Shown in pieces: positions 1 to 64,000 of a DNA stretch of 64,000 nucleotides. Location of the stretch: NCBI GenBank assembly GCA_010405405.1, contig MU004236.1, positions 1,804,070 through 1,868,069 on the forward strand, in the 5' to 3' direction. The notes beneath the pieces are model-generated. The model saw only the letters and a list, made by a program, of their open reading frames with translations. It had not been told where the DNA came from and searched no databases. Position 1 is the first letter of the stretch, and every line of letters starts with the position of its first letter. A program made the position numbers and the translations under genes. This DNA is from Microthyrium microscopicum. Lineage: Eukaryota.

Positions 1-848
1 CCAGGATCCGCCATTTGCTTGATGGTAACATTGTTGTCCGCTCCGAAGATTACTTGGTCAGAGCATCTACCAGACGCATGACAATTTCCGGATAGCAGTG
101 GATCTTTGCTGGTTCCAGTTGTGTATTCCACTGCTATCTTTTCATCATATGCTCCAGTTGTGCTATCAAAAGTCTGCACATCTCCTGGATATGTGCCAGC
201 TTTCACAATGAGCGGGAAATCAACGGAATGGACTCCGCCTAAGGAGTGTCCGCAAACGACAAGTTGTATCATCGCCGCATCTGTCGCGAATCCCATACGT
301 TGGAATTGGTTGCGAAATGTGTCGATCGAGTTTTGAGGTTGTGGTACGCCGGAAGGCCCATGGGCAGTTGCATCAATTCTTCCAGTTCGAATCTGGACAA
401 TGGGTCCACCGCAAGCTCTGACGGCTGTATATACTCCGAGTGATAGCAAATCGGCTATGGATGATCTCGACGACAGGAAAGGCGCAAGATGAACGAGTGT
501 AGAATTGAAGGCTGCTCCCACGTTATCGGCTCCGAAGACTCCAGTGAGCTCGAACATTAGAGAAGCATCCATTCCGCCAATGCCCTTGTTGACTCCAACT
601 GCACTTCCTGGCGAAGCATCATGAAATGCTGATCGGAGCCATTCTGCAGCGGCATTCCGTCCTGCTCCATCAGCGGAAGATCCGCAGGGAGTTACTGGCC
701 CCGAGAAAGCACGAGCGCGATATCCTGTATTAAGAAACATTATATCCTCCAATTCGTCGAAGGCAGATGGCCATGTTGGAGCCGTTGAGGCGCGAAACGG
801 TAACCAGAGAACGCACGAGGCCAGAATCAAAGAGAGTGAGGAAGGCAT
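1..848 (-). CDS. Secreted fungal heme peroxidase-like protein (class II-like, often WSC-fused type); 3' part runs off the window
   Basis: Not in the ORF track. Manual translation from ATG 848: MPSSLSLILASCVLWLPFRASTAPTWPSAFDELEDIMFL...AAEWLRSAFHDA (distal Arg/His)...GGMDASLMFEL...ACGGPIVQIRTGRIDA...VCGHSLGGVH (proximal His). Signal-peptide-like N-terminus. Confidence 0.88.
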   Translation of the reverse strand, partial: MPSSLSLILASCVLWLPFRASTAPTWPSAFDELEDIMFLNTGYRARAFSGPVTPCGSSADGAGRNAAAEWLRSAFHDASPGSAVGVNKGIGGMDASLMFELTGVFGADNVGAAFNSTLVHLAPFLSSRSSIADLLSLGVYTAVRACGGPIVQIRTGRIDATAHGPSGVPQPQNSIDTFRNQFQRMGFATDAAMIQLVVCGHSLGGVHSVDFPLIVKAGTYPGDVQTFDSTTGAYDEKIAVEYTTGTSKDPLLSGNCHASGRCSDQVIFGADNNVTIKQMADP

Positions 849-1691
849 GATTGAACGAGTGACTTGAGTTAGAAGTGAAAACTAAAATTCTTCAGAGAGT
901 GAATATACCCATCATGACTATTTTCTACTAAGAATAGAGATAATCATGAACGAGCGTGCATCACGACAACAGGAGATAAAAATCTGGATTTTGAGTTAAG
1001 TCGGACCAACTCCGTAGTGCGAATTGCTAACATGGCGTGCATGGCTAGAGTATCCGTAGCGCGTGCGACACTGCCTGCGATGGGAACGGCGACTATGTTG
1101 AAATCAGAAACGACATATGGCTATCTCCCCTTAATGCTTCATGTTGGCCAGAACCCATTCGTGGAGTTTTTGAAATTGTCAACTTACAGGGGGGAGATAG
1201 GCGTTGCCAAAAATGGACAATGGACAAGCCGAGAAGAATCCCATGAAGAGTGCAGTAGGTATTTGAGATGTGGTCGTGAACATGGCTTGCGTTGAAGGTG
1301 AGGTTGGACCCAGGGGTTGGCACTAATCGCTAGCGTCACACTAAGCCTTGCTTTTTTTGTGGCCCGGGCATTTCCACTTCACCAACTGGCAACCACCAGG
1401 TTGACCGTACCACGTTCGACATCCGGTCTAAACTTGTAGGTTGCAACCAATATTATTGTGCGCACAAGACCAATCTGGCATCATTTTATTCATGTTCTTG
1501 GAATCCTCCATTCTACCAAGACTTCATGGATCCAACGCTTGACTGGAGAATCAATTATCATCCCTTATCATCCTTGACATTAATAGGTACTCTCGTCGTA
1601 GAGTTCCTCCAGTAGTATCCGTATTATATGTCCACCCAATGAGAACCCGGATGACGCCCTTTCCGTCCAAGTGATAACGAATGGAAAGAGC

Positions 1692-3465
1692 TCAACTGCA
1701 CTTGCCTTGCTGCCACATTTTTACCGATTTCACAATCATTCCGGAATCTGAACCTTTTCCCCAGGTTGGGTACCATTGATCTTTGGCTAGAAACTTGTTA
1801 GGCCTGAGCATGATACTGGGATCGATGAAAGTCTGAAATACCTTTGTAAAAGTCTGCGCCTGCAGTAGTTCCATCATCAACCCAAGGCTTTGATCCAGTA
1901 CCGTCTCTGCCAAGCATTGATTAGTATGTACATAAGTTGCACGTCCGAGGTAGCTGTTGACTTACGGGAAGTACCCATTGCGGCCTCCAACTGCAACATT
2001 GAGGATGAGGAAAAACTTTTGATCAAAGGGGGCATTTTTGTGGCCGGTTTTTGACCAAGGGTCATTCAGCAAGGTCTGGTTCTCCATTGCTCCAGCGAAA
2101 TTGCCAAAATCCCACATGTTCTTCTTGAAGTTCATGTACAGAACGGTTTGCAGTCGATTGTCGATGTATGTGAACAGATAGTCCTCACTCCACTCAAGAC
2201 CATAAGTATGAAACCCTTTTGCGAGGGTGGTCCGGCGGAGCAGTTTCGAGTGGGTTGTGCGCCAGTACGCATCTGTTAGAGCACTGGGTCCTGCCAACTT
2301 GGTCAGTCTAATAGCTCGGCAGGATCGGATGATCGAACGTACCCCAATGAAGAGTACTACTGAACGTATCTTTGCCTCCCTTGGGATAGAGCACATCATT
2401 TCCACGGCTTTCCATAATGTCAATCTCGCCAGATGCTGGCCAAGGACCATATGTATCCGTCTCGGGCATCATCCAGATAGCAGGCCATAACCAATCACCA
2501 GATGGAAGCTTTGCGATGACTTCAACTCTCCCGTAGGTAATAGACTTCTTGGACTTTGTGTTCAAACGCGCAGACCGAACCGAAGGGATAACAGATCCAG
2601 TAGTAGAGTTTGAGGAGGCACTGCAGTCCTCTAGGAGCGCCTTCCCTGTATCACTGGATGTGCAAGAACCATCACCAGATTTGGTAAGATTCAGCGAGTA
2701 TCTGCATATATAAGCATATATTTGGGCAAGGATATTCTGACATAAACACCGCTTACCCGTTGAGGATTTGGGCACTGGTGATGGGAGTCGAATCTGTTGT
2801 CAGGATTGGCACAATGTGCAGACCTTCGCTATCAACATAAGCATTGCGAGGATCGGTTGTCGTCCAGTCAAAAGAACCGGTGCCGAATCCATTGACCTAT
2901 ACATTCATTTAAATCGCAAATCTTGAAATATTGTGGAAAAGCCGTTTACCTGCACTTCGTGGTTCCAGACACTTGTATCAAGCTTGCTAAAGTTGTCCTC
3001 CAAAACTAGACAATACTAGAAGTGATGTTGGTTAGTAGGCTTTCCATGCTCGAGCTTAGGGAAGGCATACGTCGTGTTTTACAGCCCTCTTGTAGCCCAG
3101 ATAGTAGTTGATGTATCCTATAAGTGGGATCGAAAATAGAATAAAAGCCCACACAATCCAATTGCTATAGCGTATTCTGGAGAGACGTTTGTCATCTGTC
3201 CATGGCCGGTCATACCTGACAAAGATTTAGCACAGAATGAAAATGATTAATTCGAAAAGGATAGGAATTCGTACTTGTCAGTCAATAGATATGATTTGAA
3301 TTCGCGCTTGGGTGCCCTTGAGGGTGTCGCGTAGCCTGAGTTAGTACCTGTTGTAAGACCAAGTCGTGATGGAAATGGAGTAAGCTCCAAATCTATGGAG
3401 CGGCGAGGGGAAGTAGCACCACTGCTGTTGTAAGCCCCATCATTTCTTTGGAAGGTTTGATCCAT
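1692..3465 (-). CDS. GH16 beta-1,3-glucanase / glucan-binding-protein-like enzyme with N-terminal membrane anchor (multi-exon)
   Basis: GDWLWPAIWMMP...WPASGEIDIMESRGN (ExDxxE catalytic motif), FHTYGLEW, APFDQKFFLILNVAVGG. Hydrophobic WIVWAFILFSIPLIGYI segment near the N-terminus. ORF pieces are joined by GT-AG introns. Confidence 0.93.
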
Positions 3466-5572
3466 TTCTCGCAATTAGATATTGGCAGGAAATGATTATA
3501 GTTTGGATGTCCAGGACTCAGAACAAGTCTATAACATTCGGATATGCTGGGCTCAATGACAGGATAACTTTCATATTGATTTCAACAATCTATGCCCATT
3601 CGGCGCCTTGACAGGGAAGTTGCAAGAGTGCATCAAACTTGAGGCGTTTACGGTGCACTGCAAGTCGAGTGCGCCTTTTGAGCCACAATATTTGTAGGAT
3701 TCGGTTTCTGTACCAGACTCAAGGGTCGACAGGATCAGGCTGCCAAAACCCAGAGATACCGAAAAACAAATTCTCCAAGTTATTTCTGTAATCAGTATGG
3801 GTACCTGCAGCGTACAGCAAGCAACAACGACTCAGGGGCCCTGGGGAGCTTGTTTGTGATTAGCTGGCAGTTGTTCTAATGCTCGCAGCCTTTCAGGCCG
3901 TTATCTTCAGATAACGATAGAGCGACGGCTTCAAGAAGGATGTGGACATGATACACAGCTTCCATTTCATCCACGGGAAGAACTATGGCGGGCCAAGCAC
4001 GCCTTCATCTCCAGCGCGTTGCTACTGCTGAAACCTCGCCATCAAACGTCGAAGAAGTATCCATCTTGCAATTCTGAAGATGCGAAAGAATTGGCATAAT
4101 CGCTGCCGGTAATTTTGTTGAGAACCGGTGAAGTGACGATCGGGAAGTCCACATGGAATTAATATGGCCCTTCCCAAAGATAGAGTAAGGCTGGAATTCT
4201 TGGAAATGCTGATCGTTTTCTTCAGACAACGTGAAGTAGATGATCCCACCCAACGCATTGAATCTACGAGGGGTGGAACTGCGCTCTCTTCTCGTAGCAG
4301 CAGCACCTACTTGAAAGATTTTCGAGCTTTACAGCAATAACAGGAAACAAAGAGCTGTTGTCTGTCGGCTCTCCCTAAATTGGGCGTCTTCAGTAAAATG
4401 AGATGGCATATTCCGTTGCACCGGGATGACATTTGCCGGCCAAATGATTGGAGTAGACCCAAATACCTGGACTAGGATGGCAAACCTGTTGGTTGCATTC
4501 CGATATCAACTCAAGAGATAAGCGCTTACTTAGGCTTGCGGCGCTTGGCTGGGCGTCATCATATTGTCCTAAACCGTTGAGGTTGGCGGAGAATTGAACC
4601 AGTTGTGGACAAGGGGTCAACTACCGACGGCTCAATGGTGATGTGCTCAGATCGGGCTGAAATCCGCCGCGCACAGTCTATTCCCATCATTCATTATTTG
4701 TTGGTTTTGCTACTGGTGGCTGACTTTAGCGTTCCCGATTCTGGGGAAACCGGGACGGGAGCTTAGATGCACTACGGTAAACTTACTGGGCCTAGACTAG
4801 ACTGGAGCGCCCCCACGTCTCACGATTGCTTTTGAAGCTAAACGCTCCAGCCAATCAAAATGCGGTTTATTCCATTAGGGTGATTCCATCAGGCTGAACT
4901 CTTCCTGCTCCAAAGTTGTAACATTTGGCTGCCAAAGACACGTTTCTGTAGAAGGCTCTCCGGAGCCTCAATACTCTCCTTTTCGTTAAGAAAAGCCATG
5001 ACGGCGACACTTTCGGTAGTGCGCCTGCCTATCACTTCCATCATATCTTGGAGGCGTGGCGTTCTCAGATCGCTCAGCTTGAGTTTATCGTAGTGGCACC
5101 ATACTGCCGCTTCATCAAAGAGGATTCCAGTATCTGCACCGTTTCAATCATTATCTATGTCTTATCGGTGCCAATTTCATCCTAGCTACACGACGCGCTT
5201 AGCTCCTCTGATTTTATTGTGTATTTCTTGCATGTTTGCACTTGTATATTCATAGCCTTCTAGTCGTTCATTCGAACCAATCTCCATCACGAATCATGAG
5301 AACTTAGAGAAGTCCTGATCTCCCAGGATACGTATCTCAGCCTTACTAACCTTTAGCCTTGTACTCCCGTTTAGCGACATCAACCCCTCTGGAAAATCAC
5401 TTCACACACCGGACCATAACACCTTCATTAACACTGTCAAGTTGGTCCGAGTATGCCAAGCCCGTATTGTATTATCACACTCATTTGATACCTTGATAAC
5501 ATTCGCTTCGCCCTACTGCCTCTCATACAAAACAACAGACCAGCTCTTTCGCAACTCTCCTTCCTAGAAACC

Positions 5573-8500
5573 ATGGCTAGTGCACCGATAACTCGGCGTA
5601 ACTCGTCCGACACTGGCTCAAACCATACGTTTACCATCACAGACCCCACTGGGCAGAGTTTATCAAGACCTATTTCAACAGTATCCTCGGAACTAAGATC
5701 TTTCCCGCCGCCGTCAATGGCTCATCTGTCCGGTAACATCTCTCAAGGACGTCGAGGCTCCCTGCCTACTTTGGACAAACGAAATTCAAGTAACAGACTT
5801 ACCATGGCCTCCATCAATGACGAAGCTAGATATCGAGCGGTGAGTTTGAAGATCTCACCCAAATACTTATTGTTCGTGCTGACCAAATCAGATTGCAGAC
5901 TATCTTTACAGCAAAATCTCGGCACAGAATTGGTTCAGTCCATCAGTACCAGGAAGCCCCAGAGGAGTCCTATTGCGCAAGGCCCGGGAAAAGTATGAGA
6001 CGCAACCTCGCACTATCGATTCAATGCTCGGTGCTGCGGTCCTCAAGATGAATGTCGGATGTGCCTTCACCATGTCGACTCAAACCACTTTGGTAATCGG
6101 CTCAACCCTTCAAACATATGAGACAGAGATCTCTCTTCCAGATGGATCTCAAGTTCAGGTCATCGACTCCTTAGCTGACATCGTGGAATCAGGGACTGGA
6201 TTCGTCAAAAAGTTCCAGTATTGTGCATATCTTCGGCAAGAACAATTTCTTCTAGTATGGCACGATGATTTAGAGTGCATCTTGCAAAAGGCAATGGAAA
6301 TCGAAGACAAACTTCTTGGCTTGGTAAGCTCTTCAAAAGCGCCAGATGAGTAAGTAGCTATGACTAACCGATATATAGATCTGGGGATCAACAGCTTCAC
6401 CGTTTGCTCTGAACACCCCTCCATTGTCGAAGCAGAACAGCGCTTATCCATCGACCGTCTACCTACCACTTGACACCAAAGGCCAACCTGGTGTTTCTGA
6501 AACCGAACTTCCGCTCGAAGAAAGCGACGAGGAAGCCGCCACTGCAAGTCAAGAGTCGTTGAGTCGACCCTTGGTCTTCACCAGCTCGATTAACACTGGC
6601 ATGGGAATGTTCTTGATTCTAGTACTCATCCTAGGTCTTGGAGTTTCGTCTCTCGTATTCGAGTCAATGATGGATGGCAATTACATCCGATACGCTCTAA
6701 TCGCCACAATTCCCTTATTCATCATTTTCAGCATGTTCTTCTGTATTGTCTTAGTCTCGGATTTGTTCCGTGCTTTCGGACCCATAACCTCGATGCGCAC
6801 CAACAGTCGTTTCTTCTCTGCGGTTGCACCGAATTACAAAAAGGCTATCGCCACGGGGATGTCACCCCCTCACATCACAATACAGATGCCTGTTTATAAG
6901 GAATCTCTCGATGGCGTTATCATCCCAACACTTCGAAGCTTGAAGAAAGCTATCTCACATTACGAATGTCACGGCGGTACAGCATCAGTGTTCATCAATG
7001 ACGACGGAATGGCCTTCCTAAGTGAGGAAGAGCAAAAAGAGCGAATCAACTTTTATCATGACAACAATGTTGGGTGAGTGTCTCGTGCTGTACCTTACGT
7101 CTTCTAATGCTAATTCACCCTCGTAGCTGGGTTTCAAGGCCTAAACACGGAGAAGACGGTTATCAGCGTAAAGGAAAGTTCAAGAAGGCTTCCAACATGA
7201 ACTTTTGCTTGAACATCTCTTGCCAGGTTGAACAGATACTACGAAAATTCGTTGATCAGAAGATGCAAAGTGAGAAGGCGGAAGCAGCCTTTTTCGATTC
7301 CCGCGAGGAAGAGAGCTTATATCAAGACGCTCTTGAGCAAGTTCTGGAGGGCGATAAAAGAGCTAAAGCAGGTGGCAACATCCGGGTCGGAGAGTTTATT
7401 CTCATCGTTGACTCTGATACCCTAGTAGTAAGTCAAAGGGTTTACCTTTTTAGTTCGCAATATCTAATCCCAGTTCCACAGCCTGAAGATTGCCTCATTT
7501 ATGGTGCCGCCGAGATGTTCTTCTCTCCCGAGGTGGCTATCATTCAGCATGCTACAGGTGTCATGCAGGTTCAACATGATTACTTCGAGAACGGCATCTC
7601 TTTCTTCACAAATCTCATCTACTCTGCCATTCGATTTGCTGTTGGCAATGGCGAGGTAGCGCCTTTTGTGGGCCATAACGCCTTCCTGCGTTGGAAAGGT
7701 ATGAGTTCCTTCCCAAATTCGATCTGTGCGGGCCATAGCTGACAAAAGGTTTGATGTAGCTGTACAATCAGTTGGACGCGTAGAGGAAGGTGGATACATC
7801 GCATATTGGTCTGAAGCCCACGTGTCGGAAGATTTTGACATAGCTTTGCGACTGCAAATCGAAGGTAAATGTGCTTGAATCATAACAATACTGCAATGCT
7901 AACACGAAATCAGGAAGCATCGTCCGCCTAGCAACTTACCAAAACAATGAATTCAAAGAGGGTGTGTCCTTGACCATCTATGACGAACTGAATAGATGGG
8001 AGAAATATGCCTACGGTTGTAACGAGTTGGTGTTCAATCCCATATGGACATGGCTTTGGCGAGGACCTTTTACGAAGCTCTTCATCACTTTTCTCCGATC
8101 TGACATGCACCTGTCCTCTAAAATTACAGTTTTGGGTTACATTTCTTCCTGTAAGAGAACCTCCCCCAATCCTCCAGGCACTAAAGTTCTTCCCTAACAA
8201 TCCTTCCTTTCCAGATTATGCCCTCGCTTCCAGCTTTCCTCTTACCATTCTCAACTACTTCCTGACAGGGTGGATAATAGACGAGCTCGATAAGTTTTAT
8301 CTACCATCTTGGCAGGTATTCCTCTCGGTGGTGTTGGTCTTCAGCTTCAGCGGTAACGTCACTCTTGCAATCATGCGCTATCGGTTGAAGGAGAAAGCTC
8401 TTTGGGCTTCTCTGGTCGAAAACTTCAAATGGGTAAGCATGACCCCTTGTGAACATTTTATCATTCATTCTGCTGTTTTCCTACTTTGTGTTTCTTAACG

Positions 8501-8915
8501 ACAAAGAGTGAAACCGATGGAACCTGAGCATCACGTTGTGAACGTCGACAATATGAATCCCTGCTAACGAAGCTAGATGCCATTCTTTAGCATTTTCTTC
8601 GGAGGTCTCTCTTTCCACCTTAATCTGGCTTTGCTATCCCATATGTTCGGCATTGACATGCAATGGGGAGCCACTCAGAAGGAAGTTGAGAACAGTAACT
8701 TTTTCATGGAAATGCCCAAGATCTGGCAGCGCTTCAAGTGGATGTACGCCATCGTTATCCCGATGTTCGGCTGCATGATTTATCTCGGCTGTTTTGCTCC
8801 TAGAGGATGGGAGATCAATCAGGTCGTTTCGATTGTCCCACTGGCAGTGATGCTGGCTAGTCATGCACTGGTTCCCTTCGTTCTCAACCCCAGCGTTATG
8901 GTTTTCAATTATTAG
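5573..8915 (+). CDS. Membrane-integral GT2 glycosyltransferase (processive polysaccharide-synthase type; multi-exon)
   Basis: Two TM segments, then ITIQMPVYKE, INDDG, FKKASNMN, IVDSD (DxD), VGHNAFLRW, VSEDFD (catalytic base) and ELNRWEKYAYG (QxxRW-equivalent). Several C-terminal TM helices. Canonical introns, e.g. 5840-5898. Confidence 0.92.
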
Positions 8916-9937
8916 TTTTTGACTTGATGTGAGACTGGACCGCTCTGCTCTTGCCAAGGCTTTGTAATGGTATTTAATGGATCACAGCAGGCTATAGATG
9001 GCCGGTATTTGGTGTTAAGACACGATAGAAAGCGTGAGATAACAATGGACTATAATTAAAGGGATTCATATCACAGTCAGAGTGAATTTCCTACCCACAA
9101 TGTTTTGTGATCTTTGAGAACAAAACACAGATAACCAATGAGTCTGAGATTTGGGAGCGACTCATGCTCTTGAGGAAAGGCCGGTGCTTCGACCTTCCCC
9201 TGGCGACTTCTGTCGAATTGGGTTGGATCAGTAATTAGACAGGTTCTCAATCACTATCAGTGGCTTGAATTACCCGAAAGAGGCTTTGATAGGATCAATG
9301 CTTCTTGGAAGACGGCTATACATTCTTCAATCCTCCAAGCCAAGGACCCATGAGCAGATTGATCCTCTTGGTCTAGCCAGTTTACCGGTGACCAAAATAA
9401 ATAGCACGCTCGCATCGAGTAGGATCGGAGTCGTCGTCGTACTTGAAGTTAAAATAAGTTCTTAGACTCGTCGCTCCCTCTGGGCCCAGAGTCATTCTGC
9501 TCTCTTTGATCATTTATGGACAAGGGCAATAGTCCAGACCTATGAAGTAATTGTGGATCTTGTGAACTGTTTAGCCTTACTGAACAAGTCTAGACCTAGA
9601 TTTATCATGTAGTCAAGTAAAAATGCCCACCTTGCTAGGCTTGAACGTGGCGGTAAAGTCACCTTGACCGTCTGCCAAGCAGTTTTGTTTGACCACAACA
9701 CAATAATTTCTGGATCGTGTAGCGAGAGCTGGAAGCAATATTGACGCCTTTCGCAGAGGCTAGGTAGCTAATGGTCAATTTCATTTCTTACTTTTGTTAG
9801 CGTTTCTACTACAATTTATATCGTGGCAGCCCTCAACTCAATATCTCAATTCGCGCTTCTTCATACATAATTTTTGATTACCTTTCCTCACAGCCTCTGA
9901 TCTGTCTATCTAACCTAGTTCATGACATTCTTTTGAC

Positions 9938-11364
9938 ATGCGTGTCTCTACAGTTATCCTATCTGCAATTGCAGTTGTTTCCGCTGGGCCACTGAATCAA
10001 CGAGACAGTGTTCCAGCTTTTCCAGAACATGCCCACAATCGCTGGAGACTTGACGTCAATGAGTGCTGGAGGTCAGTCTGTGAAGATGCCATCTTTGATC
10101 CGAGAAATTAAAGGGCAATTAGCGACCTCGTCGGAAACGTCAGAGCTCTTGAGCACATAGCTGGAGTCGATGGCAACACGTTGACTCCTCAAAACTGTCT
10201 TGATGCATGCGAGGCCCAAGGCTTTAACTTGGGAGGCCTCGAATTCGGTAGAGAGTTAGTATTACCCAAGCTCTAGCGTGCTGGCTAGAACCATCTTTGC
10301 AATGACAATGGTGTACTAATATGCAATTTAGGTGTTTCTGTGGGAACACAATCATGGGCAACAACAGGCCCATTGACATTGGCAATTGCAATATGCCCTG
10401 CGCCAATAGCTCTGAACGCAGTAAGATACACCCCGTTGCAAATAACAGCTTCCGAAGACAATCGACATACTCCGTATCACAACCAGTGGTGGCTGCCAGC
10501 GCATCCACTTTCTACCTTAAGCGGTGTTTTTGATCGAGTGCTGTGGTTGCCACCAATTGCGCTGGAAGTTATAAGTTTAGACGCCTCAGAGACCGTTTGG
10601 TCTTCTCAGAGCGTGTCAGCTCTTAAAGCAGTCTTCAACTAACAAACGACCTTAGTCTGTGGAGGCGCTGGTGCTTTTGATCTCTACATACTAGACAGCT
10701 ATCCTTTCACCGAAGGTCCTGCGGCACCCATCGGTAGCTACAACGGATGGGGAATGACGCAGTGTTGGGAGTGAGTCCCTTCCGAAGTCTTGCTGCTACC
10801 AATCTGCTGACGCTTTTCTCCAGAGACTCGACCTCGGCACGTATTTTATCGGCCAATGCTAACCCATCCATTCCGATTGACCAAATGACTGTCGGCAAGT
10901 GCATAGACAACTGTGATGCACAGGGATATCTCAGCGCCGGCCTTGAGTTTGGAAGGGAGTGCTACTGTGGATCGCCTGTTTACCCGCCAGGAGAATCAAC
11001 AGATCTCGGAGATTGGTGAGATTGATATGGTAGAGGTATCATCAAACCTGAGCTCTCAGGCTGTTGACCACCTTCTACAAAGTCATTCATATTGTTGACC
11101 TCGACTAACCCACCTTCTAGTTCCATGCCATGCCTCGGAGACGGCTCTCTGTATTGCGGTAAGTCACAAGTTCTTCCAGACTGGGACAGAACGATTTTCA
11201 ATTACGTATGCTCGGCGGAGAGTTGCCATTACATTTGTTGGTTTCTATGACATCCCGATCTCGAAACTGCCTGTTGTCCTCATCCAAAAGTACTCTTTGG
11301 TAATTAGATCTAACGAAGTATAGGGGGTCCCGATCGAATGCTTATCTACCACAAGGAGCCATAA
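9938..11364 (+). CDS. Small secreted protein with two WSC carbohydrate-binding domains (multi-exon)
   Basis: MRVSTVILSAIAVVSAGP signal peptide. WSC1: LTPQNCLDACEAQGFNLGGLEFGRE/CFCG...CNMPC...CGG. WSC2: MTVGKCIDNCDAQGYLSAGLEFGRECYCG...MPCLGDGSLYCG/GPDRMLIY. Stop TAA at 11362-11364. Confidence 0.9.
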
Positions 11365-11887
11365 GGCACCAGGACTCGGTCAAAGCCTTGGAGATTAGTT
11401 GGAGCTCATCCATGCTAAGATTGTTCAAAAGAATATGTGTAAATAGCTTTCCTTGCGATGATTGACGCTTACTTGCTCAAGGCGGTCAGAATGAGTGGAT
11501 TATTCAGATGCTGCGTGTATTAGTTTTAAAATCACTTCAATATCTCCTAATGCAAAGAGAACTTGCCATCTTGAACATTTTCAGGAGTTAAATCATTTGA
11601 GAAAGGGACGAAAATGACACACGTAAAACGTGATAGACCTCGAAGTCTAGGTACCTATATAATCGCCCGCTTAACTCTGATGCCATAGAAACATCATGTC
11701 CTTATTTGAAAAATGTGTGATCAAGTCGAATTCCGAGGGGTATTTCCAAGGCAGGACTATATAGTCGACGCATAAATGACAGAATTTGTCGAGTCAATAT
11801 TTGGGAGTAAGATTTTTGTTGTATTGGGTACATGTCTATGTCTCGTACAAGAACTGCCATCCTATCATCATTGTTTTATTGATAACT

Positions 11888-13950
11888 TTATTGTCCATTT
11901 GGTGGTAAGTGTTTTGCTTCTTCAGTATCAAGTCCTGGTCTATTCTCAGTGTTCAGCTTGGTCTTCGCAACGTTCCGGTCTTTGATCCTGTTCACTCCAT
12001 CTTCTGCAATGACGCTGGTTAGTTTAAGAAATCAAGGCCAGAGCTTCGAGGTTGGGCTAACTTACTGATCTGCCCATAGCCATATTCTAACAAAGGTGGT
12101 ATCCAAATGGTCACTGCGACAATCTGTCCAAAGCCCCAGTCCCAAGGATCCATCATGTTCAACGACTTGCTAATTGCAAGAAGTGATAACTGCATGCCCA
12201 TTCCTGCGGTGAGAATCAAAGTCGTAAACCAGAATACAATATTCCAGGGCCTAGGCAGCTCTGCTGCTTTGTTCTCCGTCATTCTCCCTCTGTCATCAGA
12301 GCGGTGACGACCAGCAATGTTTTGTCGTCGACGATTCCAGTGAAACAGCTGCCCTCCGAGAAGGCCCAGCAAGATGATAGTAGATCCGGTCCAAATGATA
12401 GGTGTCAAGACGCGAATTTTGTGTGATGCGTTTTTGACGGGAACGATTCCTGGTGTCGCATTTCCTGGACAAGCTGCCAAAGCTGAATAGAACCCACAAG
12501 CTGGAATGGCGGAGAGCTTATACATGAACTGCTGACTAGAGAATGTTAGTACTCAACCAACAACTATCAAAGCAGTTGCAATGCTGCACTGTTGTAATGG
12601 CAGCTAAGAATTTGGAGACTATGGTTTAGTCTCAACTTACTAAACGGCTCGGTCATCGATGTTGGTCGAGAGTCCGAGAATGTGCGAATATAGCGTCCAA
12701 TATACCACTGAAGATAGGATGTACACGATGATCGTCAGAATCGTAACACCCATCTGAACTTTTCCATAATAAACTAACAGGCAATATGCAAAAACAATCG
12801 GAAGGATGCCGTTTGTCGCCAATGGTGTCAGCATGAATGTGACAAGCATATTCGTTTCGAAGATGCCGTACGCGAAGGAAGCAATCATGAGAGTGCCACT
12901 AAAGTAGCATTGAGCCTTATGGAAATCCAAAAGCATGTCGATCCAAGAGGATTCGTGTTCCCCGAGTTGAACTGGTGCAGAGTCGTCCTTGGCAATTCGC
13001 TTCCTCTTTCTTCTGAAGCGCGTGATCCAGCCAACAATCAAGCCAAACCATAGAATGACCAGGAATATACATTGTAGGATGTACGAGGCAAAGACCTAAG
13101 TCCAATTGTCAGCTCTGATTCTGTTGAAAGCTTGCGATAATCAATGAATAGGCATAATGATGCTGTGTTCCCATCGATAGCGATGTTTGTCAACCATCAC
13201 GCTCTTCTGGGGCGTTTTTGTCTTCCAGCCGTTGACTTTCGAAACCCTTGACTTGATAGAATCGGTAAAGTTCAGAGCATCTGCTTCCATGAAAGCTGGT
13301 GGCTGCCATCACCATTGATGGGACGTCACATTCGAGATGGCCTATGCCGTAAAAACTCAGATCATACTCACTCCAATTCCAAGGACATCGGGATCAGCAT
13401 ATGGCAACGCGGCATATCCACTTCCGCACAGTTGTTGCATACACCGGTTAATTGCTTCCATGTTTGGCGCTGAGCTATTCGTCAATAGCCTGACTGGGGA
13501 GCAGTAGTCATTGTAACAAAGATCAGACCTTCTTGAGTTCCTGCAAGTCGATGATAGGCAGTCCGTCACAGAAGAAGTGATTGTTCGTAAACTGTCCTCA
13601 GTTGGATTAGGGGGAATGTATCGTTTTGTGATGTTGTTGATGTCTGAAGGAAGCGCCCCTTGAGACGAAAGTCTTGCGAGTTTTGGAACATTGACACAAG
13701 TCGCAAAGCGCGAGATCGGGCCATTGCCACTGAGCGACAAGTTGTCGTTTGGGTATGATATGTATATGAGCGATGTGTCCTGACAGTCTTTGATACAGTT
13801 GTCTGAGGGACAACCTTTGGACAGAAGATTGGGCGAGTCCGTAAATATACGGCATGTTTGATTCGAGCCTTGATTATTGGGATAACAACAGGTCAGATTC
13901 CCTGCCAATCCGAAACCCGTACATAAAGCATTATCTGTGTTGTTAGCCAT
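11888..13950 (-). CDS. Uncharacterised polytopic membrane protein with Cys-rich N-terminal domain (about 7 TM)
   Basis: ORFs 13357-13950, 12640-13041 and 12019-12525 joined by introns (first: 13096-13371). Motifs DPDVLGIGV, DFHKAQCYF and WGFGQIVAVTIW. Last exon ends ...LPPNGQ* at 11888. Confidence 0.8.
13151..13348. repeat. Imperfect inverted repeat inside intron 1 of the 7TM-like gene
   Basis: TCCCATCGATAGCGATG 13169-13185 versus CATCACCATTGATGGGA 13307-13323 (14/17; all three differences are transitions). Outer GGCATA/TATGCC, with weaker inner pairing. Confidence 0.7.
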
Positions 13951-14596
13951 TGCTTCAGGAAATTTTCCGTGAATGCTTCAATCTTGTTGACTAGACGATT
14001 TTTCATTCATTGGGGTGTCCCTGTATCGCCATGCCTTGAATAGCGCTGTGTTGAACCTGCGTAGACCTGAGCAAAGAATTGGCTGTGGTGGGAGTGTAAA
14101 ATTGCGCAAAACCAGTGCAATCAGTCTGGGCCCATTGACTTTTGCATTTCTCGCATTTCAAAGCAATAAACAAGAAGATTCAAGAGCTTGTGAGCTCAAA
14201 GGACAGAAGGCAGGCTGAGTGATGTATGTTACTCCGCTGACGTAGTCTGACAGCAAATCCTCTCCATTTGAAGCCGCATGGCATGCATTTCCCGGGGTTT
14301 GAGCCATGGTTTTCTCGTCTTGGGACCTTGCTTAATTCTTCGCTATAAATAAATCCTTGGCCAAAGACAACACAAAAATTAAACCATTGTTTCTACCCTT
14401 CAAGTTCTTGCTAGACCAATGACAGGACCTGAGGATTTGGCCATAACAATTTCAGGACGACGACCTGTCGTATTCCTGCATCACAAATCCCGTGAGCTAG
14501 AAAGCAGGCCAACGTATACTTAAGCTTCCTTTAATTAATGGCACTTACTTACTAGTAAGTCTGTAGGATATTCTGTATTTCGATATCTGACTGGCT

Positions 14597-15568
14597 CTAT
14601 GATGACGTTGAATTGGCTGAGACTCTGCTGAGCGCCAACTCAATGCATTTCTCTTCCACTAATTGTACCCAGAGAAGAGGAAGCAATGCCTCAGGACCTT
14701 TAACCAAAATCCTTTGGCTAGTTTCGAGGAATCGATTCTTGAACGTCGTCCACAGTTCTTTGCAATAATCTCTGTCTGGACGTGGATAGTAAGGATCGTT
14801 CCCAAGAAAAGCATTCACTGCTTGTTTCACACCATCTTCGTCCATGGACATATCTCTGCACAAATCGAAATCCAAGATCCAAAGGACATGTTTCCCTAGA
14901 ATTTCTGATTCCATAATGGCCACATTGTCGGACTTGCTCGATGATGGGGGAGCAAGCACAAATTCCAGGTCGTTGGCGTCCACATGAGCAATCCAAAACA
15001 GCTGTGCAAGAGTGTCAGCCATGATAGTAGCATAAATTGCGCTATCTAAGTTGAGTTCTTGGATTTGATCGATGTGTAAAGGATAATTGCGTAGGCCGAA
15101 TGCCTTGAGCCGCGACTTCGCCACGAGTTGTCGCTGTTGTCGTCTTCGCCCCAGATATGGCCGGACTATACAGTCTTCATCTGCTTTCGAGGTGTATATG
15201 ACTGCTTTCCCCGTCTCTGGACAAAAAAGGTCGATAAGCTTTTCGCGCACCGGTTTCGAAAATGCTGGTACGCGCTCCGTAATGAGAACGTTACAAGGCT
15301 GGCGACCCTTGGGAAACCTGTGCAGTTGATTGCGCCACCATAATTCATCATCCTGACCAATATATTCATGGCAGTTGGGAACTTGGACAGTAGCCTCAGC
15401 AGGTAGTGTCTCCAACACCTTTTTGTGCATAATGTAGTCGTTATGTAGAGATCTGCCCGGGCCACCATCTTCTCGTTTGAAGCAAAAATTTGCCTCAGAT
15501 GAGGCCCATACCGAGCCGCAGTTGCCTTTGCCAATTTCCCTTAATCGGTCTTTTGCTAGAGGTTCCAT
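14597..15568 (-). CDS. DUF3669-type, protein-kinase-like hypothetical protein (323 aa, intronless)
   Basis: IGKGNCGSVW, FKRE, VRPYLGRRR, LRNYPLH, VDANDLEFVL, WILDFDLC and NDPYYPRP match my recollection of fungal DUF3669 proteins. Confidence 0.8.
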   Translation of the reverse strand: MEPLAKDRLREIGKGNCGSVWASSEANFCFKREDGGPGRSLHNDYIMHKKVLETLPAEATVQVPNCHEYIGQDDELWWRNQLHRFPKGRQPCNVLITERVPAFSKPVREKLIDLFCPETGKAVIYTSKADEDCIVRPYLGRRRQQRQLVAKSRLKAFGLRNYPLHIDQIQELNLDSAIYATIMADTLAQLFWIAHVDANDLEFVLAPPSSSKSDNVAIMESEILGKHVLWILDFDLCRDMSMDEDGVKQAVNAFLGNDPYYPRPDRDYCKELWTTFKNRFLETSQRILVKGPEALLPLLWVQLVEEKCIELALSRVSANSTSS

Positions 15569-16327
15569 GTATGTTGTATGTATAATGTGGTACTATGTTA
15601 TTTCTGGTTGTTTAACAGTTCATTGTTTAAGAACTGTTGGGAAAGAAAGCTTTATATACCCAACAGAATTGGATATGCGGTGAGTCACTGGCCATTACCA
15701 GTACCAAGGTTGAAAACAGAGCCAGCCAGCTAGCGTACCGCCATATGCTTAGGTACAGATTATGATACATGGCCAGAACATGAAATGAGGAATATAATTA
15801 GTGGCGAGGCCAAAGTCCTTCTGATCGTTCCTTTTTTGGATTCATACATGTCAGCTTTCCTGCGCGTCGATCATCTGGTTTGGAAAACTAACCTGTACAA
15901 AGTAAACCTTTGTTCTGCTCATCAATTCGAGGTATGTATTTCTTGACGTTGTCTTGCTATGAGACTAGTGATAAGTGCAGTCTATTATATCCTTGCCGAT
16001 GATCATTGGAGTTCTCAACCACCAGGTAGAAAAGATCTTGGAGATATACGATAAACGCAAGAAACATTGACATTCAACTCTGAAGATAACTTGCGGAGAA
16101 CGAAGGTGTGGACTACCGTTCTAATGAGATCCAATGTTGCTTTCATTAATTGGTCATGAACGCATCGACAAAACATATGAGTCCTTTCGTCATGAATAAG
16201 TTAGGAATTAAAGTCAAAAGCTTCACCAAAAGTATCTTCGTGATCGCGAAGACGTATTGATAATGAAGTCGTGATAATTTTCCTATTGAAATTGCTTTGA
16301 TATTCATGTCAATTTTACCAAGGCAAT

Positions 16328-17154
16328 TTACGCCATCTCTTGTCTTCGAGGCAATAATTTCTCGTCATTACCGAGCATCTCCACTGGTGATACATCCAGC
16401 TCATGTTGCGGACTAGCGCCGTCCAATTCATGGAGCTCTTCGCCTTGATAATGTCCTGTAACAACCTGCTCCTTCTTGGCCTTTTCAACGTCACGTTCTT
16501 GTGCAACTGCAGGTCCGGCTTCTACGGTACCAGCATTATTTTCCGTCACTGGCTGTTTCCTTCGGCGCATACAGAAAAATAGGGCACCAGCAAGGACTAT
16601 GAGAGCCCCAAGACCTACACCAACACCTAAACCAGCTTTAGCGCCAGTGGAAAGCCCAGAGCTGCTTTTGCGAGCCGCTGAGCTGGTCGCAGACGGTGTT
16701 GAAGAAGGAAGAGCAGTGGTCGAGTTGCAGCTTGAAACGATGGGCAGTAGGTCGGGGATTGAGACATTTGCGCTATAGAAAACTTGTAAGAATCTTTGCC
16801 TATATTGAAATGGAGACTTATCCCACGTTGAACAAAAGTCCAGGTTATATTTCAAGTAGGCTGCAAAGTCATTCGACGAGCACTTCGTCGATGCGCAGCA
16901 CACCGAGTTCTTGACGAAAACAGAACTTTGGCAGGCGCATGCAGTAGGATTGAAAGTGCTACAGTTCGCAACAGTCAGGGCGTTCGCGAGGCATGATGTC
17001 TAAGATCGTGAAAGTTAGCTTCGATCTCGGAGAAAAAGATTGCGGAGGATTTACTGACCCCGCAAGCGGGCAGAACCGTTGATGGCGTCTGGCCGGACAC
17101 CCATTGGGTGAATATCGCGATCTGAAGGATGAGAGCCGCAAAGAATAGTTCCAT
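16328..17154 (-). CDS. CFEM-domain single-pass cell-surface membrane protein
   Basis: Exon 1 from ATG 17154: MELFFAALILQIAIFTQWVSGQTPSTVLPACG. Spliced to TSCLANALTVANCSTFNPTACACQSSVFVKNSVCCASTKCSSNDFAAYLKYNLDFC (CFEM Cys spacing). Then a Ser/Thr linker, TM LSTGAKAGLGVGVGLGALIVLAGALFF, RRRK stop-transfer and a cytoplasmic tail. Confidence 0.82.
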
Positions 17155-18390
17155 GATGATTAGTCCCCTCCGGGTCCTGAGGTCAAGACAACCTGAAAGT
17201 TAAGATTCACGATAGAGAATGAAATCGGTTGCAATGCAATCGGAAGAACAGAATTGAACGAGTTTGGTGGCTGGCGAGTAGGCCGGACCCGACTGTCTGT
17301 AGGATTGCTTTTAAAGGTTCGTTTACTCTGCATATACATCTGCAGTCTCCAGTTGGATCACATCCGTGATAGGACAAGAACACAAAAATCATGCACACAA
17401 GTTCTGAAAGGCCTTCTAGCGTCGGCCTGTTGCATAACGGAAAGTAAATCTCGGCGATAATGAGGCAGGAGGATTCAAAGCGATGCCAATCTGGGTGAAA
17501 TTTGTAGGTAGAATGTATGCGCAATGGTTTTATGCAGCGCTTACAAAAATGGAGCATGAAGGTGTCGGGAATCATCATGAACCAAGCGTGACGCCGCATC
17601 GTTCTGCAACCGTAGATCAGAAGAAATCGAGTATTGCACAAATGAAGACACCAGTACTCCTCTGCGCAAGATGTAGCATTCAAACTCATCAGTTCAAGCA
17701 CGCTGTGTAGGTAGGTAGGATCAACCGCAGCATCGTAAACAGACGGAACTACAGCGGAACTGAATTTTGGAGTAAAACTATTGGCCCAAGCTGTGGGCTG
17801 TTGGAGTCAGTATTTCATGACGGTTTGGCTTGGAGCGCAAGGGCTTCTATTAAAGAAAGATCGCAAATTCGCAAATTATTCGATGTCTATCAACACGCAG
17901 GTATTGCTACAAGGTCTAGATTTGATGACGGATATTGTTTGACGAGAAGACGCGCGTAGAGATGATACAAAACTCGGTCGGTTGCGCGAGTCAGGTAATG
18001 ATCATGGAGCACTTATATAGCCCCCATTGAAATTGCCCCCCCACGATCATTGATGAATCTAGATTTCTGAGCTTGTGAGCTCTTGATATTTGCAATGTTC
18101 ATGATAGCCAGTCCTTCTCTCTCCCGTCAAATACGGCGGTAAGTAAGTAAAGTACCTAGGCACCTGAGCATATGTCAAAGGCGACGTGGGCTTGCTGTAT
18201 CAAATTGTCTTAACTGTACTGGTTTGGGGAGCGAGTATTGTATAGCCCCTGATCTGCCTGTTTATGCCCCTGCAAGGCTAAACCCATTATCACTTGCACT
18301 CGAGAGATGTTCAAGTGTTCACCAACCCATCCTTTTACCCTGTACCTACACTTCGCAAATTCTTATTGAAAAGACGTCGGTTATCTAGTC

Positions 18391-20532
18391 ATGGCCACCT
18401 CAAATACACTACCTTCTCCTGTACTGAGCTTACCCGATGAGCTGTTGCTCGCAATCTTTGAGGAAGTACGTACCAGTTCTTCGTTCCTATCGTTTCTATC
18501 GTGACTGTCCAGGGACAACATGAGTGAGCCGTTTGATGGAGTTCACATCGATTACGATAGCTGCCATAACACTGCTTAAAAGAGCGACTACTTTGATTAC
18601 CATCATACTCGATCAATCAGTGTCAGTTTTACGACGCTGATGGTAGTTAAAGCAGTCGTTTTCTAAAAAGTGTTATGGCAGCCATTGTCATCGATGGGAA
18701 TACGATTCGAAACGGCTCCTTTTTCTGTCCCCGAAGAGCCAGGAAGGACCAATTCAAGTTTGATTAATACTGACCTCTTCGACTAGCTACAACCTAGTTC
18801 CCTCGAATGCTGCAGTGCAGTCTGCCATCGTTTTTATCGTCTCGCTGTACCCATCATATACAAAGATATTAGACTCTATGTCCATCCAATCAACCACATG
18901 TTTCAGCGATTGACCCGAAATGGCTCCCAATTGCCACGATGGATCGAATCAGCCCAGTTTGATGAGACACTTCCGTCTAATGAAGCCGCGGTAGCCCTCG
19001 TCGCGCTTGTCGAAGCCGCCAAGAGGCTCACAAGAATCAAATATACCGGCGAGTTTCATATGCTACCATCACTGTTGGATACCATATCCAGGCGTCCAGA
19101 GGTGGTACTAGAAGTTCAAGTTCAGCTACGCCCACACAGAGACGATGATGAGCTAGAGTGGATGGATCTGGATGACATGCAAGGCTTTTCCTCCCCGGCC
19201 TTACAAAAACTCGACTTGTTTGTGGCCACTTGGGATCTGGCACCGCACGAGACGATAGTCCGATGTCTCTCACGAACAGTGAAGACATGTCCAAACCTAC
19301 GGAGTCTCAGTTTTGCACCTTATATCTGGCCTCGCAGCCGCAGGATGGGTGGCAACGATTCATTGCTAGACCTGGACATAGCCTCCTCGGACGTCCTCCC
19401 TCAAATCGAAGAATATTCGTATATGCCTCTAAGCTTGGAGACAATTTCAACGTGGGCTTCCGGAGCTGGCTGGCGCTCACTGGCGATTCTTAAGCTTGAT
19501 AATCCAGCCCATTTGGATGCTTTCAGCGGAAGAGTTCCCTCCCTCAACATGCTCGTCATCTCTGGGCGTGATTTCGGCTACCACTATCTCGAAAACATTG
19601 CTCAATTTACTGCACCCATACGGAGACTGCACATCCAGGAACCAGAAAGATTTGATCTTCCGGTACACTTCCTAAGTCAGTTTAGCACCACATTAGAGGA
19701 GCTTGTTGTGCAGCCTCCATCGTGTTTATTTACGCCCACAATGAGCTCCAGGGCGTCTCATGGCATTGATCAGTTACCTCGAGCATGTCCCAAGCTACGG
19801 AAGCTTTACGTTTATCTCCGCGCAGACATAGTTTGGGAACACGCATGTCTAAACGCTATCTCAAAGCTCCAACAGCTTGAACAGGTCATTTTTCTCGTGA
19901 ACACCAAACTTGCAGCGGATCGAGAACCGGGAGAAGAAGTCTCGCTGCGTGCACTTCGGGTTCAAGCTCTTCATTGGCTCTATGTCTTTAAGCTGTTCAA
20001 TCCTAGTAGTCCACTGTCGCTGCTTGGACTGCATGATAAAGACGGATCTCCTACCCTTCAGCAGTCTCGTGAATCGTTCATGGATATAGCCACTGTAACA
20101 GTCGAGGTCCAGGATCTCCTTGAAAACAGCAAGGTCATCCCAAAAGCTGCCGATTCCCTAGCGTCTTTGGATGATTATACCTTTCGAAGCCAGTTGCGGA
20201 AATTGACTATGGCAGAGTGTCGGCCCTTCTTCGTCGAATTTCCTTTCTATACGCGACCAGAATTGATCTTGTTCGCAAGGAAACTAGGAGAAGATTGGGT
20301 TCACGAAGAGCTCGTCCTGGAGGGTCTGATTTCCAGGAACGAATTGACAAGATCTGAACCAAGACCACTCGAGCATCCCATCAGGAACAACGATTCTCGA
20401 ACGAATGCCGAATGGCGGACTACTGTCAAAACTGAGCTTCAGTATCTGAAACGGATAAATGCATACGAGGAGAAGCATGGAAAATATACAACACTATTTG
20501 ACGTTCTGTACCCTTTTGAGGAAATAGCATAG
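18391..20532 (+). CDS. F-box protein with degenerate LRR-like C-terminal region
   Basis: Exon 1 18391-18465 MATSNTLPSPVLSLPDELLLAIFEE. A 321-nt intron (18466-18786) joins in frame to LQPSSLECCSAVCHRFYRLAVPIIYKDI, completing the F-box and continuing into the 544-aa ORF (CPNLRSLSF, CPKLRKLYV). Confidence 0.82.
18512..18731. repeat. Long imperfect inverted repeat (fold-back) inside the F-box intron
   Basis: Nested pairings: GGGACA/TGTCCC; GAGCCGTTT 18526-18534 / AAACGGCTC 18710-18718; GCTGCCATAACACT 18560-18573 / AGTGTTATGGCAGC 18669-18682 (14 bp perfect); CGACTACTTTGATTACCATCA / TGATGGTAGTTAAAGCAGTCG. Confidence 0.9.
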
Positions 20533-21089
20533 ACAATACAACCGCTGGACGAAATACATGGCGTGTCCCACCGACTTCGATGGCTCTCACATAACACGCT
20601 CTGGTATCGAGTATGTTTCGTGCCATATAGAGAGTTCAGCCTAGCATAATTTGACGAGTGCAATAGTAAATACAGCACCTTTTGTTTAGTAGCGTTGGTG
20701 GGAGTAGTGAAGTCGGTTGGGGCACGCCAGTCATTTTGTCCTTCGGTTGACAGCACACGAGAGCAGCATAGCGCAAAGGATCATGTCGTTGAGGGAGAGC
20801 TTCCACATGGCAACACATGAAACACATCGTGGTCGTGTTTTCCACGTCTAGCGCAGAGCTACGGAACAGACCCTTGGATGAGCGGCTGCAACCGAAGTAA
20901 GGCAATGGCGACCGCGGAAATTTCCAACTACCAGCTATCAATCGCAACTCCACGATAGGCAGTTCTCAGTTTCACACAAAACTGCGATGATGGAAAAGCT
21001 TTGCGATGTCTTGACAGCAACCGCAGCGTGTGGAGGTACGTATTTAACTATGCTACCAAGCCTACCTGCAGAACTAGTCTTCCAGACCG

Positions 21090-23367
21090 CTAAACAGCAT
21101 ATCCCATCTGCGCACTAGCTCCCTGGAAGAAACCCAAGACAAAAGAACATCGACTAAGAGGATTCTTTGTATCCGCAATCAAGCCAAAGCTTGTGTTTCG
21201 CGCTTCAAGCACAGGGAAAGCCAGCTCAGGCAATTGAACCTTCGGCCATTCGATGGTTGCATTCTTGATTCGGTTTGTGTTGGGATCTCCAGTTGTCGCA
21301 TGGCTTACGAGATAACTTTGATATGCCTGCGACATGGGATTTGGAGGAATTCCGTTATAGTACTTGAAGGTTGTTAGCGCCAAATTACGAAAACGTTGTC
21401 CTCGCCAGCAATTTCTTTGAATGATATTTCGCTGAAATGTCAAACAACGACATTTGCCTATTGTACCATCCCAACGGAATGCCGACCGACAACCTCAATG
21501 AAGTTTCGACTGGGGTAGATACTTACAGTAGGGAATACATCACTACCGTGAAGTCCGTCTCCAGTGGAATACTGAATATTCCAACTTTGACCAATATATG
21601 CAACCGAAAGGAAACGAGTATTGCACGTAAATGTGGTATCTTGCAAGAAGATTCTCATCCTGTCAGACTCTGTTTTGTAAGGGCTGCCCGAGGCATTAAC
21701 AGGCGGGTAAACCTGTGCAATTTTCTTAGCCCAGCCATTTTGATCGATGGCAACCTTGGGATACGCCCGTCGTAGCCAGTCGTCAAAACCGGCATCTGTT
21801 GTTACAGTCTGGTCGAAAAAGATCTCGGCTTCGTTCGCCACGTGCGAGGAAATAACGCTCTTGATTCCCTTCCAGTAATTCCCAGATGCATACTCCAGCT
21901 GTGCGAGCTGACGTATGAGTTTTCCATCCGGAGCAGGTCCGAGACGAAAGACACCTCCAGGCGCCGAGGCTTGAACCGCATTGCCAGCCAAAGTAATATT
22001 ATCGGTCGGGACATTTCGTAGACATGCGAGACCTTGGCCGGCACATCCGACATCTTGTTCAATGGTTTTATAGTCTTCAGTGAACTGGCCACGGCTATCC
22101 CACTGTGGGCTGATAGCAGGTGACTGAACTATAGCCTTGTTGAACAAGGGATCTCGCTTTCCGCCTTCGAAAATCATATGGTGGAAGACAGATCCTCCTC
22201 CGGCACTCTCTCCCCAGGCTGACACATCAGTTTTATCGCCTCCGAAGAGTGACGAGTACTTTTGCACCCATTCGAAAACCGCGATCTGATCGTAGAATCC
22301 TGCGTTTGGCTTGCCCTGAGCCTCCACCACTGTTCCCTATGTTTTTTATTAGACAAAAAGACCGAATACCTCGTTGTCATCCTTGGTGGACTTACTGCTA
22401 AAAAGCCGAAGGGACCGAGACGATAATTCCTACGTACAACTTAGCATGAGTTTGACAGTCTTGAACCGGTTTATGGTAGCTAATGCATAGAGCCTTACCC
22501 AGCGACCAGGATTGCATTGCCTATGCCTGTACCATCCGCTGCGTCTTTGTTGCCAATAACGTATGCTCCACCATGAATCGACACGATTATGGGTAATTTG
22601 GAGCTTGGGTTCTTCAAAGCTTTTCCAGGAACGAACAGGTCTAGAACAGTATTAGTTTGTGGCTTCTGTCGAAATAGCTTGCAGGCTGTCTACTCAAGAA
22701 AAGGCAGTCCTCGCTAAATGGTCCAGGCACAAATGCACCTCCTGGAGGCGCTCCTGGAGGAAGTGTTCCCTATTATCAGTTAGCACATGTCTCCCAGTAT
22801 CGATCGAAGCGATGCCGCTGAGGTAATCGAGCATCATCAGATTGAAAACCGCTGGGAAGTTAACGTGAACCCCTCAAAAAGCTTCCGGCGAAGGATATAT
22901 AGAAAGGATGATTATACCGGTGGTAGACCTGGGATCGATGGCGCAGGAATTACTGTTTGTGGGCAGGAGGGCCCATAAGATCCATCACTCAGTGTGCTAT
23001 TATTTTCTGGTGCTTTAGGAAGGGCCCATCGACCGCTTCCCGCTGTTGAGGCTCTGTTAAATCATTTCATTAGCTCCTATATCCATCCGTTCATATGGAC
23101 CTATCACTCTTACCCGTATCGGATATTCCTAAATGTGTAAACCTTTAGAAGTTGTCAGCATTATTATTTTAAAGTATGACTCTATAAAAAACTAACATCC
23201 GTGGCTGGTGTGTAATTGGTTGCTTGATATGATTGGTATGGCAGTTTAAGAATGGGCAATTGGCCTTGCCGCTTTTCGAATTGGAAATCTACCCCAGGTG
23301 CTCCAAGGACAGAAGTGATGGCATATGACGCTAACACAAAGATCTGTGCTGTTCTAGAAGAGTACAT
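21090..23367 (-). CDS. Secreted type-B carboxylesterase/lipase (alpha/beta hydrolase; multi-exon)
   Basis: Signal peptide MYSSRTAQIFVLASYAITSVLG; FSEDCLF, SIHGGAY, NYRLGPFGF, NAGFYDQIAVFEWVQ, FGGD, nucleophile WGESAGG, and GLHGSDV (catalytic His). Confidence 0.92.
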
Positions 23368-24435
23368 TTTGAAATGTCAAAACAATTGAGGTTGAAATGC
23401 AAGCGTAGTGAGTGGTAGCCAGACTCCTCAGCTAACATAATTCATGACGAAACTGAGGAGTAGATGTAGGTATTGCTTGTCCTTGCACATTGGAGGCTGA
23501 ACTGGGGTTAAATTGCTCTCTAAAAATACTTGCCCGTCAACCCATTTCATCATGTTGTCGGATGTGGCAGCAGGCAGTTGAGAAACAGGCTTGCCAAACA
23601 AATGAGGCAATGATCACCAGGATGAGCCTGCGATGTCCTGGCATTTTGGCATCTGGGGTACACACCAGTAGCTTCGTGAATACGAATGAGTTTCGCAATT
23701 GGCCCATTTCTCAGCACTGACATAGCCATAGGAATCATCTGGGTCGTAATTGGCGAGACTCGCGGCAGTCTATATTGCATCGCTGGGTACGAATCGGACC
23801 TACGACCAGGCTTCTCTCAAGTTTTGATGAAGGATGCGGATCCGTTTAGTCCCTTGGTTTCTCATGGGCTTGTGTACACACATCACGATTGCCAATGTAG
23901 GTGTTTCAGTGCGTTTTCAAAGCCTAACGAGTCTGGTAAAATCGGTATCTTTAACTTTACCATTCTTGTAAATGACTACGCGTACCTTACATGCATTCTG
24001 TGTTGACTAAAATTAAGCGCCATCGGGCAATATAATTCAGCAAGCATGCTCCTTGCTCGTCACCTAAAAACTGACCCTACTTAAGATACCTAGGATCCAA
24101 CTTCTTGTTTGAGAGAAGGCCGGCGAGAGAGAAAATTGGAGATAGATTCAGATCCCAGCTATGATTAAATGTGTCGGGCAATCCAGGACCTTTTGGTCAG
24201 AGAATGGTAGCGTGTCGCAATTCTCAGTCCCACAGAGTTGCTATGTTTTTTTCCGTTGCAGCATGTACCCAGGCACTGAGACGCAAGGAGACACGCCAAA
24301 TGCCCGCGAATAAGATGTCAACATGAATGTATTTGCTCGTGTTAACAGGAGTAACGGCGCTAGGGTCCATGATCCGGGAAGCTCAAGATTTTGAGCCGCC
24401 TTGGCCCATAAACGGCGGTAATGGAAGCATTGGCC

Positions 24436-27400
24436 TTATAAAAGCCAATACTTGTCAAGACCTTCCAAAAATTCAAGATCCACGTTGATGAAGCTTTTCC
24501 AAAGATCAATCTCCCTCAGCCACGGACGATCCTGAACTGCATATGTAACACAAGTACACATTTTTGCCAGTTCCTCTTCATTTTCACCCATAACTAAAAT
24601 GATATCCCTCCTACGTGCAATGTTCTTTCTGAATTGAGAATCGTAGGGCTTAAGCGAGAGACCAAGCGAATGATGCATACTCCATTCGGCCCCAACCATG
24701 TCCTTTGGCACGAACTTCCACTCCCAGGTCCGGTCCGCAAAATGCTCATAAAATGATGCACACCGGCGGTTATCGAACGCGATCATAAGAGGCCAGAAAT
24801 GAGGAGCACTCCAAGTTCTCAGCAGCGCAAATCGAGCCTTCCTGTGTGCCGATTTGAAATTGCGGGCTCGATCAAGCAGATCTACATATTTAGTGGGGTC
24901 AACAAATATGTCTGGCGCTTTCAGCGACTGGCATTCTCGAATTCCAATGTCGAAATATAGGTCCCAGTCTCGACCAGGCTCCCGGGCCGCAAGAGCTTGG
25001 CCTGCAGTGTCATTATTTCCACACGATCGTGGACCGATTACTCCTGCCTTGTATACTAGGAAAGTTAGTGTTTGAACTCAACCAAAAAAACATAATGGCG
25101 GATTTGCCAAGCATAAACTCAGCACGCTCTCATCAACTACCACTGCGCAGCGTACAGTTATCTTGACGGATGACTGCGCTGACACTAGTAGGAGTAGCTA
25201 CTAAGTATCGCAATCCAAAACAAGTGGAGGCTGTCGCCATGGTTTGTATTCCTTAGTAGTGGCATTGACTTACACTTAGCAACAGTAGTCCGAACGCACG
25301 ATTCCCATTCGCCAGGGGGAGGAAGCCGCTGAGGGGATGTATCCGCTGCATAACGGTCTTGGAAATCAAACCACTCAGACCAAAGTGACAGATCCATGTA
25401 CCGATTACTGTCATGCCTTCTCCGCTACGATATTGTTAGTTCAAAGCAGCCTGCAAATGATCTGGGGAGTCGAATGAGTGGCTAAAGTGCCGATATGACA
25501 GCTTGCTACTAGAGCATTGATAGCATCTAAATAAACAGATGTACCTAGCAACAAGTCTCAAATGTCATTGATAAGGGATTAGGAAACTCACATCTGGTAT
25601 CTGCTGAGCTCTTTTTTCAGCATTGAGGAGCTCTGAACTTTTGAACTGAAGTCCTTCTTCCAAATCGTAAAAGTCTTTCAATGAAAAAGTAGGTAGCTCC
25701 GGGAAGAAGGGCGTCATTGATATGTAAGCCCGCTGAGAACTTGTTAGGACAAATGGATTGAGGCAGGAGTGTTGGCGGACACAATATGAACTGCTCGTAG
25801 GTCGTTCGCTGGATTGTCATTCAATGGTGTTTCTCCAGAATAGCCATCCAGCGTAGTACCAACTAACACTTTAGAAATAATACTGCACGGGAATGACTTA
25901 CTGCCATGTCTTTCATTACATGCTTGTGATGATCTGGTGTCAGGTTGAGGAAGTAGACGAAAGGAATCCAGTTCCGGGCTCTACTTATACTTTGCATCAC
26001 GCTGTTGTCGATTGCTTGTAAGACAAGTCGTACTTCAGCATATTTTGCTTGTGCGCCAGGTTCGAGATCTCCTGCGTGGAAAGCTCTTTTGAATTCTGAA
26101 CTCTGTTAGCGTGCCATGTGAATAAACAACGTGACATGGCGACTTACGATGAGATTTGTCGCGGTTGAACGTATCAACCATCTCTTTTTGAAAGACAGCG
26201 CTCTTGACTGATTCCGTAGCAGACATCAACTGCTGCCTCTCGGACATTTCATCCCATCGTCGCAACGACCGGAAAGCGGGATCCCGTTTCAAGAACGCTG
26301 GTGCCTGTCGCGGATCATGTATATAACCTGCTAGACAAAGAAGTATACTTTCATAACCTTCGCGCCAGTTTTTTCTTGGCTTTCCTCTTCTCGGAGCTGC
26401 CCAGACTTCTTCTGGCGTCGCATCGGGGTGCCAAAGCCGCTGCATAAGATCGACCAGTTCGTCGTCATCATCAGTGAGCTCGTCACCACTCACCCAACTC
26501 TCATCGTTTTCGTCCTCGCTGTCAATAGATATCGCCTGATCCAGTTCTGCTCTCGCTGCAGCGTCAGCCTCTTCGAGTTCGTCGAAATCAGAGTAGGCGA
26601 AATCCGTATCGTCGTCTGAATCCAAATCAAAGAGAAACTTCTTCATACTTATACCGCTGCTTTCCCAGACGTCTATTGAATTAACTGCTCCCTTGAAAGG
26701 CACCGGTGCCGTTGGGTCAGTAGTTTCTTCTTCAAAGAGACACAAGTCTTCGAGGAGATCAGCTTCGGAATATGCCCATCCGGGTGGCAAGCCTCCTTGC
26801 GGCTTCAAATCATGTCGGCGGAGTCCGCGTCGAGGAGGCGGGTGTTGGTCCAATTGTGAAATCAACATCTTAAAACTCTCACTTTGCAGCTCCTGACAAT
26901 ATGTTAGTGTTACATTCATGCGAAATTCTTAGCCCTGGCTAAATGTACAGAGGCAGCTTTGAATGCCAACTCGTGTCAATATCTTGTCGAGAAAGACTAA
27001 CAGCGCCCATGGATAGAACAATGATTTGGATGGTGAAACTTACATCCCATAAAGTGCTCGCCTCCTCCCCTGGTTTGAGATCTCGTGGTCTCTTGCTTTG
27101 ATCACGAGTGAGTGTCTTCAGTATATGAGCCATGGGCTGATAGGCTTCTTTCATATCGCCGGCAATCCTTCTTGCTTTGAAGGCCAACTTTAATGATCAT
27201 GGTCAGCACTGACTATTTTCATAATGAGCTCAAAGCTTACCCTTTGGACCTCATCATATAAGTTGATAAATGTCAGCCCAGGTCTTCGGTCCCAAAGATA
27301 GACATCGTAGTAGTCCTCAAACCCAAAGTGCCTATTGGCTGTCAGTAAAGAGTGCTGCGGTCCTGGGCGCAAGCTATCATTTTCAACGTCAAACAGTCTG

Positions 27401-30400
27401 TTAGTGCTGGAATGCTGTTGTACTTCATGATAGCCGCCAAGTATCTCAGGAGAATGAACGCTCTGAAGATTTCGATACATGTGTCTTCCGGGGAGTCTTA
27501 CCATTTTCTATGTGCTTCCATCTCCTCGAAGAATTTGCTATCGACTTCCTTGAGAAATTTCCAGGGAGCTTCCGAAGAGCGATATGGGTTGGGAACTCGT
27601 ACTAGCCAGTTATCATTCGATTTAGTAATTATCTCACCCGATTTGCCATCTCTAACGAGGACACCCATGGCATTGCTGGCCATTACGACGTATTGGAGGA
27701 AGCGTCGAGTGACAGGGTCATGACGCTTCATATGGCAGCAGATAAATGAGCGCAATTCGACGTGCATCCCTCCAAAACCTCGTTGTATCGAAGGGGAGTC
27801 CGCTATGTCGCAAGCAAAGTATACAAAGATTCCCTAAAGCACGTTAGAGGTCTCCTGCAAGCAAATTAGACGCATTACATACCAGCCTTTGCAACTGTTC
27901 GTTTTGCACACTACCAGCGAAGCCTTGCCAATTGGAGGAAGGGAAATAGTGAAGCATGGAAAGCATGGAGAGCTCGTAAGCTTCATCCCATGTACGACAC
28001 AGACGAATGGCATCAAAGAGATTATGATCCTTTACCATTATGGAGAAATGATACCAGCCTTTTCTTGTCATGGAGGTATTGCTGGCGTAATTCCAGATGT
28101 ATCTCCCGCACAGCTTCACTTTGATGATCTTCTTCGTGTACACTCCTCGGTCATTTATAGTCTAATGAGTTAGCTCAAAAGCAACATAAGAATGTTTTGT
28201 CGTCCTAGATTACAGAGCTAGCTGATATTCTGTTCAAATGCTGCTTGGAATATCTTCAACACTTGGACAAAATAAATGCTGTGCTGCAACAGCCCTTGCA
28301 ATGCCATCGAAGACATTACGAGCGTCATTTAATTTGTCCACTTGCTGATAGTATCGGAACAAAATATGAAGCCAGAAGATGTAGATGTTATTAGACGAAA
28401 AGGAGAGAAACTTACCCCAAAGTCGACCATGCCTCCATTTTCTTGCGTCGTATCATCAGGTATTGAGGGCATTGCCGGTTTGTTTTTCCCTTTGGGCTTC
28501 CATTTCTCAGGTTCCCCAAGTAAGAACAATTGTTTCCCAATTTGTCCACGGGGCTCTTTGGCTGTGGATTTGACTTCATCTTCGACGACTTTATCGTGCT
28601 CAACGTTCACCTCCTCCTCCTCTGGGCGATGCAAATCGGCGCAAGCGTCTCTGATCTCTTGCAAATCCGGCTGTTCTAGTCTCAAGCACAGATCCCGCAA
28701 ATCAGTTTCCGAGACATCTGGGTTGGCGAGAAATTCTACTACACTGTTCGCTTCCAAAGCAGCTGGGAGAAGGGAAGCGTGTGAGAGCAAGAGTCGGCAA
28801 AAGAGAAGCTCTTTTACTTCGGCGATATCCTTTAAGAGCTGTTCGATCTCATCGCGAGGCAAAGATGCGTTCTTTTTCATCAGCTCAAAGGGGTGCTCAA
28901 AAGTACCGGCAATTCGATAGCCAGAGAAGCCTTCGTATATGACATCGGAGCCTATCCGAAGTCGGGAGGTCATCTCATCCCGAGATTCAATCTTGGCCTT
29001 ATCTGGCTCAGGATCAGAGCTTGGCTGTTCACCTGGAGGTTGTCAGAGAAAAACACTTCAATGAGATAATGAATTCGTTCTGAAGTGAAGCAACAAGCAT
29101 GTAGTTTGGTTTTTGTCTGCTTGCATCTTATCCAACTTGTTCCGATGGAATGGGGAGCGAAACAGCTGGGAAATGATTCACAGTACTGCCACTAGTACCT
29201 ACCGTTTTCATTTTGATTCCGAAGGGCAACGGTCCTAGGCTTGGGACCATTGCCTGAGGTGGCCTTCTTCTTTTTCTTGCCTTTCTTCTTGCTCTTCGGC
29301 TTGGGCTGCCTTTTGACCGATGGCTTACCTGATGATTTGCCCGGTTTGGAAGCTTCTTGCGACTCAGTAGTATCTTCTTGCGAATCTGAATCTTGTTCTT
29401 CGGCTTGATTCGATTCGGCCTCTCCGTTGGCGTCGTTCGACTCATCATCAGTTTCGGGAGCATTCATCCACAGGAAGTATTTAACGAGATCCATGTAATC
29501 GATTCGTCTGTCGTAAAGCTCGTCTTCGATAGGATCCCAGTTGTCTTCGTCTTCGTCCTCTTGGAGGCGCTCTTGATAAGCTTGCTCGAGGAAAGCTTCT
29601 TGGCGCCGTTCGTTCTCTTTGTCGCGCATGGCTTGCATTCTAGCCTGCAGCTGCTTCACTTGTCTCTTAAACATTGCATGTCCAAGTTGAACCTTCTTCT
29701 TCTCCTGTTCTTGCACGATATCATCCTCATCTTGACATTTGCGACTCCATTCGTACCATTTCTGTTTACTGAAAAGGATCTCAGCCAGACGGCGTTCAGC
29801 TCGCTCGAGAGCTCTCAGGACGGTAGATTTGTCTGAAGTGAGCTTATTCACATAGGATTCATGCCCGTAGTCAAGCTTCATAGGGTAGAAGTGATCGTGA
29901 TGCCACCGTCTTGCTTGAATGACCTGAGGGTTGTTAGTGGCATACTAGCTGGACATGTGCGGCAGATAGAAGAACTAGTGCTCAATATGCTAGAGCTTGT
30001 CGCCTCACGTCACGCCACTGATGATGGGAAGGGATGCTTACTCGCGTCAGTAGGACGTGTTTCTTGTGAAGATGATTGCATATCTCGCGCATCGGTTGGT
30101 CATTTTTAATATCATCAAAAGCTACAGACTCCAGCTTTGACTTTGCGAGATATTGTGGCTCATCTGCTGCAAGATCGTCGAGTTTTGCATTTCGCTTCTT
30201 GTACCCCATGTACAAACCTGTTAAAGAATGGTTAGTCAAGGAGATTCTTCAGAGGCTTGCCGCAATGACTGGCGTTCTCATGAATTGTCCGCAATTCCAG
30301 TCAACATGACTTTTATTCGTCAATATTGAATGTTGGGGATTCGAACACGTAACGGGTACCAAGGTCGACGGCCAAAAAAGCCTTTAATGCAACAGTAGTA

Positions 30401-30569
30401 CTTTGAAAGAAATTGAGGAAGATGGTAGCGAATGCCGCCCGTCCATGAACGTACCTTGTACCTGTTTAGCATGGAAATAGCAGAAGACATGATCATCTGC
30501 TTTGGCTTCACTGGTGCACTTTTGGTCATCCGAGAGAGACAGCGCTTGGCAGGTACGCGCAGCCGCCAT
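24436..30569 (-). CDS. Large conserved fungal hypothetical protein (N-terminal Cys/His motif, coiled coil, acidic tracts; many introns)
   Basis: Collinear minus-strand ORFs linked by GT-AG introns. Runs from MAAARTCQA...KC...FCYFHAKQVQ/GLYMGYKKRN through DYGHESY, WDPIED and LLFCRLLLSHASLLP to WLREIDLWKSFINVDLEFLEGL. No TM helices seen. Exact exon boundaries not all resolved. Confidence 0.75.
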
Positions 30570-31829
30570 GCTTGATGGTAGATAGGATAAACTTGAGGAG
30601 TGAAGTGCAGGTAGAAGGAGGAAAGAGAGTTGGCAGGAGGTATTTGGTCGTGGGGAGAAGTTTCCACCAGCCGTAAAATCAACTGTACAAGTAGAGGCAC
30701 GCTACCAGATCGGCAGCGGGAAGGTTCTTAGAAGACCGTCCAGATCTAACTGTTCACAAGTGTCGTTGTCTTAGTTTTCAAGACAACTGGCGTCGGATGT
30801 TCACTGCCAAAACTCGGACGTTCTATCAGCGAACCCAGATATGAGCTTCAATTTTCAAAAGGCCTTGAAACCGCTTGCAAAACGTGGATATCATGACGAG
30901 ATACCCCTCGACGCGTCGAATTCAGAGCTAGAGTAATGTTTGTGGCGCGCTTGACCCCTCGTCATCCTTGATTTTCTCAAGGGGCACGCGTTCTCAACCA
31001 CACTTCATCACAATACATTTTGCCATAGAATTTCACGCTATCAGTGTGCGTAAGGTCTCCAGCTAGGAGGTATTTTCATTCAGGAAGGGATATCGCGGCC
31101 ATGATCTTCTGGAACTCTCTTCAGTCAAGTACCCAGGACATTTTGTACGCTTCCAATGTACGAAGTACTACAGTTATATTGATCTTCAGTACTAATAAAA
31201 CCACTGACGAATGTGGTCCCTTTATCTCTAACTGATATGGACGACGTTCTTTTGGGGTAAATTTAGAGTTTGCTGATGAAAAGACGGTGAGATCTTCCAA
31301 AATCCAGCCGATGAAGAGTCTGCGGAGCCAACTCCGACGCCTTGCCACCGCAGATGTCCCTTTGGTTTTAACGTGCAATCGAAGGTTAAGGCTTGTAAGT
31401 AGAGGAAAGTTCAAGTTAACGATTCAAGAATGTACGCATTCTGAAGTCACTCTAACTAGGATCACCTACTCATGACTTAAATGGTTTTTCCATCTGAGCA
31501 ACAATAATCTCCATACCTACCGCCGTACCTGAGAATTGCACTTAAGTGAGATAGCCCATGTTGGAAAGACCTTTATGAATCATTAGTCGACATCACAGAA
31601 AGTGCGATGTGTGGGATCTGGAGCGATAGATTTGAGTTTCATTCCACATCTGCTAACGGAACAAGATACCATTCTGTTAAGAAATCCCGTTGCTTAGAGA
31701 AGGCGTGCACCGTCAAACATGCCTTGCTACTTATCTGATTGCAGCTTCAGGGCACAGAACCTGACATGATGTCCACGTCATTCAAACACATGTCAGTCTG
31801 ACGAGGGCCATGGTGAAGTGCAACGAAGC

Positions 31830-33249
31830 CTATCCAGACGCCAGGAGCGAAGCATCAACTTGAATCGGAGACGACTGGTGCAAAGTAGCAACAGAAGCGT
31901 GAGGCCAGCTAAGCCCAACGAAGTTGAGCAAGACCATCTGAGAATACTGGATCTGCGTAGAGTGCACTGTGATAGTCTTGGGCTCTGTGATCGCGGTCAC
32001 TGGCTTAATAATAAACTTCACCTGCGGGAAATTGCCAGGAGAAATCACAATATCGGGTTGTCCAGGCTGCCATCTGGGGACTTCAAGGGTATGTTCGAGC
32101 GTCGAGATCTGTTTTCTGTTAGCTTAGCTCATGATACAGGCTTACGCTGGCGTCAATGATGTTTTGATCGAAGGAAAGCTTACCCAGAACTGAGCGGTCA
32201 CCTGCTGGGCATCAGCATTTGGTCCCTTGTTAGTCTGGCCCTCCAAGAAGTCAATATTGGCGATCGTATCGCCACCGCTCTGAGCATTGCGGACCGTCGA
32301 CACTGTGAAGGTCACGCTTTTGACAATATTCTTGCCTTCGTTAGAGTGGCGAAGAAAAGCGTTGGGGTTGTCCAGCATTTCCTGGGTGATGGTGCCAGCA
32401 GCAATGAATTGAGTCAAGTCTTGGGGAATTCTGGGCACATCAGGGAAGCTGGCAGTCTGGCTAGGGAAGTTGATCAAGCTCGTGGGATTGTTGATAATGA
32501 ATGGAGTGATATTGATCGCGGGTATATCTGGAGGACCTGCTACAGCATTTGCATCTGTAGGTGCCACTCCCTGAGCATTGATTGTGGTTCCATGAGGAAT
32601 GGAAGCCATTCTAGAGAGTGTAGGGCCTTCTGTTGGACTGCAATGTGTCAGTGTCATAATAACCAATGTTGCACGAATAATCTTACTTCAATGTAGTGCC
32701 CGGCACATGCATCCACAGTCCCGGCTCAAAGTGAATTGGCACTGCCGGTCCATCTATTCCTCCAGTGCTTGGATTGGATATGTCGGATATTTTCTGCAGA
32801 TATGGTACGCCGTTGAGGGTGATATCAGTCTGTGGTGCGGATCCTCGGTTGGGGACATCGCCAAGCGATCCAGAGAACTCTAGAGTCTCTGACGTGAGGT
32901 TGAGTTCCAGAACGTTGTCGTCAGGGACGCTAAAGCCATGAAGGTTGACTGGCATTGTGGGGAAGTTCGTCTGTCCACTTTGGGGACGGAAAATAGTGTT
33001 GAAGCCATTTCCAGCAAAAGAACCTTGGAAGTGATCTAAGATACCAAGTGGCGCTTCTGTTACTTGGGCCTGGACGGGTTGAACAGCTTGAACGGCATGT
33101 GATGCTTTGGCAGATAAAGCACGATGGAAAGCCGGCGAGGATCTTTGAAACTTGAAATCGACTGGACATATCTTGAAGCCAGCAGAGGCATTGACGGCTG
33201 GAGCACCATCGGTGATAGTCTCCGCGCTGAGGACTTGTTGGTTGGCCAT
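31830..33249 (-). CDS. Putative heme-binding protein resembling the bacterial FMP-type peroxidase family
   Basis: LGILDHFQGSFAGNGFNTIFRP, VLELNLTSETLEF, VPNRG, LNGVPYLQKISD, IHFEPGLWMHVP, RMASIPHGTTINAQG, QIQYSQMVLLNF, WPHASVATL. Introns 32638-32686 and 32109-32183 restore one frame. Confidence 0.72.
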
Positions 33250-34966
33250 AATTACTCGAGTGGCTTTATCAATAAATTGGGACGATCTGTTTGGAGAATA
33301 TATTTCTGATATGATTCAGAACAACTCAGTAAAGCAGAGAATCACGAGCCTTAAATACTCCAGAAAGCTTAGAAATCCCAAGGGGCCAGCATCTCCTGTT
33401 CCGGGGTCTTGAGGCTGAAGGATGAAGGCATGGTTGTATTGTGAAATGCAAACGAGTGGGCGGTGCTCGTCAATATCGGGTAATCCAGCATACAAAACCT
33501 GGGCGTAGAGCAACCGTATGATCCCAAGAAAGGTAACATCGTGGAGTTTGGTCTAGATCTGTAGGCTTTCGCGGCTGTCTGCATGTCACAGAAACTGGCC
33601 CTCAGCTTCTCGAGCAATCATCTCAGCTTGAAGCAGCCGCTTCTCAACTTAATGCACTGTGCTCTTACAGACTTACAGCATTCGCTGAAGTATAAAGTTT
33701 GTCCTCTTGCATGATGCACTTACAATACACCGCTCCTAGAGTATGCTCCACAACTGCTGGCTACCACTGTGAAATGCAAATTTCTATCGTCGTCGAGCGC
33801 GGTAAGCTGAGAGACAACAGTGGAAATCAAAGAGAGAAGATAGCATATTTCTCGTGTTCATGAAGGCTCAGCTATAAGCTGTGGAACACAGACACTTCAA
33901 CTGCCTAGCCTATCAACTCATTTAGTCAAGGTCTCAAAGTGATCGGGTGCTTAGCCAAGGATCAAACATGCCGGCATAATATTTCATGGCAAAAAGGTGC
34001 CAAGCCAAAGAGGCCAGGAGATGGCCGCGCATCCTAATAGGTACCTTGGAAGCCTGCCTCACAAACAGTTGGATGGCTATAGTGCGATACGGCGCCGTAT
34101 CAGAGGCGTGATCGACTCAGAGAGGAGGCCAGCACCTGGAGTGCTCGAGAGAATAATGCCGAATCTACAAAAGAAGCGGTAGGACTGCAAGGAGGTAAAA
34201 TCTCGAGCATTGCAGCGCGAGGCAGCTGAGTACTTTCAGCCTTTCAGGCAGCATGTAAGCACCAGGCCAAAGGTGGAAACCTTCCCAAGTAGTAGAAGGA
34301 GCGCGAGGGAATGCTCGAAGAGCAATTTCTCATCATTACCAATGTCGCGATCGGTTGGATGCTTCAGCTCGAGCTCTATTGAGTTGTAGGATGATTGAGG
34401 TGGGTGCTAAAAATAGATTCAGTGTCGGTGAGCATGCAATCTTCCATGATCCAAGCATGCCCCGCACAGACGTACAGACGAATCTCTATCGCAGAATAGC
34501 TTTGCTTCGAACCAAAATAGTCGAGCAAACAAGCCATCGTACCTGTTGAAGACAAAGTACTTGAAAGGAGGGGATGGAATCCAGTAGATAGCAGCGAGGT
34601 CAATGGCTCAGACTAGAGTACGTAGGTACTTTCCCGCTTTTCACATGTACTAGTAGCAAGTGCTTGTTCCTACATCACCTCTCCACATCGAGGGTTCATA
34701 ATGCATGTCTTGCGATATGTAATATGTCAGCTACCAGTAAAGAAGTCGAGCTCCTTCGACCTAACGAAAGTAGTAGGGAGTTAAATTGAGTGCATCGCGT
34801 CTGTCGCGCTAGGCTTCTAGCGCCACGTGATATCGTTTTGCCTAGAAATTTACTGACCTGACAGACTTCAATTCTCACCTAACAATCCTCCTTACCGACA
34901 TACCCTCACCATCCCACCCTAAATTAAGAGCACCTCTTTAACCTCTGCAACGGAATTATCGTAATC

Positions 34967-36889
34967 ATGGCCGATATCGATATTGAGGCGGCGAACCGCC
35001 TCCGAGTGGCCATGGGCTTGAAGCCCATCGAAATGCCAGGCTCCGGCCCTACCTTCAAAGCGTCCAACGGCGCATCTGACGACGAAGATCCCGCAAGTAC
35101 AGTCGAAACGCGACAAGCGGCCGCGGGCGATAATTGGGATAAATATCTGAATGAGACTGAGTCAAAAAAGAAACGCCTGGCGCAAAAGGAGGCTATCAAA
35201 AAGGCCCGCGATGCCGCCATGCGCGATGCAAAGATGACTGGCAAAACCCTCGGTGCCGATGACGAGGAACAAGATACCTCCACTTGGCTTCGGCAGCAAA
35301 ACAAGCGGCAAAAGAAGATCGAAAAAGCGCGCAAGTTGGAAGCGGAACTGGCTGCTCGAGAGAAAATGGCTGAATACACTGAGAAAGATCTTGCAGGTGT
35401 CAAGGTTGCGCACGAAATCGGACAATTTGATGCTGGCTCAGAGCAGATTTTGACACTAAAAGATGCAATCATTGGGGAAGAAAGCGAAGATGACGAGCTG
35501 GAAAACATCGACATGCGGGCCTCCGAGCAACTGAAAGAGAAGCTCGAGCTCAAGAAGCGAAAACCGGTCTACGACCCAACTAATGAAGACGGCAGCGGAA
35601 ACATACTTGCGCATTACGACGAGGAGATTGATGGCAAGAAGCAAAACCAATTTACCCTTGACGGCTTTGGAAGCACGAAAGAGCATGCCACAGTGCAAGC
35701 GGAAAATGGCAGCAAGAATAAAGGTGTCGTCATAAGTCTTGATTTCCTCAAGGACGACATTCCAATCTCCGATTACGTGGAAGCTAGCGAGATCAAGATG
35801 AAGAAGCCAAAGAAAAAGAAGTCCAAGAGCTCCAAAAAAAAGACGAGAGATGACGATGACGAAATTATTCCCGCCGCCGACAATGCCATGGATTTAGACA
35901 CGAAAGCCGCACCAGCAAAGAAACGATCATATGATGAAGCCAACTTTGTGGATGACGATGACCTCCAAACGAGACTCGCACATCAACGACGTGAAGCACT
36001 GAAAAAGAAAAAGAGAATGCGGCCAGAAGATATGGCGAGACAAATGCGTGAAGAAGCGGAGAACGAAATGGAGGTCACAGTCGAGGATGACGAAGATGGG
36101 CCGGGATTAGTGCTCGATGAAACCTCCGAATTCGTTAACCATCTTGACGCCCCAGAGGATAGAGAGGAAGAGAATCAGACACGCGTTCGGCGTTCCAAAA
36201 GTGCAAAGCCTACGGATTCAGATAGCGACTCGGAAATGGAAGATGCCGCATCACCTGCCAAGGCCGAACAGACCGATGAGAATGCTTCCAAAGCCCCAGA
36301 AGAAGATGATAGAGTTGGTTTGGAAGAAGAGAGCAACTTATCACGCGGCTTGGGCTCGACAATCGCTTTACTACGACAGCGCAAACACCTTGCGTCCGCT
36401 GAAAACGATGATCTAGCGCAGAACTACCGCGGTTACGAAGAATTCCTCGGGAAGAAACGTGCTCGAGAAGATGACGCTGAACGTAAAGCACGACAGCAGC
36501 GTGAACACGATCGAGCAAGTGGCCACCTCGAGCGCATGTCAGTCCGAGACCGAGAAGAGTATGCTCGACAAAACAACACTCGTCGAGAACAGCAAGAGTC
36601 GCGAGCCATGTCCGATCTATACAACAAGGAGTATAAACCCAATGTAGAGCTGAAGTACACCGACGAGTTTGGCCGGTCCATGAACGCGAAAGAAGCATTC
36701 AAGCATCTCTCGCACCAGTTCCATGGCAAAGGCTCTGGCAAACAGAAACATGAGAAGCGACTGAAGAAGATTGAGGAAGAGAGGAAACGAGAATCGGCGA
36801 GTACTTTGGACAGCAGTCAACACGTTTCCAGTGCTGCCATGGGCAATAAAGCAAAGCGCAACCAACAGGCCGGCGTTCGACTGCAATGA
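34967..36889 (+). CDS. SNU66: U4/U6.U5 tri-snRNP-associated protein Snu66 / SART-1
   Basis: N-terminal Hub1-interaction motif IEAANRLRVAMGLKPI; YTEKDLAGVKVAH, ILTLKD, and C-terminal YKPNVELKYTDEFGRSMNAKEAFKHLSHQFHGKGSGKQK. 640 aa, intronless. Confidence 0.96.
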   Translation: MADIDIEAANRLRVAMGLKPIEMPGSGPTFKASNGASDDEDPASTVETRQAAAGDNWDKYLNETESKKKRLAQKEAIKKARDAAMRDAKMTGKTLGADDEEQDTSTWLRQQNKRQKKIEKARKLEAELAAREKMAEYTEKDLAGVKVAHEIGQFDAGSEQILTLKDAIIGEESEDDELENIDMRASEQLKEKLELKKRKPVYDPTNEDGSGNILAHYDEEIDGKKQNQFTLDGFGSTKEHATVQAENGSKNKGVVISLDFLKDDIPISDYVEASEIKMKKPKKKKSKSSKKKTRDDDDEIIPAADNAMDLDTKAAPAKKRSYDEANFVDDDDLQTRLAHQRREALKKKKRMRPEDMARQMREEAENEMEVTVEDDEDGPGLVLDETSEFVNHLDAPEDREEENQTRVRRSKSAKPTDSDSDSEMEDAASPAKAEQTDENASKAPEEDDRVGLEEESNLSRGLGSTIALLRQRKHLASAENDDLAQNYRGYEEFLGKKRAREDDAERKARQQREHDRASGHLERMSVRDREEYARQNNTRREQQESRAMSDLYNKEYKPNVELKYTDEFGRSMNAKEAFKHLSHQFHGKGSGKQKHEKRLKKIEEERKRESASTLDSSQHVSSAAMGNKAKRNQQAGVRLQ

Positions 36890-37059
36890 ATGAATTCCAC
36901 AGCGGATGGTCAAGAGGTCTTGAAAGGTTCGTTGTCCTCCTCATTGTACAGAAGCTCCAGAATTAAACACAAATGCTTAGATTCACTTGTTCAACTATGC
37001 GCATAGGTGAAGTTGTGGATTTCTCTTTCATACTAATGTGAAGTTCAACACAGACGCAT

Positions 37060-38475
37060 TTATCTAACTATGAATGTTGTAAGGGGCCCACACATTACGC
37101 TTTTGGCCCGGAATTTGCTCAGCATCCAGTCGCTCATCTTAACAGGCGGTGGAGCGAATGACAGTTGTCTGTAATCATTTTCGCCAACCGAGTACAGCTC
37201 CCCTTCGTCAGTAAGGACCACGATGTGTGCCAATCCCAGTCCAAAATCAACGACTGTCACGTCCAACGGGAGCAAATTGACCGTATCCAGTTCATCCTCT
37301 ACCAGTTCTGACAGACGAAACTGAGATCCATCGTCTCTCGTGAGACCACTCATCTCTCCCCAAAGATACACATCTCCTCCCTCCCTACTTAAGGCACCAA
37401 ACAGGCATGTCTGTGCAACGATCTTTTTCATAGGAAGACCGTCCAAGTAATCAACAATATGTGGCTCTGACGCTCGTTTCTCCTCGGTAGGTATGCGTCC
37501 AAGGGCTTCTGGGCGTCGTGAATCGCCCCAGGTAAGTATGCGGCCAGACTCGGAAAGAAATGCGAATGCTGTTGAGCCTCCCACTAGGCTAGTGCCAGCA
37601 TCCTCAGTGATCTTTCTCGTGAGTACGGCCGCAACGTTGCCTTGGGTCCACCAGTCTTTGAAGCCTTGGAAGTTTGCGAATTGCAATATTTCCCATAACG
37701 TGTTTAGTTCCGGGGTCCGAGTCTCAAGAATGATGGCTATTTGATCGTTTCCTGCGACCGCGATGTGGCATTGCTAATGTTTCCATGGCTCGAGTGACGA
37801 TCAAGTGCGGTAATCAAAAGAAACTGTGTCTCTGAGAATACTAGAAGCTTTCCATCGCCATCTGTGGCTCCCAGAAGTGCTTGGTCTGTTCCAAAGAGAG
37901 ATGATAGAGGTCTTTTCCAGGCGAGGTTCGTTTCCTCGCCGATGAGCACCTTGCTGGGCTGTCCCTCTGATGAGAGACCGTAATACAAGACCTCAGAGTC
38001 GTATCTGACTAGTTTCAATTCAGTATTGGTCAAATGGAATGAGATGCAAAATGGAAGACTAGCGAATTGGCTTTGAGCACTCTACTTGACAGCTGTCTGG
38101 TGACAAATATGTGAGCCATGCAGGAGATGCTCCCGTCGAATGCGATGTCTGCTATACCTCTTCTTGAAGAGTGGGCACTTTAGGAGTATTCCTGCGAAAG
38201 ACTCACTTATCCTGACGCCAGAAAGTCGAACTCGATGAGAGCATCGCAGTGCCTGATTTCAGTTACTTACTAACTGTATATGCCCACTTTTGAAGCAAGA
38301 TTCGCAACTCTAGCGCATCCGACAACGTTACCACTGTAGGTTGACCCGAAATGCTCGTCTCTGGGTCATCTCCAGACGGCGTTACCTCGCCAGTGATTTG
38401 CCCGTGGAGATTGAACCCGCAGCCCACTAAGCAAAGGCGTGAAGCTGGTGGTTGAACTGAGATCTCGAGGTCCAT
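37060..38475 (-). CDS. RCC1/BLIP-II repeat protein (multi-exon)
   Basis: GCGFNLHGQI near the N-terminus; GRILTWGD, ALSREGGDVYLWG, FGLGLAHIVVLTDEGELYSVGENDYRQL and VMCGPLTTF. Internal exon structure is uncertain. Confidence 0.8.
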
Positions 38476-38593
38476 GGTGGGGTGTTTTGGAATTGAGAAT
38501 GGATGGAAATGAAATTGCAACCTCGACCAAAACTAACAAGTCCTCGACATCTTGGATGCCCGAGGATTAGGATGGTATTTGTCTTCAGAGCCC

Positions 38594-39258
38594 ATGACGC
38601 TCCAGGGCGGTTGCCTTTGTAGAGCAATCAGGTAGTCCATCGCTCTTCCCGCTGCTCCATGACGGGCAGTTTATCCAACTGCAAAACCCATTCCCGTCAA
38701 GACTGGCTCCCGAGATATTGAATACAACCAATCGAAACTGCCAATTAAGAAATTGAACATTGCACCTCCTGTCGACTAGCTACTGGCTCTATCAATCAGG
38801 CATGGCTCGTGTGCCCCAAGAACTGAGTGTCATGGCAATTGGTTTCAAGAACCGGACTAGTCCATCAGCCCAGAGTATCAGAATACAAGCAATTCAGCAC
38901 CTCAGACGTCGTCGAACCCTCCCAAGATATGCTGGAGAAAACATATCTATCGCATTTTGTCCCATCGACGGATGTGCACCGCGGTTTCTGTGGAAAATGT
39001 GGATCATCGCTTACATATTGCTATACTGGATCAAAACCCGGATGGTCATTGTTAGAGCGCAACTTCAATGTCTCTCTTGGTACAATGGGTCGAGGCTGTT
39101 CGGAAGCCGTACAGCCTGAACGACATGGTTGGTGGACTGATGGAATTGGCTAAATCAAGTCAATGTTTCGCCCCGGCTACAATGAGAGCACTGGTAGTGC
39201 TGAAATTATAGGTAGTTATGCACGCTACAGGTTCTTTCAGTTCTGTCATGACCAATGA
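38594..39258 (+). pseudogene. GFA/Mss4-like (glutathione-dependent formaldehyde-activating family) pseudogene
   Basis: MTLQGGCLCRAIR | intron | Y*IQPIETAN*EIEHCTSCRLATGSINQAWLVCPKN*VSW...VHRGFCGKCGSSLTY...VSLGTM...PERHGWWTDGIG*IK. GFA Cys motifs lie in one frame, broken by stops at 38719, 38746, 38824 and 39151. Confidence 0.72.
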
Positions 39259-42200
39259 AGGAATTTGAGCGATGTTGCCATGAAAGTGTTGTAATGTCTG
39301 CTTCGATCTATCTCCCAAGTCCCTGATGATTAGTACATTCCAGTCCATAAATGCTTCCACGAGAGCAATCTTTTGAAATAGATGTTCCCTGAGTAGTTTG
39401 AAAAATCAATCAAGATGATGCCAAGCTCAAGTATCATTCCCAATATTGATCAATGATAAAATCTACAAAGAAGTAAGACTAAGCAAGTTTCTATCTTTAG
39501 CACCACCAAACTCCCGAGTCCCAACCCACTGATCAACCTGTCGTGCCTGTCATGCCGCAACGCAAAACCAAGATCCCACGCCACAGCCAAGGGCGAGACC
39601 TGAAAAGGCAAAAAGTCACGGTACTTACCACAAATATCTCCACGCTTCGCAGAACACACCAAACTCGAAAACGCCTCCAAGATGCGCCGTCAAGATCGAG
39701 TAAAACGCCCGCCAACGCCACATAATGCCCAAAGAAGAAGGTCCTAGCAACCATGCGTCGGTGTGCGCGATGCAGGCAAGGAAGGAAATATATGGATTAG
39801 ATCTTTGTACATACATCGACATCTAGATGCTAAATGGTGGGATAAGGAAGTCAGGCCGAAGGCGAACAGAGCACGTTGGTATTGGACTTGAGTGTAACGT
39901 GGAAGTCTTGGAAGGTCTTGGTATTAAGAAGAAATACTACCGCGGATGTGATATTGTTGGCAAGGCTGGCGCAGGTACGAGATTGTATCACTCGGGGAAG
40001 CGGATCGAGAGCCGGTGTTGTTGGAGTGGCAGCTGAGATATGGTTCGATTTGATTCGAGAAGTTGTTGTTGTTCCTGTTATTCTCTTTTCCTCTTGGTTA
40101 AACATTGAAGGAAAAAGAGTGAACATCATCATTCACAAATCACTACAAACCCTTCTTTCTTGATAAGACAGGAACAGTATTCTACAAGTTCCAAATCTTG
40201 ATTCTCCTTAAGAGAATTGGGATTGAAATATCGATCAAACCAACCAAACCACACAATCTCATCAATTACCATCGGAAACTTATAATCTCAAAGGATTCAC
40301 CAATTATCGGCATAAGATTGGCGATCGACGGCGCAGGCCCGGCTTGTTCACGGGACGGGTAGATCACTAGATTTTCGAGATCCCCTTTTTGTACCGATAT
40401 GTGTCAATTCGTTATACATCAGAAAGTCCATATGCGAACCCCACAAAAGGAACAGAAAAAAGGAACGATGTATGCATCATTGGACTACGGTAACTGACAT
40501 TTACGGCTCATGGGGGCGGGTAGGAGGTGGCGTGGCTGGCTGGCTGTTAGATCGAGAAATTGATGGCGGCCAGAACTTGCGCATGAATTGTGCAGGTTGG
40601 GCGGATAGAGAAACGGATGCACTCTCAGCCTTACGGCAGGTTGTGAGCGAGAAGAGGGAATTGAGCACTGAATGTGGAATAATTTAGCGATTCTTGTGCA
40701 GCTCAATCGCGATGCGAAAAGAGTTATTGAGCATGAGGTGCGTTTTGACGCCATTAGGTACAGCAACATTGTCTCAACTCTCAAATCTCTTGTAACCTCA
40801 ACACCAGATTTCATATCGCGTATTACGATATACTCAATGCAAAAAAGAGATAAGCAATGGGCGCAACAATAATACGATGAGATCTACAACAAACATGCTC
40901 GAGCGGGACTTTGCCCCAACCTTTTGAGCAATTTCATGATAGACGCATCAAAGTCTAAAGAGAGAATTTGAGATATTCTGACAAGCGTTAACAGTCAAAG
41001 CAAGGCAGTTGGGCTGACTACTTGAAAAGAGCCGCTTGAGCTACGTGATGATCGTCGCTATGAGCAATGGTTTCAAGTCATCAAAAGCGCAATCTACAGC
41101 TCGGAAGGCACTCCGACAGCAGTTTCACCAGACATCAAAAGTGACGGAATTTTTAAACACCAATGTAGGCTCCGGGCGCTAGCCTGCTAGTTCGATCAAC
41201 TGGAGGAGAATTTTGACATCTAGACATCTAAAGGCTGAACGGGGAAGCTCGCTGCTCGCTATTCATGACATGGCGAGGCTGAAATGATGTGCCGGGAATG
41301 AGATCTGGATCTGATATATCGGGTTTAAACTCGCCCACAAGTTACAACCACGTACTTCTCCACATTCTCTTTGCGAGTCACAACCTACAAAGAGACAGTG
41401 GGGAAACGTGTGCAAAAAGACTAGTCCGCGGAACATGGGTAGGCCATGAAGTGTATCGTGAGAATAAAAAAAATGCTTCCAGATGTGCGGGTTCTACATG
41501 GATTAAATGTTTTATGCATTGTGAATGACTACGATGCCAGTCGCGCTGGGGCCAGGCCAAGATCAGGCCAAAATTAGTATGGGGGATCGCCCACGATTAA
41601 AGTATCTCAAAGTGGCGAAGGGGGACTATCGCAGGAGTCGGATCCGAGTGCGAAAGGAAGTGAGGAAGTGACTGGATAGGAATGTAGCAAATTGTTTCGT
41701 GGGAGGTTGAGATATGTGCGCTTTGGACATATCTTGGCAATTTAGAACACGAAGTTGAGATACTTGTATATCTTTAGATTGATTGGGCATAAGATACTGT
41801 AGGATACGGAGGTACCGATGTAGTCAAGATGTTAAACAATATCTCGATAGAATAGGTTTGCGAGTATTAGTAGAATGTGAGATATAAAAGTGTATTTAAC
41901 GAAGATTTCTTGCAAGTCAGGCTTGAAAACTGACTCTGTAGAGCTGACAATTTGATTGAGAAATAGAATATATAATAACAAAAATACTCTGGTAGATTCA
42001 TGAATTGTTTAATCCAAAGCACAGGTACCGAAAAATATTGGCGGTACCCCCAACCCATCGTCACATTCTGTCTCCATCGAGTACACAGAAAAGAACTTGA
42101 TTATGATGGATCATAGAAAGTATGTCCTTATAGTGCGGTGGGAGACATCGCACTCGATCTTGTCATAGCGAATCAATATCAAAATGCGCCAAAGAAACGT

Positions 42201-45200
42201 TGGAAGCCCACGTGAGACAAGAATAGCAGGCGTTATCGAAGACTAGCAGGATTGGCAGGCACGCAGGGCAAAACAACACTGAACAGGCAGGGGCGTTGGG
42301 GGAAGACTGTGAGAGTGAGACTGCAAGTGGAAGTGGAAGTCGCGCCCTGCCCTGGTCACAGCTGCAGCGTGGGGAAGTCGCGATAAGAGCCCACAGGCCC
42401 ACGTTGTCCAAAAATCTACCAGATCACCCAACTCCATCTCTCTCCTGTAACATCAAAGATGCTGCTGTATAACCAACCCACCCGCACAGCGCACAAGAAA
42501 GCCTCGATGGCCAATTGCAAGTTTGATATTGGCCTTCAAGATTTATTCAAACCACATTCGATGGTAGGAATATAGCATCGAGTGGTTGATAAGGCATTAT
42601 GCGAAGCTGAATATATCAAGGTCACTTATTCAGCATTTCTGCATTTGAAAAAGTAACGCACTTTCTAACAATGGTAATAGTATTCAGTAAATGGTATAAT
42701 CCATGTGTCAGTCCCGCTGCCCTAAATCGCCCGGAATGTGTCATTCCAATTACTTGCATCCCACGCCTCCCAAACAGGGCCAGCGAACCTCAGGAAGCAC
42801 AGCAGCTGTTGAAAGCCCAACTCCAACTTCAGCTATTCTCCAGCCAAACAACAGGTATCACAAGAATACAAGTCGTAAGCACTTCTTATGTTTCTTCTTT
42901 CTCCATGATATTCAAGTCTGTATCGAATAGGGCCGACAAGCGAACTGCAACAGGGCCCAGGCTACCTAGTCTGTTATGCTCACCAAGCCACAGCCGGTGA
43001 TGCCGTTGGCGTGCAGTTGACTTTACTCGGATTCTCATTGGCCAGCAAGTTTAGGACCCCCATTGCTTAAACCTCTTGTTGCACCTGGTTCCCTTAGCTG
43101 TCACCTGCTGGGCCCTGCCCCCCTTCATATCCCTAACTTGAGTAACTTCCCACGGCTTTATCGCTGTGCCTGGTTATATTTCACGATGTTTCTGCCTCCA
43201 TGAATGATGACAGTGCAACCCATATCAAAAACGTTATCTTGGCAATCTGTCGATGCGGGCGCCTTGGCATTTGATCCAGTAGCAACTCGCCTTCTGTCCA
43301 CCATATCGTGAACTTGCTGTATCGGTGAAACAATGCCTATCTGCTCTATCAATGCTCGAGGTCCACTCGAACAAGACTTTGTGACCGGGCGGATTTGGTT
43401 GTGCTTGGGAGCTATGATGTATTCCCCGGCTTATGATAGAGTCTTTTGGACAAACGTGAACTCAACGATCCCCTGCCATCCCGCACACATCGTTGTACTT
43501 GTTGGGGTTGAGCAGGACGTGGGTTGTCAAAACTGTACTTACTACCGTGCCTACAACGCTTTTCCCACTGTTCTTTTTCCACTCTCACGCATTCGCTCGG
43601 CGTTCATTGCAGACCAGGAACCGCCAGGTACATTTTGATATTCCAAGCTTTTTTGCTTATCCTAGTTCGACGCCACCCTGTCCAACAGAGCTTGTTCAGG
43701 TTCTGGTCTGGAGTCTGGCCCCCTTTGACACTTGCCCAGCTGCATTTGTGTCCTTTTTTCCAATCTTGTTCGAGAACCGCCGCGTTTATCCCCAATTATC
43801 CTCAAATTCATATCATCCCTTCACTATCCCTTACAAACCACGATTCCGCGTTGTGGATTAAGCTGCAAACTAGCACCATACCTGCACCAACGCGCTCACA
43901 CTTACCGTAAGAAAGTAGTGAAATAAGTAATATAAAGACTACTTAAGCCTTATAATTTTAGGTAGCGTTATAAGGGGCATTAAAAATATAGGGCTAGTAA
44001 AATAGGTAGTATCTATTTTTAATGCCCCTTTAGTATCTAGATATTATTACTAAGTAAGCTATTTTATCGTTTTTAAAGCTAATCTAAACTAATTTAAGTA
44101 GAATATTATTATTATAATAGTAGGAGTAGATTTTATAATTAGGCTAAAGCTATAGAAAGATATTTATATATAGATTTTATAGTAGAATTCTATATTATTC
44201 TTTATACTAATTAATATCCTTAAAACCTAATTCTTTTAACTCTAAATTAATTAAATATTAGGAATTTAACTATTACTATACTAAAAGTACTAAAGAAAGC
44301 ATACTAAGACTATTAGCCTTTTACTAAATTAGACCTAAATATTATAAGATTAAACTTTAATTAACCTTCTAGGGCTAAATTATATACTAAAAAGTATAAA
44401 TTACTTTTATTAAGGAAATAGTATACTAAATAGGCTAAAATAAAGTCCTAAAATTATTCTTTTATTAAATACTAACTAGAAATAGTTAAGTAAATAATAT
44501 AATAATATATTCTACTTAAATAGGGTAAATAATAGTATAAACTATCTAATAGTATAAAATAGAGTAAATATCTTAATACTTATTATTAATAGCGTTCTAT
44601 AAGATATAGTAATACTACTAAATTCTTTACTAAATCTTATTTAATAGTATTAAGATAATAGAATTAGTAAGTAGCTTTATAGATTACTAATAATTAAGCT
44701 TATTAAGTTTTTAACCCTAAAAAGTACCTTAAGCACTATTTTAGGCTTAAAGATACTATTTATATTTAGTATTATAAATAAAGAAAATAAAAAAAGTTTA
44801 TTAGTACTTATTAATTACTTTATTATATAAATAACGTATAGTAGTATATTTATACTACTAAGATTACTTATAGTAAGTTTCTAAAAGAGTATAAATTAAT
44901 AAAGGGCTAGCTTTAAAGATTCTTATATTACTAAAGGATTAGTTAAAGAAAGGCTACTTATATTACTTAAGAATTATTATTATTATAAGTAGAATAGTAC
45001 TAAGAATTTATTACTTATATAAAGCTTACTATCTATAGAGCTATTAGACTTACTAGTAGTAAAAGAAGAAATATTAATAGTATCTTAGATAAAGAATTAG
45101 AAGTAATAATATAGCTCTATTAAATAGTTAATATAGATAAGATACTAATACCTTTTTATAACTTTAGTAGTTATACTTTAGTAGATATAGGCTTTAAGAC

Positions 45201-45256
45201 TATTACTATTTATACTTATAAAGATAAAGATAAGAAGTATTAGATAATAATAATTC

Positions 45257-45574
45257 TATCACGGACCCCTACAGACTCGCTATAGAAGTATAGGCATCCT
45301 ACTACCTCCTTATTCTCTCTACTCTTATAGTACGCTATAAGAAGACTCTTTGCTAACGAATTGCTAAGTTAACGTAGATAGTGCCTACTCTCTACTATAA
45401 TAGGATAAAGCTAAATAGAGCTAAGAATAAAAAGAAGAGGTAGTCTTATTAAAGAGGAAATAGAGAGGAGTATAAGTAAAGAAGTAGACTTAATCTCTAG
45501 AGAGATTAAGTATTAGTCTTATCTTAATACTAGTTCTTAGAATCTATTTCCCTTACTTTAAACTATCTTTTATA
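45257..45574 (+). repeat. 5' LTR
   Basis: Begins TATCACGGACCCC (probably RIP-mutated TGTCACGG) and ends TTTTATA. Collinear with 53707-54024. Confidence 0.92.
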
Positions 45575-48500
45575 ATTCTAATACTTCTTAACGTACTATA
45601 TAGTAGTAAGCTTAATAGATTCTTATAATAACGAAAGGTATAAGAAACTCTAATAGAGGCTAAAATAGAGGTAAAGATAAAGATAAAGACCTAGATAATA
45701 ACTTAGATAATAACTTAGATAATAACTTAAGTTAATATAATAGCTTACTACTACTAATAGACCTAGAAGCTACTTTAGCTATCCTTTATATAGTAATAGC
45801 TTAAATTAATAAATAAGAATAGGTATACGTAGCTAAGACGTAATAGCTTTATAATAAGATTATAGCCTTATTGTAGGCCTCCTAATAGAATCCTTTTCCT
45901 CCTTCTTAACTAAGAGAACTAAAACCTACTAACCTTATGGTCCTTTAATATAAGACTTAATAAGAACTTATTAACTAAACCGTAAGAGTAGAAAACGCTT
46001 TCTATTTAGTACTCTCTTAATTTACTATATAAGAAAGCTATATTAAATAAGTTAGTTAGTTTATAAGTCCTAACCTATAAACTTAATAGAACCTAAAGAA
46101 GAAGAAAATTAAGCTACTAATTTAGACTTAGGAGAAGTTTATAGAATAGTTCTAATATTAATATGCTTATTTTATTATAGCTAAACTTTTAGTTACTAAG
46201 AAACTTAAAGAAGCTAAGTAGCGTTCTACCTAGACTCTTATAAAGTTTAATGCCTACTTAGACTTACTAAAGACCTAACTTAGTATTAATATAATTTATA
46301 AAGAAGATAAATAATACTTAAAATTCCTTATTAAGCTAACCCTAAAACTATAGAAATAAATTAAATTAATAGAGTATATTCTAATTACTAAATTAGACAT
46401 AGTTAATACTACTAAACGCTTTTAGTAAATTACTTATAAGCGCTTATAAGAAGACTTATTAAGTAACGTTAATCCTTAACCCTTATAATTAAATTATAAT
46501 CTATAAGGTAGCTAAGATAAATAATAGGAACGTAAAAGTTGCGTAGAGTATATACTATTAACTTACCTACTAGTAAGTATAAAGCCTAGAAAAGATAGTA
46601 AGACGTATAAGGGAATTACCTATTATAATTATAACCTATTTAGATATTATATAAATAAGTATAATAAGCCTCTAAGAGGCCCTTAAGCTATCTAAGAGTA
46701 AGGAAATTTTTTAGGATATAGAGGCTAGAGGAGGAACCTAAATACTATCCTTCTCTCATTAGAATTTAGAATTAACCTAAGAAAAGAGTAAGTATTATAA
46801 GGATTAAGAACCCTATCCTTATAATACTAGATTAGATTATAGAGGCATAAATTTAGATAATAGCTAACCTTCTTCTTATTATAGAAGACTAATCTATAAA
46901 CGTCCTTTTAGATACTAGTAGTTAAATTAATATTATTAATAAATAACTTACATAACGCTATAGCCTTAAGAAAGTAACTATAGAAAGTATCTAAGCTATA
47001 GGTTTTACTAATAATATAATAGGAAATAAATATTATAGTACATATTAGCTACGTTTTTATTATAAGAACTCCTTTAGTATCTATAAGGACGTTAAATACT
47101 ATTTCTTCTCTTTTAATTAGACTAAATATACTTACCTTATAGTATAGGGAACCTTCTTATAAGAGAAATATAATATCTTTATCTACTTAGAGCAGAAGAA
47201 GTAGCTATTTAAGAAAGAAAAGCTAAAATATAAGATTATAGACTAAAGTATATTTAAGAAAGGGCTATAAGAATATAGTAAGGTATTTAAACTAACTATA
47301 AAATTTAATAAGTACCTATACTTAAATAGTAGGAAAGTAGAGATTTCTAATATTAGCTTTAAGCTAAGCTTATAGGTAAATATTAATCTAAAGAATAGAC
47401 TACTATAAGAGCTATAGAATTTAGCCTCTTAAGTTAAGGCTAGAAATAAGAAGGAACCTATCCTTAAAGGTATTAAATATACTATTAAGATAACTATAGA
47501 CCCTCCTTTTAGACCTATCTATAACTTATTAGTAATAAAACTTAAGGTACTATAAGAATATCTTAAGTTAGCCCTTATAAAAGGCTAGATCTAGGAATTA
47601 ATTAGCCTAGCTAGAGTACTTATACTCTTTATACTTAAGAAGAATAAAGGATTATAACTTTATATAGATTACTACCTATTTAACGTAGTTACTATTAAGA
47701 ACTATTACTTACTCTCTTTAATAAGCAAAATATTAGATTAACTTAGTAGAGTAGTATACTATACTAAGATAAACCTTAAAAATACTTATACCTAGATACT
47801 TATTAGAGAATAAGATTAATAGAAGATAGCATTCTATACCTAATATAAATACTATAAATACTAAGTTATACCTTTTAGACTTACTAACGCCCTAGCTACG
47901 TTCTAAGCCTATATTTATAAAGTATTAGTAGAACTCTTAGATATTATCTATATTATCTACCTTAATAACATCTTTATCTTCTCTAAAATATATAAGGATT
48001 ATATTTATAACGTACGTATTATATTAAAATACCTACTAGCCGCTAAGCTTTATACTAACTCTAAGAAGTGCTAATTCTTTACTAATAAGGTAGAATTCCT
48101 TAGTTTTATAGTCTTTATAAAAGAAGTAAAAATAGATCTTAGTTAAGTTAAGTTTATTATAAAATAGCTAGAGCCTAAGAGCTATAATAATATATAAGTA
48201 TTTATTAGCTTTATAAATTTCTATCGTAGGTTTATTAAAGGCTACTTAAAGGTAGCAAAACCCTTAACTAACTTGCTTAAGGGTATATAACTTAGAAAGA
48301 AATATAAACCTTTTATCTAGATAAAGAAAGTAATATAAGCATTTTATACGCTTTATATAGCCTTTAATAAAGTTTCTATTCTTATATATTTTAATCTAAA
48401 GAAGAGGATCTACCTTAAAACTAATACGTTCTAATATATTATTATAAATATCCTTTCCTAGCTATAGAAAGATAGCTAATAGTATCCTATTACTTTCTAA

Positions 48501-51500
48501 TTAAGAAAATTAATAGAGGCTAAGATTAACTATTAAACCTATAACTAGGAGCTCTTTACTATTATTAAAGCTATAGAATATTAGTAATATTACCTTAAGG
48601 ATAGTTACTACCCTATTAAGATTCTAACTAACTATAATAACCTAGTAAGATTTATAAAATAGAAGAACTTAAATAAGCGCTAAGCGTACTAGGCAATTAT
48701 ATTAGTAAAGTATAATTTCTATATTAAGTATTAAAGTAGAAAGATAAATCCTATAGATATGTCGTTAAGACGACTTAACTATACTACTATAGAATAGGCT
48801 ATAAATAACTTGCTACCTACTCTTTAAAAGAAGCTAGGACTCCTCTTAAAGAAAGAATAGAAAAAGCTAGTCTTTATAAATAGTCTTAAGTTAATAAAGC
48901 AACTTATTAGTAAGATACTAATAATAAATAAGCATAACTTTATAAATAAGATATTTAATATTAAGTACTACTTAGTACTAAACGTATTAAGAATAGGTAA
49001 AATACCTTATAAGTAAATAAGTAGCTAAGATACTATAAGTAAGGAAAGTAAAGACTTTCTTAGCTCCTAAAAAGTAGTTACTATTCTAGACTACGTCTAT
49101 ATTCTAAGAACTATAATAAGAGAAGCAATATAAGACCTATATATTATAGATAAAGAAGCTCTAAACGCGCTAATTACTTTAGTCTAAGTTACTTAAGATA
49201 GCAATAAGGAACTTAGGCGTATCTAAGAAGTACTTAATACGTAGCTAGAGTCTAAAGAGACCTAATAGCTAAAGAATACTTAGTTAGTCTAAAGAGACTA
49301 CCTCTACTATAAGGGCTAACTATATATACCTTATAAGCCTACCTTAAGAAACGAACTCTTAATAATATACTATAATAACTTACTAACGAAATATCTAAAG
49401 GTTTAAGGCACTATAAAACTACTTTATAAATAGTTTTACTAGCTAAAGATAAAAGAGGACGTATAGGTATATATAAAGACTTGCCTAGTTTACTAAAGAA
49501 TAAAAGTAAGATAATATTAACTTTATAGTAAGTTAAAGTCTCTACCTTAACTAACTTAACTATAATAAGAAATTACTATAGACTTTATTATAGATTTACT
49601 ACCTTATAAACGTAAACTTATAACATTTAACGCTATATTAATAATTATAGATTAGTATACTAAATAAATAAGATATATTAAAACTATAAAAGATATAACT
49701 ACTAAAGAGCTAGTAGAACTTATAAAAAGAAGAGTTTTCTTAGAAAAAAGCCTACTAGTAAGTATTATATTAGATAGAGGATCTATCTTTATAAGTAAAT
49801 TTTAAACTAAATTATACTAGGCAAGAAAGGTAAAACGTAAGCTATCTATAGCCTAGTATCTATAAACTAATAACTAGACTAAGTAGTAAAACTTAGTATT
49901 AAGATATTACTTATAAGTCTTTACTACTAAAAATTAAATAAATTAGTTAAGCCTCCTACCTATAGCATAATAGGTAATAAATACGTCTTATAATAAGATA
50001 CTTAACTATACTCTAAATATAACTAAAATAAGATATAAACTAACCCTTTTAGTAGACCTCCTTATAAACCTTAAGAATAAGCTTAAAGAAGAGAGAAGTA
50101 AGGTAGTAATAGTAAAGTAAAGAGTAGTAAGAATAGAATAAGACTAAGAAAAGATAGTAGAACGCTAAGAAAAAGTAATAAAATACTAAGCTAAATTCTA
50201 TAATAAGAAGTATACCCTAATATTATTCTATATAGAAAATAAGGTCCTATTATTAATAGAGAATATTAAACTTAAACTACTAAGTAAGAAGCTAGCCCTT
50301 TATTATATAGGACTATTTAGTATCTAAGACGTAGTTAAAGAATAAGCCTACTAACTAAACCTCTTAATAGGCTACTAAATTTATAACGTCTTCTATATAT
50401 CTAAACTTAAGCTATATTATTAAAGAGAAGGTTAAGAAGAACTAGAGCTCTTTATAGCTATTAAGCTAAAAGATAAAGAAGAATAGAAGGTAAAAGCTAT
50501 CTTAAATAAAAGGAAATAGAAAGAGAAAGTTAAATACTTTATCTATTAGTAAAGCTATCTCCTAATCTATAACTCTTAAGAATAAGAAGAAGACTATAAG
50601 AATGCATAAGACTTAATTAAGGTTTTTAAAAAAGCTAGTAAACCTAAGTTTATTATTATAAAGAAAAGAAAAAGAAAAGAATAAAACTATAAAGAAAGGC
50701 GTTATAAGAGAGAGAAGATTTTTATATACTTTTTATTTACTATAGAAAAGTAACTAACTAGTAGAATAAAAAATAGAAAACTAAAAACAAAAATAGTAAA
50801 AATTATAGCTAAGTAAACTACTAGTAAGACGTAAACAAAACCTAAATAAAATTAAGGAGTCTTATAAGAGACTAGTAAGCTAATATTATAAAAAAAGGAC
50901 TCTCCTTTATAGAGATAGAAGGAGTAAACTACTAGTAAATATAATAAAAAATAAGAATTTTTTCTAAACGTTATAACTATAGATAGCAAGTTAATAAAAA
51001 GGCTAGTCCTAAAAAATATTAAGACTAGTAATTTACGCCTAAAGAAATAAATAAATATAGTATTTACGTAATTAAAACGCAACCTAATTACTAGACTCTA
51101 ACTCTATATATTAAAACGCTATAACTTTAAAAGTAAGCATTAGATACTATTAGTTACTCTAGAACTATTAAGAAAAGAGTACGTAATAAATATAGCTAAG
51201 GTAATTAGTACGCTATTAGTAGATAAGTAAGTAGATAAAGAAATATTATAGGTTATAGGTACTATAAGCGTAAGAAAAGGATAAAGATAGCTAGGATTAG
51301 TACTAATAGAATTAATACTACTATCTAGATTATAGTAAGTAGTTACTTTACTAATAATATAATGCTACTAAAATTAGTAGAAAAAATAGGCTATTTTATT
51401 AGTATATTAAGCCTAAGCCTAGGTAGCTAAAGAGGAGCTATAGAAGGGTAGTATAGTTTCTTTATTAAACTACTTAGTCTATATACTACTTATCTCCTTA

Positions 51501-53706
51501 TCCTTAACCTCCTTTATAGTAAGTAGATATACTATAAAGCGTAAGGTACTAACGTCTAAAATAAATTTAGGAGGCACATAGGCTCTAAATATAGTAATAT
51601 TCTCTCTATTTTAAACTAAGAGAAATAAGAAGTAGATATAAAAATAATTATCTTATATAGGTAGACTACTAGTAAGTAGAGATAATAGAAAGTTATTAGC
51701 AATAAAACCTAGCTCTTAGTAAGGATTAAGTAGTTTAAAGCTTTCTAGGTAGATTCTTATAAGCTAGATAGGTACTTAAACTTATAACTAAGTATAGGAC
51801 ATAGGTAGAAGATAATTCTAAGAATAATAGTTAGTAGAAGTACAACTTATAAATAAAATATAAAAGAACCTATACTAAGACGCTAGATATTATTAGCTTA
51901 CTTTAGTATATCTCTAATATAACTAAGTATAGCGTAAATATAGAATACTATATCTAAGGCTATAGAATAGCTATAGCCTTCTAAGTAACCCTCTATACAA
52001 CGCTAAGTTATAACGAAAGTATTATAGGTTTATTAATAACGTATTAACTCCTTATTATAGATATAGTACGCATTACTATACTAATAAAACTTAATAAAGG
52101 AACCTAAAGGCGTAATAACTATAATAAAACTTATAGGATTAAGAGATATAAAGTAGATATATAAGTAGATTAGGTTATTTACGATCTTATTAAAGACTAT
52201 AAGTACCTAAACAAAGGTTAATACGTAAGCTATATCTAAATTACTAATAAGATACTTATAATATTATAATAGTACTTTTAATAGGTATAGTAACAGTACT
52301 TAGTAAAGTTATCTTTATAATTATACGTAGTACCTTATAAGATATAGCTATTATTAAGACGATAATAGACTATATTATTAATAATATTCTATAAATATTA
52401 GAGGTAATATAGAAAAAGAAGTAAAGTAAGTATGGCTTAAGAGTAAGATATAATCTAAGTAATATTCTATAAAGGTACAAGTTAGTAAAAGAATTAGGTA
52501 AGTTACTTATAATATACTTACTATAAAGGCCTACTACTAAGTAGTCTAGGCTATAGAACCTAAGTCTATATCTTCTAGCTTATTAAGCAAGTTATCTAAC
52601 TTAGACTCTTTACTATCTAGAAATAATATATAAAGTAGCGCAAGAGTACCTTAGCAAGTAGATTACTTCTTAATTATAAAACGAGTAGTAAATAGCTACA
52701 AAAGCTCTAGTAATAGAGTATCTTTATAATAACGTTTTTTATTAGCCTAAGAGGCGCGCGAAATATAAGTTAGCTACGAAGTAAGGTTAGTAATTAAGTT
52801 AATTATAATAGTATTAAGAGGTACTTAGAGTAAGTAATAAAAGCTATTAATGCTACGTTAGGCTAAATGAGAAATGAATAGCAGATTAGTATTAGTAATA
52901 ATATAGCCTAAGGGTAATAAGACGTAAGGAGTTAATAAGCTTCTCTAAGGCTCTAAGAGAGCTACTTAGTTAATAAGTTAGACTAAGTTATAATTATATA
53001 ACTTAAGCCTTTTAAGGACGCGCTAAGGACTCTACGAAGTATAAAGAGTAGTAGAATGCTAATAAGTTATATACTTAGAAGATTAGCTACTACATTACTA
53101 AGATTATTAGAACTCCTAAAAGGTATAATATATTCCTAAAGAATAATTATCTAGGTTAAGGTTAACTAACTACTTACTCTCCTACGAATTATTATCGTTA
53201 ATAAAGTTATTATTACTAAAGGAATTAATGTTAATAAAGTCCTAATAGGACGAACTATTACTATATAAACTACTAAAATAATAATAGGAAGATATTATAA
53301 GAAAATAATTAAAATACTATTAGAACGTACGTTAAAAGGCTAAAAGTATTAAAAATAGGCAAAAAGAGTATAAATAGAATACGAAAAGGGTATAAATTAA
53401 ATTAAGAACTCTAAAGAAACATAGTTTTTAAAACTTTTAAAATTTTAGATAGGTAATATGCTTATAAATTACTTATAAGAAGAAGAGGTTATAGTATTAA
53501 GGAGATAGAGTATTATAGTCTTAAAATATTTTAGTATTATATATATACGCAATACCTTTATAATAAATAGAGTTATTATTACCTATATAATAAGTACTAT
53601 AGTAACTCTAAAGGTAAGAATACTATAAGTTAAGACTATACTTACTAAAAAAGGAAAGCATAATAGCTAAGTTATTAAGAGTAACTTCCTTTAAAAGAGA
53701 AGGCTT

Positions 53707-54024
53707 TATTATAGACTCCTATAGACTTGCTATAAAGGTATAAGCATTCTACTACCTCTTTGCTTTCTCTACTCTTATAGTACGCTATAGGAAGGCTCTT
53801 TACTAATAAACTACTAAATTAACGTAGATAGTACTTACCCTTTACTATAATAGGACGAAGCTAAATAGAGCTAAAGATAAGAAGGAGAGGTAGCCTTACT
53901 AAAGAGGAGATAGAGAGGAGTATAAGTAAAGGAGTAGACTTAATCTTTAGAAAGATTAAGTATTAGTCTTATCTTAATACTAGTTCTTAGAATCTATTTT
54001 CCTTGCTTTAAACTATTTTTTATA
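53707..54024 (+). repeat. 3' LTR
   Basis: Begins TATTATAGACTCC. Same length as the 5' LTR, differing mostly by C/T and G/A transitions. Followed by the TSD AATTC. Confidence 0.92.
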
Positions 54025-56641
54025 AATTCTAACTATTACTACTAATAATATCTTTTAAATTTTACTACTAATTATATTCTATAGAACTAAAAATAAGAAG
54101 AAGAGTTATATTAATAAGATAAAAGGCTTATACTACTATAATAATATTTATATAAAGTATAATAAGATAGCGTAGAATAATAATAAATTAATATAGTAGT
54201 AGTTAAAAGAGATATATTTAAAAGAAATAAATATAGCCTTAGAAGAGTATTCTAGTAGTCTTAATAGTCTTAATAACTCTAAAGATATTCTATAGCCTTT
54301 TATCTTAAGTAATTCTTTTCTTATATCTTCTTAAAATAGAAATATTTTAATACTAATTATAAAATTTAGAGCTTAATTTAATAATATCTTTACTATATTT
54401 TAGCTCTATTATAATATCTTTAATATCTTATACCTCTTTAATATCTATAATATCTATAATATCTACTTTTAATTCTTTTATTCTTATTATAAACGTCTTC
54501 TCTACTTATAAAATAGCTTCTATTAAGTAAATCTATAAAGATAATAATATTATTATTACTATTATTCTTCCTAATTATATATCTAAAATTTAACTATTTA
54601 ACGTTAGTATAAATAAGTTCTTTAATTAAATAGTTAAGAAACTATAAGATATATAGGCCCTTATATTTTACTAATAAGATTACTTTAAAGACTTCTCTAA
54701 TATAAAATTTATAAAATCTTTAGAATAAATAATATCTTAATACTACGTATTTATAATATATATTATAGAATAGGTATAAAATTAAATATATACTTATAAT
54801 ACTAAAGTTATTAGGCGCTTCTTTATAGCTATAAAATTAAATAACTAGTTAAGTACTATTATTATAGAAAAGAAGTATAATATTAGTATTAAAGATTTAT
54901 TAGTACTACTAGACTTTTTAAATTAGTATTTAATAAAGCTAGAATCTATTAAAGCTACTACTACTAAAGAGAATAACTAGTAAAAGAAGGTTAATAATTC
55001 TAAGATATATATACCTAATATTAGTAATAATAATAGTATAGAATATTATAATAAAAATAAGATTAAAAATACTAAAGATACTATAGATATTAAAGTTATT
55101 TAAGATATTAAAAATACTAAAGATACTACTATAAATATTAATTTAAATAAAGATAAAAATAATAGATTTATAATATCCTTTATAATAATAATAAATACTT
55201 TACTATAAAATTTACCTATACTTATTCTACTAAAGATATCTTTACTATTTATTATGCCTTAGCCTATTCTTCTTATTCTTCTAATTCTATAACCTCTTTA
55301 CCTTTAGAATTAGTATTTAATACTACTATCTAATATCCCTCCTTAAATTAAATTCTATAGTAAACTTAAAGAGTTAAATCCTATCTATTTTATATAGTAG
55401 AATATTCTTAAGTTACTAAAATAAATACTTAAAGACTAGTATTAATAGCTTTCTAAATAGGCCTATAATCCTACTCTAGAACCTATTTAAAATATTAAGA
55501 TAGAATATTTAATAGTAATATTCTATTAGTAATAAGACTTATAATATTAGTTATTTAGCATTAAATTAGATAGTATTCTTAATCTATAGTAAATCTAATA
55601 AAGTTAAGAAAATTATTAGTAATAACTAAGTAATATTAGTATTAAAAAAAGCGCTTTAATTTATATACCTATATATAATTCTATATTATCTAGTTCTTAA
55701 TATTTTAAGCTTTAAATATACCTATTTTAGTATTAGAATTCCTTATTTAAGATAATATAAAGTTAAATAGGATTATAGGGTTTATAATTACAAAAATAGA
55801 TTAGTAGTAATTTACTACGGAAGGCATTTTTACATAAACCACGCTAAAAACGCCATTAAACGCCCTCTCTCTATGCACGTCACATTGCTTATTTCACTGT
55901 TTTCTTACGGTAAGAGTATCAACTCAAGCTCTGTAGAGTGTTGGACAGCCGGATACCATACACGCCAAGTCCCAGGCTCCCTACGAGCTGGAATCCAGCC
56001 GAAATCCCACCATTATTGACAGGCCTTGATTACCATCTAAAAACGAAAAGGCTCACACTTTGTCCCAGCAGTCTGTAGCGCTTGCTGAATCATTGCCAGC
56101 CAAAGTGTCACTACTGTGGAAGACTGCCCCCGCGCTTCATCAGCCGCTCGCACCTGTTCCTTTCTGTCGGTTTTCTCAGTTTTTGTTGGAATTGCTTGCC
56201 CACGCGCAGCGGCCCAGTCGCTCTTCCGACGTCGTATCCTACTCTACGCTTGACCTCCCTTTTTCTCACTTCCTGACTTCTGACTGCTACTTTTTACGCA
56301 TCTACTGCCCGTTTTCATCCCTCTATTCTCAGTTCAAGCCCACAAGCCCATCGCCCGTCCTCATCCCGTGTCTCCTCTCCTCCATGTAAGTTCAACTCTC
56401 AAAACCCACTTCAGCCTCCCTTTCCTTCTCTCTTCTCTCAACATCTATCATTCAACACCCACCTATATATTCGCCGACCCAGCCACTGATCACCATCACG
56501 ACCTAAGCCATCCTTTCTGAACTAATTGGAAACATAGACAGCTTATTGGTACTTCCTTGCCGGGCCAAATGAACACACGTGTGTAACAATCAAAGGCACG
56601 CGCTCACAAGTTCCGCTGTCTTCAGCGGAACATTTCACACC

Positions 56642-58423
56642 ATGTTCAATGCCAACGAATCACAAACGCTGATGCTTCGTCCGAGGCAACAACAACAGCA
56701 ACAGCAGCAACAACAACCGCTACATCAACAACCACCACAGCCACAACGTTCTCCAGAGAGCCAATTACCTCGCGGAGAATGCAGATTCATAATTCCTGAG
56801 TTGGATACCGAAGGCAATCGCCAAAGGTGCACATGTGTCTCATATTGCCTCAACAAAGGTGTCCCGGGACTATTATGTGGTTGTGGTCATCAGGCATGGC
56901 ATCATGTCACCGAGCCCACCGGCGCCTTCGTCCCTGTTGCTGACCATCTTGCATTGATTGATCAATTCAAGAAACTCGAAGAGCACACAAGAAAGCTACA
57001 GGATGAGGTTGTGCGGGAACGAAAAGACCGGGATCGTCACCTTCGCGAACTTCAAAGTGTTCAGTTCAATGCTCTTGGCCAGTTGAGATATTACGTTGAC
57101 GATAGGATCGAAAAACTGCGGTTGCATGCTGAAGATAAGATGGAAGGCTTGGAAGATAAAGCAACCGAGCTTGCCGATATAAGAAGACAAGTGTCAGACC
57201 TTGACGAAATTGTCATGCGTCTAGAGGACAGGATCGATTCTGGAAAGCGGGCATCACGATCAATGACCCCACTCCTCGAAGGACAAAAGAGTCCTTCAAC
57301 TCCTCTTCTCCCCGAAAGAGTCACTGCCGAACTTCCCTTCCGGAGCGTAGCACAGTCTGAAGCTTGGGACGTCAGAGTGATACTCGTACCCTCCAAACAC
57401 ATCGCATTCGCCTTCAGCATAGACAGCCTTCCCTACCAGAGATGCCAAACCCGTGGCCTTCACCAAGATATACGGTTAAGAAACCACTCTAGCGAGACAT
57501 TTGTTGCCAGCGTAGAGAACGTTTTCATGGGAATTCTACGCCGACGACCATGGATGCCATTACAATGTCTAAAGTCGTCAGACATGTCTCTCTGCCAGCT
57601 TCGAAGTCGTGCCTTTGATCCTACATCCTGGGACTACGAGTTCCTTGAATCTCAGTGTATGGCTCATGATAAACTCCAAGGCGAGATCATATTTATTGCT
57701 TTGCAGCACGAAGAACTGAGCTGGGAGGAGATTCGGTCGCTTCCAAGCATATTTGGTGCCGATGAATCCTGCTGGGAGTATCATGAGGAGCTAGACAGCT
57801 CCAAGGCCAAGGATTCCATTGCCGCCGAAGACCGAATGGAAACCGAACGCTCACGACCTGCCGATACAGAGTCCATTATAAGCGAGTTCCCACCTCCGTA
57901 CACATCTCGCGCATCGATGTATTCACCGGACACTCCTCGTCAAGGTCCTCTACGCCAGAGCCCTCTCGATGTGCTCGCAGGTGCCGCTGCTGGCTCAACA
58001 GGTCTCGCGGCTCCCAGTATCTCGGAACGCAGCACATACTCTGCACCCAGCATAATATCAGAGCGAAGCGTCACCTCGATGGGTAGCATTGACAGCACTC
58101 TTGCTCTCTCTGAAGCCGATGAGCACCGCACCAAACGCACCAAACGTGGCATGTTCATGGTTCGTTCGCCTTCGCAGCCACATCTTGGATCGCCACCCGG
58201 GACCAGCATTCACTCGGCACCTTCTTCTCCCCCACAAGGTCAAATATACTACTCTGGACGGGCCAAGCGGAAGATCCAGCCAACTCAAAAGGTTCGCGAA
58301 CCAATGGACTGGCGCCCAAGTGAATTTTCACTCAAGAATATACTTCACCGCAACGACAGCAAAGAGAAGCGACCTTCGACGAGTGGAACCGGCTCCATCA
58401 ACCAATCCGAAATGTCTTCATGA
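56642..58423 (+). CDS. Conserved fungal hypothetical protein (poly-Q, Cys/His-rich motif, coiled coil, Ser/Pro-rich tail)
   Basis: Long uninterrupted ORF; PRGECRFI...RCTCVSY...LCGCGHQAWHH; heptad-rich segment. Likely ATG at 56642, after a probable 5'-UTR intron (GTAAGT 56386 to CAG 56625). Confidence 0.8.
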   Translation: MFNANESQTLMLRPRQQQQQQQQQQPLHQQPPQPQRSPESQLPRGECRFIIPELDTEGNRQRCTCVSYCLNKGVPGLLCGCGHQAWHHVTEPTGAFVPVADHLALIDQFKKLEEHTRKLQDEVVRERKDRDRHLRELQSVQFNALGQLRYYVDDRIEKLRLHAEDKMEGLEDKATELADIRRQVSDLDEIVMRLEDRIDSGKRASRSMTPLLEGQKSPSTPLLPERVTAELPFRSVAQSEAWDVRVILVPSKHIAFAFSIDSLPYQRCQTRGLHQDIRLRNHSSETFVASVENVFMGILRRRPWMPLQCLKSSDMSLCQLRSRAFDPTSWDYEFLESQCMAHDKLQGEIIFIALQHEELSWEEIRSLPSIFGADESCWEYHEELDSSKAKDSIAAEDRMETERSRPADTESIISEFPPPYTSRASMYSPDTPRQGPLRQSPLDVLAGAAAGSTGLAAPSISERSTYSAPSIISERSVTSMGSIDSTLALSEADEHRTKRTKRGMFMVRSPSQPHLGSPPGTSIHSAPSSPPQGQIYYSGRAKRKIQPTQKVREPMDWRPSEFSLKNILHRNDSKEKRPSTSGTGSINQSEMSS

Positions 58424-59439
58424 TACCCAGCTATTTAACGATCAGCTTCTTCCATCACCTAATGTTTTCATATTATCAAACCACGCAATACCATCTCTAA
58501 TCATCATATCCGCCAACATCCCACACCTCACAGATCCGACACATTACAATACATAAATCGCTCAAATGCGATACCAATCCTTCAGCAAATCCACCCTCGT
58601 TCTTTTGTCATCGATTCCAAACATTTTGTCTATGGTCACCGTTCAGCGACTCGTCTTCTTTCGAAAAGCATTGTTATGGAATATACCCGACCCGAAATGA
58701 CATCTCCTTTTCTCTACCTTTCAATATGGACTCAGCCCGCATGGCCCCCTTCACTTCGACTACCCAACAAACTTATAGACTACTTTATTTCCTATCGTCC
58801 CCTGGCCCGTCGGCCGCGGATCTCTACTGGCGAGTAGAAGTGTCACACTGGCACAAATCATGTACCCTTTTTCTCCATCCAAACCAACGCATTATCATGA
58901 ACTAAACCCATGTACCCTTTTTAGCGATTGGAACTTCCTTTTTTAAGCAGAACGTGGTAGCTTTGCTTATACACGCCGGATGGGATGAAATAGGCCGGAA
59001 AGGATATAGATGGTATATATGGAGGTTCAAGACCCTTACAATGACCAACCAAGCAGCTTGGTCATCGTGTGTCTGATTATGTATTTGTAACTAACGAGCG
59101 ACCGATTTATATGCCTTTTGCATACAGCTAGCTGTGTAAAAGGCTCTTTTTGAATATCTACTAGATAGACGCTGGTGGTTTCAATTGCAAATGTCGAAAT
59201 TTGTTACGTAATGGTTTTTGTAAATTGGTGTATATGTTACTCATGTCTCTGACAGCATGCTATGGAGCTTTTCCCACGCTTTGATGCTGCGTTGATTTCT
59301 CGCTTCATACAGGGTAAATCGGAGACCAAACTGGTATCTATGTCACTTTGACTTCAATCCCAGCTGCCATTCCTAGGAGTATCATCGTATTTCGAGGCAT
59401 GAAGTTTCCCTATCTCGTACGACATACCCTCCCTCGCGC

Positions 59440-61898
59440 TCACCACGTCTTGGGTCCAAACGTTTCGCCTTTCGGTACCTTGACCTGAATCGCCGTCTGC
59501 ATCTGATCCATTGTAGTCGGCACAACATCATTGCCCCTATCATAGTCGTTAGCACACATCGACCGCGCCCAGGAAAATTGCAAAATAAAACTTACCACCA
59601 CTTTGGCGCCTCAATGTTATTCATCGTAAACACAAAGAAAATAAACAACGTGCTAATCGCCAACCCCGTATCCAACCCACTCGCCGTCAAATAATTCAAC
59701 CGACTCCACCAGCGGAAATTCCGCGTCCGTATAACCTTCTGGAACACAAAGCCCACCACGCCCCACGTCAGATAGTTCAGTGGACTTGCGGGCGGTATAC
59801 TGCCTCCGCCGCCGAGAATTATGGGCGCCATGGCATATTTGATGGAGCTGCGTGGCCACTTCTTGGTCGCGTAGTAGAAGATGACTGGTAGCGCGGCGCC
59901 GATGGGGAAACCGATGAGGAGCGCGCTATATACTTGGCCGGGCGAGAAGATTCGTTGCGGGCCGAGGAGCCCCCAGATGACGCTGGCGGAGAAGAAGACT
60001 TTGGCGCCGGGGCAGGTGAAGTGTTGGGGTTGGGTGATGGTGCAGACTTCTTTGATGTTGGTGAGTGCGAAGTTGAGGACGAGGACTTGCACGAAGCAGC
60101 TGATGGTTGTCGCGACGACTTGGGCAGTGAACATGGTGCGGGGTGGGATTTTCATGTAGTGTCCGAACTTGAGGTCGCCGACGAATCCGAGGGCTTGGGA
60201 GGCGGTGATGTAGCCGTAGGTCTTGAACATCATGAGGGCGAGGGGCTTGCCGGGCTGCATGTAGCCCATGATGAACTCGGTGATGACGTTGAGGCCGATT
60301 TGCTGGTTGGTGATGGCTTGCACGATGCCGATGGGGAGGGTCATGATGGTGCTGAAGGCGACGGCGAAGAGAAAGGCCCACCAGGTGAATTCGGTGGGCC
60401 AGTGGAGGATTGTGACGAATGATAGACCGATCATTATCACGAATAGGCCCATGTACCACCAGGTGGGCGTCTCGGGGTACTTGAGCATGAGTTTCATGTG
60501 GATGTCATGGTCTTCGCCGCGCGATTTCTTGAATTGAGAAATGATTTGGTGTCGGTAATGGATCCAGGTGTACACAACGAGCGAGGCAATAGTCGCAAAC
60601 GACAGTCCGTATGATATGGCGAAAGTTGTCGACAGAAACAGAGGCGAGTATGCTTGATACGCGGCTTCATTGAGGGTCAGATTCTCGGTAACGACTTTCG
60701 TTATGTTGTAATTGAGTCCTGTGTTGTCGTATATCCCCGAATCTGATATCGGTAGGTACTTGCCATACCAAGCTCCACCGTAGTGGAGGGAGATGGCGCC
60801 AACAATGTAAAACAGGAATACGCCGACAAGGGTGTTGGCGATTGCGTGCCATGGTGGAATCATTGGATTGCCGACGAAACCTGCGATCTGGCTCCAGTCA
60901 AAAGTAATCGGGATCAGTGATAAACCTGTAGTGCCGCCAAATAGCTGATTGATAACTGGTCGTTGTGGATATATCCAAGTCATGAAAGCAAAAATGCTCA
61001 TGAACTGGGCCAAGAAGCCAGGAATGAAATAGTAGACGAAGGATCCAAGGAAGATGAGGCCAAACCACTTGTACCGAGACATGCTACCGCCGATGATAGT
61101 CGGGTCTGGTTCTTCATTCTTCTCGTGCATAGCATGCATAAGAGTAACACTGACAAGATTCGAAGGCCAAATCATGGCGGCCGGATACACCAGAAACTTT
61201 CTCAGCATTCCTGCGATTCCATATCCGAGACTCTGGGTTGTGATGACCAAGAGAAGTTGAAATCCAAGACCAAAGTTTTGCTTGTAGAAAGCAACTTGAG
61301 CCAGGATGATATCTGTGGCATACGCAGTACCGAATGATACACCGGCCATAACCACCACCACGCTGTGCTCCTTGACATTGAAGGGTCCAGGATTCAGGTT
61401 CCATTTTAAACCAAAAGTATTGAACTGTCTGTTTGGCAAGACCTTTGCCCATGCTGATCCTATTGCCCATGCAACAAGCTGTGCCACGATAACACCAACA
61501 CTGATTGCTGGATTACGAAGTGAGAAGAGTGTATTGACTGCGGCGCCGAAGATCGATAGTAATATTCCTAATGTCCAGGCTCGGATTGTGTTTGCTGGCA
61601 TCTCCTCATCGTAGTTGGGCACCGCGGCTCGGACTTCTTCGTACGGTGAGTCTTCTTCACCCTCTTTGGCCTTTTCATTCTCCTCCACAAACTCTTTCTG
61701 TATCACTGCTCCTTTCTTTTCTTCATCAGTCGAGATTGACGATACCGATCGTACTTCCGCTTCCGGCAAGTTAAGATCCCATGAATTTGGTCTGTGTCGA
61801 ATCTCTGGTCCAGTGACTTCTGTTGCCGGTGCCGGTGCCGATGCCTGTGTCTCCCTTCCCGTCACCTTACCGACCAATCCCTTGAAATTGGAAGTCAT
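59440..61898 (-). CDS. OPT-family small oligopeptide transporter (isp4/OPT-like)
   Basis: EEDSPYEEVRAAV, TIRAWTLG, NPGPFNVKEH, PAAMIWP and KFGHYMKIPPR motifs. One intron near 59537-59595; last exon GNDVVPTTMD...TFGPKTW*. Confidence 0.96.
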
Positions 61899-63119
61899 GA
61901 TGAAAAGCCGCCCCAGAAAAATACTAGAAATACAATCCTCGACCAGTGTCGTGCCCGACGACTCTAGTTCGATGGACTAGAATGTAAAATCAAAAGGGGT
62001 ATATCCAGAGACCTTAGCTCATGGCACCACGAAGAGAAAGAAAGTGCAAAGGAATAACAAGTGTACTATTCTACGACGAAAACATGATAGCGGTGGCAAT
62101 GGTAGAGAGAGCTACCACATGCAAGAAACGCGATCACCATTCATGGAAGCTTTGGGTATTGGCAAGTTATGAAAGTCGTGCAAACAAAACCGTCCAGCCG
62201 CCTGGCCAACGGTAGTCCGATTGACTCCATACAGCCTTATCTTACCAAATGAAATGATATGCGACTAGTGGAACTGGTGTTTCTCGCCCACCGAGGCTCA
62301 AGTAGCCGCATGTCATATTCATTGGGTTAATAGACGAACGCATTGAGATACAGAAAGGGGCTCTGACGACGTTTGCGTCAATCTTTTGGCAAACTATTTT
62401 CTTGGAGTCCAGACCGGGCTAGAAAGTCAGAAGTGTTCATCAGAGGTATCAGGGTTATGGCCGATATAATTGGTATGAGGCGAGTTGCTGAAACATCTTC
62501 ACGGGGCAAAACTGGTTCGATGCTGTATCATATGAGGAAACAATGATGCAGACCATTTCCCCGCTTGAAGCATAAACTCTGCAGAAAAATCACTGATAAT
62601 GCAGAGAAATCCCGTTCCACGTTTGGGTCAAGTTCTTTTCTTTGATCATGGCTAGTGCTGCGATGGGACATACCGACGACGATGTTTTATTTTCATGGAT
62701 ATCTGGACTTGAAATTTGCTGTGATCCTTGGAAATTAATGAGTAAAATTCCAAACGTCAAGCTGAGGCCGATGATAATTGAAGGGGAGTGTCTCTAGTAC
62801 TGAACGGATTGTAGTGACCCCGAGGTGATATCCCAATAGCGTTGAGTCTCGTTATCTCTTGAAATATAAGCGGGTTTGATTGTCATCGAGTTCCGGCCTA
62901 ACTCGAGATAAGAGATCTTGGTTTCCTGACTTGGGCTAAAGATTCAAACAAAACAATATGGCTGGTTTCTTCGATGGACAGTCAGTGAATGTCCCAATTT
63001 GTAGAAGCTACCATAGCGCGCCCTTGGGGTTCTGAGATACTCTGTCTTTAGTATGGCAAGCTTCGATAGATGTTATTTCGTGATAGGATTGTAGCAGACA
63101 TTCATTATCGAGATCTACC

Positions 63120-63640
63120 AATTTTATCTAGAATGTAATAGCATTACAGGCTATTAGATAGAAATAGCCTGTCCAAAAAGCTTAAAAAAGCAAAAAAAAG
63201 GCGCCTGTAGGGACCCGGAATTGAACTAGTGGCATGTGTATGCACTAACCGATTCGTAGTACATTATTTATCTTAGCTTACATTACATTACATCACATCT
63301 ACTAACCTACTTAGGCATAACACGCTTACTAATCTGCATAAATCTTACATATTATTTTTACTTATTCGCGCGAACTATAAATAGATATTACCTTTCTCTA
63401 TATAATATAAGCAATTTAAAGGACCTTTATCTAGCTTCTTAAATAAATATTTGACAGACTATCTAGTATAACATAGTATCTAGATAAATAGCTATTAAAT
63501 ATAAGAGAAAACTAGGCTACTAGTAAATTATATAAAATATATTTCTTAAGAGATATATAACTAATATAAAAGCTATTAGCGACTATAGAAGGGTGTTATT
63601 CTATTAATTATTTGCCATAATAGCAACAGAGTGTCTCCAA
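63120..63640. mobile_element. Short AT-rich, probably RIP-mutated repeat relic
   Basis: Local TpA-rich, CpA/TpG-poor composition like the 44-56 kb block; no ORFs. Boundaries are approximate. Confidence 0.5.
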
Positions 63641-63839
63641 AACCCTAGGGCGCGCTATGGTATTCCTACAATTCTGCTGGGTGGAATATCAACCATCAAC
63701 CATTGACCAACTAAGCACATTCCTAGCTCTAATAACAAGATCATTTACCATGATGGTACGATCTCAAAAAGAACTGCTGATGTAGCCCAACTTATCCGAT
63801 TCTAGTAACCATGTCGAACTCATCTCTTAAACAGCCAAA

Positions 63840-64000
63840 TTACAATCGTGAACTCTCCCCAATAGCATAAAACTCCACCTCCCCAATCATCGTCCTCGCC
63901 GGAATAGTAACACAAATCGGAAAATCCCCATAATCCGGATCCTCATTCGGCATAACCGCCACCAACCCACCCCTCGTCTCATCACCATTCAGCGTCCTCA
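63840..64000 (-). CDS. 3' end of a gene entering from the right; product unknown, ends in PTS1-like SRL
   Basis: Open frame ...RTLNGDETRGGLVAVMPNEDPDYGDFPICVTIPARTMIGEVEFYAIGESSRL*, with the stop at 63840-63842. Confidence 0.65.
   Translation of the reverse strand, partial: RTLNGDETRGGLVAVMPNEDPDYGDFPICVTIPARTMIGEVEFYAIGESSRL

Follow-up and report, generated by a model that had tools for sequence, protein, structure and literature searches.

Why does a fungal gene for a multi-pass GT2 synthase sit beside a gene for a GH16 enzyme, and how many of the surrounding genes belong with them? The question is raised by the window analyzed here, a stretch of 64,000 nucleotides from Microthyrium microscopicum (assembly GCA_010405405.1, contig MU004236.1), at whose start a preliminary description saw a candidate beta-glucan cluster of four consecutive genes. 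All four are present where they had been placed, and each is covered by spliced or transcribed contigs. The features are as follows.

848..<1, minus strand: 5' part of a heme peroxidase gene (PF00141, E 2.6e-19)
3465..1692, minus strand: GH16 gene, type II membrane protein, 8 exons (gene model, intron joints, PF00722)
2427-2410, minus strand: EIDIME catalytic motif of GH16 (translation)
3110..3297, minus strand: juxtamembrane motif and single transmembrane helix of GH16 (alignment of 38 proteins, hydropathy)
3166-3110, minus strand: the transmembrane helix itself, aa 81-99 (hydropathy)
3466..5572: intergenic region separating the divergent GH16 and GT2 starts
5573..8915, plus strand: GT2 gene with DUF7928 and Glyco_trans_2_3 domains, 9 exons, 936 aa (gene model, Pfam)
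5892..6323, plus strand: DUF7928 domain of GT2, before the first membrane helix
7000-7008, plus strand: DDG of GT2
7185-7196, plus strand: KASN of GT2
7410-7418, plus strand: DSD of GT2
7825-7836, plus strand: SEDF of GT2
7985-7999, plus strand: ELNRW of GT2
8664-8681, plus strand: WGATQK of GT2, gating-loop-like
9938..11364, plus strand: secreted two-WSC protein, 7 exons, 246 aa, signal-peptide-like start

The start-to-start gap between GH16 and GT2 is 2,107 nt, in line with the roughly 2.1 kb first given. The same description had rightly recognized the membrane anchor and intact EIDIME of GH16, the D, DxD, ED, and QxxRW-like motifs of GT2, and the secreted peroxidase and two-WSC protein. In the contigs of one public run, introns of GH16 (5/7), GT2 (2/8), and the two-WSC gene (2/6) are skipped, and coverage of the peroxidase part comes from one contig; because this run is taken as RNA by guess and known as contigs only, ranking the genes by depth is impossible and uncovered parts are uninformative. 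With the contigs, the fifth acceptor of GH16 moves 18 nt, giving a protein of 461 instead of 455 aa, which agrees with the database model (P0123). The database model of GT2 starts 48 codons later than the 936-aa model. Within the intergenic region, unexplained contigs of the run lie at 4092-4599; k-mer and blastn comparison of 22 such regions gave no convincing shared motif and no hidden or conserved open reading frame.

Comparison with other fungi shows that the conserved core consists of two genes, GT2 and GH16, and not of four. Of 30 metagenome loci with a flank of at least 4.5 kb, 25 have GH16 upstream of GT2 at a distance of 1.1-6.2 kb, and after merging near-identical loci it is found just upstream in 21/26, with GT2 lacking GH16 in the other five. 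With 37 Mb of genome and three GH16 genes of this kind, the chance of one standing beside GT2 is, by our arithmetic, <0.001 per locus. In 11 of 15 named species the two genes also adjoin by accession or locus tag (12 pairs, 1-2 accessions or tags apart), while the tags of the Cryomyces pair are far apart. The four-gene proposal therefore holds for the GT2-GH16 link and fails for its outer members, as neither a peroxidase domain upstream of GT2 nor a WSC gene downstream of it was found (0/25 loci each). Of 22 loci, 11 are divergent and 11 tandem, and since GH16 is co-directional with GT2 in the latter, the pair can do without a shared divergent promoter. The pair persists through these orientation changes and across three classes, and among 43 long loci every other flanking gene turns up a handful of times at most. 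Among 8 viral and 59 prokaryote loci of the wider GT2 family, this type of GH16 is absent (0/67; 790 open reading frames); the neighbors there are heterogeneous (kinase fusions, HlyD, an outer-membrane efflux protein, GH94) and name no product. A search of literature with few subscription journals turned up no account of the pair, and the accessible parts of PMC4059230, PMC7388969, PMC13509883, PMC10282164, PMC4632067, PMC4309609, PMC8777122, and PMC13390370 make no mention of it.

The tree comparison that had been suggested as a check bears the pairing out. For 35 pairs, the GT2 and GH16 trees correlate with r 0.94, a value inflated by shared species history, and the trees share 15 of 32 splits (random mean 0.18, maximum 3). 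A deep 13/22 paralogue split is present in both, with support 100/100. The genome itself holds three GT2 and three GH16 genes that match one-to-one in the trees, and two of its three GT2 copies have no adjoining GH16.

What kind of synthase is GT2? Its Pfam matches are PF25550 (E 7.5e-40) followed by PF13632 (E 3.1e-56), the domain order of the DUF7928/Glyco_trans_2_3 family, and DDG, DSD, SEDF, and ExxRW follow one another, with E in place of the Q of QxxRW. We take these to correspond to the motifs of BcsA; their key residues are invariant in 36/36 fungal homologues. The predicted model (pTM 0.75) places a GT-A domain between transmembrane helices in a BcsA-like architecture (Z 21.9, rmsd 4.3, 423 residues aligned), which, with the motifs in order, marks GT2 as a putative processive synthase. 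Fold likeness cannot give the linkage, however, since Z 16-22 is reached alike by BcsA, CesA, hyaluronan synthase, FKS, and CslF6. The GT2 profile, searched against PDB sequences, found nothing below E 0.3.

Chitin synthases, FKS, and the Tft1/CelA type can be set aside. Only PF13632 and PF25550 match GT2 (P0001), which leaves out chitin synthases (QRRRW genes stand elsewhere in the genome) and the FKS (GT48) glucan synthases. The Tft1/CelA type of mixed-linkage glucan synthase was compared via the Tft1-like gene on contig C3 of the same genome: that gene has the switch motif (score 35), QRTRW, and a Cellulose_synt match, whereas the window GT2 has neither the switch motif (score 17) nor QxxRW nor Cellulose_synt similarity, and the two show no detectable similarity. 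CPS-1 (Cps1/ZtGT2, hyaluronan-synthase-like), described in the accessible part of PMC6796803 as about 510 aa long with two C-terminal helices, differs from GT2 in size and architecture by that description, and N. crassa NCU04167, a member of the GT2 family, is listed there separately from cps-1. A literature search found no paper on DUF7928 and no functional study of this GT2 family.

The DUF7928 domain, by its predicted structure, has the class II aldolase/adducin fold. Its model (pLDDT 95.6) aligns with fuculose-1-phosphate aldolase over 137 of 144 residues (Z 12.4, rmsd 2.6), and all 15 chains with Z >= 8 are aldolase-II-type by title. Class II aldolase enzymes have conserved zinc-binding histidines. 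DUF7928 has one His in its 144 residues, and the near-invariant positions of 55 sequences include no His; the fold is of the aldolase type, but the conserved histidines are missing.

The GH16 protein has an 80-residue N-terminus before its hydrophobic helix, and its E-x-D-x-x-E motif is unbroken in the 39/39 homologues examined. Next to the membrane, a conserved motif, F-K-S-Y-x-L ... Y-x-x-P-W, is interrupted by intron 1, and its Trp is invariant in the alignment. A PDB sequence search gave 27 matches, every one a GH16 enzyme and most of them carrying the label laminarinase or beta-1,3-glucanase; laminarinases are the closest solved structures, and arthropod beta-1,3-glucan-binding proteins form the nearest non-fungal clusters. 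Together with EXDXXE, the WPA..WXX..WPX pattern (here WPA..WxM..WP, that of GH16_3/4), and the relationship to beta-1,3-glucanases and binding proteins of animals, this suggests from sequence that GH16 is laminarinase- or beta-glucan-binding-protein-like and probably of subfamily GH16_4 rather than GH16_3. Its specificity is read from relatives in animals and bacteria, since the accessible part of PMC6827312 names no characterized fungal GH16_4 enzyme. A Kre6/Skn1 (GH16_2) identity was rejected, as the SKN1/KRE6 Pfam domain is absent and PF00722 is the sole match to P0123 at E <= 0.001.

The remaining two genes, the two-WSC gene and the peroxidase, are local neighbors outside the conserved core. 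The peroxidase gene extends ~2.4 kb beyond the window edge (to about G000:C7:1801695), where its C-terminal part carries four WSC domains (C7:1801725-1802879); such a fusion of peroxidase and carbohydrate-binding WSC domains is what we take to be called "hybrid B heme peroxidases". Just outside the window lies a WSC copper radical oxidase, which recurs near the pair in other loci and is a partly conserved, optional third member. Its partner is probably the WSC peroxidase. Colletotrichum and Magnaporthe have tandem genes for a secreted peroxidase and an alcohol oxidase (AA5_2); such copper radical oxidases need peroxidase activation, and tandem peroxidases were found only with AlcOx (PMC9770985, accessible part). 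At this locus, too, genes for a secreted peroxidase and a copper radical oxidase adjoin, but here both proteins carry WSC domains, the genes point the same way, and the oxidase resembles glyoxal oxidase. By our grouping, 3 of the genome's 13 WSC-bearing loci fall in a stretch of about 21 kb that includes the pair, making a random local arrangement unlikely.

What, then, might the pair do? From the linkage, the matching trees, the intact catalytic motifs, the BcsA-like fold of the predicted model, and the GH16 membrane anchor, we lean, by a narrow preference, toward an old two-gene module of filamentous ascomycetes that makes and processes a beta-glucan with 1,3-links. GT2 would polymerize UDP-glucose into this glucan and pass it through the membrane, and GH16, sharing that membrane through its anchor and exposing its catalytic domain to the outside, would cut or transfer the emerging chain, as BcsZ does on cellulose. 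GH16 may dock on the synthase via its juxtamembrane motif and, more tentatively, the module could belong to multicellular or sexual tissue and not to the bulk wall of the hyphae; the oxidase would be an optional third member, with the peroxidase as its probable partner. The synteny and the trees fit equally well if the two genes are functionally linked and GH16 opens or grafts onto the existing FKS beta-1,3-glucan wall, while GT2 makes another polymer. This reading, which we regard as doubtful but serious, also draws on the ExxRW motif, whose Trp is kept in 0/17 distant homologues and which thus sets GT2 far from characterized glucan synthases. Clustered hydrolases of the bcs and GAG type, on the other hand, act on the polymer of their own cluster, and a dedicated GH16 paralogue has co-duplicated with each GT2 paralogue, which is easier to reconcile with a matched substrate than with an enzyme acting on the wall in general. 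GH16 subfamilies contain both hydrolases and transglycosylases (PMC6827312, accessible part), in keeping with action on the FKS wall. At the other extreme, an ambitious extension of the two-gene module, which we think unlikely, is an FKS-independent second beta-glucan machine: GT2 and GH16 would form a complex via the juxtamembrane motif, the aldolase-fold domain would assemble or regulate it, and the WSC-tethered oxidase and peroxidase would oxidize or cross-link a fruiting-body or stroma matrix.

Other explanations carry far less weight. GT2 could be the missing beta-1,6-glucan synthase, or the maker of a 1,3/1,6 branched exopolysaccharide, with GH16 as its Kre6-like type II partner. To our knowledge, baker's yeast makes beta-1,6-glucan without this GT2 family, and the Pfam match, WPA..WxM..WP pattern, and laminarinase relatives of GH16 also make this improbable, despite a single N-terminal anchor without cleavable signal as in GH16_2/Kre6 (PMC6827312, accessible part). 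A conserved unit of all four genes could draw on the WSC loci gathered around the pair and on the contigs of one run covering each gene, but the lack of both outer genes elsewhere makes it more improbable still. Least probable of all is conserved gene order devoid of functional coupling: some GT2 and GH16 copies have indeed separated, yet the pair outlasts orientation changes in three classes while its other flanking genes come and go.

The favored two-gene module has partial parallels among known systems. In bacterial bcs, the synthase gene adjoins the hydrolase gene bcsZ. BcsA (with BcsZ and BcsB) is the best structural match to GT2 (Z 19.6-21.9, GT2 residues about 250-885), and the motif order is alike, but identity is 13-15%, GT2 has ExxRW, no PilZ match, and an N-terminal aldolase-fold domain, and its partner is a membrane-anchored GH16 whereas BcsZ is GH8. 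The Aspergillus galactosaminogalactan cluster groups a fungal synthase, of the GT4 type, with hydrolases, an epimerase, and a deacetylase; no recurring GT4 synthase, epimerase, or deacetylase was seen beside GT2 in the 43 long loci. Kre6/Skn1 have a type II anchor and are linked to glucan synthesis, and we know of no synthase gene linked to Kre6. Like the window GH16, they are GH16 proteins without a secretion signal (PMC6827312, accessible part), but their subfamily differs by Pfam, motif, and nearest relatives. Aspergillus Tft1/CelA is, like GT2, a fungal GT2 membrane synthase, and Tft1 makes (1,3;1,4)-glucan in K. phaffii (bioRxiv 10.64898/2026.09.17.752320, accessible part), an assay directly applicable here.

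Fungal walls and matrices hold glucans without an assigned synthase, and the pair points to an overlooked route for such a cell-wall or matrix polysaccharide. A lasting hydrolase neighbor of predictable specificity gives a first clue to the GT2 product and a matched analytical enzyme. In Epichloe, a putative pair, matched by adjacent gene numbers, is co-induced. N. crassa NCU04167/NCU04168 makes the pair testable: according to the accessible part of PMC6796803, NCU04168 is listed as GH16, the GT2 gene NCU04167 is up-regulated in perithecia, and GH16 deletion strains exist and grow with wild-type morphology, a point against the favored module. NCU09906/NCU09904 is probably a further such pair in the same species.

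The GT2 synthase gene and the gene for the membrane-anchored GH16 glucanase are a conserved, co-evolving pair of filamentous ascomycetes. The preliminary description had placed the two side by side, and the gene models bear this out.

Genes of the locus and its left flank (window coordinates unless a host contig is named; the window is G000:C7:1804070-1868069)
start 848, end about 2.4 kb outside the window, minus strand: peroxidase with four WSC domains (domain matches)
3465..1692, minus strand: GH16 gene (gene model, GT..AG introns)
5573..8915, plus strand: GT2 gene (gene model, GT..AG introns)
9938..11364, plus strand: two-WSC protein gene (gene model, GT..AG introns)
L009:244-5837 (G000:C7:about 1794313-1799906, host contig C7), 4-10 kb left of the window, minus strand: WSC-repeat copper radical oxidase, glyoxal-oxidase-like

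Contigs from a single run, whose RNA nature is a guess, have predicted introns spliced out in GH16 (5/7), GT2 (2/8), and the two-WSC protein gene (2/6), and they corrected one GH16 acceptor site. They also partly cover the GH16–GT2 intergenic region (window 4092-4599). In four named genomes the two genes are separated by one accession; a conserved ORF was looked for in the intergenic region, and none was found.

A synteny comparison, the kind of check advised earlier, found this linkage on a broad scale. Among the metagenome loci (the best 80 of 521 confirmed), 30 have at least 4.5 kb of upstream flank, and GH16 lies upstream of GT2 in 25 of these, or in 21/26 once near-identical loci are merged. 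Every locus containing GH16 has it upstream of GT2 (26/26); the 22 loci used for the trees divide evenly between divergent and tandem orientation (11 each). Fifteen named species besides the host, counted by eye, are common to both top-120 match lists; they belong to the Dothideomycetes, Eurotiomycetes, and Sordariomycetes. The two genes sit on equal-sized contigs in 13 of the 15, and 11 of the 15 species supply 12 pairs whose genes are no more than 1-2 tags or accessions apart. Locus tags place two of these pairs; the other 10 come from an accession look-up of genes picked for contigs matching in size. The look-up left out Periconia digitata and Microdochium nivale, and the Aspergillus tanneri genes came from two assemblies; in Cryomyces minteri the tags are far apart. 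Seven GT2 copies have no adjoining GH16; four of them (L070, L077, L092, and the host copy G000:C2:153k) share one subclade, which suggests a single loss of linkage.

The GT2 and GH16 trees, whose comparison had likewise been proposed, match. For 35 linked pairs the correlation is r 0.94, a figure inflated by shared species ancestry, and 15/32 splits are common to both trees (random mean 0.18). Both contain a deep 13/22 split (support 100/100), which parts paralogues because the host holds both types, and both group Thozetella with Tothia (99/97); these two features go beyond what shared species ancestry explains. In the host each gene occurs in three copies, and these sort one-to-one across the trees: the window GT2 pairs with the C2:143k copy (support 100), the window GH16 with the copy on contig C4 (91), and the third of each falls in the other clade. 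Only the window pair has retained adjacency in the host. The other two GT2 paralogues (L005-L007, G000:C2:136000-156100) lie on either side of a chitin synthase gene and a beta-lactamase-like gene, with NoxR-like and copper-chaperone-like genes adjoining (all named from their translations); this context does not recur in the metagenome loci.

GT2 consists of DUF7928 and Glyco_trans_2_3, and the key residues of DDG, KASN, DSD, GHN, SEDF, ExxRW, and WGATxK are invariant in 36/36 fungal homologues. Its predicted model (pTM 0.75) best matches the bacterial cellulose synthase BcsA (Z 21.9, rmsd 4.3, 423 aligned), with CesA, FKS, hyaluronan synthase, and CslF6 behind (Z 16-17). The modelled fold says processive synthase and carries no linkage information. 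We rejected GT2 as the Aspergillus mixed-linkage glucan synthase Tft1; a Tft1-like switch motif, QRTRW, and a Cellulose_synt match sit in a separate gene on contig C3. Modelled alone, DUF7928 adopts a class II aldolase fold (Z 12.4, rmsd 2.6, 137/144 aligned); since it has no conserved histidine despite this fold, we interpret the domain as non-catalytic, with a role in assembly or sensing. The family extends to Basidiomycota and diatoms (Atlas clusters), giant-virus contigs, and bacteria. Viral members (L099-L106, several labelled giant-virus MAGs) are without DUF7928, and some adjoin other sugar-modifying genes. Bacterial homologues (L107-L165) occur within proteins of 1,700-7,000 residues, as in Clostridia fusions to Ser/Thr kinase and DUF5050, or adjoin HlyD, outer-membrane efflux, or GH94 genes.

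GH16 combines an 80-residue N-terminus and a single membrane helix with the motif EIDIME. Its catalytic motif remains intact in 39/39 homologues, and 38/38 aligned proteins share a juxtamembrane motif whose Trp is invariant. Its closest solved relatives are laminarinases and its nearest clusters arthropod beta-1,3-glucan-binding proteins, which fits GH16_4, where the portion of the source consulted gives activity for animal enzymes only (PMC6827312). The same membrane group is represented in the yeast Clavispora lusitaniae (protein P0202).

Published work offers some clues to expression. Neurospora NCU04167 belongs to the window GT2 family; it and NCU09906 are listed as GT2 genes up-regulated in perithecia, deletions of the GH16 genes NCU04168 and NCU09904 look wild type, and the adjacency goes unremarked in the available portion of this review (PMC6796803). 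NCU09906, a presumed family member, is also up under phosphate starvation (10.1101/2025.04.07.647663). In Epichloe stroma, GT2 EfM3.080040 (+5.0) and GH16 EfM3.080050 (+3.7), matched to the pair by consecutive gene numbers rather than sequence, rise along with a WSC AA5 gene (+13.2) (PMC6921078, Table 6).

We lean slightly toward a reading in which GT2 would extrude a beta-glucan containing 1,3-links, and the anchored GH16 would trim, release, or graft it in developmental tissue. Against it count the unlinked GT2 and GH16 copies and the 67 non-fungal GT2 homologues, none of which has GH16 beside it. The main competitor, that GH16 acts on FKS glucan while GT2 makes a different product, is possible but doubtful. 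Less likely than either, and improbable, is a beta-1,6 synthase. Passive gene order, which the unlinked copies would suit, is the least probable of all given here. Synthase-plus-hydrolase clusters as a kind are already known; for the GT2–GH16 pair, the optional oxidase, and the DUF7928 fold we found no description in a literature search with subscription papers and supplements mostly outside it, and earlier mention is possible.

The four-gene cluster proposed at the outset did not hold up: of the metagenome loci flanked by 6 kb, 0/25 show a peroxidase domain upstream of GT2, and of those flanked by 2.5 kb on the downstream side, 0/25 show a WSC gene there, where small intron-split WSC genes could escape detection. 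That the four genes act as a unit is accordingly quite unlikely, slightly more so than the beta-1,6 synthase. Just past the peroxidase lies the copper radical oxidase, 66% identical to the one adjoining the sister GH16 on C4; as many as seven WSC matches precede its catalytic part, possibly in more than one gene. Such an oxidase occurs beyond GH16 in 2/16 loci with room to show it, runs with the pair in Malbranchea (consecutive tags 8180, 8181, 8182), and adjoins GT2 in Aspergillus tanneri (012005, 012006); the oxidase maps to other contigs in the records listed for Massariosphaeria, Periconia macrospinosa, and Kalmusia. One Talaromyces atroroseus model combines the oxidase with a peroxidase (55% identical), in the host's order. 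Because copper radical oxidases of this kind require peroxidase activation, according to part of one source (PMC9770985), the oxidase is probably the peroxidase's partner.

Elsewhere in the window, a 12-kb block (44001-56000) of 20-26% G+C, against a 46-50% background, contains no ORF of 200 aa and looks like RIP-decayed repeats.
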